This document shows positions 1 to 64,000 of a stretch of 64,000 nt of DNA, in pieces (within the stretch, counting starts at the first letter, position 1; each line of letters starts with the position of its first letter). The position numbers were made by a program, and so were the translations under genes. The notes beneath the pieces are model-generated. The model had not been told where the DNA came from. It saw only the letters and a list, made by a program, of their open reading frames with translations, and did no database searches. Origin of the DNA: Macrostomum lignano (taxonomy: Eukaryota); contig NIVC01000337.1 in assembly GCA_002269645.1 (NCBI GenBank), positions 682,001-746,000 on the forward strand. The letters run 5' to 3'.

Positions 1-1135
1 AAATATTCAAGTGGGTACTTCTGACGTTGTGTGCGTCGGAATTTTAAAATAGTGTGGAAAAGACGGCTTTTCGGACATCAGCTGCCCCATCCCCATCCCC
101 AAGCAGGAATATGCTGAAAAATGCAACTATCGGACTTTATTGGATTGCGCGGTACACTTCCGCTAAATTGGACTTTTCGGTCTGCTAATGTGGTCCGCTA
201 CAAAAATTATTTGAAAATTAGCGTTAGGGGACTACATGTATACCGCTAATCCATGGAAAAAAGTTTGCGTTTTGCAAATATTGCATACATGCAGTACGAG
301 TTCTCTAATAGAATGATATGCCAGAACAAAATCAAAAGGATTCACAAACAAAACCATTTAGACAAACTTGACGCTTTAAGTAAAGCTTTTACGCTTTAAC
401 TGCATTATCGTTAACTGTTGGTGCGGCTAAAAAGCATTGCAGGTGTCCGCGATCGAGCTAACGATACGCATAACGGAAATGATAACATCCCTTATAAATT
501 GAACACAATTAGGCATTCACACTAAGCTTATGCATCAATTGTATTTTGGACAACGCCTTTAATTTCGATAGTTTACTTATAATACTTATTACTTTTCTAT
601 CGCTAACGACTACTAGAGCAGGAATGAAGGGTCCCTGATTCGGGGGGGGGGGGGGGGTTCGTGGCTTATTCAGTGTTAAAATTGTCGCCTTGACAATCCA
701 AAAAGTGCAATGAATTAATAACTGTGTTTAATTTTTCGTATTTTGTTAGGAGAGATAAACGACTTTTAGCCTATGAAAAGCAATTTGTCTTTTATATTCT
801 TTGAGTTTGTTATTGCAGATGAAAAACTATTAAAATAAAACATCGTTTCACAGAAATTTTTTGCTTTCACTTTTACTTTCTGACTTCAAACATTCGTAGA
901 TACAGTATACTCTGATTACTTAATTAAATATTAATTACAGTTAGTTGTACTTGATATTGCTAGTCTATTAATCTTAATAATTTGAGCTTTCCTTGTAGAC
1001 AACGTTGAATTAAGTGAAATTCCAAATTAGTGCCACAGTGGGGATTAGTTATCAATAAATAATCGCATTCTGAACAATCAATTTAACTCGTTTGCAATTT
1101 GTATAATTAAAGTTAGTGTTGATTAATTAACGAGA

Positions 1136-6016
<4,881 letters not shown>

Positions 6017-6984
6017 GTTGGGCGCTCAGGTGGGCTCGAGTCCCGGACCTAGGGGTGGCTGAGGCGGAACTAACAACAATTTCTGTTTTTCTTTACACAC
6101 ACCTACGAATAGCAAGGAACCGCTGGCACCAAACCAATTGTGATCTGTTTTTTTGCCTGTCTCTCACTGGCTCGCACGCTGCTCCTTCCTATCTTACCGT
6201 ATGCTAACTATTGGATTTATATTCCTATAAAAACAAACTCGAATGCTCGTCACTGCCTACTTAACTGGTGAGTAGCATCCCGTCAAGAAAATGTTTTTCT
6301 ATGTTTTAGTACGTAAAGACGTAAAGATAGAAGCTTTCCTGAATTGGTTGATTAGCTGAATTACTCTTAAATGAAATTATTTGCGATAGCTTATTAATAT
6401 TTTATGAGCAGTACGGTAAGCATATGTAATGTTAGGAAAAATCAGTCTGAAGTTTTTGCGCGTTATTCTATCGGTTGGCGCTTTATTCAGAGGAGCCAAT
6501 AGTTAATTAATACGTAATTTGTGTTTAGATGAAGCCAGCTTTAGTTTAGAATTTCTTTCTCTATCAATTCAATGCTGCGTCTCTTCTAGAAGAAAAACTT
6601 CAAGCTGTTTCCTGTTATGGCTATTTAATTAATTCACTATTTCTGCTAACTTGACAACTGCGTTAACTAATTGCTACATGTGAACGAAAATTTTAGCAAG
6701 TATATGTATGCTCGTATAGTAAAAAATGTTTTTTCTACGTGTATGAGCTTGTTCAAAAATTTTGAAGCCTTACAGACTGTGTGATTTATACCTAGCAGGG
6801 AGATCTTAATGGGATCATGGCAGCTCAATAATAATGGTTCCTAGTACAGAAAGAATTAAAATTCGCACAGCCTACTTATGTTGTGAACATTCTCAGTAGT
6901 ACAGAAATAGAATTTATGAAAATTCTCAAATTTCTACATTATTAGATTGATATGCTTGATTGAGCATTCCCTGTACATTCTGTC

Positions 6985-8155
6985 AACCGGAACCGGACAG
7001 TACCATATAAGAACCGGACGGTACCATATAACAACCGAACTGTATCAGATAAGAACCGGACAGTACCATATAAGAACCGGACAGTACCATATAAGAACCG
7101 GATGGTACCATATAAGAACCGGACAGTATCAGATAAGAAACGGACAGTACCATATAAGAACCGGACGGTACCAATTATCAACCGAACAGTATCAGATAAG
7201 GACCAGACAGTACCATATAAGAACCGGACGGTACCAATTAACAACCGGACAGTACCATATAAGAACCGGACAGTATCATATAAGAACCGGACGGTACCAT
7301 ATAAGAACCGGACAGTATCAGATAAGAACCGGACAGTACCATATAAGAACCGGACGGTACCATATAAGAACCGGACGGTACCAATTAACAACCGAACAGT
7401 ATCAGATAAGAACCGGACAGTACCATATAAGAACCGGACGGTACCAATTAACAACCGAACAGTATCAGATATGAACCGGACAGTACCATATAAGAACCGG
7501 ACGGTACCAATTAACAACCGAACAGTATCAGATAAGAACCGGACAGTACCATATAAGAACCGGACAGTATCAGATAATAACCGGACAGTATCAGATAAGA
7601 ACCGGACAGTACCAATTAAGAACCGGACAGTATCAAATAATAACCGGACAGTACCATATAAGAACCGGACAGTACCATATAAGAACCGGACGGTACCAAT
7701 TAACAACCGAACAGTATCAGATATGAACCGGACAGTACCATATAAGAACCGGACGGTACCAATTAACAACCGAACAGTATCAGATAAGAACCGGACAGTA
7801 CCATATAAGAACCGGACAGTATCAGATAATAACCGGACAGTATCAGATAAGAACCGGACGGTACCAATTAAGAACCGGACAGTATCAAATAATAACCGGA
7901 CAGTACCATATAAGAACCGGACAGTACCATATAAGAACCGGACGGTACCATATAAGAACCGGACAGTATCAGATAAGAATTGGACATTACCATATAAGAA
8001 CCGGACAGTACCGTATAAGAACAGGACAGTACCAGGCAAGAACCGGACAGTATCAGATAATAACCGGACAGTATCAGATAATAACCGGACAGTACCATAT
8101 AAGAACCGGACAGTATCAGATAATAACCGGACAGTACCAGGCAAGAACCGGACGG
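6985..8155. repeat. 21-bp minisatellite (aagaaccggacagtaccatat), intergenic
   Basis: Tandem copies, including a duplicated block of about 12 units; explains ORFs 6942..8240 and 7102..8259. Confidence 0.95.
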
Positions 8156-8825
8156 GACACTGTTTTAGCCTACGGTATGGGCTGATAGATACTTGTTTTA
8201 TTATAGTTAATAACTGGCTTTTTATATCTATAAAGTACATGTACTTTACGATGGCTTAGAGAATATCGCGCACAAGGGCTTCCAGTTATTGTTAGAAGGC
8301 ATGGCTTGGATGCTATTTGCTTCTTCTGGCTTGAAAATCATTCATGGCTGCTTCCATTTTTCAGCTGACCCGCATTTTATTAATGTTTCATTAATAAGAT
8401 ATTGTGTTTGTATTGCAGTCCCAGTTGGAAGCTGGCTTGGCTGAGGGCTTGTGCTGGCACTTTAAATTCTCGAAGTATGAAGAACTGGTTATTAATGCCA
8501 ATGAATGCCTGTTCAAAGGCCTTTTAAACTGTAGCGCTTCAACTTGCTGAAGAGATGCCAGAGAGCGATAAAAATACAATAGGCAGAGCTACTGGGGGAG
8601 GTTGGAGATGAAACTGTTGAGTCCAAGTGATACGAAGTTTAATTTATTCACGCGAACAAGTGCAGATTTTGTTGAAAGAGAGAGCTGGCTGCCAAAGGCC
8701 AAACAGTATACTGTAAATGAAAATTCTTCAAAGAAACCGCGTTTTATTAAAGAGTCGCTCAAAGGCATTTTAACTACATTGAGTTAGGCCACCGCCTACA
8801 ATTGATAAGCCACAAAAGAGACGAA

Positions 8826-10127
8826 ATGCCTGGCCATCGAGCTGACTGCGTGGATGATGTTCTACAGCCGTCCTCTTCATCGCCGCCTGCTGACTACCTG
8901 CTGGCGCTGGCAAAAGATTCTGAAGCTGCGAGCCAAGGCGAATGCGCTTCAGATTCAACTGCTCGTCAGGAAAGAACTGTGTCAGGGGTTTGTCAAAGCA
9001 AAACAGCATCGGATGCTACTTTTCAGGACAAACCTGTGTCGGAAGATACTTGTGAGGAAAGAGCAGCGTCGGAAGATGATTGTCAGGAAAGAACAGCGTC
9101 GGAAGCTACTTGGCAGGAAAGAACAGCGTCGGAAGCTACTTGTCAGGAAAGAACAGCGTCGGAAGCTACTTGGCAGGAAAGAACAGCGTCGGAAGCTACT
9201 TGTCAGGAAAGAACAGCGTCGGAAGCTACTTGTCAGGAAAGAGCAGCGTCGGAATCTACTTATGAGGATAGAACAACGTCGGAAGCTACTTGTGAGGAAA
9301 GAACAACGTCGGAAGCTACTTGTCAGGAAAGAGCAGCGTCGAAATCTACTTGTGAGGATAGAACAACGTCGGAAGCTACTTGTGAGGAAAGAACAACGTC
9401 GGAAGCTACTTGTCAGGAAAGAGCAGCGTCGGAAGCTACTTGTCAGGAAAGAACAGCTTTGGAAGCTGATTGTCAGCGCGATCGTTCAGACGCAATATTT
9501 CTCGAAGCAGCATTGGAAAAGTTCAGCTCACAAAACCGCTATTTAACCACTGCCGCAGCCGCACACTCGGATCGAGTGCTATCTGCAGAAGATGACTCGC
9601 ACAAACTGTCGCAACTCTATCGGCGGATACTGCAGCGTCAGTCGCATTATGTTGCTTCGGAGTCCTTAGAGTCCTTGGACCGAGTTTCTGAAGCAGACCT
9701 GCTGGACAACGATCCCGGACCTCGGCTGCGCAGCCAGCTGCTCAAGCAGGTTGTCGACGCAATGTCCTATGCAGCTGTTGCGGCCGCGACTGACGCCGCC
9801 ATGGCTGACTTTTCCGCTATTCTAGAGCGACGCCTTGCCGACAGCTGCAGTCCACTGGAAGGTCGAAGCATCGCTGCAAGTCTCGTTGTGGACGCTCTGA
9901 AGGCGTTGGAAAATATTGGATTGATTGGCAGCGGCCGACGCCATCGGAAGGCGGTCATCTTGGTCACCGTTGGCGAGCAAGCGAACAGCTACAGAGACAG
10001 TCGGCTGTCGTGGTTAACCCGCTTCGGCGGTCTTGACGGCAGCGTCAGTAATTCGATTGTTCGAGCGATGCATTGCAGATTTAACTCGACTTTTGTCGTG
10101 ATGGTCTGCCATATATTTCTTATTTAA
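8826..10127 (+). CDS. Single-exon 433-aa protein: acidic 10-aa repeat region (CQERTASEAT)n plus a putative divergent Tctex-1 (dynein light chain) domain at the C-terminus
   Basis: Open frame with first ATG at 8826, non-repetitive on both sides of the repeat. The C-terminus (ILERRL...HRKAVILVTVGEQ...DGSVS...NSTFVVMVCHIFLI*) resembles the Tctex-1 pattern RYK-V-V-IGE...D...N...V.V. AATAAA at 10320-10325. The family assignment is by eye. Confidence 0.6.
   Translation: MPGHRADCVDDVLQPSSSSPPADYLLALAKDSEAASQGECASDSTARQERTVSGVCQSKTASDATFQDKPVSEDTCEERAASEDDCQERTASEATWQERTASEATCQERTASEATWQERTASEATCQERTASEATCQERAASESTYEDRTTSEATCEERTTSEATCQERAASKSTCEDRTTSEATCEERTTSEATCQERAASEATCQERTALEADCQRDRSDAIFLEAALEKFSSQNRYLTTAAAAHSDRVLSAEDDSHKLSQLYRRILQRQSHYVASESLESLDRVSEADLLDNDPGPRLRSQLLKQVVDAMSYAAVAAATDAAMADFSAILERRLADSCSPLEGRSIAASLVVDALKALENIGLIGSGRRHRKAVILVTVGEQANSYRDSRLSWLTRFGGLDGSVSNSIVRAMHCRFNSTFVVMVCHIFLI
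9050..9455 (+). repeat. 30-bp coding tandem repeat (tgtcaggaaagaacagcgtcggaagctact)
   Basis: In-frame copies inside ORF 8826..10127. Confidence 0.9.
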
Positions 10128-11313
10128 CGGGCTAGTAGTAAGCATACCAGGTATGTTAATTTGCATTCGGTTGCAAGCAAGTTTGCATGGTGATTGGAAA
10201 TTGGTAAACTTGATGCCTTACTTCACATGCACATGTACACAGTTATCGAGTAATTGCGTAAATATGTAAAAGGCCGATTCACATTACCGTAATTGTTCAT
10301 GTGTAGCTCAAACAGTGTAAATAAACCAATTTTAAAACTGAGTCCTAAAACTGGTACATGCAGAATTCAATATTGATTTTGAATATACGAGCTACTCATC
10401 CGTGGTGCTATATTCAATCTATGCATGCAGGCATATATTTAACAGTAAATCACAGGTAAATTTTACTTCATATAACATGTACCTCTGTTAATCAATTGAT
10501 GTGATCATTGTTTCAACTATATATTTATGCCTGCACGCCAAGTTATTCTCTGATTGCACGTTGGTATGTTTATCAGAAGAGAAGTCAGGGTGGAGACCTG
10601 CACACAGCTGGACTCGGTCTCTGCATGTTGAACTTTTGTGCCTGCACCTGTTTTAGCGAGATTTACTAAACAGAACAAAAATAGCAAGGTAGCAACTTCC
10701 TGTCATGATTTAATCTCAAGGACCTCCACAAACTGTATCTATTATGTTTTGCCTGTATATTGGGGGGTCCTTCCAAAAGCGAGAATCAATTGTTGCTGCA
10801 GTAGAACGGAAATTTGAGCCGCACAGCCGGAGGTCTCACAGGAAATTATTATTTGCTCAGAAATTCAGGCCTTTGTTTATATACATATACTACCTTTATT
10901 AAAGGCCCGCATACCGTACGCGGGTCAAAGTACAAAACTTTGGTGTGAATCCTTTTGAAAGGTTTTTAAGAAGAAAGCAATTGATTTCCAGTTCCGATCT
11001 GTGAGCTGTGAGCTCTCAAGAGCTTTGGATAGAATCCGACTTAAAAATTCCATGCATACCGTCAATTCTACTATGTACATTAGTGCATATACTGTGATGA
11101 ATGTGCGACCGAGAGAAATCGTCTTTGTTAAATGCATCATAAAGCATATTAGATATAGATCGAGAGTATGCATCAGTTAAGCAAGGGGGGCTGAGCAATC
11201 GATAGCAAATAGCAATTAACGTACATCATGATTCTGGGGGACGGGCCTGGTGGTTGGAGGGTGCAGGTGAGCATACAATAAATTCAAATTCAGCGAAAAT
11301 TCAGCGACAGAGA

Positions 11314-11573
11314 GGGCCTTTTCATATTGCTTGCTCTGGTTCCAGAACCAGAACCAATTTGTGAAGTATAACTTTTTGTCTCCATAACTAGAGGGAGATA
11401 CGTGCTATAAAGTTTTTATTATTGAATGACAATCGCCAAGAAGAAAGTGAAAAATTGCGCTAAGTTAGGTTGTTAAGGCAGTTAAATATTAACAGAGTTT
11501 AATAGTTATACTGCTGTTTTTCTTGGAATTCCGAACCGATTCTGGTTCTGGAATTGGTAATATGAAAAGGCCC
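11314..11573. mobile_element. 260-bp MITE, PIF/Harbinger-like
   Basis: Perfect 15-bp TIR gggccttttcatatt (11314-11328 / 11559-11573), subterminal ttccagaaccagaa inverted on both sides, and a 3-bp direct repeat AGA flanking both ends. Confidence 0.75.
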
Positions 11574-11579
11574 AGATTA

Positions 11580-12383
11580 TATGGACAAATTCGGCGAAAG
11601 CACATTCGGCGACAATAAAGTAAGAACAATTGTGTATAATCTTATTGAATATTTACATGACTACTAGTAGTAGAACAGTATTAGTCGATGCATATTAGCT
11701 TTTTCCTTTTATTTGAGTTAGTTTTTTTAAGTTTTATCCTGTGCTTTTTTAAAATGTGCTTTCTAAGAAAATTTCGTTCACGCGATGTCCATGACCGGCT
11801 TTTCAGTTCCAGTTCCTGATTAGATAACAATAAACAAAAAGGTCGATTTAGCAAAAAAAACTTGAATGTAAAACGATTTTACCGTGTCACCATACAGCGA
11901 TATGATGGCGTCAACTAGCTAGCTGCTGGGGACCCAAGGTTCGTAGGACAAAAGGAAGTGCGACTCTCAGCACAGCGTCAAACTCCTTTATAAACCCTAA
12001 TAATTAACGCCGAATAAAGGCCGAGACCTTTCACAGAGTCGTGAAAGGTCTCGGCCTTTCAATCAGAGTTGTCACCCATTTTCCAATTTATGAGGTTCAT
12101 GATGGCAGTAAACAGTACAGTCGTTTTAATACGCTTGAGCAAAGATCGAGCACATTTGATTACGCGAGGTCCGAGTCTGGGTAAAATTTCTTTTACAGTG
12201 CCAAATGGCTTTAAGAAAGTGGACAGAAATGCAAAGCCAAATTTAGAGGAGAATATACGGAGAACTTTCATGAGCATTTTAAGAAAGCCTTATTACATGT
12301 AATTTAATTTTCTTATAAAAAAGACTTGTCGCCGAATTTGCCTAGATTGTCGCCGAATTTTTCTATCGCCGAATTTGTCCATG
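11580..12383. mobile_element. About 800-bp non-autonomous TIR element with TA flanks (Tc1/mariner-type TSD)
   Basis: Perfect 17-bp inverted repeat atggacaaattcggcga (11581-11597 / 12366-12382), repeated subterminal ttcggcgacaa motifs in inverted orientation, and TA at both ends. Confidence 0.7.
12016..12059. other. Perfect 19-bp-stem hairpin with a 6-nt loop
   Basis: aaaggccgagacctttcac-agagtc-gtgaaaggtctcggccttt. Confidence 0.9.
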
Positions 12384-13238
12384 TATGGAGGAGATTTTCC
12401 GACAAGATGTTTGATATGAATTTTTATAAGAAAATGTAATATTTGATATATTGCGATACGCCAAATAGTTTAGGCGCTAGACAAACCTACTGGAGCAATC
12501 GGAGATTTTAAAGCTATTAGTCCTGCCTATCTCCGGTTGGCGAGTCTTATCAAGCTTATTTGAATTTATTCGAAAACAGATATAAGCAGAAATAATATGT
12601 ACTGAATCTAATTCTAGTTTTTAAACAGGCACTGCACTATGAAAAGCATGTCTTATTTTATTTCTTCAAACACGATTTCAAGCTGTTTATACAATGCGAT
12701 TCCAAGTACTACAATCACTCAGGAAAAAATCAGCTATAACAAACCACAGAACTTTTCTGTTTTTTGTGATAACAACTTCCATTCTACAACTGTATGTTGA
12801 ATTAAAGTGAAAATATGCACGATTTTGGGTACGCAAAAAATTTAAGTTTCATAAAATAACTAAACTGTTCTTCCTAACTTAACTTTATTTTAAGGTCTGA
12901 AAAGTTCAAGATCAAGATTTAGGGCACAAATTTGACGGCAATTTAGTCATAACGATTATCGTTTTGTACAGTAAAACAAATTTAACCCTTGAATATACAC
13001 AATTATTGTACTAAGTAACTAAAAAGACTATTTTCTTTTCATGAAAGTATTGAAAATAAAAAAATTTTAATTATGTATAGTATAACGGCAAGACACGTAG
13101 TGTGACGTGGGAGTCTTACTATTTAAACGCGTATTAGCCAACAATTCTACTTACTCTACTTCTCATCTCTACTCAGTCTCTTTAGCTTATTACTATTAGT
13201 TGCACGTTTATTAGTACTTAGTACATCGCATTAAAACT

Positions 13239-16200
13239 ATGTTTATGTTTAAGCTGGCTCTTTTCTCCCTTGTGGCATGCGTTGCATTTGCCGATGAAGC
13301 TATCACGGAAGAGGAAGGCGTTCTTGTTCTGACTGAAAAGAACTTTGATTCTGCACTGCAAGCGAACAAGTATATCTTGGTCGAGTTTTGTAAGTTCTGC
13401 CCATGACTGAATGCATTTCATTACTTTTTTTGAAGTTTCTTCATACAATGGTCAGTCAATACATATAATTTTTTTCAATAGCTAGCTAGGCGCTAGGCTT
13501 AGTGATATGAGTAAAAATTGTCTCATAGTTATAAGACTAAGGCCTAATCCGAATATTGTATAATATGCAATGCAATGCATAAAAAACTATAATGTATTGA
13601 TCATACTCTAATAATAATAATACTTTAATGGAAAAATTAACAAACTTTAACTTTTGCATATTTAATTGTATTCTTGATTGACTTTAGTCCTAAATTTCTG
13701 ACAATCTTTTATTAAAGGCAGATTCAATCAAATAGATAAATTGATGAATTTCAATGGATAGATTGACTGACTAAGATTGTCAATTGTCAACTAATTAAAC
13801 TGGTGAATGGATAGTCTAATAGATAAACAAAAATGAACAATGAATTAATATAGTAATATGCAAGTAGGTGGCTAGCAATATATTTTGACTTTGGTTTATT
13901 AAGCTCATTAAGTTTTGTAACTGCTTGTGACTGTGTTATGAGTCTACTATATCCCATTGTCCAAATCATGTTGATTGTATGCCCAAACAAAAATTGAATA
14001 GTTACAAATGCATGCCAAAAAAAATTTAGTGCACACCTATTCTTAAAAATGTGCCGATGTTGCGACAATAAATGACCTTTTCTCAATTACATAATAGACC
14101 CTTAATTAGCAAATAATTTAGTTGATTTTTAAGTTTTTTGGCAATATATTTTAAAGCAAAAAATTAATACAGGCAAATATTTCTTTACATGCTTCTTACA
14201 AGCTTGAAAAAATCAGAAAAATTAAAATTTATGCTTACAAATTAACTTTCATTTTTTCTATTTCATAATAACTCTTATGTGTGATTCTATAAAGTGCATG
14301 CCAGGTGTGCATGGCACTGCATGCATAGTATTTTCTTAGGAGTGATGTACCCTAACTGTGCATACCTAATTTTAATTAAAGATTATGCCAATAATTCATT
14401 TTAAACATCATTTTGCATTCACTCAAACAAACCATAAACTTTCAAGAAATTAAATTTCCTAAAGTAAATGATTGCCAATAATTTTATAAGCATTGCTTTT
14501 AGTTTTAGTATAAAAAATAGGGCTTCCCAAGTTAGAATTTTCCATATACTTATAAACATTTTAATTATCTCATCTAGGCAGCTTGAATATGATATTACTA
14601 TTTATTTAAAAAAATTAATTAGCTATATATATTGATTTCTTTTTTAGATGCCCCATGGTGTGGTCATTGCAAGGCTCTGGCTCCAGAGTATGCCAAGGCT
14701 GCTCAACAGCTAAAGGAAAAGAACTCTGAGATCAAGCTGGCCAAGGTTGATGCCACTGTTGAGGGCAAACTGGCTGAGAAGTATGGTGTGCAAGGCTACC
14801 CAACTATCAAGTTTTTCAAGGAGCAGACTCCCATTGAATACAGTGGCGGCCGCACTGCTGACACCATCATTTCCTGGCTAGAGAAGAAGCTTGGCCCACC
14901 TACCCAGCGCCTGGACTCTGTGGATGCTGCCCAGAAGTTCATCAATGACAAGGAAATTACTGTGATTGGATTCTTCAAGGACACCACCTCAGACAGTGCT
15001 AAGAGCTATGAGGATGCCGCCTTCTCCAAGCTGGAGGACATCCCCTGCGGTATGGCTGACAGCGCCGATATCATGGCCGAATTCAAGGTCGACCAGGACA
15101 CTGTCATGCTGTTCAAGAAGACCGACGGCGCCAGGATCCCCTATACTGGACCCTTCACTGCTGATGAGGTCGCCAAGTTTGTCAAGAACAACAAGCTGCC
15201 CCTGATCAACGAGTTCACCCAGGAGACCGCTGGCGACATCTTTGGCGGCGATGTTAAGAAGCACCTGCTCGTGTTCCTGAAGAAATCGGACGAGGCCCAG
15301 TTCTCCAACATCATGGACCAGTTGAAGGCTCCCGCTGAGCAGTTCAAGGGTGAGTCAAGTTTGCTTTTGAGGTCTCCACAACTGATCAGTGAACTGGTTG
15401 TCTCTCAAATCAATCCTTTCTAACCCACCTACGTTTCCACTGATTTTTTATCCAGACCAAATATTTGGTCAACTATGTCCCAGTATGCCAATCAAATTGC
15501 ATTGATCTGCTGCCAATTTGTTGGCTTTGGGGAAGAAGAGAGGTAAAGTGATATAATTAAAGGTTGAGGTTGCTATTATCTCTCCTGTCTTCCATTTATA
15601 TGCTTTGTAACTATTGAGTATTTCCTTGTCAGATGTTGAGAGGAACCCCATATTCCTGTTTCACAAACTATTTTTTCAATTGTCTTGTCGTTGTTGTTCC
15701 TTAGTAACAACACTGGGCTAACACACTGTGGCTCTATTGTAAACTGTAATGGCTTCACTGATCTTACTAGAGATGGTTACTCAGTCAATGTTGCATTGTT
15801 TCTCATATAAAAACCAACCGCTTCCTCCGCAGGCAAGGCTCTGTTCATCTACGTCGACATCGGTGTCGAGGATAACGAGCGCATTCTGGAGTTCTTCGGC
15901 CTGAAGAAAGAGGATTGCCCGGCCGTCCGATTCATCGCCCTGGACGAGGACATGGTCAAGTACAAGCCGGAGTTTACCGACATCACCGCCGACAACTTGG
16001 CCCAGTTTGTGCAGAGCGTATTGGACGGCAAGCTGAAGCCGCACCTCATGTCCCAGGAAGTGCCGGCCGACTGGGACAAGGAGCCCGTCAAGGTGCTGGT
16101 TGGCAAGAACTTCAACGAGGTTGCCCGCGACAAGACTAAGAACGTGCTGGTTGAGTTCTACGCTCCCTGGTGCGGCCACTGCAAGCAGCTGGCCCCGATC

Positions 16201-16547
16201 TGGGACAAGCTGGGCGAGGAGTACAAGAACCACGAGAACATCGTCATCGCCAAGATGGACTCCACGGCCAACGAGGTCGAGGACGTCAAGGTGCAGTCCT
16301 TCCCCACCATCAAGTTCTTCCCAGCCAACTCCGATGAGATCATCGACTACGAGGGCGACCGCACTCTGGAGGGCTTCAAGAAGTTCCTGGAGTCCGGCGG
16401 CAAGCAGGTCAAGGATGCGGTAAGTGTGCCCACTCGTCTGTTATTTTGCTTTGTCTTATTTAGAGTCCTACTTCCAGTTTCTTAATCAAGCCATCGTTAC
16501 TTCAGGGTGCCGAGTCCCAGGACGACAAGAAGAAGGAGGAGCTGTAG
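13239..16547 (+). CDS. P4HB: Protein disulfide isomerase (PDIA1/P4HB), 493 aa; exons 13239-13389, 14648-15349, 15833-16419, 16506-16547
   Basis: Signal peptide [18 protein letters not shown], two WCGHC active sites (YAPWCGHCK), a-b-b'-a' layout and C-terminal KEEL ER-retention signal. GT-AG junctions have consistent phases (1,1,0). Confidence 0.97.
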
Positions 16548-18300
16548 AATGGGTTCAACATTCACCTATGGCTCTGGAGCCCGGCATGACTTTTAAACTA
16601 TAAAGTTATTTCATATTTGATTGACAATTTTGTTCGTCTTTGTTCTTGTTCTACTTGTTTGTCTGTGTTTGTGTGCGCTGTTGCCTCCCCCCTTGATTGT
16701 TTCGCTTGCTTTTGCATGGTTTAACTGTTATTTGGAAATACAGAGCCCGTTTATAATACTACGGCTTGCTAGTTTGAATTATTCGCATGTTGCTAAATTG
16801 GTTCTATTGTAGCATTAGAAGAGTTAATTTAAACCAGTTATTAGCCCGCCTCCCAGCCCCCGATTTCTGAAATAATTCAGCGCAAACCGAAACACGAAGC
16901 ATTCTGACCTTGTATTTTGCTATTGTTCTTGGATTCTAGCCATAATTGATATTCTGGCTGTGTGCGCTGCCTCGGTCCAGCTGTTCAGCACCTCCAGCTC
17001 TCCTTATGTGCACCGAATTAAGCGTTAACCGAATACCAACTGTCCCGTTTCTGCGTCATTATAATTCATATTTCGAATCGGGCCATCCAAGCCCCAACTG
17101 AGCTAAACAGTAATCTGGACTGGCTTGAAAAGTTGACAACTAATGGAACGGCAGTTCTCCGAATTCCGCTTTGCTTTTGTCTTGCCGAATCAGTGGGGAG
17201 GGGGCTCTCCTGGTGTCGGATTCTCACGCACCGCTCTAATCACCTGACATGCAGCTTGGGGTGTCTGATTGTGTGTTTTATCTGGCCCCCAGTGAGTTCT
17301 GCGCTTCCAGTACTGCTCTACCGTGGGTCCTCCCAACAATTGGCTCTTTCGCATTGCTTCATTGCAAATTTATACTAATTTACTATACATCAGTTTCAAG
17401 CTAATCAATATATAAACCTGTCGCAGTTCCGGTGTGTTTAATTAATTTTTTTTCGGTGTCAATTCCGCAGACCAGCAGTTTGAATTAGTGCGCAATGTTC
17501 GCCTACTTTTTATTTCACCGGCCTGTTATCTGAGTGCTATTGTTATATTCTATAGCTTTCCATTATAGCTAGATTTATTGAATTAGTGGCGCCATCGAAT
17601 TCTTTGTGGTTCAGCCTAATGCAGAGTGTATAAGCTAGAGACCTGTTGTGTTATATACTCGCAAAAATTCGTTATAATTTTCTGTCCTTGTTACTTTTAG
17701 TAGAATAATAAAAAACCTGCACTGTAAAAATTGTGCGTGCCAACGAGGCCCAAAACTAGAAATGCGTGTGGACTGAGCGCTGTTTTTGTTGAAATAAAAC
17801 TAGCTATTAAGAAACGTTTGCTTTCGGATGTGGTGTTTCTCTCCAGCTTCTGGTTTCGGAAATGCAGTAATTAAACTTTTTAAGGCTGAGAATCGAATAG
17901 TTTGATGCACTTTATTTGTTTAGAATAAAATTCTTGTCATTGTCTGTTTGTCCCAGTCAATGTAAGCTAAGCTCTGTTTTAATGGTCTAAACACCTGTGG
18001 ACTAATGAAAATAAATCGGTCATTATGTTGCCGGCTAAAACATTGGGCTAAGTAGTCTGCGTTTCTTGTGTTGTTTCTTGTAATAAAAGACATTACTCTA
18101 TTCTAAACTACTAACTACATGCCAAGTCAATAGTATGAAGCGAGTAAAGTCATTTTATTTTGAATTGTAATAAAAACGCTTCGAAAAATATGCACGCAGG
18201 CTACGTGAGTATTGGTTTTGTGCTCGATGTCGGTGCATGCATGCAGTAATAAATATTCACGGTGGCTAAATGATGAATAGTTCCGCTTGCCACTCAGATG

Positions 18301-19140
18301 TCATTCCGCTGGCACGGCGCAGCCGACGCTCACCGTCTCAACGTCATCGCGCAGCTGACCGCCCGGCATGAGCCGCAGCACCGTGATCGGCAGCATCACG
18401 GGCACCTGGCCGGGGCAGTAGCAGCGGGCCACCGGCCGAATCATCGGGCGCAGCTGCTTATTCACGCGAACGCTGTAGGACGGCGCCGCGGTCCTCGGCG
18501 ACACAGAGGGCGAGCAGACGGCCGGGCGGAACAGCTCGGCACCGGATAGGGAGCGTCTAGCGTCGCGGAGGTCCTTGCCAGTCAGCACAATGTCTCTGTT
18601 GGCGTCGGCGGCAAGCGACTCCAGGACGGCCGCGCAGCCGACCTGCTGCAGCTGGACGGTCTCCACGAAGCGTGGCCTGCCCGACGAGTCACCGTCGATG
18701 GGCAGCGGCTGCAGCTCCGTGACCGGCAGCTTCACTGTGACACAGGAGGCGCCGCCGCTGTTAGTCTTGACTCCCCGCTGTCCTGAGCAGGCGCAGGTGG
18801 AGCGCTGCACCCGGTGGATTGGAATCCCCGCGGCATCGCGTCGATTCCCTGCTGCTGGCGGACCGTCGGTTGCCAGGAATTTAGTGGGGCACAGGTGGTC
18901 GAACAGGAACTGCGGCTCCTCTGCCGGGGAGCCTGAGTGACAGTTGATGCTGCTGCTCACGTTGAGAATCTGGCGGGCTTCGCGCGCTGTGGTTGGCAGA
19001 CGCTTCGGTGGCGGATGATGGCCAGGCTGCGGCACTGGGTAGCCGTGAATTTGAGGCCGCACTTGCTGAGCAGCCGCCAGCAGCAGCAGCAGCAGCAGCA
19101 TGAGAGGCGGAGAAGTCAATGCTCTCGAAACTTTAGTCAT
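18301..19140 (-). CDS. Secreted 279-aa protein with two tandem IL-17-like cystine-knot domains
   Basis: ATG at 19140 and a hydrophobic signal peptide (MLLLLLLLAAAQQ). Two repeats of the pattern C-P/S...CxC...V...VL/EL...VGC (LCPTKF...TCAC...VTEL...QVGC and VCSP...RCYC...VPVMLPITVLR...VSVGC). GC3-rich codons; minus-strand AATAAA at 18154-18159. Confidence 0.7.
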   Translation of the reverse strand: MTKVSRALTSPPLMLLLLLLLAAAQQVRPQIHGYPVPQPGHHPPPKRLPTTAREARQILNVSSSINCHSGSPAEEPQFLFDHLCPTKFLATDGPPAAGNRRDAAGIPIHRVQRSTCACSGQRGVKTNSGGASCVTVKLPVTELQPLPIDGDSSGRPRFVETVQLQQVGCAAVLESLAADANRDIVLTGKDLRDARRSLSGAELFRPAVCSPSVSPRTAAPSYSVRVNKQLRPMIRPVARCYCPGQVPVMLPITVLRLMPGGQLRDDVETVSVGCAVPAE

Positions 19141-19560
19141 GCTTGCTATCTGGAAACTGTAATTCTGGTCACTTTTTACGGGGGTTACTCTCGTAGCATA
19201 GCGCCTCGTATTTTATACACGCAAACGCGGGTCTGACCAATGTGTTTTGTGACGCTGCAGTGTACATTCATGTAAACAGGGGTGACTAATTTATGCCACA
19301 CGTGCATAATGGGGTGGCTGACATGTGCATTGGAATTTGACTGCTGACGATTACTAAGCAGCCGGCTTAACGCTAAAGGGATGTCATGCAACACACTTGG
19401 TTCCCGATTACAATGTACTTCACCGATTAGTCATCATCATCAGCTTCGTCACAGATAAAATCTGCTGCTGTCACTAACCTAAATACTGGATGACTACGCG
19501 TAAAAGAACAACTAAACTTACTTTCCATTGCGGTATGTCTTTCAAAATCGGGGATAGAGA

Positions 19561-20210
19561 TTGGCAATCCATTTTATTTCAATTCATTTGTATTGGCTAG
19601 ATTAGCAATCCATTCTATTCCTTCATTTTCGTTGGCTAGATTAGCAATCCATTCTATTCCAATTCATTTGCATTGGCTAGATTAGCAATCCATTCTATTC
19701 CTTCATTTGTATTGGCTAGATTAGCAATCCATTCTATTCCAATTCATTTGCATTGGCTAGATTAGCAATCCATTCTATTTCTTCATTTGTATTGGCTAGA
19801 TTAGCAATCCATTGTATTCCTTCATTTTCCTTGGCTAGATTAGCAATCCATTCTATTCTAATTCATTTGTATTGGCTATAGATTAGCAATCCATTGTATT
19901 CCTTCATTTTCGTTGGCTAGATTAGCAATCCATTCTATTCCTTCATTTTCGTTGGCTAGATTAGCAATCCATTCTATTCCTTCATTTTCGTTGGCTAGAT
20001 TAGCAATCCATTGTATTCCTTCATTTTCGTTGGCTAGATTAGCAATCCATTCTATTCCTTCATTTTCGTTGGCTAGATTAGCAATCCATTGTATTCCTTC
20101 ATTTTCGTTGGCTAGATTAGCAATCCATTGTATTCCTTCATTTTCGTTGGCTAGATTAGCAATCCATTCTATTCCTTCATTTTCGTTGGCTAGATTAGCA
20201 ATCCATTCAC
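19561..20210. repeat. 39-bp minisatellite (ttggctagattagcaatccattctattccttcattttcg)
   Basis: Tandem copies; explains ORF 19913..20383. Confidence 0.95.
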
Positions 20211-20499
20211 TCGTATTCCTCGGCTCAGCCCCAGACTACATTAGCAGTCTCAATATAGCTCAGCCCTGCAGCCCTCTGTCCTCTCATCTCTCAGGTTCCT
20301 TGAGTGCCCGTCCGTTCCAATTAGCGTTTTGGCGCAGTCGCGGCCGGCGCTTTCTTTTAAATCCGCGCTGTCTGCCCTTTTAGGCAGCCTGAATGGCTGT
20401 CGGAACACATTTTTCGGTGGGAGAATGTAAGAACACACACACACTCACACACTCACACCGGTTTTGCTTGCTCAGAGATCTGCCCATTTCAAAAGTTGA

Positions 20500-20840
20500 A
20501 ATCAAAAATGAAATCTCCCAATCGCAGTCAGGAAATCTCCAAATCTCAAACATGAGATCTTCCAATCTCAAACATGAGATCTCCCCATCTCAAACAGGAA
20601 ATATCCCGATCTCTAACATGAGATCTCACAATCTCAAACATAAGATCTTCCAAGCTCAAAAGGAGATCTCCCAATCTCAAACATGAGATTTCCCAATCTC
20701 AAACACGAGATCTTTCAAGCTCAAACATGAGATCTCTAATCTCAAGCATGAGATCTCCCAATCTCGAACAGGAGATCTCCCAATCTTAAACATGAGATCT
20801 CCTAATCTCAATCAGGAAATCTCCAAGTTCAAACAAATCT
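20500..20840. repeat. Degenerate ~22-bp minisatellite (gagatctcccaatctcaaacat)
   Basis: Tandem, diverged copies. Confidence 0.85.
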
Positions 20841-21061
20841 CAGAGATGCTTGAGCGACGTGAATTTTTACGTCTCATAAAAAAGATTTGCCCACCGAAGT
20901 CAGACCAAGACGGCAGCTTTCTGTTCCTCCAACGGCGCCCTGCATCGACCGCAGCCTGGCCGGCCTCCGGGTCCCCCGGGTAATCAGCCGGCTGGTAATT
21001 AGCGATCAGCATAATCAATGGCCGGAAATCCCTAGAGGTAAATGGAAGAATCCTAGAGAAG

Positions 21062-21424
21062 TGTGAGAGAGCAGCCTCACAGATTGTGTCCCAGAATCTT
21101 CTAGGAGTTGTCTTTAAAGAAATTGTTAATTCATTGGTGAGTTTCTACTGTCAGGTTAAGGAATCGTGCGCCCCGGGTGGTTTGAATTGACTGTGGCCTG
21201 CAAATGCAGATTAAATCTGTGCCCGTGTTGGCACGCACCCAGCATGACAGTGGCCAGAGCCACGGTCTGTGTGGGTGGATTGTTGTAGAATTACCGCTGT
21301 AATCCTGCAGTCGCTTAATTGATAGCTCTGTGTGTTCTGTCTGCACTCTTCCTGTGCCGGTGTGTGGCCCCTGATAGTGCGGTGAATAAATATTAATTTT
21401 GCTGCCCTTGCTGCCCGTTACTCA
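21062..21424. mobile_element. Possible LTR-like segment
   Basis: TG...CA ends with AATAAA about 35 nt before the end, next to an integrase-like remnant. No TSD or PBS found. Confidence 0.2.
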
Positions 21425-21499
21425 GATATAGAGAGGCTGATGAAGCTTGTTGTAAAGTGAAGGAGGTTGGTAGAAAGCCGTACGACTTTAGGAAGTCGC

Positions 21500-21780
21500 T
21501 GAGCTCCTAGAAGATGAACTTTGGGATCCCCCATCGGTGGTGATTACTCGCGGAACGCCCCTTTTCAGGCTCCTGATTAAAGTCGCCATGTTGCTGACGA
21601 AAGAGCTCAATCTGAAGCTCTGTCCACGGGTTACTTCGGCCACTTGGACGGACACGGTCAGCACTGTCGTCTTGTAGGACGAAGGACCCAGGGTGAACCG
21701 GCAACCGTCAACTCTGAGACTTGTGCCAGGAGCTTTGCAGTTGCCTCGGCCAGTTCGTCCTGGGAGACCATGACAGTCAG
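21500..21780 (-). pseudogene. Decayed Ty3/gypsy-type integrase fragment
   Basis: Minus-strand translation ...SFVSN...GVPRVITTDGGSQ resembles the integrase-core motif FGVPxxITTDxGxQF; the surrounding sequence is frameshifted. Confidence 0.45.
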
Positions 21781-21789
21781 CACCTGACA

Positions 21790-23745
21790 GACACATCACG
21801 GACACATCAGAGACACGGACACATGACAGACACGGGGGTTGAGACACAGACACATGACAGACACGTGGGTACAGACACAGTCACCGACAGACACGGGGGT
21901 AGAGACAGAGACACTGACAGACACGGGGGTAGAGACACAGACACTGACAGACACGGGGGTAGAGACACAGACAACTGACAGACACGGGGGTAGAGACACA
22001 GACACTGACAGACACGTGGGTACAGACACAGACACTGACAGACACGGGGGTAGAGACAGAGACACTGACAGACACGGGGGTAGAGACACAGACACTGACA
22101 GACACGGGGGTAGAGACACAGACAACTGACAGACACGGGGGTAGAGACACAGACAACTGACAGACACGGGGGTTGAGACACAGACAGATGACAGACACGC
22201 GGGTAGAGACACAGACACTGACAGACACGCGGGTAGAGACACAGAAAACTGACAGACACGTGGGTACAGACACAGACACATGACAGACACGTGGGTACAG
22301 ACACAGACACATGACAGACACGGGGGTAGAGACACAGACAACTGACAGACACGGGGGTAGAGACACAGAAAACTGACAGACACGCGGGTAGAGACACAGA
22401 CACTGACAGACACGGGGATAGAGACACAGACAACTGACAGACACGGGGGTAGAGACACAGAAAACTGACAGACACGGGGGTAGAGACACAGACACTGACA
22501 GACACGGGGGTAGAGACACAGACAACTGACAGACACGGGGGTAGAGACACAGACAACTGACAGACACGGGGGTTGAGACACAGACAGATGACAGACACGC
22601 GGGTAGAGACACAGACACTGACAGACACGCGGGTAGAGACACAGAAAACTGACAGACACGTGGGTACAGACACAGACACATGACAGACACGTGGGTACAG
22701 ACACAGACACATGACAGACACGGGGGTAGAGACACAGACAACTGACAGACACGGGGGTAGAGACACAGAAAACTGACAGACACGCGGGTAGAGACACAGA
22801 CACTGACAGACACGGGGATAGAGACACAGACAACTGACAGACACGGGGGTAGAGACACAGAAAACTGACAGACACGGGGGTAGAGACACAGACACTGACA
22901 GACACGCGGGTAGAGACACAGAAAACTGACAGACACGGGGGTAGAGACACAGACACTGACAGACACGGGGATAGAGACACAGACACTGACAGACACGTGG
23001 GTACAGACACAGACACATGACAGACACGAGGGTTGAGACACAGACACATGACAGACACGTGGGTACAGACACAGACACATGACAGACACGTGGGTACAGA
23101 CACAGACACATGACAGACACGGGGGTAGAGACACAGACAACTGACAGACACGGGGGTAGAGACACAGAAAACTGACAGACACGGGGGTAGAGACACAGAC
23201 AACTGACGTACACGCGGGTAGAGACACAGACACTGACAGACACGGGGATAGAGACACAGACACTGACAGACACGCGGGTAGAGACACAGAAAACTGACAG
23301 ACACGGGGGTAGAGACACAGACACTGACAGACACGGGGATAGAGACACAGACACTGACAGACACGTGGGTTGAGACACAGACACTGACAGACACGGGGGT
23401 TGAGACACAGACAGATGACAGACACGTGGGAACAGACACAGACACATGACAGACACGGGGGTTGAGACACAGACACATGACAGACACGTGGGTAAAGACA
23501 GACACATGACAGACACGTGGGTAAAGACACAGACACATGACAGACACGTGGGTAAAGACAGACACATGACAGACACGTGGGTAAAGACACAGACACATGA
23601 CAGACACGGGGGTTGAGACACAGACACATGACAGATACGTGGGTACAGACACAGACACTGACAGACACGGAGGAACAGACACAAACAGAAGGCAGAGACA
23701 CAGGGGTGCGGACACAGGGGTGCGGACACAGGCAGACTGACACAG
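21790..23745. repeat. 30/31-bp minisatellite (gacagacacgggggtagagacacagacact) with a 400-bp higher-order duplication
   Basis: Tandem copies; sequence at 22161-22480 recurs at an offset of exactly 400. Explains the three 630-640 aa ORFs. Confidence 0.95.
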
Positions 23746-24355
23746 AGGGTTCAGATTGATGGCTGGAGAGAGACACGGAAGGTCAAGCGAGGACAGATCC
23801 CCTGGCGCAGTCCTTTCTCAGCCGCGCATTCAGATCAGCGCTGGAACTTTATGGCTGGGGGGGGGGGCGACGTCCTCGTCTTTAAAGGTCCAAGGAAGTA
23901 GGCAGCGGGAGGTCTCTTGGAGGTGGGTTGCCCCTTTTGGCTGAAAATAGGCCGTATTTAATATTGCATGAGCTTCGGCTCCGTCCGCTGCTTCTCTGCA
24001 GTATCGGCCGGGATAAAAAAGTTGCGGAATCAGACTGCCCTGCCTTGGGCTCACGTGAACAGTTGGGGACGATCGGCGGCTGCGCTTTACGGCTGGCGAG
24101 CCCCGTTTATTGAATATTCATACTCTGAGCCATGAGATGGGGCTCGCAGCTGCCGCGTATCGCGGTGAAAAGTGTTAAGCGGGTGTGTTTTGTATAAACA
24201 GCGATACATCATCTGACCAGCTGACCAAATTTCCCATGTCACAGATGCCTGACCTGACAAGGGAGCTGCGGACTCTGGGGTCGCGACCTTAGCGGATTGT
24301 GCTTTGTTTTGGGCTTCTGTTGTGACTGCGATCGGGGTGCAGTCGATCAAGAAAG

Positions 24356-25065
<710 letters not shown>

Positions 25066-25569
25066 GCACTGTATTGGTTCATCACTTTGCCCCCAATATC
25101 CGGGCTCAATAACATGCATAACAACAAAGTTACGCCGCCACGTGCCGCAGACCGCAGGGCACTGATGGGCAGCTCCAGTAGGGGAAGAGCAGCTCAATCA
25201 ATCATGCACTCTGGGGCGGAGGCTTCCAGCCCAACCTAGTGGAGCACGATAAATAAGGGTAGGGAGGCAGCATCCGCCTCATCAGGTATTAATCTCTGTC
25301 CCACACTCTCACTGAGAAGCCAAAATCTCCTTCCAATTTATCCTCTGCCCAGCCGGTCAAATTGGAATCGGCATTCCCGAGTCCCACTCTCAGATCCTCA
25401 GATTTGTTAGGCGCTTGGCGCGCAATATTGGCGCGGCCCCGCGGCTCAGACCGGCTCTTTAGCCGACCCCAATCTCGTTTCTCTGGCTAATCAAATTTTC
25501 GTATGAAATTATAAGAAAAAGAGAGAGATGAACACAGAGATGGCAAATGGGTGTATAGAGGATCTGCGT

Positions 25570-28540
25570 TTGTCTGTGAGATCATGAGTTTATCTGTGAG
25601 TTCATGAGCTTAACTGTGAGATCATGAGTTTATCTATGAGTTCATGAGCTTATCTATGAGTTCATGAGTTTATCTGTGAGTTCATGAGTTTATCTGTGAG
25701 ATCATGAGCTTATCTATGAGTTCATGAGTTTATCTGTGAGTTCATGAGTTTATCTGTGAGTTCATGAGCTTATCTATGAGTTCATGAGTTTATCTGTGAG
25801 TTCATGAGTTTATCTGTGAGTTCATGAGCTTATCTGTGAGTTCATGAGCTTATCTATGAGTTCATGAGTTTATCTGTGAGTTTTATGAGTTTATTTGTGA
25901 GTTCATGAGTTTATCTGTGAGTTTATGAGTTTATCTGTGAGTTCATGAGTTTATCTGTGAGTTCATGAGTTTATCTGTGAGTTCATGAGTTTATCTGTGA
26001 GTTCATGAGTTTATCTGTGAGTTCATGAGTTTATCTGTGAGTTCATGAGTTTATCTGTGAGTTCATGAGTTTATCTGTGAGTTCATGAGCTTATCTATGA
26101 GTTTATGAGTTTATCTGTGAGATCATGAGCTTATCTGTGAGTTCATGAGCTTATCTATGAGTTCATGAGTTTATCTGTGAGTTCATGAGTTTATCTGTGA
26201 GTTCATGAGTTTATCTGTGAGTTCATGAGTTTATCTGTGAGTTCATGAGCTTATCTATGAGTTCATGAGTTTATCTGTGAGTTCATGAGCTTATCTGTGA
26301 GATCATGAGCTTATCTATGAGTTCATGAGTTTATCTGTGAGTTCATGAGTTTATCTGTGAGTTCATGAGTTTATCTGTGAGTTCATGAGTTTATCTGTGA
26401 GTTCATGAGTTTATCTGTGAGTTCATGAGCTTATCTATGAGTTCATGAGTTTATCTGTGAGTTTTATGAGTTTATCTGTGAGTTCATGAGTTTATCTGTG
26501 AGTTCATGAGTTTATCTGTGAGATCATTAGCTTATCTATGAGTTCATGAGTTTATCTGTGAGTTCATGAGTTTATCTGTGAGTTCATGAGCTTATCTATG
26601 AGTTCATGAGTTTATCTGTGAGTTCATGAGCTTATCTGTGAGTTCATGAGCTTATCTATGAGTTCATGAGTTTATCTGTGAGTTTTATGAGTTTATCTGT
26701 GAGTTCATGAGTTTATCTGTGAGTTTATGAGTTTATCTGTGAGTTCATGAGTTTATCTGTGAGTTCATGAGTTTATCTGTGAGTTCATGAGTTTATCTGT
26801 GAGTTCATGAGTTTATCTGTGAGTTCATGAGCTTATCTATGAGTTCATGAGTTTATCTGTGAGTTCATGAGTTTATCTGTGAGTTCATGAGCTTATCTAT
26901 GAGTTCATGAGTTTATCTGTGAGTTCATGAGTTTATCTGTGAGTTCATGAGTTTATCTGTGAGTTCATGAGTTTATCTGTGAGTTCATGAGCTTATCTAT
27001 GAGTTCATGAGTTTATCTGTGAGTTCATGAGCTTATCTGTGAGATCATGAGCTTATCTATGAGTTCATGAGTTTATCTGTGAGTTCATGAGTTTATCTGT
27101 GAGTTCATGAGTTTATCTGTGAGTTCATGAGTTTATCTGTGAGTTCATGAGTTTATCTGTGAGTTCATGAGCTTATCTATGAGTTCATGAGTTTATCTGT
27201 GAGTTCATGAGTTTATCTGTGAGATCATGAGCTTATCTATGAGTTCATGAGTTTATCTGTGAGTTCATGAGTTTATCTGTGAGTTCATGAGCTTATCTAT
27301 GAGTTCATGAGTTTATCTGTGAGTTCATGAGTTTATCTGTGAGATCATGAGCTTATCTATGAGTTCATGAGTTTATCTGTGAGTTCATGAGTTTATCTGT
27401 GAGTTCATGAGTTTATCTGTGAGTTCATGAGTTTATCTGTGAGTTCATGAGTTTATCTGTGAGTTCATGAGTTTATCTGTGAGTTCATGAGTTTATCTGT
27501 GAGTTCATGAGCTTATCTATGAGTTCATGAGTTTATCTGTGAGTTCATGAGTTTATCTGTGAGATCATGAGCTTATCTATGAGTTCATGAGTTTATCTGT
27601 GAGTTCATGAGTTTATCTGTGAGTTCATGAGCTTATCTATGAGTTCATGAGTTTATCTGTGAGTTTTATGAGTTTATCTGTGAGTTCATGAGTTTATCTG
27701 TGAGTTCATGAGTTTATCTGTGAGATCATGAGCTTATCTATGAGTTCATGAGTTTATCTGTGAGTTCATGAGTTTATCTGTGAGTTCATGAGCTTATCTA
27801 TGAGTTCATGAGTTTATCTGTGAGTTCATGAGTTTATCTGTGAGTTCATGAGCTTATCTGTGAGTTCATGAGCTTATCTATGAGTTCATGAGTTTATCTG
27901 TGAGTTTTATGAGTTTATCTGTGAGTTCATGAGTTTATCTGTGAGATCATGAGTTTATCTGTGAGATCATGAGTTTATCTGTGAGATCATGAGTTTATCT
28001 GTGAGTTCATGAGCTTAACTGTGAGATCATGAGTTTATCTATGAGTTCATGAGTTTATCTGTGAGTTCATGAGTTTATCTGTGAGTTCATGAGTTTATCT
28101 GTGAGTTCATGAGCTTATCTATGAGTTCATGAGTTTATCTGTGAGTTCATGAGTTTATCTGTGAGTTCATGAGTTTATCTGTGAGTTCATGAGTTTATCT
28201 GTGAGTTCATGAGCTTATCTATGAGTTCATGAGTTTATCTGTGAGTTCATGAGTTTATCTGTGAGATCATGAGCTTATCTATGAGTTCATGAGTTTATCT
28301 GTGAGTTCATGAGTTTATCTATGAGTTCATGAGTTTATCTGTGAGTTCATGAGTTTATCTGTGAGATCATGAGCTTATCTATGAGTTCATGAGTTTATCT
28401 GTGAGTTCATGAGTTTATCTGTGAGTTCATGAGTTTATCTGTGAGTTCATGAGTTTATCTGTGAGTTCATGAGTTTATCTGTGAGTTCATGAGTTTATCT
28501 GTGAGTTCATGAGTTTATCTGTGAGTTCATGAGCTTATCT
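25570..28540. repeat. 20-bp minisatellite (gagttcatgagtttatctgt), about 3 kb
   Basis: About 150 copies with recurring variants gagttcatgagcttatctat and gagatcatgagcttatctat. Confidence 0.98.
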
Positions 28541-28819
28541 TTTTGTGAGTTTTGAGTAAATCCCAGGACGGTATGCAGAACCAGTTTAACGATTTATGCA
28601 AGCCCTAAATCCTGGATATTCGTGCTCCTCTCTTCAAAGCTCTTCTTAAACCCAACAATAAATTCGAATTTTTAATAAGCCTCGACTATGCCAAATAATT
28701 TTCCTGGCCCAGCAGGCGAACCCGTGTCCCAGAAATTTTTTCTCCATTTACTGACTTTTCGCCATTTCTAGGGATTTATTTCGAAAAATTTCTGCCCAAG
28801 CTGGTTTGGCTGATCATTT

Positions 28820-29490
<671 letters not shown>

Positions 29491-30019
29491 GCCCCTGCCC
29501 TCAATTAGCACTCTGCTCAGCAAGAATTCGAATAGTCATAACTGCCCGAACCTGAGATGAAAAAGCGTCCCGCCCAGGCTCGGTGCTGGCCCGGGTCGCC
29601 AAGATCTAATCTTAATTTTTCGCGAACGATTGGGTTGCCATGCCAGCCAGCTGCGGCCCTGTCCCAATATTTGCCCGCAGGAGCAGCGGTTTTTATTTGG
29701 CCAGGAGCAGTTCGGGAGGATGCAGAACTGGCGCAGCTTCTGAGCCCCGGGCTGCTCAGCCGTGCAGCAACTTATTCTCAAATTATAGTGGAGCTCAAGA
29801 ATGACTCAAGAGAGAAAGAGTTGCCCATCTCGGGGATCAAGACGATTTGTACTTATATTACTGAGAACTGTGGGATTTAGGATCGGAGCCGGTTGGCAGG
29901 GGGGGGGGCGGCTAAGCTCGCGTTAGCCGGGCGGCTGAGCAAGAGAATGCTTTTTAATTGACTGGGCATCTCTGGTGCCGAGCGGCTGCTGCACGGGACG
30001 GAGTGCGCATGCTGGGTGG

Positions 30020-30270
30020 AATGAAATAGAGTTGAGTAGGATAGAATAGAGTCAAGTAGAGTAGAGAGTAGAGTAGGATGAGATAGATATAGTTAGAGTA
30101 GAGTAGAGTAGAGTAGAGAGTAGAGAGTAGAGTAGAGAGTAGAGTAGAGAATAGGTAGAGTAAGGCAGAATATTAATCAACTTGGATAGATAAATAATAT
30201 AGAACAGTCAAAGCATTGCAAAACAGAATAGAATACTAGAATAGAATAGAATAAAAAGGAATAGAATATT
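30020..30270. repeat. Degenerate (GAGTA/GAATA)n pentanucleotide tract
   Basis: Direct reading. Confidence 0.8.
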
Positions 30271-30929
30271 ACACTGTAGAGAATACAGTGTAACTTTGAG
30301 CAGGCAAAAAAGCGACCATTCGATTAAAAAGCAGCTCACAGAAAGTGAGGATTTCGCGTGGACCCCGGCTTGAACGAACGGGCGCATTTTTGGGAAAACA
30401 TCCGCTCTCCCATGAGCGACCGCTGCCTACCCCCTGTGGGTCAGAGCTCACCCCCGAGGCTCTGGCCTTGAAGCCGTCCTCTGCACTGCGAGTCCGCGGA
30501 TGGCCGGGGCTCAGAACGGCGCTTTTATAGCTGGGGGAGAGAGGGAGAGAGAGATAGAGATTACTGATAGAATGGGAATAGAAACACGGGAGAAAAATAA
30601 ATTATGCCCATCGAAATATGAGGAATTTCGCAGCTTGGCTCCGGGTTAAAAACAGCACTATGTGTAGAGCAGTGCGACTCTCTTATCGATTGGCTGAAAC
30701 CTCTGCTTCGGAACTCACTGATGGATCGATAACAGCTTTTGGTAAGCGGCTGGGGGCGGCATCACCGAGGGGATCACACAGAGAGACCGTGACGTTTGAA
30801 TTCTGAGCTAGAAAAAGTTTTTAAAAGCCTGCATTATGACCGGCTGTTCAGATCCGACTGCCGGGAGCGCTGCTTCCAGGTTGCCATTGGCGGGGGGCTA
30901 CAAAATCGTTCTGGGTTCTGACACTTTAT

Positions 30930-33075
30930 TCTGACACCAGATCCTGACACCAGATCCTGAAACCAGATCCTGACACTAGATCCTGACACTAGATCCTGAC
31001 ACCAGATCCTGACACTAGATCCTGACACTAGATCCTGATACTAGATCCTGACACTAAATCTGACACCAGATCCTGACACCAGATCCTGAAACCAGATCCT
31101 GACACTAGATCCTGACACTAGATCCTGACACCAGATCCTGACACTAGATCCTGACACTAGATCCTGATACTAGATCCTGACACTAAATCTGACACCAGAT
31201 CCTGACACCAGATCCTGAAACCAGATCCTGACACTAGATCCTGACACTAGATCCTGACACCAGATCCTGACACTAGATCCTGACACTAGATCCTGATACT
31301 AGATCCTGACACTAGATCCTGACACTAACTCTGACACTAGATCCTGACACCAGATCCTGACACTAAATCTGCCACCAGATCCTGACACCAGATTCTGACA
31401 CCAGATCCTGACACTAGATCCTAAAATTAGATTTCGACACTAGATTTTGACACTAGATCCTGACACTAGATCCTGACACTAGATCCTGACACTAGATCCT
31501 GACACTAGATCCTGACACTAGATCCTGACATTAGATCCTGACACTAGATCCTGATACTAGATCCTGATACTAGATCCTGACACTAAATCTGACACTAGAT
31601 CCTGACATTAGATCCTCACACCAGATCCTGACACTAGATCCTGACACTAAATCTGACACCAGATCCTGACTCTAGATCCTGACACTAGATCGTGACACTA
31701 GGTCGTGACACTAGATTCTGACACCAGATTCTGAAACTAGATTCTGACACACTAGCTACCCGATCTGACACACTAGCTCCCCGATCTGACACACTAGCTC
31801 CCCGATCTGACACACTAGCTCCCCGATCTGACACACTAGCTCCCCGATCTGACACACTAGCTACACCCGATCTGACACACTAGCTACACCCGATCTGACA
31901 CACTAGCTACACCCGATCTGACACACTAGCTACACCCGATCTGACACACTAGCTACACCCGATCTGACACACTAGCTACACCCGATCTGACACACTAGCT
32001 ACACCCGATCTGACATGCTAGCTACACCCGATCTGACATGCTAGCTACACCCGATCCGACACACTAGCTCCCTGATCTGACACACTAGCTCCCCGATCTG
32101 ACACACTAGCTACACCCGATCTGACACACTAGCTACACCCGATCTGACACACTAGCTACACCCGATCTGACACACTAGCTACACCCGATCTGACACACTA
32201 GCTACACCCGATCTGACACACTAGCTACACCCGATCTGACACACTAGCTACACCCGATCTGACACACTAGCTACACCCGATCTGACACACTAGCTACACC
32301 CGATCTGACACACTAGCTACACCCGATCTGACACACTAGCTACACCCGATCTGACACACTAGCTACACCCGATCTGACACACTAGCTACACCCGATCTGA
32401 CACACTAGCTACACCCGATCTGACATGCTAGCTACACCCGATCCGACACACTAGCTCCCCGATCTGACACACTAGCTCCCCGATCTGACACACTAGCTAC
32501 ACCCGATCTGACACACTAGCTACACCCGATCTGACACACTAGCTACACCCGATCTGACACACTAGCTACACCCGATCTGACACACTAGCTACACCCGATC
32601 TGACACACTAGCTCCCCGATCTGACACACTAGCTCCCCGATCTGACACACTAGCTACACCCGATCTGACATGCTAGCTACACCCGATCTGACACACTAGC
32701 TACACCCGATCTGACACACTAGCTACACCCGATCTGACACACTAGCTACACCCGATCTGACACACTAGCTACACCCGATCTGACACACTAGCTACACCCG
32801 ATGTGACACACTAGCTACACCCGATCTGACATGCTAGCTACACCCGATCTGACACACTAGCTACACCCGATCTGACACACTAGCTACACCCGATCTGACA
32901 CACTAGCTACACCCGATCTGACACACTAGCTACACCCGATCTGACACACTAGCTACACCCGATCTGACACACTAGCTCCCCGATCTGACACACTAGCTCC
33001 CCGATTTGACACACTAGCTCCCCGATCTGACACACTAGCTCCCCGATCTGACACACTAGCTCCCCGATCTGACAC
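30930..33075. repeat. Compound minisatellite: 13-bp (gacactagatcct) to ~31740, then 21/23-bp (gacacactagct[a]c[a]cccgatct)
   Basis: Two related unit families abut at about 31740. Confidence 0.95.
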
Positions 33076-35065
33076 TAGTCGAGGCAGCAATTCCACAAAC
33101 AAAGCAACTCCAAGGCTCTCGAAGCCCGCTGAACCCAACCAAAAGTCGGCCATAAATTCTGCTGTCCAGAAGCTCTGCCAGGCGCACGAAATCGTCAATA
33201 AAAAACCAGCCCCCCCCTGTCCCCCCCCTCTCCCAGTCCTGATATATCGATCCGGCCGGATTGTCACCAGGAAGGCAGGAAGGAGCCGTCCGTGTGTCAG
33301 AGAGCCCGCATGAGCTCGCATTGAGCACTGCTGAGCTGCTATCTGTGAAGCAGCCCTGGCCCCAGCTGCCTCGCCTGCAAAGCAGCTTGATTGACACTGC
33401 CTCATCCTGAAAGAAACGAATAACCAAGAAAAAAACGAGAAACCCCGAAAGCTTTTCTCGTTGCTTCAATCTGTTGCATGCTTAGACAATTGCATCAGTT
33501 TTGTACTTTTACTATCCTATCGCTCACATGGGACAAGAAAATACAGTATCTGAATTGAAACCGAAAATGTCTGACACAGGGTATTGACAGCTTCCCTAGC
33601 GACTTCCTAATCCTCAGGCAGAGTACATGCTCTGAGTGATCAAAGTTGATAAGACGGAAAGCAGAAATTATCAAAATAATCGTTAAAACAAAAAATCTGC
33701 CTATTCGCAAGTTCCAGGGGTGACTGCTCTTGCGACGCAGAATTATTTACAGTTACAGTTTCAGGAAAAATAGCAACATTTTAACAAATCATCATATTCT
33801 GGAAAAGCTTTCTGGACAGGGCACAGGATAGACTGGTTCGCTAATCTATAGAAGCAGGGAAACGGCAGAGCTGGCCAGGGGATTAGAGAGTGAGAGAGGG
33901 AGAGGCCCGCGTCGCACTCAAGTTAATCAGGGCTTTTGCGGCCTTGTGAAAAATTCTAAAATTACTTTGCAGTGAGTGAGCGCGGCCCCCCCCCCCCGGA
34001 CTTAATCTCCTCACCCAGCAGTCGATACTGCTGGCTGGCCAAAATTTTCTGCAACGGAAAAGGGAGAAACCTGGATCACTGGGAGAGCTCTACGCAGGAG
34101 AGAGGAGAGAGAGAGGAGAAGACAGCCCCCCTCAGGCCTCCAATCAGTGCGGCGCCGAGTCAATAGTTCTCCATTTTCTTTATTGACAGCGCTCCACCCC
34201 GATTCTCCACAACAGGAGCCGCAGAGAGGGGAGGCCTTGGGGAGAGCCTTGGAGCTACCTGTCCTCGCATCAGCTCCTGGAGACGATGGGGATCTACCTG
34301 GCGCCCAGGGAGTGCACCCGCTGAAATTCGACTCTTATCAGTGAGCCGCGCGTCCCCCGGGGCAGGCGTTGCACTTTTCGGCTAAGAAATTAAATTCCCA
34401 GCCTCACGGCTTCACCTTCTCTCACTTCTTTTGCTATTGTAAATTCTATGATGGCGCACCTACGGCGGGAGGTGAGGCACTTGAATCTCTGCTCTGCCAC
34501 CTCCCATCCCTGTCGCCACCCACCCGCCGCTTGCATCCATCGCTTCACTCGCCCAGCTTCCCGTGACGGCCTCGACATGCAATTACAGAATCTCTTTTGC
34601 TACAATTCTCCCACCGTCTCACTGCTCAACCCCTTCTCTCTCTCTCTCTCTCTCTCACTTCCCTCAACCCCCTCCCGGAACTGCGAAACTCTCCGACGCG
34701 ATCCCCTAGTAGCAGAAGAGCCCCAAAGCTCGTCATCTTTCCGGGAAAGAAGGGCATGGGCTGGGCTGGCCGGGAAGCTGGGGGGTTTTTCTTCATCCGG
34801 GGGAGCCGAGAGCCGCCCTGAGCCCGCCGGGGGGAGTGAAACGGCGACGAGTTTCAAGAGGCTTCCCTTAAAGTGCAGTCGGGCCAGGGGCTCCGCAGAG
34901 TGGTGGAGAAGGGCGAGACGGCACAGAGACTGCGGGCTGGGAAATCCTAGAGAATTCCTGGGCATGAGGCGGCTCCCCTTTCTGCTTTGATTCTGGTTGT
35001 GGAGTCCCAGTGGAAAAAAAATCGACCAGCTGGGCTGGGATGCGGCAGGGAAGCTGGGAGCTGGG

Positions 35066-36172
35066 CTAGTGCTTCAACGTGTGCCACTTGGTCACCTGCT
35101 GGCGCGGCTTGTTCAGCATCTCAGTCCAGTGCTTCGACTCCTCTGTGGAAGACCGGGTGCCCAGCCGGATCCGGCCGATGGTGTCGGAGCCGATGAAGTC
35201 CTTGTCCTTGACCACCATCTCGATGTGGTACTCGTGGATCTTCTCGGCGCTGACGCTGAACGCGAAGGTTTCATTCCACTGCGGGTTGAGGTTCTTGTAG
35301 ATGATGCTGCCCTTCTTTTTCTCGCACTCTTTGTTGCTTTTGTTGTGCACCAGCTTGATGACGCAATAGGGATCGGAGGTCCGTCCGAGGTCCATGGCTT
35401 TGAGGTCCCTGGCCTTGAGGGCGGCAATTTCCAGCTGGGTGGTCTGCGGATTGTAGCACAGACCCACCATGACGTCACCGACATAGCCGCGGGTCTTCTT
35501 GTTGGGCTGCAGCTGGCGCCACAGGGTGAATGAGCGCTTCTTCTGGTCCTCGTCGTAGAGGAACACCAGCGGGAACAGCACGTCCCCGATCGCGTCGTCC
35601 CGGCTGAATCGGTCGTAGTCGTACACCTGGATGAAGAGCGTCCGGTCCAGCAGCCGCTCGCCGGGAAATTCCTCGAATACAAACACCTCGTTCCATTTCG
35701 GGTTGAGCTTGCGCATTTTGATCTTGGTCCGCACCTTGTTGCCCTTGTCTGGCAGGATGCTGATCTTGCAGTACGGATCCGAGGTGCCCATCGGGAAGTC
35801 CATGGCCGGCAGCTGCTGCGCCTGACAGATCTTGATGGTCAAGTGCCGGCTGGTCCATTCGTAGCTAACGCTGAAGTTGATCCTGCCGAGGTTCTGGTCC
35901 GGGCCCTCGTCGTAGACTTCGTCCTGCTGGCCGCCTCCGTCGCGCTCGGAGCTTTCGGAGCCGCCCGTGGCGCCGATGATGCCGCTTTTGGCCACGAAGC
36001 TGGAGAACAGGCTCGTCTCCTGCTGCTCCTGCTGCTGCTGCTGCTGATGGCGGAAATGGTTGCGGCTGCCTATAGGGCCGTTGCCATGACGACCGGGAGA
36101 AGCCGTGCTGTCCCGCCCGCGACGCCGCCGCCGCGGTCGATGGGCCGCCGCCGGCCGAGCTGCTCTCGCCAG
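35066..36172 (-). CDS. SYT7: Synaptotagmin-7-like tandem C2 (C2A-C2B) protein; N-terminus unresolved
   Basis: C2A LGRINFSVSY...AMDFPMGTSDPYCK...YDYDRFSRDDAIG and C2B LCYNP...KAMDLGRTSDPY...KDKD...HWTEMLNKPRQQVTKWHTLKH closely follow Syt7. The frame is open from 36172 to the stop at 35066, but there is no in-frame ATG before C2A. A candidate ATG at 36221 is in another frame. Confidence 0.85.
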   Translation of the reverse strand: MARAARPAAAHRPRRRRRGRDSTASPGRHGNGPIGSRNHFRHQQQQQQEQQETSLFSSFVAKSGIIGATGGSESSERDGGGQQDEVYDEGPDQNLGRINFSVSYEWTSRHLTIKICQAQQLPAMDFPMGTSDPYCKISILPDKGNKVRTKIKMRKLNPKWNEVFVFEEFPGERLLDRTLFIQVYDYDRFSRDDAIGDVLFPLVFLYDEDQKKRSFTLWRQLQPNKKTRGYVGDVMVGLCYNPQTTQLEIAALKARDLKAMDLGRTSDPYCVIKLVHNKSNKECEKKKGSIIYKNLNPQWNETFAFSVSAEKIHEYHIEMVVKDKDFIGSDTIGRIRLGTRSSTEESKHWTEMLNKPRQQVTKWHTLKH

Positions 36173-36868
36173 TCAGGGTCGACACGAGAAAGTCGGCGAA
36201 GCCCTTGCCGCCGAGGTTCATGGCAGGGCGGTGCTGGCTGAGGGCTGTGGAAGAGCTGGGGTACTCAGACTGGCTGCGTGAGTCTCCCGCTGCATCCGGC
36301 CTTTTTACCTCCTCGCCCTTCATTCTCACTCTCGCCCAGCTGCAGGGTTCTGTAACGATTGGCTGAGGCCGAGGGGGCAGGGGGGGGGGCGCGAAGCCCC
36401 AACCGCAGGCCGCCCTCCCCTCAGCTCCCTTTCGCCCCCTCCAGCCCCAGGCTGAGCGACGCCTCAAAAAAGGGGGGAATTCAAAGAAACTTCCGCCGGC
36501 AAGTCGGGCATTGAAATTCTTCAACAAAGCCAATCAGGATAGTAGGATAAAAGTTGAAGAATGCACTGCTGCATTCTCATTGTGAGTGACTTCCCAGCCA
36601 CTGTTTTCCATTCCATTCTGGCGGGCCGCCCCTGCCTTGCCTGACTGACAGGCGGCAGGAAAAACAACGGAAACGCAGAAGCCTGATGGGACTCGCAGCG
36701 AGCTTTTGGGCAACACGTGTTTTTGCAGCTTTGTCCACTTTGAGTGGCGAATGAAAGAGCATAGACTGAGGCTGATTAGGGCGGCCACGGGGCCTCGCAG
36801 CAATGAGGCACTGACAGAAAATGTAAACAGAATATGCTCACGCAAGGTAAATATAGAAAAATAACCTT

Positions 36869-37515
<647 letters not shown>

Positions 37516-38159
37516 CAGAGGCAGGGATCAATGCTGCCGTGCTCATTTCCCCAATAACTCCTGGCATCAGCAGGCAAAATTCAATCCCACCGACCCCTGC
37601 GTCTCCAACTAGAAATCGGCGTGCGTGATCTCAAGGGGCAAGAATTATCGCTGAAGAAAAATTGAAAGAGAAAGGGTGAGGAGAGAGCAAGAGAGTGTGC
37701 GGTAGAGCGGCAGCAGTTCCCATGGCAACGGTCAAGAAGCGGTGGGTATTTCGGGAGCGGCGAAGGCCGGCATTCGCCCTCTCAGTGGCCGGCTGCCCGT
37801 CCGCAGCCCAGAGCTTCCCCGGGGACTCGCGGGGCGCCACAGTCTGCGGACTCGCGCCAGCGGGCATCAGGATTTCATTTTTCCTCCCATCTCAAAGCTG
37901 GCTTCCCATATCCCCATATCTGTGCATGAGTGCCCGCTGTCGCTAAATGAGGATTTCGGAATTGTCGACGGCTGGAAATGCAGCGAGTTGGCAGCCAGCT
38001 CGCCACGGCTCCCTTGAGGGGTTTTTTGTTGCTGGGGATGTCTCAGCGCCGTTTCGGACTTTCCCTCTGCTAGCGTTCCGGGAATTTTGTGCTACCTTCT
38101 AAATATACTAAATCTCTAATCCATATACTAAAAATGGCAGTAGTAGCCGGCGCCGTATT

Positions 38160-38520
<361 letters not shown>

Positions 38521-40774
38521 TAAGACACTAAACACAAAGACACTAAACACAATTGTGGAGAATGCAAATGTAATAAGTTGAACATTCTCAGCAGTTTACT
38601 CATTAGTAGCAGTGCTGGGAAATTGAAGTAAAATTATACTGGTAATCTTGGACATGAGATGTCCAAGACATGATTTGATCAGCCTCAGGAGGAGTAGCAC
38701 TTGTTTAGTGCAGATTGTTTGCATCTTATGCTTTAATAAGCTTCAGCTTGGCTCTGAGGGCCTGTCGCGGACCCCCATGAGGAGGCCAATGCAACCGGCA
38801 GTCTGCCTGACACTGGCCTGGCACTCCGCTTCCTGCGGGGCCCGGCCTCTCTTACACAGGATGCTGATCTTCATTTTCAGCCAGGCAGAAAGCAGCCGGA
38901 CGAAAAAGCGGCCAAAAACGCAAAAGCAAAAGCCGGCCACTCAGCTCTATTGACACGGGGTGGGCGGGCAGATGGGAATAGAGAATGCCGGGAAGAGGCG
39001 GGAGATTTTTGCCCCCTCCCCCTGCCCAGAAGAAGAGGCTGCTTGCGCCGAGCCTAATTGGCAGTTGGGGGCCGAGACGACCAGAAAAGCGAGCGAGGGA
39101 CAGAATCGGGCCGGCCACTAACTTAGTTTTCCCGGGACTCGGAGATCTGCGAAAATGAAGACGGGCTGGGGGGGGGGGGCTTAAGCTGAGAGAGACAGAG
39201 AAGGACAGCAGAGCGGAACCGATGTTGCAGAATCTGCCAGAAGCGAGAGGAGGGGGGTTGGGGCAAGAAATTGAGAGATGGCAAGGAGAATCAGAGGCTG
39301 AATTGGAGCTGAGGTTCGCCACTTAGGCAGTGAGCGATCGCTGGTCCTATCTGATCTTCCGGTCGTCCGGTTTCGCAGAAAAGTAGCGATAGATGCGGAC
39401 CCACCATGCATTCAGTTTGTACACCCATGCATGCCATCCTGCGGCACTTCGCTTCAGCATGTTTTCTTGGGGGATTTCCCTAATTTTCAGAATGGGGTCA
39501 GTCAGCTGGGAAATCAAGGCACAGCGTACAACAGGATGGTCTCGACCACCTCTGGCGGTCTGGCAGGTCCTCCGACTGCACAACCGCCCACCCCAGAATA
39601 ACTAAAGGTGTCTCCGTTTTAGAGCCTGGCCTATGATATATCTACCGATATGTATCGAAATTAACTATAATTTCACTCCAACAAATTCTAATTTGCGAGA
39701 CTTGAACGGAGCTTCTCTAGCGGACTTAATAGACTCATGCAATTTTGAATCTATTCATGCAACTCATGCAACTCATCTGCTGTTGAAGAGGTTATTAAAT
39801 TTCTAGGGCCCAGAACGCTCAAAATGGGAGAATAGCCTCGCTAAGAAGCTGCTCCCACAAGGCGTGAATGATTGAAGAAGACAGCAGCGGCACTGGCCTG
39901 AGCCTGAGCTCAGCAAAATGTGTAACGATTATCGCCAGCTCGACTCACCAAAATTCGCTCGGTTGAGAAACGTGCGAAAAAATTGTCGAGGCGTAAAAAT
40001 TGTCGAGTGCCGGCCGGCCCGTCCTCCGGGCGGACACTTTTGCTTTCGATTTCCTCTTCTAGAAGCAGCCAGAGGAGAAATGAGTGGGAATTGAACTGCG
40101 GCCAAGGACGCCTAAACCAGACAATCTGGATTGGAAACCTTGCGCAGTTGATAGACAAGTTTCGAGTTAGTGTTTATGTGTTTAAAATGAGAGCAGCCTG
40201 CTGAAAACATTGTTTCAAGCAATTCAAACAATTCTTGGAGTAAAAATGACACCGCGCGATCGTCTGACTGAAACTATGGAGTCGGCAATCCATGATCCTC
40301 GTTCAAGCTCTCCATGGCCCTGCAGCCCAGTCCGAGTGGAAACTGCGGATTGAAAGCTGGAGACTCAATGGAGTGAGTGATAAGTGCGAGTGGGGAAGCT
40401 CAGAACCTTCTTTGCTTGGCTCTTTCTGCTTCTGCATAAATGACTGAATTGCTTTTTTGTGGCAGCCGAGAGCCAAGCGGCCGGGTCGCCGCAGCATTGA
40501 AGATGAGCTGGAGACTCAGGGAGAGGCAAAAAAGTGCAGGATGGGGCCGGGTGGGGGGGCGAGCTGCCCGACCCAGGCCGCATTAAGGATGCAATTTCAA
40601 TGCAGAGAAGCCCCCCTTCAACTCGGCAGTCGGGGCATAAAAGCTGCCCTTTCCGAGTTTGTCCGAGTTGGAAAATCACAGAGCCGGGGCTCTGGGCCAG
40701 ATGGGCCATTAGACCCTTTTCTTTAGACTTTGCCTGGCGCTTCTGAGGGCCTCTGCTTTTTTGAGTAACATTGT

Positions 40775-41325
40775 TAGTCAGCCAGTCTAACAGCCAGTCT
40801 AACAGCCAGTCTAACAGCCAGTCTAACAGCCAGTCTAACAGCCAGTCTAACAGCCAGTCTAACAGCCAGTCTAACAGCCAGTCTAACAGCCAGTCTAACA
40901 GCCAGTCTAACAGCCAGTCTAACAGCCAGTCTAACAGCCAGTCTAACAGCCAGTCTAACAGCCAGTCTAACAGCCAGTCTAACAGCCAGTCTAACAGCCA
41001 GTCTAACAGCCAGTCTAACAGCCAGTCTAACAGCCAGTCTAACAGCCAGTTAACAGCCAATATAACAGCCAGTCTAACAGCTAACAGCCAGTCTAACAGC
41101 CAGTCTAACAGCTAACAGCCAATATAACAGCCAGTCTAACAGCTAGTCTAACAGCCAGTCTAACAGCCAGTCTAACAGCCAGTCTAACAGCCAGTCTAAC
41201 AGCCAGTCTAGCCAGTCTAACAGCCAGTCTAACAGCTTAACAGCCAATATAACAGCCAGTCTAACAGCTAGTCTAACAGCCAGTCTAACAGCCAGTCTAA
41301 CAGCTTAAAAGCCAGTCTAACAGCC
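40775..41325. repeat. 12-bp minisatellite (cagccagtctaa)
   Basis: Direct reading; explains the LLDW and NSQS repeat ORFs. Confidence 0.97.
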
Positions 41326-41735
41326 ATTTGCGAGTCATAAGACCAAGCGGTCAGTTTTATGATTAAATAATTAAAGATCGAGTCCCACTTTCAAAGGCTG
41401 TTCACTCCACTCAGAAAAATCTATATTTACCCACAAAGCCAGTCTGTACAGTTTATAATATTAAGAAAATATTTTCAACAGAAAAAAATCTGGTTGGGAG
41501 TCTCTAGGACATCACAAAAAATATTCTAAACTGGCGTCACCGGCCCCCGAAAGCCGGCTGACAAAACTGATCGATTTGCACGGCCGCTTTGATCGATCGG
41601 AATTCGGTGATAGCAGGGAGAATTCAGTGGAGAACTGAGCGGCCGCCCCCCCCCCAGCCAGATCCCCGCCATGCGATTGCGGCTGGCTGGGAAAGAGATT
41701 GGGGAGCTTCGCTCGCGGGGGCGGGTCAGCCGGGG

Positions 41736-42812
41736 TCACAAGATGGCGCAGGCGGTCGCTGACTCGGCCGACGGAGGAGGCGGCGGCGGCGGCTCCGGCC
41801 GCCTCTCCCAGTGCAGGCGGCGGTCGCAGCCATAGACAAACAGGCGGCGGCCGCAGCTGAACTCGCAGGCGCAGACGGGCACGAGGCGGACGGTGAGCCG
41901 CTGCAGCAGCAGCCGGCAGTTCGAGTCGCCAGCCTCGGTGGCCAAGTGCCGGTTGGTCAGGACCTCAGCGGCCAGAACCAGGCCCAGGGGGAACCGGGAC
42001 TCGCTCAGGGCGACCCGCGGCCCCACCTGACGATGCACCGGCCGGCCGTTCGCCTCGGCCAGCAGCCCGGCCGGCAGCCCGGCCGCCGTCAGCAACGCGC
42101 TGTCGATGGTCACCGACCAGGTCGCCTGCAGCCAGCGGCTCGGCACTAGCTGGCCGGCGCCGGCGCAGCGGCCGCACTCGACGCCGGACACTCGGCCTCC
42201 GCAGGCCGGACACCGGACGCTGCCCCTGCCAGCGCAGACGAAGCAGCGGTGAGAGTCGCCGCCGCCTCCGCCGCCTCCGCCGCCGCCGTGGCAGCCGGGG
42301 CAGGTCACGTGACCTTTGCGCCTGCACCGGCGGCAGTTCGAGTAGCCGACGCCGTGGCAGCTCGGACAGGCGGCCGGCCGGCCGACCCGGCCAGGCAGCG
42401 GGACGGCCGCCTCCGCCTCGGTGAAGGCCGCCGGGATCGGCCGCTTCGCCTCCCAGCTGCTGGCCGGCACCGGGTCATCCTGAAGGCAGCGCCGCAGCAG
42501 CTGCTGCCTCGCCGATCGCCGGTCGCCAACCAGTCGGCAGTCGTCCTCGCCGTGGAGCTCCTCCTCCGGGCAGGGAAGCAGGCGGTCCTGCAGGCTGTGC
42601 CGCTCGTACCAGCTGGCCAGGGTGCACACGAAGGCCTCGCCGTGGACCAGCCGAACGCCAGACGGCGCGGCGGCTTCGTCCTGGTTGCCGTCGGGACGGC
42701 GACAGCAGCAGCGGTGCAGGAGGCGGCGAAATCTCTGGCGCCGAGCCAGCAGCTCGAGGGCGTCCGCTTCGGTCAGCCGCCAGCCGGAGTGATTCTCTGA
42801 GTCTGCTGTCAT
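41736..42812 (-). CDS. SSUH2: SSUH2-like protein with CxxCxGxG zinc-binding repeats and a C-terminal CaaX (CAIL); 5' end uncertain
   Basis: CPSCHGVG, CRRCRRKG, CPGCHGGG, CFVCAGRG, CPACGG and CGRCAGAG repeats, followed by LLLQRLTVRLVPV...LFVYG and terminal CAIL, as in the SSUH2 family. First ATG at 42812; acceptor (tttcag) just upstream, exon starting at 42868. The upstream part of ORF 41736..43418 is repeat-derived. Confidence 0.75.
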   Translation of the reverse strand: MTADSENHSGWRLTEADALELLARRQRFRRLLHRCCCRRPDGNQDEAAAPSGVRLVHGEAFVCTLASWYERHSLQDRLLPCPEEELHGEDDCRLVGDRRSARQQLLRRCLQDDPVPASSWEAKRPIPAAFTEAEAAVPLPGRVGRPAACPSCHGVGYSNCRRCRRKGHVTCPGCHGGGGGGGGGGDSHRCFVCAGRGSVRCPACGGRVSGVECGRCAGAGQLVPSRWLQATWSVTIDSALLTAAGLPAGLLAEANGRPVHRQVGPRVALSESRFPLGLVLAAEVLTNRHLATEAGDSNCRLLLQRLTVRLVPVCACEFSCGRRLFVYGCDRRLHWERRPEPPPPPPPSAESATACAIL

Positions 42813-42974
42813 GATGGCAGGGCCGAAAGTGCAGCCGTTGGGGTCGACAGGGGCTCCGCAGTCTGGCGCTGAAATAGGGGAGCTCAGCCAGTCCGCCGGA
42901 GCCAATGGGAGGCCGCAGATTCCCCCTCCATCACCCAACCGGCTGCTGCCGTGGTGAAGCTGGCCAAGGCGAAC

Positions 42975-43340
42975 CGGAGCCACCATTGTCATACAGCTGT
43001 AGGCTGACTTCAGAGCCACCATTGTCAGACAGCTGTAGGCTGACTTCAGAGCCACCATTGTCAGACAGACATTGTAGGCTGACTTCAGAGCCACCATTGT
43101 CAGACAGACATTGTAGGCTGACTTCAGAGCCACCATTGTCAGACAGCTGTAGGCTGACTTCAGAGCCACCATTGTCAGACAGACATTGTAGGCTGACTTC
43201 AGAGCCACCATTGTCAGACAGACATTGTAGGCTGACTTCAGAGCCACCATTGTCAGACAGACATTGTAGGCTGACTTCAGAGCCACCATTGTCAGACAGA
43301 CATTGCAGGCTGACTTCAGAGCCACCATTGTCGGACAGCT
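42975..43340. repeat. 36/39-bp minisatellite (ttcagagccaccattgtcagacagacattgtaggctgac)
   Basis: Tandem copies upstream of the SSUH2-like exon. Confidence 0.93.
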
Positions 43341-44749
43341 TTTACAGCCAGCCCACAGTTGTGGAAATTGTGGTTTGCGGACGAGAGTTGAACTTTGGAG
43401 GCCTCTGGCTCTGAGCAACCTGGGGAGTCGAAAGCCGGTTTAAAGGTAAACACAGCACACACGGGCGTCACGGATTTTGCTTTACTTATAATGAAACTTC
43501 GAATTCAAGAGCGTGCAGCTCGATCTCTGTCAGCCTGGTAGATAAACAAAGTTTTTAAAAAAATTGATTGAACTCTTGATAGAGCGGTCATCCAGGACAC
43601 GGGATCTGTTTACCGAAGAACTTCAGATTGGAGGGGCTGGCAGAGGGAAAGTGGGAGGAAACGGGGGGGGGCTGGCTGCGGGGATGGAATAAAATAACTT
43701 GGGAGAAAAGGAGAACTCTGCATAGAGAGGAAAAGCGAAATGAGGACGCAGAATATGCGCAGGTGGCTAAAGTGCATGAGGGCTGCGGGCATCCTGGCGC
43801 AACGTCTCCGGTGACATTGTCCCACAACCAGAGCTGACAGAAATGCTGCCCATTCCGCCGACTCCTGAGCAACCGCGCTAATAATACTGCTGATACTGCT
43901 ACTCATGCACACGCTCACACAGGACCGAGTGCTGTGTGCTGAAGGTCCAGAAGCTCCGACAGAGCCAGAGCCGATGCAGACAGATGTGGTCGACGTGCTG
44001 ATGTAATTTTGGAGGCTTGGCAAGGCTGCACTGAGGCGCTGTGCTGATCGGCTCAAGGGTTGTATTGAGTTGTGTTTATGAGACAAATCTGACTCCCTGG
44101 CAACAATTAGCGACTTTATTCTCGTTGAGAAGGTGCGTAACGAAACGTTTACCAGTCTTCGTGAATTTCGTGTGCCTGTGTTTCTCCCTTGGGGGAAGTT
44201 CTACCGCTAGAAAGCAGTGAAAAAATTATACGATATCACACCATATTTTCGTTTTCATCTCGCAGACATAAGTCCAGAATACAGACTTAACATTAAGGCT
44301 TGTAAGTTGAGAACTGAGCACAAATCGTGTTCATAACAAGTCCCAGTTTAGATGCAAATCAATCGAATCTGATCAAGTCCTTAGAGACGGGCCTCGACAT
44401 CTTTCCGGCCAAGTAGATTATCATGACTATCATTCTTATTCGACGTGCCTTAATTCCGTTTCCGTGACAGGAAAGCCATTTTGTGCTGCAATTACTCGCA
44501 CAGAGGCCCATTATTCACGGGTATGGCAATATACTACTTATAAGATTGGGCTTTCAGATCCAGTTGGCAGAGGCAGAACATGGAAGATAATTTATAATAC
44601 ACACCATCATGTAGCCCGACCTGTATACTGATAAACTGGCCGTCACTGATGTACTTTTAAGATTTTAACCGACATGCTTAAGGTTATCAGACAAATTTTA
44701 GGATTTAAAACAATTAGGCAAAGTGAATTAGTGAAACGAAGCGAGTCGC

Positions 44750-45040
44750 ACCACTGCCAGCCAATCACAGGCCAGTAACCCCACCCCGACTGCCAGACAA
44801 TCACAGGCCAGTAACCCCCCACCTTCCCGACTGCCAGCCAATCACAGCCCAGTAACCCCGACTGCCAGCCAATCACAGGCCATTAACCCCGACTGCCAGC
44901 CAATCACAGGCCAGTAACCCCTGATTGCCAGCCAATCACAGGCCAGTAACCCCCCAACTGCCAGCCAATCACAGGCCAGTAACCCCCGATTGCCAGCCAA
45001 TCACAGGCCATGCCAGTAACCCCCGATTGTCAGTCAATCA
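44750..45040. repeat. ~33-bp minisatellite (gccagccaatcacaggccagtaacccccgact) containing CCAAT motifs
   Basis: About 8 diverged copies. Confidence 0.85.
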
Positions 45041-45649
45041 CTGGCCTTTGAGCTTTGAATCCAATATACCAAAAATGCTGAAAGTTGATTCTGAAAGAAA
45101 GTTGGGAAACAACCTAACAACAAAATGTTCTCAATATTAGCTACTTTTATCAGTAACGAGCAACGGATATTGCTGCTCTGATTTGTTTAGCTTTACATTT
45201 AGCTATATTTCCCGTTTAAGCTTGTGCCGGATATACATTAGGCCAAGATATCTTGCAACAAGTCTAAGAAAAACATAAAATAATAATAAACTCATGCTGC
45301 GATAGAAAGCTTTCAGAATGCCAACGACAATAAATCAAGATAATTGACAAAATAGAATCGAAACAAATCATTCAGTATCCAGGTAAAATAGAAATAGAAA
45401 TGGCATTGACAAAATGCAACGGGAGTAATTATGTAACATCATTAATAACACATCATTAGGATAAATTCCAAAAACAAAGTTAAAGTAGATTGCACTTTTG
45501 AAATTCGAGTGCTTCAAGAACATTGTGCCCTTTAAAGCCGAATAACAAAATATGCAACCGTGCTAATTGACTTACTGGAAAGGGAGGCAATTTTGTCTGC
45601 GCACAACACAGCAGACTTGTGCGCGGGTGTCAACGGAGAATAGACTAGA

Positions 45650-45970
45650 TTCTCAGGTGGGTGGGGAAGATTCTCAGGTGGGTGGGGAAGATTCTCAGGT
45701 GGGAGGGGAAGATTCTCAGGTGGGTGGGGAAGATTCTCAGGTGGGTGGGGAAGATTCTCAGGTGGGTGGGGAAGATTCTCAGGTGGGTGGGGAAGATTCT
45801 CAGCTTGGGTGGGAAGATTCTCAGGTGGGTGGGGAAGATTCTCAGGTGGGTGGGGAAGCTTCTCAGGTGGGTGGGGAAGATTCTCAGTTGGGTGGGGAAG
45901 ATTGTCAGGTGGGTGGGGAAGTTGTCAGGTGGGTTGGGAAGATTCTCAGATGGGTGGGGAAGATTCTCAT
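45650..45970. repeat. 21-bp G-rich minisatellite (gattctcaggtgggtggggaa)
   Basis: Direct reading. Confidence 0.93.
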
Positions 45971-46150
45971 GGGGAAGAATTTCAATGGGTGCGCGATTCT
46001 CGTCCGGGCTGGAGATTCTCGGGTAAATTTGCTCGAATCCAGAGAAAAAGGCATTTTGGTGGGTGCAGACCGGACACAAATCTAACAAATCCAAGTCCAA
46101 TTTCGAAACAAACACAATCTCATATTACATAGAAGGGCCGAGCAATTCTG

Positions 46151-47791
46151 TCAAGCCGGCCGGCCGCTGCCAGCCAGCCTGGCCGCCGCCCAGTCGGCCG
46201 CAATCAGCAGGCAGCTGGCCGCGTGCAGGCAGAAGCCAATGGCAGCCCAGAAGCGCAGCGTGTCGCCGGCCCCCAGCAGCAGGAAGCCCATGCAGGTGTA
46301 GTCGAACACGCGCATCTTGAAGAACCAGCGCGCCAAGTAGGCCACCGACTGGTTCAGCCTGGCCCGACGGAGCAGCCGGTCCAGCGCGTCCTCGGCGTAG
46401 CGGGCCAGCGGGATGGTCAGGAAGGACAGGAAGTAGCCGCCGTGGACGCCGTGCCAGTAGGCGGAGACGGCCATGGTGACGGGCAGGCGGAGCGCCCGGC
46501 CGGGCACCCGGCGGTAGACGAAGGCGGCGAGCCAGTGCTGCACAGAGCGGTTCCAGGCCTTCATGCCAGCCTGCACGGTGGGCGCGAACTCGCAGCCGGC
46601 CTCGTCGATGTTGTGCACCGACTCGTAGCTGATGTCGTCGCTTTTGTTCAAGTCGCCGGCTCCGTCAATGGCTGGACGAGACTGCCGCTGCTGCCGCTGC
46701 TCTTCCAGGACTTCAAGACGCGTTGGGCCCTTGGTGGCGACGTGCGTGAAAAGATTGCTGGGTCACTGAGTGCAACCTGCTGCCACCGCGGTCAGTAAGC
46801 AGACACTCCGGCACTGCTCAGCAGACACCCTGTCTACCATCAAGCAGACACCCTGCCTACCATAATGAGACACCCTGCCTACCATAAGGAGACACCCTGC
46901 CTACCATAAGGAGACACCCTGTCTACCATCAAGAAGACACCCTGTCCACCATCAAGCAGACACCCTGTCTACCATCAAGCAGACACCCTGTCCACCATCA
47001 AGCAGACACCCTGTCTACCATCAAGCAGACACCCTGTCTACCATCAAGCAGACACCCTGTCTACCATCAAGCAGACACCCTACCTACTATCAAGCAGACA
47101 CCCTACCTACTATCAAGCAGACACCCTGCCTGCCATCAAGCAGACACCCTACCTACTATCAAGCAGACACTCTGCCTACTATCAAGCAGACACCCTACCT
47201 ACTATCAAGCAGACACCCTGCCTATTATCAGGCAGACACCCTACCTACAGAAAACAGAGAATACCCCAACCAGCCAGTCATTCGATCAAATACTATCACC
47301 GATATGTATAGAAAAAGCAAGAGGTCTCGCTCACCTCTCCGCAGCGCGGTTCGGACGCGGCCGGATAGCCGCCCAGGCCGACGGCCATGCAGACGCACTC
47401 GGACACAACCCAGGCGAAGTACATCCGGCAGCGGAAGGTGGTGAACATGGCGAACATGAAGTAGATCCTGTAGGCCCAGCTGGAATCAACCAGCAGGTCG
47501 TCAGTCCTGGCGTAGTCAATGAAGTACCACTGCGACAAGATCAGGTAGGCTACGCCGTACAGCGGCGCGTAGGCAAGGCGCTTCCACAGGGCAGCGCCGA
47601 CGGCGGGCGGGGGCGGCGCACCGGGCGCCTGGAGCCGGTCAACCAGGTCCCGGTAGATGCTGAACCGGTAGTAGGGCCCGGTGAGCACGCCCGGGTATGC
47701 GTAGGCGTAGAGCATAATCTGGGTGGGGCAACGGGCTCGGCGATATAAGCTGGCAGGGAGTGCGTCAAACAGCAGGGCGCCAAATCCAAGC

Positions 47792-47877
<86 letters not shown>

Positions 47878-48514
47878 GGGCGCTAAATCGAGAGACAGTA
47901 GGGCTCAAATTAGGAAAAAAATTTCAGTTCCTTGAAAGTCCGGTTGGACTCCAGAAAAAAGGCGAGTTCAGTCAGTTCCCAAGGATCGAATCCCAAAGAT
48001 TTCGAGTCTGTCCAACCTGCCAGAACTTCGGCGACACCCCGGTGTAGCGCAGCTGCAGCTCCAGACTCCGCCGTTCGCCATCGTCCGTCGAGTCTCGCAG
48101 CCGCCGTTCCAACCGGCGGGTGTCGACAATTTCGAAGGCCACGCCGACCATTCGCAGCGTCATGAGCAGCTGGACAGCGTTGCTATGCGGCGAGGGCTTG
48201 GTGAATCCCAGCAGATGGCAAGTGCGGAAGAAGGCCAGGTAGCCGAAGCACCAGGCGGCGCAGAGGGCGTGGACTCGATTCCTGGGCCCGAACGAGCAGA
48301 TGGAAGCGGAGACCAGAGCGACCAGCACCGAGTGCCACATGAAGGAGCTGCAGACGGCGGCGCAGAGCAGGAAGCCGAAGGCGGACACCAGCTGCACAGC
48401 GGCTGAGGCTGGGAGGAAAGGCAGCGCTGAGCGGAGGTGGCCGCGGGCGAACACCGGCCCGACTGCCAGAGAGATAAGCAGCAGGCTGGCGTAGACCCAG
48501 TCGTCTGGTGTCAT
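46151..48514 (-). CDS. MBOAT7: Lysophospholipid acyltransferase 7 (MBOAT7), 486 aa; exons 48514-48017, 47718-47335, 46729-46151
   Basis: MTPDDWVY N-terminus, NAVQLLMTLRMVGVAFE, YAYAYPGVLTGPYYR, GEGPT, WNRSVQHWL, SAYWHGVHGGYFLSFLTIP (catalytic His) and WFFKMRVFDY. All three exons join in phase 0. Confidence 0.93.
46820..47250. repeat. 23-bp minisatellite (accatcaagcagacaccctgtct) in MBOAT7 intron 2
   Basis: Direct reading. Confidence 0.93.
47795..47873. repeat. (GA)n microsatellite in MBOAT7 intron 1
   Basis: Direct reading. Confidence 0.97.
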
Positions 48515-48584
48515 AGCGCGGCTCTGGTCCGTGCAAACTGCAATGCCGGTTATTGCGGCTTGAACTGACAAGCCTAACAGTCTT

Positions 48585-49465
48585 CACTCCTGCCCCCTCA
48601 CTCCTGCCCTCCTCACTCCTGCCCTCCTCACGCCTGCCTTCCTCACTCCTGCCTTCCTCACTCCCTGTCTTCCTCACTCCCTGCCTTCCTCACTCCTGCC
48701 CTCCTCACTCCCTGCCTTCCTCACTCCCTGTCCTCCTCACTCCTGCCCTCCTCACTCCTGCCCTCCTCACTCCTGCCCTCCTCACTCCTGCCTTCCTCAC
48801 TCCCTGCCCTCCTCACTCCTGCCCTCCTCACTCCTGCCTTCCTCACTCCCTGCCTTCCTCACTCCCTGCCCTCCTCACTCCTGCCCTCCTCACTCCTGCC
48901 TTCCTCACTCCTGCCCTCCTCACTCCCTGCCCCCTCACTCCTGCCTTCCTCACTCCTGCCCTCTTCACTCCTGCCTTCCTCACTCCTGCCTTCCTCACTC
49001 CCTGCCCTCCTCACTCCTGCCCCCCTCACTCCTGCCCTCCTCACTCCTGCCCTCCTCACGCCTGCCTTCCTCACTCCTGCCTTCCTCACTCCCTGTCTTC
49101 CTCACTCCGTGCCTTCCTCACTCCTGCCCTCCTCACTCCCTGCCTTCCTCACTCCCTGTCCTCCTCACTCCTGCCCTCCTCACTCCTGCCCTCCTCACTC
49201 CTGCCTTCCTCACTCCCTGCCCTCCTCACTCCTTTTCTCCTCACTCCTGCCTTCCTCACTCCCTGCCTTCCTCACTCCCTGCCCTCCTCACTCCCTGCCC
49301 CCTCACTCCTGCCTTCCTCACTCCTGCCCTCTTCACTCCTGCCTTCCTCACTCCTGCCTTCCTCACTCCCTGCCCTCCTCACTCCTGCCCCCCTCCTGCC
49401 CCTTACTCCTGTCCTCCTCACTTCTGCCCCTTTTACTCCTGCCCTCCTCACTCCTGCCCCTCCCT
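48585..49465. repeat. 15/16-bp pyrimidine-rich minisatellite (ctcctcactcctgcc) between COPS4 and MBOAT7
   Basis: Direct reading. Confidence 0.95.
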
Positions 49466-49779
49466 GACTCAGCTCACTTCCCTGAGCCCCTGTCCCCAGC
49501 AGAACCCAGCATCAACACAAGCTCATCTGAGCAGTCTATATGTTACATGTTACATGACTTAATTGAAAAGACAAAGAAGAAGTTTATTAACTGGCATGCT
49601 TCTGCATGATATTTAAATAGCAAACTGAATTAAGGGAGGCAAAACTGACTGCCAACTTTGTTTATTGACAGCGCAATGAAGAGTATAACTATTCCTATAT
49701 TTCAACTGAACACTCCATAATACAGAACACTATATATCAGGCGGGGACAAAATGCCAAGTCTTAGGGCCAGGCACGCAA

Positions 49780-52651
49780 TCAGACATTGGCCTGGCAGGC
49801 GGCCTGGTACCAGTCCGGGTGCAGGCCGGCCACCCGCTCGCAGACGGAGTTGACCTGCTCGCACAGGTCCCGGATGCGGCAGTCCCACAGGCTCATCGGG
49901 TGGCGCTCCTCGAACTGCACAAAGCCGCGAATCTGATCGATGCAGCCGACAAGCCGCTGTTCGGCGATCATCCGGGCGGCCATTTGCTCCGCCCGCTCCG
50001 GCTGCACCTCCAGCAGCTGGCCCAGGTAGGCCAGGCTGATGTTGTTATACAGCCGGCTGACCGCCAGCAGGTTGTGCTCGGCAACCGCCGCCTCCAGGGT
50101 TGTGAGGCCGTCCGAGTTCGGGCTGGCCTGGCGCTGGTGCGGCTGCAGGCTGGCCGAGAATTCCAGCAGCTCGTCGCGGCGGACGAGGCGCTCCTGGTAG
50201 TGTGGAGTGGGGCGAGAGACTGCCATGCCTTTGGCTGCCGCTAAACTGCTGGCTCAAGACTGCAGGGGCGGGGACTCAAAGCATTTATCAATAAAGAGCG
50301 AAGACTCAAAGCTAATTAAAGAGCGGTGACTCAAAGCTAATTAAAGAGCGGTGACTCATGACTAATTAAAGAGCGGTGACTCATGGCTAATTAAAGAGCG
50401 GTGACTCATGGCTAATTAAAGAGCGGTGACTCATGGCTAATTAAAGAGCGTTGACTCGTGGCTAATTGAAGAGCGGTGACTCATGGCTAATTAAAGAGCG
50501 GTGACTCATGGCTAATTAAAGAGCGGTGACTCATGGCTAATTAAAGAGCGTTGACTCATGACTAATTGAAGAGCGGTGACTCAAAGCTAATTAAAGAGCG
50601 ATGACTCATGGCTAATTAAAGAGCGGTGACTCAAAGCTAATTAAAGAGCGGTGACTCATGGCTAATTAAAGAGCGGTGACTCATGGCTAATTAAAGAGCG
50701 GTGACTCATGGCTAATTAAAGAGCGTTGACTCAAAGCTAATAAAGAGCGGTGACTCATGGCTAATTAAAGAGCGTTGACTCATGACTAATTGAAGAGCGG
50801 TGACTCAAAGCTAATTAAAGAGCGATGACTCATGGCTAATTAAAGAGCGGTGACTCAAAGCTAATTAAAGAGCGGTGACTCATGGCTAATTAAAGAGCGG
50901 TGACTCATGGCTAATTAAAGAGCGGTGACTCATGGCTAATTAAAGAGCGGTGACTCATGGCTAATTAAAGAGCGTTGACTCAAAGCTAATAAAGAGCGGT
51001 GACTCATGGCTAATTAAAGAGCGTTGACTCATGACTAATTGAAGAGCGGTGACGCACCCGGAAGAGTTTCTCCACAAGGCCGCGCCAGGCCAGCCGCTGC
51101 GAGCGCTCGTCTTTGTACAGCCTGGCCAGCATGGCCGACCGCTGTGAGGACGCCGGGCACAGCACGGTGCACACGGTGGCGGCTTCCAAGTGCTGCATCT
51201 GGTGCTCAGTCTCGCCAGCCTGCAGCGACAGCTCTATGTAGCGCATAGCGGCCTCGTAGAATTTGCCTTTTAAATCAAGGACTCTGGCGTAGTACACCTG
51301 ACAGGTAGGTTTAATCAAATGGGTCTGACAGTTATCGGATGATGCAGGTTTTCTCGTGATAGCCGTGTGCTCTAAATAGCAACACACCTGAGCCGCAGGT
51401 GTGCAGCTAAAAGCATTGAGCAGTTTGTGCTGGAACTGTGGCGGGTTCACAGCTCAGAGCTGCTATGTACCTATATAGCTGCGTACTAACCGCGGCTAAC
51501 TCTGCTTAACTCGCGTCTACATAGCAACTAACCTTGTACTGCTGCAGGTGCGGCGGGTCCTTGGCGGCCAGCTGGCAGCGACTCAGCGCCTGTTCGGCCT
51601 TGTCGGCGTCCTTCTCGCGCAGGTAGAGCTCCACAGTCTTCAGCAGGACGCGGGCTTTCTCGTCCCGGCTGCCATCGGGGCGGAGTGGAAGGGAATTTGG
51701 TTACCGTGGATCTGGAGGCAGGGCGGAGACCCAGGCTGAGGATTCGGGAGGGTTGGAGGGGGCGGAGACCCAAGCTGAGGATCCAGGAGAGTTGGAGCTG
51801 AAGGGGCGAAGACCCAGACGGAGGCTCCGGAGGGAGGGCTAGAGGAGGGGCGGAGACCCAAGCTGAGGATCCGGAGGGAGGGCTGGAGGAGGGGCGGAGA
51901 CCCAAGCTGAGGATCCGGAGGGAGGGCTGGAGGAGGGGCGGAGACCCAAGCTGAGGATCCGGAGGGAGGGCTGTAGGAGGGGCGGAGACCCAAGCTGAGG
52001 ATCCGGAGGGAGGGCTGGAGGAGGGGCGGAGACCCAAGCTGAGGATCCGGAGGGAGGGCTGTAGGAGGGGCGGAGACCCAAGCTGAGGATCCGGAGGGAG
52101 GGCTGGAGGAGGGGCGGAGACCCAAGCTGAAGATCCGGAGGGAGGGCTGTAGGAGGGGCGGAGACCCAAGCTGAGGATCTGAGTATAGGCCTGTATTATC
52201 CCATGACGGCTGCAAGGCATGCTTACCTGAACTGCTTCTGCACGGACTCCATATCGATGGCTGCAAGCGCCTCGGCGGCCTGCAGGTAGCGGCCCTGCGC
52301 CTCCAGGCCGCGAGCCAGCAGCTGGCGGACACCCACAATCTGGTCCTCGAACGAGATGGCCCGATTCTGCAGGCAGGCCAGCATGACTTGGCAGGTCTCC
52401 AAACCGACCTGGGCGCTGGACTCAATCCGGCTGCTCAGCAACTCGACCAGGTCGGCCACCACCTGTCTGGACACGGCCAGGCCAACCGACTCATCCAGTA
52501 GGAAGTTGAGAAACAGCTGCAGTTGCTGCTTAGCGGCGTTCAAATCCTGGTTGAGGATGGTTTTGAGCAGCAGCTCGTATTTGTGCACCGCCACGGAGGC
52601 GTTGTCTATGGCGCTGATGCGGCGAAGCTCTTCTTCTAGCTGAGCGCTCAT
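49780..52651 (-). CDS. COPS4: COP9 signalosome subunit 4, 404 aa; exons 52651-52227, 51668-51533, 51297-51058, 50193-49780
   Basis: VSRQ, NRAISFEDQIVGVRQLLA, YYARVLD, RSAMLARLYKDERSQ, and a PCI domain AVAEHNLLAVSRLYNNIS...IDQIRGFVQFE, ending WDCRIRDLCEQVN. Phases 2,0,0 are consistent. An alternative in-frame ATG lies at 52666. Minus-strand AATAAA at 49661-49666. Confidence 0.93.
50300..51055. repeat. 25-bp minisatellite (gagcggtgactcatggctaattaaa) in COPS4 intron 3
   Basis: About 30 copies. Confidence 0.96.
51715..52185. repeat. 44-bp minisatellite (gctgaggatccggagggagggctggaggaggggcggagacccaa) in COPS4 intron 1
   Basis: Direct reading. Confidence 0.95.
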
Positions 52652-52714
52652 TGGCCCGCCGAGCATGCAGGAGAGGAGGGGTGGGTGCGCGCCGGCTTGG
52701 AATAGGCTGGTCTG

Positions 52715-52935
52715 CTGGATGTACATTCAATGGATAGATGTACATTCAATGGATGGATTTACATTCAATAGATGGATGTACATTCAATGGATGGATGTAC
52801 ATTCAATGAATGGATGTACATTCAATGAATGGATGTACATTCAATAGATGGATGTACATTCAATGGATGGATGTACATTCAATGAATGGATGTACATTCA
52901 ATGGGTGGATGCACATTCAATTGATGGATGTATAC
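52715..52935. repeat. 19-bp minisatellite (tggatgtacattcaatgga) upstream of COPS4
   Basis: Direct reading. Confidence 0.92.
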
Positions 52936-54159
52936 AGGCCTAGACTATGGAATTCCTGCGTTTAACTTGGACTTGAAACCGAGAGCCTGTGCTAGGAAAC
53001 TAAGATGAGGAGTCAAGAGTCAGGAGACTCCTACCTCCTTAAGAGTAACTCTAGGAGTGTCGCAGGGTTTCTCTCCTCCTAGCTACTGATATCAAGAGAT
53101 CCAGAAATTAACTCTTAAATCAATTACAGGGTCGATTGGGCGCCCCTTTCTTATTGGGCGCCCTGTAGGGGGGCTGCACTAGATTGCTAGTCAAATCTAA
53201 ATGCTGCTTCCTCCTCATAAATACTTCCCTAGATACCGCAGCTCAAATACAATAAAAGTACATTAATACATCGAACTCTTTCTGACAAGAAGCTTCGTGC
53301 TTGTAAAATACATGGACTTTCACCTTTTAAAGATTGCGCAACACGCCTAGACGACAGTCCTAAGCTGCACATTGACTCTTTTGACGCCCAAGTTTCACAG
53401 CACGTTGAGAATAATTCCTAGTCGATAATTCTATAGAACTAATTGCTGCTAGTCTAAGAGCTAAGCCTTGCAATTGATTTAGACGCATTTTATGGCGGCT
53501 TCTTTTGTGCTATCTAATCTTATCTCTCTCCCTCAGTTCTTATCTTATCACATCGGATAATTATAATTAGCACACAAACTAACGCAGTGAAATTTCAATA
53601 AAAAATCTAAATGTATTTTACTTTGTTTTATTAATTTAACTTAGCCACTTGGACAGCGGGAGTGGCCGAAAATCAGAATGGTAAAAAATGACAATTCCAA
53701 CAAGCAGCGGCTGCACAAGGATTGACAATTCGCTAACAAAGATTGGTCAAAACAACTAACAGAAGGCATTGTTGAGCAATACTAATAACAATACTATCCA
53801 CTGACTACAGGTAGTACAGATTCGCATACAGTAAGGACAAATTGCATTCTCACGCACACGAGGATTGTCCAAATGAGGCGACTGTGATTTATAATAAATC
53901 ATAGTTTAGCATATTGCGTTAATAAACTTCTAAGCGGTAGATGGGTTAGAAATCCTACTAAGTATTGATTAGAATGCTGTCAATTCGAGTCAGAATCAGC
54001 TGCTCACTTGAACTACGAGTAGCATGCATGGCGTTTAGTCTAATGTATCTAATGTACACGTACTGCTTGCGGCACAGAATCATAACTCTATCTGCCATTA
54101 GGCAGTAAGACTGCAATATCGCAGTGCGGTAAATCAGCTTGTTGGTCTGAAGGCTGGCA

Positions 54160-54475
54160 AACTGAGGATCTGGGAGGCTGGCAATGGCCCAGCAACTGAG
54201 GATGCAAGAAGCTGGCAATGGCCCAGCAACTGAGGGTCTGAGATGTTGGCCCAGCAACTGAGGGTCTGAGATGTTGGCCCAGCAACTGAGGATGCAAGAA
54301 GCTGGCAATGGCCCAGAAAGTGAGGATCTGGGAGGCTGGCGGTGGCCCAGCAACTGAGGATCTGGGAGGCTGGTGGTGGCCCAGCAACTGAGGATCTGGA
54401 AGGCTGGCAGTGTCCCAGCAACTAAGGATCTGGGAGGCTGGCAGTGACCCAGCAACTGAGGATCTGGGAGTTAGA
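54160..54475. repeat. ~33-bp minisatellite (ggcccagcaactgaggatctgggaggctggcaat)
   Basis: Diverged tandem copies downstream of TMX2. Confidence 0.88.
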
Positions 54476-54754
54476 AATTGCACAGACTATGCTATGCAAG
54501 CTAGTTTTAATTGACTGGTGCTAAGTCAGACGCAAAAAGGTGGCAGAAGCGAGGCAAAACCTAAGGCGGAGGATAAATTCTTAATAATTTTATGAACTCA
54601 TCCAACTGATTCAAGCAGTTCGAGTCTCGCTGAATGCACAGCAGATAAAAAGGCTAAGAGAATTAATGAAATGCGCAAATTATTTTGCTAACAGAATCCT
54701 GGCACAGCTCCAGCTCAATCGCCAGGTTGAAGGCCATAGCAACTAGTCGAGTCT

Positions 54755-55268
54755 TCAGTCGGTCTTCTTAGCGGCCCCGGGTCGCAGCGGGTTCTTCGTG
54801 CACTCGTTATACAGCTCGGCCAGCCCGAAGGCCGACACGAGATTGTCGTAGCTGAACACGAACCTGGCCACGCGCTTCTTGGCGCCCACAAGCGGCCGCC
54901 TGTCCACCTCCTTGTTGGCTTTGAACAGCGCCACGGTGGGCAGCTGGCGGCTCCAGCCGCTCTGGTCGATGCCGTACTTTTCAGCCACTTTCGGGTACTT
55001 GGTGACGTCCAGTTTGCCAAAGCGCAGATTGTCCAGCCCGTAGTCATTTGACAGGCGGGCGAACACCGGGGCGAGGTCGGCGCACGGCGGCGACCACACG
55101 GCGTAGAACTCAATCAGCCAGTAGACCCGGGGGTCGCAGGATTTCAGCTCCTCTTCAAGGGTTTTGTCGTTGAAATACACGATGGTGTCGGGGCCGCGGT
55201 ACACCGGCTGGCGAAGGAGCGAAGCCTGAGAATCCGAGAAGCAGGGGATGGGCAGTTGACTCGCAGCC

Positions 55269-55305
<37 letters not shown>

Positions 55306-55476
55306 GCCTTAGTGTCTGTCTGTATATCTGTCTGTCTGCCTTAGTGTCTGTCTGTCTGTCTGTCTTAGTGTCTGTCTGTCTGCCTTAGTGTCTGTCTGTC
55401 TGTCTTAGTGTCTGTCTTTCTGTCTGTCTGTCAGCCATAGTGTCTGTCTGCCTGTTATCCTTAGTGTTTGCCTTAG

Positions 55477-55509
<33 letters not shown>

Positions 55510-56513
55510 GCCTTAGTGTCTGTCTGTATATCTGTCTGTCTGCCTTAGTGTCTGTCTTTCTGTCTGTCTGTCAGCCTTAGTGTCTGTCTGCCTGTCATCC
55601 TTAGTGTCTGTCTGTCTGTCTTAGTGTCTGTCTCTCTGTCTGTCTGTCAGCCTTAGTGTCTGTCTGTCTGTCTGTCTGTGTGCCTTAGTGTCTGTCTGTC
55701 TGTCTTTCTGTCTGTCTGTCAGCCTTAGTGTCTGCCTTAGTGTCTGTCTTTCTGTCTGTCTGTCAGCCTTAGTGTCTGCCTTAGTGTCTGTCTTTCTGTC
55801 TGTCTGTCAGCCTTAGTGTCTGTCTTTCTGTCTGTCTGTCTGCCTTAGTGTCTGTCTGTCTGTCATCCTTAGTGTTTGCCTTAGTGTCTGTCTGTCTGTC
55901 TGTCTGTCAGCCTTAGTGTCTGCCTTAGTGTCTGTCTTTCTGTCTGTCTGTCAGCCTTAGTGTCTGCCTTAGTGTCTGTCTTTCTGTCTGTCTGTCAGCC
56001 TTAGTGTCTGTCTTTCTGTCTGTCTGTCTGCCTTAGTGTCTGTCTGTCTGTCATCCTTAGTGTTTGCCTTAGTGTCTGTCTGTCTGTCTGTCTGTCATTC
56101 TTAGTGTTTGCCTTAGCGTCTGTCTGTCTGTCTTTCTGCCTGTCTTAAAGAGATTAAACACTAACCTGCACAAGCCAGACGATGGCATAAGCGACAGCGT
56201 AAACCGGGTTCTCCTGGAAGAACATCACCATATTGGACATCTTGGCGTACATACAGAAGTTGGTGAGATAGCTGGCCACCGTGGGCTGGCGCTTGTTTTT
56301 AAAGACAATAACGCAGCCAAGAAAGGTGAAGATCTCCCACTGGCGCAGCTCGAGCAGGCAGTTATCGAACAGAAAGTCGCATACCGGAGGCAGCGTTTTG
56401 GTTATGATGAAAGCGCCAGCCATTAGGAAGTTGGCCAGGAAGTAGGGATGCATCAGGGTCAGGGCCTGGTCCACAGCGGACTGGCTGACCAGAGATCTCA
56501 GGCTTGGCAGCGC
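54755..56513 (-). CDS. TMX2: Thioredoxin-related transmembrane protein 2; exons 56513-56166 and 55225-54755; initiator ATG not encoded at the exon start
   Basis: HPYFLAN...LPPVC...[17 protein letters not shown]...YAKMSN; [19 protein letters not shown]...[13 protein letters not shown] (the SxxC motif of TMX2)...LRFGKLDV...[10 protein letters not shown]. The exons join in phase 0. Confidence 0.93.
55268..56140. repeat. (TGTC)n microsatellite interrupted by ccttag motifs, filling the TMX2 intron
   Basis: Direct reading. Confidence 0.95.
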
Positions 56514-56530
56514 CTAGAATATTGTTAGCA
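56514..56530 (-). promoter_or_regulatory. 3' splice acceptor (aatattctag) in front of the TMX2 coding exon; candidate trans-splice site
   Basis: The acceptor's TAG is an in-frame stop, and it is followed directly by the open TMX2 frame ([25 protein letters not shown]). Confidence 0.55.
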
Positions 56531-56569
56531 AAACAGAAGCTTTAAGCTTTATAAAATAAAATTAGTTTA

Positions 56570-57315
56570 GGCAGCGGATGGGGTGGTGGCTGATGCGTAG
56601 ATTCCGGCAGGCGGTAGATGGGGTGGTGGCTGATGTGTACATTGGGACAGGCGATAGATGGGGTGGTGGCTGATGTGTACACTAGGGGAGGCGGTAAATG
56701 GGGTGGTGGCTGATATGTACATTGGGGCAGGCGGTAGATGGGGTGGTGGCTGATGCGTACATTAAGGCAGGCGATAGATGGGGTGGTGGCTGATGCGCAC
56801 ATTAGGGCAGGCGATAGATGGGGTGGTGGCTGATGTGTACATTAGGGCAGGCGGTGGATGGGGTGGTGGCTGATGCGCACATTAGGGCAGGCGATAGATG
56901 GGGTGGTGGCTGATGTGCACATTAGGGCAGGCGGTGGATGGGCTGGTGGCTGATGTGCACATTAGGGCAGGCGGTGGATGGGGTGGTGGCTGATGTGTAC
57001 ATTAGGGCAGGCGATAGATGGGGTGGTGGCTGATGCGCACATTAGGGCAGGCGATAGATGGGGTGGTGGCTGATGTGTACATTAGGGCAGGCGGTGGATA
57101 GGCTGGTGGCTGATGTGCACATTAGGGCAGGCGGTGGATGGGGTGGTGGCTGATGTGCACATTAGGGCAGGCGGTGGATGGGCTGGTGGCTGATGTGCAC
57201 ATTAGGGCAGGCGGTGGATGGGGTGGTGGCTGATGTGTACATTAGGGCAGGCGGTGGATGGGGTGGTGGCTGATGCGTACATTAGGGCAGGCGGTGGATG
57301 GGGTGGTGGCTGATG
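56570..57315. repeat. 40-bp G-rich minisatellite (gggcaggcggtggatggggtggtggctgatgtgcacatta)
   Basis: Direct reading. Confidence 0.96.
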
Positions 57316-59067
57316 AATTTGTATATATTAGTAAATATTCAAAAAAACAAATCAACCATGCCATCGATTTGGTTATGCATATAAAGACGTATGTATTTTC
57401 CATTTGATTGTAATGCATGGAAAAATTACATTGGGAAATTGAACAGAAAAACTTCAGAAACTTAGTTCGATCGACGCTAAACTTTAACAAATTTGGGAAA
57501 TTATCACACAAACACATTAGATACGAGCTCACACCCTACACATGCAGACAAAAAAGCTTTGCTTTAAGTTATACATAAGATGAATCAAGGATCTGCAAAC
57601 TCAAATACATGCAGAGTCCTTACCGAACGGACAGAACTGTCGGGGGTATTTATGGGAGATGAATTGCAACATCAACATCAGCGAATATGATGCAGATCTG
57701 GGATTAACAGGGGCGCGGCTTTGGAGATTAGGCTTACAAATTCAGCAAATGACTATGCGAAAGCATGAAACAAGCAAGACAAGGCACCCAGTCTCTGCTG
57801 TATGAAATTCAACAACAGAAATCAATGGGAGCCATCAGTAATTGGATCCAACAGGCAATAGCGACACACGGGCCACAGTAGCACAGAGAGAATGTGACTT
57901 GATCTGTGTACTCATTACAGAGGTGTGGTTAGTGTTGTGTCATTGCGGTTAATAAATAAGCAACAGTTAGCTGGGGCATGGCAGACTTACAGGTGACCTA
58001 TGCATGCACGTAGATATGGTACGTCCGTATGCAGGATTCGGGACAATTAAAGCAGCAATACCAGCTATTATAAACTATAGTTTCTAGGCGGGCGAATTGA
58101 TCAAAATCAGTTATAACAAATTATGTGATAAAGCAGATTTTTTTGAAAATCTTTCTCAACTTCCAGACATCCGAGTGGAAAAATGTTGCAAAAATGTACA
58201 GCCAGGGAACACTGGAGATACACGAACAGTGCGGGGGGGGCATTGCGTAAGGCCGATAGATCTGGGCCGGTTGCTAGGATATTCCTATAGCGAACACGAG
58301 TGTTCTGTAAAAAACTTTAATAGCAGATAAATCAATTATAAATATAAGCAGAGAGACAGGAAAGACTAAAAGTTCGCGGTTGAATATGTAGAGGGCCGGG
58401 GCACAGAGCCAGGACGTTGCATTCCTTCGCAAATTTAATTTGATTATTAAATATTCAAATATTATCAATCAGCTTGAGTACACCGCAGGACAGGCGGCAG
58501 ACAGCACACAAGTAAGTAGTGTAACAATATGAAGCAAACAATGGAGAGGACAGCAAGCACGGTGAGAACTAATCTAATAACCTACGACATGAGCATACCT
58601 GCATAATGAATCTAATATTATTATATATAGTAAATAATACTATTATAATGGATCGGTGCGCAGCTGACGGCCGGCGCAACACGGTGATTAAATCAAAGTA
58701 ACCTTGCAGATCGAGAGTACAAATTAGGGGCATTATAAGCAAGTAAAACAAACAAACAAATAAGCAGAAATTTGAAAAAAATCAATGCACAAAATTAAAT
58801 TAACAGAAAGAGACAGAAACATTGCAACAACAAAATGGTTGGAGGGACCGACGCCTCGCTCTTATATAAATAAATAAATTTGTGTGTTTTTTCATTTTGT
58901 TAACTTGAAAATGTTTGAAAATTGCTTTTTTTCTTCTTCTTCGGGCAAAAATATGAAACTCTGCTTGTTAATTCTCTGTCCAGCTAAAGCAGCCGCTCTT
59001 TACTCAGCTGTGTTGCAGTCTGTTGTGTTGTGAAAGCGCCAGACAGATAAGATTAGAGCCAGCCAGC

Positions 59068-59943
59068 TCAGGCCTGATGCGACCGCTGCAGGTGGTTGCG
59101 CAAGTTGCCGAGCCGGACATAGGACTTGCCGCAGTGAGGACACCTGTGCTGCCTGTGCGCCTGCAGCTGCTGCTGCTGACTCGGCTGACCCGGCTGCTGC
59201 AGCTGCTGCATCTGGCGGTGCAGCGCCGAGTCATCCAGCGCCGAGGCCAGCCCGTACGCGGCGCCGGGCATCAGGGAGGTGTGCATGGACACCGGCGGCT
59301 GATTGGCTGTCACGCAGCCCAGCTGCTGCTGCTGCTGCTGATGATGATGTTGAAGCTGCGGCGGAAGCAGCTGCTGGGCGGAAGACACGCCGCTGCCACC
59401 ACCGCCGCCGCCGCTGTTGCCAAGGAATGTGCTGAGGTAGAGCTTCTTAGGCGGCGGCGGAGAAGCGAAATGATGCTGAGTGTTAGGCTTGGCCCGGGTG
59501 CAGTGCAGGCGGTAGTGCAGGTCGGGGTCCGTGTGCATGGCCACGTGCATCTCTAATGAGGAGGCGTAGGCGAAGCGGGCGGCGCACAGCTGGCAGCGGT
59601 ACAGCTCGTCCATGGCGTGCACCCGCTCGTGAAAGTCGCGCTGCTCGTCCGTGGCAGCCGGGGCGTCGCAGTGCGGACAGAGGCCGGCCGAGATGCGCCT
59701 GGACCACTCCTGCTGCTCCGGCTGCTTGGCCAGCAGTTGCTGCTGCTGTTGCTGTTGTTGTTGCTGCTGTTGCAGAAGTTGCTGCTGCTGTCGGCAGGTG
59801 TCGCCGCTTGACGAGTTGGACACCGCCTCTGGCGTGCTCAGCTCAGCAGGGTCACCGGGAGCGGCCGACAGAATCGAGGCCAGAAATCGACTGGCAAGGG
59901 CCGGCGGAGGCGGCTGGCGCTGGAACTGGTGGTCGGTGGCCAT
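59068..59943 (-). CDS. C2H2 zinc-finger protein with polyQ/polyG tracts; N-terminus may extend to about 60081
   Basis: Three fingers: CPHC...FHERVH, YRCQLC...MHVAMH and HRCPHCGKSYVRLGNLRNHLQRSH. First in-frame ATG at 59943; the frame stays open upstream. Confidence 0.85.
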   Translation of the reverse strand: MATDHQFQRQPPPPALASRFLASILSAAPGDPAELSTPEAVSNSSSGDTCRQQQQLLQQQQQQQQQQQQLLAKQPEQQEWSRRISAGLCPHCDAPAATDEQRDFHERVHAMDELYRCQLCAARFAYASSLEMHVAMHTDPDLHYRLHCTRAKPNTQHHFASPPPPKKLYLSTFLGNSGGGGGGSGVSSAQQLLPPQLQHHHQQQQQQLGCVTANQPPVSMHTSLMPGAAYGLASALDDSALHRQMQQLQQPGQPSQQQQLQAHRQHRCPHCGKSYVRLGNLRNHLQRSHQA

Positions 59944-60074
59944 GACTGCCGGGATGCTTTTGCTGGTGCGAACTGTTGCTAACCGGACTGGATTGGCTGC
60001 TGCTGCGATTTCAGCGATTTCAGCAGCAAGGTTTGGCAATGGGTGGAATTCGCGGTGAATGCGATTGGCTGAGA

Positions 60075-60300
60075 TCCCTGCCTAGCAACAACACCTGAAA
60101 TTCCTGCCTAGCAACACCTGAAATCCCTGCCTAGCAACACCTTTAATCCTTGCATAGCACAAAAACTGAAATCCCAGCCTAGCAACACCTGAAACCCAGC
60201 CTAGCAACACCTGAAACCCTGTCTAGCAAAACCCTAAATCCCTGCCTAGCAACAACACCTGAAATCTCTGCCTAGCAACACCTGAAACTGCCTAGCAACT
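60075..60300. repeat. ~21-23-bp minisatellite (cctagcaacacctgaaatccctg)
   Basis: Diverged tandem copies. Confidence 0.85.
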
Positions 60301-60699
60301 AACGCTGCCACTATCCTTATAGACACTTATAGATGAATTGGAATAAATAAGAGCAATCTTTAAAATCGTGAAATTATACGGCTCAAAAAGTTCATTGCAG
60401 AGTAGATTAAAAGTACACAGAGTATGAACAACAATTGAAAAAATCAGAATAGTTCTATGAAAAACCGATTCAATTTGGCACCAAAATCAAAACAATTGTA
60501 AATTCCACGTCTAATTAACATTCTATGATAATAACCACTGGAAGAAGGCTTGAAAGACAGCAAAAACACAATGGCCAAATAAGTAAAAAAAATTCTAAGC
60601 ATTAAATTTTTCACGAATTTTAAATAAAATTACCGCAAAATCAATTAAAAAGCACAGGAAGTTTTTTATTATGCGTCATTAAATCTGATTAAATCCTGA

Positions 60700-61200
60700 A
60701 CATTGTTTTAAGAATCTGCAGCGATTTGTGTGTTGCAATTTTTGCAGAGACTGCTAAGATGGAATTGTTGCGATCACCAAACTGTATTTTGAAAGAACTC
60801 TGGTGGGATTTTCCTGAAAATATGCTGGGATTCACCAAGAAATCAGCTGGGGCTTTCGTAGAAATCTGCAAATTTTTTCTTGAAAACTGCTGGGATTTCC
60901 TAAAAATCTGCTGAAACTTTCGTATAAATATGCTGAAATATTCCTAGAAATCTGATGGGACTTTCTTAGAAATATGCTGAGATATTCCTAAAAATCTGCT
61001 GTGATTTTCCAAGAAATCTGCTGGGATTTTCCCAGAAATCTGCTGGGGTTTTCTTAGAAATCTGATGGGAATTTCTTAGAAATATGCTGGGATTTTCCTA
61101 GAAATCTGCTGGGATTTTCCTAGAAATCTGTGGGGATTAAAATATATTTTATGCTAGGATTTATGTAGGGTTGATTTTCTCAGAAATCGATTTGGAATTT
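60700..61200. repeat. Degenerate ~22-bp minisatellite (aaatctgctgggattttcctag)
   Basis: Diverged tandem copies. Confidence 0.8.
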
Positions 61201-61252
61201 CCTGATAAAAAACGAGTCATTTTATGTTAGATTCGCGGCTCTCCAGTGACAG

Positions 61253-63575
61253 CTAGACGTCCGCCGCCTTGGACTGCCTGGCGTGGCACAGACGCAGCAC
61301 GGCGTAGACAATGCCGATGGCCACACCGATAGCGAACAGGCAGCCAATAACAATGGCCCAGGCCCAAGCGCCCGACGAGAAAATGGAGAACTTCGGCACC
61401 TTGTAGAATTCGGCCGCACCGCCGGCCGGCATAAAGCAGGCGTAGCTTCGCTTAGCGCTGCACTTGTCCATGACGATGAACCTAAACAGGTACAGTATGT
61501 TCGTGATGAAGAAGGCGCAGCGCTCCTCTAGCTGGCAGTTGCGATTGTTGCCAAGGCGGGAGCTCTGACAGCCAATCAGATCGGGCCTGGCGATGGTTAA
61601 GAAATAATTATTCAAGCCTTCTTGCAGCAGCAGCAGGGAGGGGGCTTTTTTGAGTCTGATTTAGTTAGTGAGCTCAGTTACTTTTGCGTCACTCTTGAGT
61701 AGCTTCAGTCATTATTGAGTAGACTCAATCCCTCTTGAGTAGCCTCAGTCACTCTTGAGTAGCTTTAGTCCCTCTTGAATGGCATCAGTTCATATTGAGT
61801 AGCCCCAGTCACTCCTGAGTAACCTCAGTTAATCTTGATTAGCTTTAGTCACTCCTTAGTAGCCTCAGTCACTCCTGAGTAGCCTCAGTCACTCTTGAGT
61901 AGCCTCAGTCACTCCTGAGTAGCCTCAGTCACTCCTGAGTAGCCTCAGTCACTCTTGAGTAGCCTCAGTCACTCCTGAGTAGCCTCAGTCACTCCTGAGT
62001 AGCCTCAGTCACTCTTGAGTAGCCTCAGTCACTCCTGAGTAGCCTCAGTCACTCCTGAGTAGCCTCAGTCACTCTTGAGTAGCCTCAGTCACTCCTGAGT
62101 AGCCTCAGTCACTCCTGAGTAGCCTCAGTCACTCCTGAGTAGCCTCAGTCACTCCTGAGTAGCCTCAGTCACTCCTGAGTAGCCTCAGTCACTCCTGAGT
62201 AGCCTCAGTCACTCCTGAGTAGCCTCAGTCACTCCTGAGTAGCCTCAGTCACTCTTGAGTAGCCTCAGTCACTCTTGAGTAGCCTCAGTCACTCTTGAGT
62301 AGCCTCAGTTACTCTTGAGTAGCCTCAGTCACTCTTGAGTAGCCTCAGTTACTCTTGAGTAGCCTCAGTCACTCTTGAGTCAACCCAAAGTCATTCTCAT
62401 AGAGCTCACTCATAGAACTGCGAGCCATCTAGCCAATAATAATAGAACTGGCCAGCGCTGGTGTAGTCCGTCAGGCCAATCCAGTTGTCCTTGGTCAGCT
62501 GGCCAGGCAGCTGCCTGTACAGCTCGGTGATGGTCTCGATGCCGGGCAGGCCAGGCGGCAGATGCAGCAGGTTGGCCCGCATAGCAACGCAGGCGGTCTG
62601 CGAGTCATCAAAGCTCAGAAGCGGGCCAGCCGAGCCGGCGTTGCCAAAGCAGTAGCCGCCGTAGGGCCGCCAGTCTGGCGGGCAGCCGCTGAACTGGCGC
62701 ACCCGGAGGATGACGCCGACACCGGTGGTGGAAGAGGCGTCGGCAGCGGCGGCAGCGACAAAGGCGACAGTAACAGTTGGCCGCGAAGTGGTGAGGGCCA
62801 TGTCGTGACCAGGCGGGGAGCCGCCCATGGGAACGGTGAGCAGGTTGTGCTGCTCCGACCAGACAGACAGATTAGCCGTCGGCATGGAGACGTTTAGTAT
62901 CTGGGTAGGAAGCAAAGCCCGGGCGGGGAGAACACGAATTGGATACTTGCTACTCATAAGTAATAAGAAATGGGAAAACGCAAATAAAATACCAACATCT
63001 CTACTCCACCAAGAACTCCATTGTTGACAGATTTCTCAAATTTGACAATTAATACAAGTCTTAGTGGTTGGAGCGTTGGACTCGCGACTGAAAGGACTGG
63101 GGTTCGATTCCCAACCCCAACTGGAACAATTTGTGTCCATGAGCAAGACGCTTGACTCTACATTGCTTCAATTCACCCAGCTGTAAAATGGGTGCCAGCA
63201 TTAGCTGGGGTAATTGAGGGTGTGTGTGGCGACCCCCCCCCCCTAGTCCTGGGACTGAACAGCCGTACGCAGCCTTCAGGTGCACCGCACATTAATAACT
63301 GGGCAGAGGTCGCTACATGCACGACTCACCTGGACAAAGTAGAGCGCCCCGGGATTCTGTGACACCGCGTGAAACGAGCACCTGTCACCTGGCCGATACC
63401 TGTCTGAGCCAGCCGGCCTGGTGTGCACATAGAAATCCGACTGCCTGATGTAATCCCGGCCGGGGGTGTCGCAGTAAAAGCTCGCCGGAGGTGGCGCCAG
63501 CGTCAGCTGAGGTTGCGCCGGCTGCAGCAGCGGCAGCAGCAACGCCGCCAGGCAAGTTAAAGATGCGGAGTTGGT
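61253..63575 (-). CDS. Type I membrane protein: signal peptide, CUB-like segment, C-type lectin domain, TM helix, short tail; exons 63575-63330, 62900-62410, 61586 (or 61562)-61253
   Basis: Signal-like LTCLAALLLPLLQP; Y-R-PGDRCSFH (CUB-like); CPPDWRPYGGYCF...SQTAC...WIGLTD...WLDGS...ERC...DKCSAKRSYAC (C-type lectin); TM WAWAIVIGCLFAIGVAIGIVYAVL. No ATG at the first visible exon. Confidence 0.75.
61660..62380. repeat. 20-bp minisatellite (gagtagcctcagtcactcct) in lectin-gene intron 2
   Basis: Direct reading. Confidence 0.96.
63055..63255 (+). mobile_element. tRNA-derived SINE with a CORE (MIR-like) domain
   Basis: A-box-like tagtggttggag (63062-63073) and B-box ggttcgattccc (63101-63112), followed by tgtgtccatgagcaag...cacccagctgtaaaatggg (63132-63192), which resembles the CORE consensus tgtgaccttgggcaag...catctgtaaaatggg. 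Confidence 0.7.
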
Positions 63576-63609
63576 CTGAAGCAATTATTTAGATTATTGT
63601 AGCACTGAG

Positions 63610-64000
63610 CGTACATTGGGGTTGAGGCTGGTGGGAACCGAGTGTACATTGGGGTTGAGGCTGGTGGGAACCGAGTGTACATTGGGGTTGAGGCTGGTGG
63701 GAACTGAGTGTACATTGGGGTTGAGGCTGGTGGGAACCGAGTGTACATTGGGGTTGAGGCTGGTGGGAACCGAGTGTACATTGGGGTTGAGGCTGGTGGG
63801 AACCGAGTGTACATTGGGGTTGAGGCTGGTGGGAACCGAGTGTACATTGGGGTTGAGGCTGGTGGGAACCGAGTGTACATTGGGGTTGAGGCTGGTGGGA
63901 ACCGAGTGTACATTGGGGTTGAGGCTGGTGGGAACCGAGTGTACATTGGGGTTGAGGCTGGTGGGAACCGAGTGTACATTGGGGTTGAGGCTGATGGGAA
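63610..64000. repeat. 33-bp minisatellite (gtgtacattggggttgaggctggtgggaaccga), running off the window
   Basis: Direct reading. Confidence 0.96.

What the first reader, a model, noticed from the sequence alone, without database searches (positions are those of the whole stretch)
18301..19140. Secreted protein with two tandem IL-17-like cystine-knot domains
Seen: signal peptide, Pro-rich linker, then two modules each with an early Cys, a CxC, a beta-strand (VTEL / ITVLR) and a terminal VGC. Established: IL-17 domains show CPW...CxCxGC...VPI...VLR...VGCTC and normally occur once per chain, acting as dimers. Inference: a single-chain pseudo-dimer. Both modules lack the last Cys of VGCxC, so the disulfide pattern is non-canonical. 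It is a candidate novel invertebrate cytokine or neuromodulator; the related Trunk/PTTH-type cystine knots are an alternative.
Basis: partly seen in the sequence, partly recalled or inferred. Interest (0 to 1): 0.75.

Follow-up and report, generated by a model that had tools for sequence, protein, structure and literature searches.

The report
Secreted protein with two IL-17-like modules
An intronless gene in an unidentified invertebrate-type animal genome appears to encode a secreted protein carrying two very divergent copies of the interleukin-17 cystine-knot module in one chain, an arrangement not confirmed for this cytokine family, though it rests on sequence statistics only.

Summary
An 840-nt ORF lies on the minus strand (18301..19140, 279 aa). 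It has a signal peptide, a Pro-rich stretch ending in KR, and two modules that each carry CxCxGQ, a beta-strand motif and VGCA. It looks like a real single-exon gene: the GC island matches the ORF exactly, and a TATAAAA box, an AATAAA signal and frame-specific codon bias are present.

No homologue was found in any large database, and Pfam IL17 is the only family hit, below threshold (12-15 bits against 24). With an IL-17 profile I built from 53 published domains, each module beat all 20,000 composition shuffles. hhalign gave 94.8%. A profile of the two modules ranked 23 true IL-17s first and gave NGF, Spaetzle and PTTH about 0 bits. The scores are far below true members (45 bits or more), and NGF cross-hits the forward profile equally. 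Structure prediction was poor.

The "non-canonical" cysteine pattern is the published T1C type: the Cys3-Cys6 pair is lost on both sides. Module 2 also lacks Cys4.

Verdict: probably a divergent tandem IL-17-superfamily ligand. The pseudo-dimer idea is untested, and an RDARR site in the linker allows cleavage into two chains instead.

The parts
19211..19217 (-). TATAAAA box, 71-77 nt upstream of the ATG. It is the putative core promoter.
   Evidence: Read directly on the minus strand. Inferred function only.
18301..19140 (-). Single-exon ORF of 279 codons plus TGA. A is at -3 of the ATG.
   Evidence: GC is 0.63-0.72 inside against 0.31-0.48 in the flanks. The codon log-likelihood is +11.6 in frame against -100 to -304 in the other five frames. 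GC1/2/3 are 0.68/0.53/0.77.
19069..19140 (-). Signal peptide, res 1-24 (MTKVSRALTSPPLMLLLLLLLAAA).
   Evidence: Sequence features: a basic n-region, a Leu-rich core and an AAA motif. It is the only region AlphaFold modelled as a helix with pLDDT above 70. The cleavage site is inferred.
19000..19068 (-). Pro-rich pro-segment, res 25-47, ending in the dibasic K46-R47 (19000..19005).
   Evidence: The layout of signal, pro-peptide, KR and mature part is the one described for CFSH precursors (PMC8398477 text). Cleavage is inferred.
18625..18942 (-). Module 1, res 67-172, an IL-17-like knot of T1C type. By alignment, C84 is Cys1 (CPT for CPW), C116 is Cys2, Q121 replaces Cys3, C133 is Cys4, C169 is Cys5 and A171 replaces Cys6. 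C67 and C118 are extra.
   Evidence: The custom IL-17 HMM gives 16.2 bits, and 0 of 20,000 shuffles reach it. The best single match is Caenorhabditis F25D1.3 at 14.6 bits, above all 10,653 decoys. AF2 predicts a long hairpin at res 132-145 and 158-172 with pLDDT 62-68.
18517..18624 (-). Inter-module linker, res 173-208, with R192-D-A-R195-R196 (18553..18567). This is a minimal furin (RxxR) or dibasic convertase motif.
   Evidence: There is no internal Met, signal-like stretch or stop, so it is not two fused genes. Cleavage is inferred.
18304..18516 (-). Module 2, res 209-279, a shortened IL-17-like module. C209 is Cys1 (CSP), LRPMIRPVARC240 resembles the RxPxxIxEA[RK]C motif, C240 is Cys2, C242 is extra and Q245 replaces Cys3. 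The Cys3-Cys4 loop and Cys4 are deleted. VPVMLPITVLRL resembles VPIxxxILVLRR. C274 is Cys5 and V276 replaces Cys6.
   Evidence: Pfam IL17 covers res 246-274 against profile positions 45-77 of 81, E=0.03 and 15.1 bits on the module alone. The custom HMM gives 14.3 bits, and 0 of 20,000 shuffles reach it.
18154..18159 (-). AATAAA poly(A) signal 142 nt after the stop. A second one lies at 17911..17916.
   Evidence: Inferred function.

Best explanation
This is a real, intronless, TATA-driven gene of an unidentified metazoan, probably an intron-poor invertebrate. It encodes a secreted precursor made of a signal peptide, a Pro-rich pro-segment ending in KR, and two ancient, highly diverged copies of the IL-17-type cystine-knot module joined by a 36-residue linker. 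In both modules the Cys2-Cys5 disulfide positions are kept (C116-C169 and C240-C274). The Cys3-Cys6 pair has been lost on both sides together (Gln for Cys3, Ala or Val for Cys6), which is the known T1C knot variant. Module 1 keeps Cys1-Cys4 (C84-C133). Module 2 has lost Cys4 along with its loop. Inferred mechanism: the protein is an extracellular ligand of the IL-17/CFSH/PTTH kind. IL-17 ligands act as dimers of two knots that bind the double-FN3 ectodomain of a SEFIR (IL-17R-type) receptor. Here both protomers would come from one gene. They could act as a covalent single-chain pseudo-heterodimer, or as two chains after convertase cleavage at R195-R196. What is shown: the ORF, its gene-like signals, the internal repeat, and the statistical relation to IL-17. 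What is inferred: secretion, disulfide pairing, fold, processing, dimer geometry, receptor and biological role.
For: Gene-likeness:
- The GC island coincides exactly with the ORF, and codon bias is specific to one frame.
- TATAAAA, A at -3, and AATAAA are present.
- It is the only open frame of six here.

IL-17 relation:
- Pfam IL17 is the only one of 24,736 families reported at E up to 10.
- A profile of 53 IL-17 domains from PMC4517768 gives 19.7 bits for the whole protein (p=5e-8 for one sequence), 16.2 for module 1 and 14.3 for module 2. No shuffle out of 20,000 reached any of the three scores.
- The ORF ranks first of 359 six-frame ORFs of the window (19.6 bits; the next is 8.9).
- hhalign of the two-module alignment against the IL-17 alignment gives a local probability of 94.8% (P=5e-8, 69 columns). 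The global alignment gives 79.7% and places CPT on CPW.

Specificity:
- The two-module profile ranks 23 IL-17s first. Caenorhabditis F25D1.3 and its C. briggsae orthologue score 19.7-19.9, sea urchin 19.7, amphioxus 19.3 and human IL-17D 17.6.
- NGF scores 0.2, PTTH 0.2, Spaetzle -1.4, and VEGF, TGF-beta and hCG-beta 3 or less. The control sequences were checked against PDB.
- The best of 10,653 decoys scores 11.1.

Other support:
- Loss of Cys3 and Cys6 together in both modules is what a real disulfide pair predicts, and it matches the T1C type (PMC11087794).
- AF2 was given only the two modules. It builds a long beta-hairpin, and about 30 of the top 50 Foldseek PDB hits are IL-17A/F chains, all at E>1.
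Against: - No homologue was found in 5.8 billion clustered proteins, in 1.84 billion representatives, or in metagenome and viral contigs. There is therefore no conservation or dN/dS evidence.
- This absence is weak evidence, because the neighbouring PDI also finds nothing above 58% identity.
- The Pfam score is below the gathering threshold.
- The per-module scores (14-16 bits) are far below leave-one-out IL-17s (45 or more), CFSH (35-37) and even PTTH (23). Human NGF reaches 14.1 bits on the same forward profile. The forward score alone therefore only indicates a neurotrophin/IL-17-type knot.
- The N-terminal halves fit poorly: there is no CPW Trp, the NRxP motif is weak, and each has an insertion of about 9-10 residues.
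- Single-module pairwise scores are marginal, and a decoy tops the list for module 2.
- AlphaFold confidence is low (pLDDT 35 and 49).
- The composition is rich in Pro, Ala, Arg and Gly, as in spurious GC-rich ORFs.
- There are no expression data.
Confidence: 0.6

Rival explanations
1. It is a real secreted cystine-knot ligand, but of a neighbouring family (Trunk, Noggin-like, or a lineage-specific neurotrophin). It would signal through a Torso-type receptor tyrosine kinase or another receptor, not an IL-17R.
For: The IL-17 profile cross-hits NGF at 14.1 bits and Spaetzle at 9.0, the same range as the modules. Trunk is reported as the closest relative of IL-17, and PTTH and CFSH blur the border (PMC11087794). 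The Pfam IL17 hit is below threshold.
Against: The two-module profile gives about 0 bits to NGF, Spaetzle and PTTH, but 13-20 bits to 14 of 53 IL-17s. Pfam NGF, Spaetzle, Noggin, PDGF and TGF-beta models gave no reported hit. The A[RK]CxCxG, VPxxxxITVLR and VSVGC motifs are IL-17 motifs (PMC4517768). Trunk itself was not tested.
Confidence: 0.15
2. It is a real, fast-evolving orphan secreted protein with an internal repeat. Its likeness to IL-17 is convergence of a few short motifs, and it has a different fold.
For: There are no homologues anywhere. AlphaFold confidence is low and gives no knot. The N-terminal halves of the modules do not fit IL-17. Pairwise scores are marginal.
Against: No shuffle out of 20,000 reached the score of either module, independently and in the same register. 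hhalign gives 94.8%. The Cys3/Cys6 pair is lost in a coordinated way. IL-17A/F dominate the Foldseek list although no IL-17 sequence was given to the predictor.
Confidence: 0.13
3. It is not a gene: a chance open frame in a GC-rich island, such as a degenerate repeat or a pseudogene remnant.
For: An open 840-nt frame occurs in 0.7-2.3% of random sequences of this composition. The window is full of repeat-derived long ORFs. The in-frame codon score is only slightly positive (+11.6). It is not on record as a called gene.
Against: The GC island ends exactly at the start and stop codons. A textbook signal peptide sits at the first ATG. TATAAAA and AATAAA lie at the right distances. GC3 exceeds GC1, which exceeds GC2, as in neighbouring conserved exons. 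The region is not a tandem repeat in TRF. The IL-17 signal is found in this frame only.
Confidence: 0.1

Closest known systems
Invertebrate IL-17 of knot type T1C, e.g. C. elegans F25D1.3 (ILC-17.1) and its C. briggsae orthologue
   Same: It has the CxC motif without the following GC cysteine, a Cys4 just before strand 3, and VGC followed by non-Cys residues. It is the best single match to module 1 (14.6 bits) and to the two-module profile (19.7-19.9 bits). It is secreted with an N-terminal signal.
   Different: It has one domain per chain, a clear CPW and REP motif, and scores about 65 bits against an IL-17 profile built without it. The modules here score 14-16. It has no tandem copy and no Pro-rich pro-segment.
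Vertebrate IL-17A/F homo- and heterodimers (PDB 4HR9, 1JPY, 5N92)
   Same: Two knot protomers form the active ligand. The strand 3-4 hairpin motifs are similar (VPI..ILVLRR and VSVGC). They are the top structural neighbours of the weak model.
   Different: They are T2 type: Cys1/Cys4 are replaced by Ser and Cys3/Cys6 are kept, the opposite choice. The two protomers come from separate genes or chains and are linked by interchain disulfides, not a peptide linker.
[quoted passage not shown]
   Same: The layout is signal peptide, pro-peptide, dibasic site and a Cys-rich IL-17-related mature part. CFSH has CPT or CPS in place of CPW, as in module 1. They act as neuroendocrine ligands, and CFSH and PTTH are reported to bind IL-17Rs (PMC11087794).
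   Different: They have a single full (T1A) knot. CFSH scores 35-37 bits and PTTH 23 bits on the IL-17 profile, but only 0.2-6.6 against the module profile. They are not close relatives.
Sea urchin gene models SPU_019350.1 (3 IL-17 domains) and SPU_022838.1 (2 domains)
   Same: They are the only published multi-IL-17-domain proteins I found (PMC4517768).
   Different: Each unit of these models restarts with a signal-peptide-like stretch. Later re-annotation describes sea urchin IL17 genes as 1-3 exon genes in tandem arrays (PMC5457136). They therefore look like fused neighbouring genes (my reading). Here the two modules lie in one uninterrupted genomic ORF with no internal signal.

Membership tests
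IL-17 (Pfam PF06083) | Score at or above the curated gathering threshold of the family model | tested here: not met
   12 bits for the full protein and 15.1 bits for module 2 alone, against a cut-off of 24. Module 1 alone gave no hit.
IL-17 (Pfam PF06083) | Significant profile similarity to an alignment of accepted IL-17 domains | tested here: met
   The custom 53-sequence HMM gave 19.7, 16.2 and 14.3 bits, and 0 of 20,000 shuffles reached them. hhalign gave 94.8%, P=5e-8. In the reverse direction the module profile ranked IL-17s 1-23. The scores are far below true members, which reach 45 bits or more.
IL-17 (Pfam PF06083) | Cys2-Cys5 knot disulfide positions (EAxC ... VGC) | tested here: met
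   C116/C169 and C240/C274 align to these columns. The bond itself is inferred.
IL-17 (Pfam PF06083) | Cys3-Cys6 knot disulfide (xGC ... CxC last Cys) | tested here: not met
   Q121 with A171 and Q245 with V276 occupy these positions. Both partners are lost in both modules. This equals the published T1C variant, so it does not exclude membership (PMC11087794).
IL-17 (Pfam PF06083) | Cys1-Cys4 (CPW Cys and the Cys before strand 3), as in non-olfactorean IL-17s | tested here: inconclusive
   In module 1, C84 (CPT) and C133 align (global). Module 2 has C209 (CSP), but Cys4 and its loop are deleted.
IL-17 (Pfam PF06083) | Conserved motifs: NR[IYF]Pxx[IL]xEA[RK]C, VP[IV]xxxILVLR[RK] and V[GA]CTC (PMC4517768) | tested here: inconclusive
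   Module 2 has LRPMIRPVARC, VPVMLPITVLRL and VSVGCA, a good shadow of all three. Module 1 has GIPIHRVQRSTC, VTVKLPVTELQ and QVGCA, which is weaker. The Trp of CPW is absent in both.
IL-17 (Pfam PF06083) | Cystine-knot fold with two long beta-hairpins | tested here: inconclusive
   AF2 single sequence gave pLDDT 34.7. The two-row alignment gave pLDDT 49 with one long hairpin. Foldseek gave no hit at E<0.001, although about 30 of the top 50 are IL-17A/F.
IL-17 (Pfam PF06083) | Dimeric ligand that binds an IL-17R (FN3-FN3-SEFIR) receptor | not testable with these tools
   No SEFIR or FN3 ORF is among the large ORFs of the window. The rest of the genome is not available.
PTTH / Trunk | Sequence similarity to PTTH or Trunk knots | tested here: not met
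   Bombyx PTTH (checked against PDB 5AOQ) scores 0.2 bits against the module profile. Trunk was not tested because no sequence was available to me.
NGF / Spaetzle neurotrophin knots | Sequence similarity to NGF or Spaetzle C-106, with a terminal CxC | tested here: not met
   NGF scores 0.2 bits and Spaetzle -1.4 bits against the module profile. No Pfam NGF or Spaetzle hit was reported. Both modules lack the terminal CxC.
CFSH (crustacean female sex hormone) | Signal, pro-peptide, dibasic site and mature IL-17-domain hormone, with close similarity to CFSH sequences | tested here: inconclusive
   The layout and the CPT motif agree. Similarity is only 0.4-6.6 bits, and the organism is unknown.

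The most novel reading that the evidence does not exclude
This is a natural single-chain IL-17: two non-identical IL-17-type knots fused in one polypeptide that fold onto each other as a built-in asymmetric heterodimer. Alternatively it is a polyprotein precursor that a convertase cuts at R195-R196 into two obligate partner chains. Either would be a way of making an IL-17-family ligand that has not been confirmed in any organism. It would fix the 1:1 stoichiometry of two different receptor-binding faces in a single gene.
Probability: 0.3. Interest if true: 0.65.

Novelty: new variant of a known kind. Interest (0 to 1): 0.5.

Why it matters
IL-17 ligands signal as dimers. Which receptor chains are recruited depends on whether the dimer is a homo- or a heterodimer. 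A gene that hard-wires two different protomers into one chain or one precursor would be a natural experiment in asymmetric IL-17 signalling. It would also be a template for single-chain IL-17 reagents.

It also shows how far the family can drift. Each module keeps only two disulfides or fewer, fails the Pfam threshold, and is invisible to 1.8-billion-sequence searches. Genome surveys that count IL-17 genes by Pfam hits would miss such members.

If the host is an ecdysozoan, it would add to the recent picture that IL-17-type ligands there act as neuro-endocrine factors (CFSH, PTTH, ILC-17.1).

Tried and rejected
- Large-database homology searches found nothing. These were search for homologous proteins with the full protein and with the two-module alignment, and exhaustive phmmer against 1.84 billion representatives. 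An exact-product look-up, two metagenome scans and one viral scan also found nothing.
- PDB sequence searches with the full protein, module 2 and the two-module profile found no IL-17. The only hit was a chance one to a radial spoke protein at E=1.
- tblastn of the protein against the window found no paralogue.
- I spent the third homology search on the neighbouring PDI, hoping for syntenic loci in relatives. The best identity was 58%, so neither the organism nor synteny was obtained. Rfam found nothing that could place the organism.
- AlphaFold on the single sequence was useless (pLDDT 34.7). The two-row alignment was only slightly better.
- I tried to obtain Trunk and PTTH sequence sets from paper supplements. 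They were images or not held. Only Bombyx PTTH could be used.
- The bacterial promoter/terminator scan is irrelevant for a eukaryotic gene.
- Rejected: two adjacent genes fused by a sequencing error. The linker has no stop, Met or signal.
- Rejected: a repeat-derived ORF. TRF finds no array between 9476 and 19558.
- Rejected: a gene on the plus strand. It has only 83-121 aa fragments.
Full report
**1. What is there**

The window is eukaryotic. GC-rich exons of conserved animal genes sit in AT-rich DNA that is packed with mini- and microsatellites (82 TRF rows). The conserved genes include a PP2A-type phosphatase, protein disulfide isomerase, a double-C2 synaptotagmin-like protein, an MBOAT and a CSN4/PSMD12-like protein.

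At the reported coordinates there is one long ORF, on the minus strand: ATG at 19140, TGA at 18303..18301, 279 aa. The opposite strand has only fragments of 83-121 aa.

- A signal peptide (res 1-24).
- A Pro-rich segment ending in K46-R47.
- Module 1, with C67, C84 (LCPT), C116-A-C118-S-G-Q, C133, LPVTEL and VGC169.
- A 36-residue linker.
- Module 2, with C209 (VCSP), C240-Y-C242-P-G-Q, LPITVLRL and VGC274, followed by five more residues and the stop.

The two modules align at 32% identity with all landmark residues in register. Their local alignment score is reached by 7 of 2000 shuffles. This is an old internal duplication, not a recent one.

**2. Is it a gene?**

An open 840-nt frame is not rare at this GC content. 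It occurs in 0.7-2.3% of random sequences of the same composition, so openness alone proves little. Several independent signals coincide, however:
- GC is 0.63-0.72 in every 100-nt bin inside the ORF and 0.31-0.48 immediately outside both ends.
- GC3 (0.77) exceeds GC1 (0.68), which exceeds GC2 (0.53). The conserved exons of the window show the same kind of bias (GC3 0.84).
- A codon model trained on those exons scores the ORF +11.6 in frame and -100 to -304 in the other five frames.
- On the minus strand, TATAAAA lies at 19217..19211, which is 77 nt before the ATG. A is at -3. AATAAA lies at 18159..18154, which is 142 nt after the stop.
- The region is not part of any tandem array.

I take it as a probable single-exon gene (about 0.85). 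No expression or conservation data could be obtained.

**3. Database searches**

Nothing related was found in any of the following:
- The 5.8-billion-cluster protein collection, searched with the protein and with the module alignment.
- The 1.84-billion-representative library read exhaustively by phmmer.
- PDB sequences.
- Metagenome or viral contigs.
- The window itself.

The exact product is not on record. This absence is weak evidence. The highly conserved PDI next door finds nothing above 58% identity, so the source lineage is essentially unrepresented.

Pfam reports a single family at E up to 10, which is IL17 (PF06083). It scores 12 bits for the whole protein and 15.1 bits (E=0.03) for module 2 alone. 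It covers res 246-274 against profile positions 45-77 of 81. This is below the 24-bit gathering score.

**4. Testing the IL-17 idea properly**

I took 53 IL-17 domains (nematode, annelid, mollusc, crustacean, echinoderm, tunicate, amphioxus and human) from the S1 dataset of PMC4517768. I aligned them and built an HMM.

*Forward direction.*
- The ORF scores 19.7 bits (p=5e-8 for a single sequence), module 1 scores 16.2 and module 2 scores 14.3.
- The alignments put C116/C118 and C240/C242 on the ClC columns, C133 on the Cys before strand 3, and both VGC motifs on VGC.
- No shuffle out of 20,000 composition-preserving shuffles reached the real score for the mature protein or for either module.
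- Among all 359 six-frame ORFs of the window the ORF is first (19.6 bits), and the next scores 8.9.
- hhalign of the two-module alignment against the IL-17 alignment gives a local probability of 94.8% (P=5e-8, 69 columns). The global alignment gives 79.7% and places LCPT on the CPW motif.

*Calibration.* This tempers the result.
- Leave-one-out, every accepted IL-17 scores 45 bits or more (median 70).
- Crayfish CFSHs score 35-37 bits.
- Bombyx PTTH scores 23 bits.
- Human NGF scores 14.1 bits and Spaetzle C-106 scores 9.0 bits. These control sequences were verified against PDB.
- The forward score therefore places the modules only within the neurotrophin/IL-17 group of knots.

*Reverse direction.* This test discriminates between the families.
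- A profile of the two modules ranks 23 IL-17 domains first. C. briggsae and C. elegans F25D1.3 score 19.9 and 19.7, a sea urchin IL-17 19.7, an amphioxus IL-17 19.3 and human IL-17D 17.6.
- NGF scores 0.2, PTTH 0.2, Spaetzle -1.4, CFSH 0.4-6.6, and VEGF, TGF-beta and hCG-beta 3.2 or less.
- Among 10,653 shuffled or reversed IL-17 decoys the maximum is 11.1 bits. By contrast, 14 of the 53 real domains reach 13 bits or more.

*Single modules against the same set.*
- For each module, 8 real IL-17s appear in the top 25, where 0.14 are expected by chance.
- Pairwise scores are marginal, and a decoy heads the list for module 2.

**5. Structure**

AlphaFold on the single sequence failed (pLDDT 34.7). 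Given only module 1 with module 2 as the second alignment row, it reached pLDDT 49. It built one long beta-hairpin (res 132-145 and 158-172, pLDDT 62-68), which is where IL-17 strands 3 and 4 would be.

Foldseek against PDB gave no significant match (all E>1). About 30 of the 50 best matches are IL-17A or IL-17F chains, aligned over 40-46 columns at roughly 3-4 A. This is suggestive only. The fold is not demonstrated.

**6. The cysteine pattern**

IL-17 knots have six numbered cysteines paired 1/4, 2/5 and 3/6. Published variants are T1A (all three pairs), T1B (no 2/5), T1C (no 3/6), T2 (no 1/4, in tunicates and vertebrates) and T3 (PMC11087794).

By alignment, module 1 reads as follows:
- Cys1 = C84
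- Cys2 = C116
- Cys3 replaced by Q121
- Cys4 = C133
- Cys5 = C169
- Cys6 replaced by A171

This is exactly T1C, as in C. elegans F25D1.3 (...CLCRKS...FCMPI...VGCHS) and several mollusc and amphioxus sequences in the dataset.

Module 2 has Cys1 = C209, Cys2 = C240, Q245 in place of Cys3, Cys5 = C274 and V276 in place of Cys6. It has also lost Cys4 together with the loop of about 12 residues before strand 3.

The new point is that both partners of the lost pair are gone in both modules, as expected if the alignment reflects a real disulfide. The remaining cysteines (C67 and C118; C209 and C242) could pair by elimination. That is inference.

**7. How it probably works**

The best-supported reading is a secreted ligand of the IL-17 superfamily. 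This covers IL-17 sensu lato, the group that also holds CFSH and PTTH and that is reported to bind IL-17R-type receptors (PMC11087794). IL-17s act as dimers. Here one gene supplies two different protomers.

Two routes are open:
- A covalent single-chain pseudo-heterodimer. The 36-residue linker is long enough for any packing.
- Cleavage by a convertase at R192-D-A-R-R196 into two chains that associate. The N-terminal Pro-rich piece would be removed at K46-R47, as in CFSH precursors.

I cannot choose between these two routes. A single N-glycosylation sequon (N60-V-S) and an even Cys count fit a secreted protein. The TATA box, the small intronless layout and two ATTTA pentamers in the short 3' UTR would suit a tightly regulated, inducible gene. 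That is a weak hint. Whether the role is immune or neuro-endocrine depends on the unknown host.

**8. Comparison and novelty**

The only published multi-domain IL-17 proteins I found are two early sea urchin gene models (PMC4517768). Each of their units restarts with a signal-like stretch. Later work describes the sea urchin genes as separate 1-3 exon genes in tandem arrays (PMC5457136). They look like merged models, which is my reading.

Full-text searches for natural tandem or two-domain IL-17 proteins found nothing else.

A two-module IL-17-like protein in one uninterrupted ORF therefore appears to be a new variant of a known kind. It is not a new kind. Its membership in IL-17 proper fails the curated threshold.

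**9. Verdict**

- The probability that this is a real gene encoding two IL-17-superfamily modules is about 0.6.
- The probability that it acts as a built-in heterodimer or a two-chain precursor is about 0.3.
- Interest is moderate (0.5).

Noticed in passing
window 1-64000: The window is very rich in mini- and microsatellites: 82 TRF rows, including (TCTA)n, (TGTC)n, (GATA)n and (CAGA)n arrays of 90-180 copies and many 13-44-bp minisatellites. These create numerous spurious long ORFs, for example 6942-8240 and 21796-23776.
   Followed up: partly
window 14632-16485 (+): A protein disulfide isomerase gene lies tail-to-tail about 1.8 kb from the ORF. It has unusually large exons (at least 790 nt), so the gene is intron-poor. 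Its best identity to anything in the 5.8-billion-cluster collection is only 58%, so the source lineage is not represented there.
   Followed up: partly
window 3244-3816 (+), 35066-35995 (-), 46151-46651 and 47972-48571 (-), 52223-52726 (-), 59068-60039 (-): Other conserved exons are a PP2A-type Metallophos phosphatase, a double-C2 (synaptotagmin-like) protein, an MBOAT acyltransferase, a PSMD12/CSN4-like N-terminal domain and a poly-Q C2H2 zinc-finger protein. Conserved exons have GC3 of about 0.84. None is a SEFIR or FN3 receptor.
   Followed up: partly
window 41736-43418 (-): A 560-aa ORF has a Cys-rich CxxCxGxG-type (DnaJ zinc-finger-like) stretch and a poly-Gly run. Part of it overlaps a 39-bp minisatellite, and it has no Pfam hit. 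Its identity is unresolved.
   Followed up: no
window 62406-62957 (-): A 183-aa ORF has a WIGL..D motif reminiscent of C-type lectin domains, but no Pfam hit at E up to 0.001. It is probably a partial exon.
   Followed up: no
window 19558-20208: A 39-bp minisatellite (16 copies) begins about 340 bp upstream of the TATA box of the ORF. Two TGACTAA (AP-1-like) heptamers lie between it and the TATA box, at about 19430 and about 19285. No test of significance was made.
   Followed up: no
method note: A profile built from 53 IL-17 domains gives human NGF 14.1 bits, Spaetzle C-106 9.0 bits and Bombyx PTTH 23 bits. Weak IL-17 profile hits therefore cannot by themselves separate IL-17 from other neurotrophin-type cystine knots. 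A reciprocal test is needed.
   Followed up: yes

Follow-up and report, generated by a model that had tools for sequence, protein, structure and literature searches.

The TMX2 gene of Macrostomum lignano lies on the minus strand of the window (the whole 64 000-nucleotide stretch of DNA analysed here), and its first exon opens directly after the splice acceptor TTCTAG with no start codon at its head. We consider it very likely that the spliced leader of this species is joined at TTCTAG and that the AUG of the leader completes the TMX2 N-terminus. In the proposed pathway, the TMX2 pre-mRNA would be trans-spliced at TTCTAG, with the 35-nt leader joined to position 56513 (...UUGCAUG/GCGCUGCCA..., where the slash marks the junction). 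The last three bases of the leader would form the first AUG on the mature TMX2 mRNA, in frame with the exon, and translation would begin at this AUG and yield a 273-residue protein (M-ALPSL...), for which the genome would supply every residue except the initiator methionine. We infer both the joining of the leader to GCGCTGCC at 56513 and the initiation of ribosomes at the leader AUG; some additional initiation at an internal AUG (56453) may occur by leaky scanning.

Gene structure and the acceptor at the head of exon 1

The TMX2 gene consists of two exons. Exon 1 (56166..56513, minus strand) comprises 116 codons, is in phase 0 at both ends and is followed by a GTTAGT donor. The intron (55226..56165, minus strand) is made up almost entirely of a (GACA)n-type compound tandem repeat, with arrays at 55269–56147. 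Exon 2 (54755..55225, minus strand) encodes the thioredoxin domain with its WSPPC motif and the C-terminal KKTD, and ends with the stop codon TGA (54757–54755). The spliced product without methionine has 272 residues. The Pfam Thioredoxin family (PF00085) matches residues 133–226 with an E value of 2e-13, after N-terminal hydrophobic segments, and named mollusc and arthropod TMX2 proteins show 43–48% identity over ∼90% of the length. The C-terminus (...AAKKTD) fits a di-lysine KKxx ER-retrieval-type tail, which we take to be a defining mark of TMX2. Elsewhere in the window, tblastn with human TMX2 also found, on the plus strand (16045–16323), a thioredoxin-type exon that is separate from this gene and carries a PDI-like WCGHC motif.

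On the minus strand the junction reads ...GCTAACAATATTCTAG/GCGCTGCCAAGC, with the AG at 56515–56514 and the first exon base at 56513 (GCG CTG CCA AGC...). The preliminary description had placed the exon directly after ttctag, with the TAG of the acceptor as an in-frame stop, and this is what the reading frames give: the acceptor TTCTAG, the proposed trans-splice site, occupies 56514..56519 (minus strand), and in-frame translation upstream of the exon ends ...LLTIF-stop at TAG 56516–56514. The exon then begins with 20 sense codons in phase 0 (56454..56513, minus strand; 100% identical in the three genomic copies), with no stop and no ATG before codon 21. This codon, located as originally described at 56453–56451 (minus strand), is the first in-frame ATG in the genomic sequence and reads as a possible secondary start. 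A stop codon and noncoding DNA lie immediately upstream of the exon, and an ATG must therefore arrive by splicing. The GC content changes across the acceptor AG from 25% in the 60 nt before it to 67% in the 60 nt after it. A branch-point-like motif, GCTAAC (56524..56529, minus strand), is found 11–16 nt before the junction; it is unchanged in the three genomic copies and may serve as the branch point.

M. lignano has a single 35-nt spliced leader, CGGTCTCTTACTGCGAAGACTCAATTTATTGCATG, with the 3′ end ...TTGCATG, which reaches ∼30% of M. lignano genes, a set that is enriched for conserved genes, and is joined at acceptors with the motif [T/C]TN(C)AG (Ustyantsev & Berezikov, 2021; PMC8629364). 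The earlier statement that a flatworm leader ends in AUG is thus borne out in this species by the published leader (PMC8629364). The part of the start-codon argument that concerns the frame also stands: the exon is in phase 0 after a YAG, the leader AUG is in frame with GCG (AUG/GCG) and the reading is free of stops, although the prior probability that a leader AUG falls in frame by chance is ∼1 in 3. TTCTAG is a close fit to the published motif, with a T where the motif has C. The acceptor is TAG and not the commoner CAG, which counts against the trans-splice reading. With U at −3, the leader AUG stands in a context that vertebrate rules would not rate as strong, and this also counts against the reading.

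The final ATG of the Macrostomum leader has been called a translation start codon, and was left on the reads as a guard against annotation problems (Wiberg, 2023; PMC10468722). In the 2021 study of trans-splicing in M. lignano, use of the leader's own AUG as a start codon is absent; the AUG appears in one introductory sentence, as out of frame (PMC8629364). TMX2 is named in none of PMC5730564, PMC8629364 and PMC10468722, and its gene identifiers (Mlig017034.g2 and Mlig034331.g6) gave no match in the papers and supplements searched. A search of the 64-kb window for an SL RNA gene gave no leader match and no Rfam hit. Exact look-ups in the protein collection for the methionine-added protein, the protein starting at ATG 56453, the V27 variant and the VSYCEDSIYC-M... 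prefixed forms found none of them, and a word search combining the leader peptide with the TMX2 N-terminus returned no candidate proteins.

Coding character of the 60 nt before the first ATG

Codon usage was scored with a table built from 683 codons of the window (TMX2 after the ATG, CSN4 exon 1 and the ZnF ORF). The 20 codons before the ATG give a codon-usage log-likelihood ratio of +9.0 bits in frame 0, whereas the two remaining frames give −12.4 and −11.3 bits; in 2000 nucleotide shuffles of these 60 nt, +9.0 bits is never reached. On the same scale, the values are −2 to −10 for the final 60 nt of the outron and 11.3 ± 2.9 for windows of genuine CDS. The GC3 of the 20 codons is 0.80, compared with 0.75 and 0.86 in the remaining CDS. 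The openness of the stretch is by itself unremarkable, with a chance of (61/64)^20 (∼0.38) for 20 stop-free codons. By their codon usage and GC3, the 20 codons before the genomic ATG are clearly coding.

The length of the segment was compared with that in other TMX2 proteins. In all 23 aligned orthologues, 11–24 residues (median 14) precede the conserved HP(Y/H) column; the M. lignano protein would have 22 with the leader methionine and one if it started at ATG 56453. Counted to PYF, the addition of one methionine gives 23 residues, a figure from the preliminary description that we reproduced; human TMX2 has 23 residues before PYY and begins MA. The orthologue profile gains just +4.7 bits from the N-terminal 20 residues, a value matched by 15 of 200 shuffles (p ∼0.075). 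Sequence conservation of these residues across orthologues is poor, and we count the homology signal as weak support.

These results bear directly on the alternative that translation starts only at ATG 56453–56451 (MHPYF...), with the 60 nt upstream being a 5′ UTR that is open by chance. Three older gene models (P0045–P0047) do begin MHPYF at this ATG, a run of 20 stop-free codons has a probability of ∼0.4, and the TMX2 N-terminal sequence is little conserved among orthologues. Nevertheless, the 60 nt have coding codon usage in one frame only, at a level that no shuffle attains and with a GC3 like that of the remaining CDS, and no orthologue begins less than 11 residues from the HPY motif. Furthermore, an attached leader would place its in-frame AUG ahead of ATG 56453 on the mRNA. 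Because of the coding codon usage and the N-terminal lengths of the orthologues, we regard a sole start at ATG 56453 as very improbable indeed.

Gene models, upstream DNA and the three genomic copies

The annotation of the Mlig_3_7 assembly was examined in a segment, L004 (NIVC01000337.1:721780–744636), that is the exact reverse complement of window positions 39780..62636. The GenBank TMX2 CDS (L004:6124–7882) corresponds to window positions 56513..54755; it is 5′-partial and begins ALPSL... without methionine. The exact 272-residue methionine-less product is deposited under the title `hypothetical protein BOX15_Mlig017034g2, partial' (PAA85328.1/PAA91120.1). In the sister contigs NIVC01000094.1 (L002) and NIVC01004156.1 (L003 and L005), the same GCG opens the CDS, and an older and independent UniProt model (A0A1I8JH41) likewise begins ALPSL with no methionine. 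Transcripts and reads from which the leader had been trimmed were the basis of the Mlig_3_7 annotation (Wudarski, 2017; PMC5730564); trimming of the leader before annotation would leave a CDS that begins on the first base after the AG and is flagged as partial. However, the 5′-partial CDSs of the ZnF, CSN4 and MBOAT genes (window 52636 and 60018; L003:9603 and 1801; L005:14567) do not start after an AG, and the annotated starts of CSN4 and MBOAT are a few codons downstream of a genomic ATG. The partial flag alone is therefore no evidence for a trans-splice site. TMX2 is distinguished by a start that comes directly after a YAG and is the same in all three copies.

An ATG brought in by splicing could also come from an upstream exon joined in cis at 56513. 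Flatworm acceptors often serve both cis- and trans-splicing (PMC12582326), and a scan of 56514..60100 found 49 GT sites that follow an in-frame ATG with no stop in between. In the best of these 49, an ATG lies five codons ahead of a GTAAGT donor (ATGCATAGGTCACCT/GTAAGT, 57985..58005, minus strand; exon 58005..57991); the pair is kept in L002 and would add MHRSP in frame (MHRSP-ALPSL...). A stretch of 3.6 kb should, however, contain sites of this kind by chance. The GenBank CDS, which was built from transcripts, lacks such an exon and is 5′-partial at 56513 in three of three copies, whereas a transcript with the MHRSP exon would have yielded a complete ORF, and the bases found in place of TAG in the sister contigs agree with the leader CATG and not with ...CCT. 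A cis exon of this kind is in our judgement improbable. The other candidate donor suggested by the sequence has its exon end at 57624 (CCGTTCG/GTAAGG, 57618..57630, minus strand); it is the donor near 57622 for which the absence of an in-frame ATG had been reported, correctly, as its phase 0 reading (..HHIR-stop-C-stop-CCNSSPINTPDSSVRS) contains stops and no ATG after the last of them, leaving no usable in-frame ATG. Neither 57624 nor 57991 is used in the annotated CDS.

The DNA upstream of the acceptor, the presumed outron, contains a 40-nt minisatellite (56577..57315, minus strand) of 18.5 copies, which stops 63 nt short of the acceptor. Judged by eye, L002 has a clearly shorter array (∼5570–5940) and L003 a longer one (∼4520–5940). 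Outron sequence CTGCCTAAACTAATTTTATT (56540–56559, minus strand) matches leader positions 11–30 at 15 of 20 bases in all three copies. This similarity was considered as a signal and rejected as probably due to chance, since ∼3–4% of shuffled leaders match equally well (p ∼0.03–0.04).

The three copies of the locus differ at the junction itself. The three bases before GCG are TAG in the window (56514–56516), ATG in L002 (5998–6000) and TTG in L003 (5998–6000), with the first 78 nt of the TMX2 exon identical in all three copies. When genomic CTAG is compared with leader CATG, the base of the leader is present at −2 in L003 and at both −2 and −3 in L002. Pilon polishing of the Mlig_3_7 assembly drew on RNA-seq reads, and STAR was run end-to-end by the same group (PMC5730564). 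With end-to-end mapping, reads whose 5′ end falls a few bases into the leader would have to be aligned through the junction and could prevail over the DNA reads. We think it probable that the ATG and TTG before GCG are leader bases written in by RNA-seq polishing, and likelier than real variation. Footprints of the same kind at the cis junctions of the TMX2 intron were looked for and none was found. Leader-suffix matches of 8–9 nt at 23970, 34576, 39736 and 5917 were discarded; the two that were inspected have no gene-start features, and the number of matches is about that expected by chance.

If ATG and TTG were instead real differences between paralogues or alleles, one copy would have its own ATG at the position of the leader AUG and one would have lost both, and the TAG, TTG and ATG copies would represent a start codon caught moving between leader and gene within one polyploid genome. 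Within the final 47 nt of the outron, L002 and L003 have three other substitutions in common that set them apart from the window, so that on the tree ((L002,L003),window) the change from TAG through TTG to ATG needs two steps only, and the window differs from L002 by 1.6% in nearby unique DNA. On the other hand, both changed bases are the leader's bases at those positions, and the changes destroy an intact acceptor while the exons, introns and other splice sites are near-identical between the copies. Polishing by Pilon with RNA-seq reads, together with the end-to-end use of STAR by the same group, would force leader-bearing reads over the junction (PMC5730564), and the CSN4 acceptor at 52663, where the older models splice, also reads ...TGCATG without AG in three of three copies. 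We consider real variation unlikely. With either origin, as a polishing artefact or as a real variant, an ATG directly before GCG supports the N-terminus M-A-L-P.

TMX2 is flanked by a C2H2 zinc-finger gene (60018..59068) and by CSN4 (from ∼52663), all on the minus strand. The spacers on either side of it (∼2.5 kb upstream and ∼1.8–2.1 kb downstream) consist mostly of tandem repeats; the published operon criterion subtracts repeats before the distance threshold is applied (PMC8629364). In one sister contig, TMX2 and CSN4 stand under a common transcriptional-unit name, Mlig034331 (g6 and g7), and the two genes are fused in four older models, which use a donor at 54803, within TMX2 exon 2. The common unit name and the fused models suggest a TMX2–CSN4 read-through or polycistronic precursor. 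The DNA upstream of TMX2 differs by at least 1.6% between copies. In comparison, the CSN4 gene including its introns (window 49760–52700) is ∼99.9% identical in the window, L002 and L005, which differ there by no more than one repeat-number change, one substitution and one 1-nt indel, and divergence along the locus is thus very uneven.

The start region of CSN4 (CCTGCATG/C, 52663..52671, minus strand) is an acceptor in the older models. The assembly has TG and not AG at this site, and the last six nucleotides are those of the leader 3′ end; the window, L002 and L005 all read CCTGCATG/CTCGGC, without AG. The four older models that fuse the genes splice a 28-nt mini-exon (53881..53854, minus strand; acceptor CACAG, donor GTGAGA) to CTCGGCGGG at 52663. 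The ATG at the CSN4 site is in frame with CSN4's own ATG at 52651–52649 (MLGGPMSAQ...). Judged by these bases, site 52663 may be a second leader footprint, with the leader AUG in frame there too. The annotated start of CSN4 was tried as a second case of an acceptor with a leader AUG and was rejected: position 52636 (GCT in L003) is not preceded by AG, the start depends on the copy and a genomic ATG lies upstream.

The proposed leader-completed frame and its parallels in other organisms

If the proposed joining is correct, TMX2 is a conserved ER thioredoxin-family gene that joins the flatworm genes with a frame complete only after trans-splicing. TMX2 would then not be correctly expressible from the genomic sequence alone, and a mutation of the acceptor could cost the protein its N-terminus. 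Genes of this kind appear as `partial' in GenBank or as truncated MHPYF... entries in UniProt, and addition of the leader ATG repairs them. If the overwriting of acceptor AGs by leader bases were general in Mlig_3_7, it would corrupt trans-splice acceptors and create false start codons. The main practical value of the finding is for annotation, together with the likely polishing artefact in the reference assembly.

In its architecture the protein resembles other metazoan TMX2 proteins, with a short N-terminal segment, hydrophobic segments, a thioredoxin domain and a KKxx-type tail, and it is 43–52% identical to invertebrate sequences. The other TMX2 orthologues retrieved differ in that the start codon is included in the deposited protein. 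The closest relative outside M. lignano (P0001, encoded by L001, Logan contig DRR639055_105577) is 52% identical. Its own ATG follows an acceptor-like ttctttacag by 7 nt (L001:560–620), and an AUG-ended leader joined there would be out of frame.

The use of a leader AUG as initiator is known from Schistosoma (Cheng, 2006, as cited in PMC9851317 and PMC12582326); in S. mansoni, according to the citation of that work in PMC9851317, 28% of trans-spliced mRNAs have the leader AUG in frame, and more than 40 cDNAs depend on it. The TMX2 case is like the ORFs described there in having an AUG-ended leader, an in-frame acceptor and a conserved N-terminus without a genomic start codon, and in that the ORF would be complete only after trans-splicing. 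Cheng is said to have tested initiation at the leader AUG directly in 2006. Unlike the Schistosoma case, the present one is sequence-based and concerns TMX2, in a free-living macrostomid whose 35-nt leader is its own.

TMX2 also resembles the slORFs defined with slORFfinder, in which the annotated ORF is incomplete, or a different one, as long as the leader has not been added in silico (PMC9851317). The slORFfinder survey differs in that it covers nematodes, an ascidian and trypanosomes with ribosome footprints, and mostly near-cognate NUG codons; it has no flatworm footprints (PMC9851317). The organism, leader and assembly are those of the published studies of the Macrostomum spliced leader (PMC5730564, PMC8629364 and PMC10468722), and the boundary at 56513 is taken from that annotation. 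The mechanism is already known in flatworms and the leader ATG is recognized in Macrostomum; TMX2 is a further, ordinary example.
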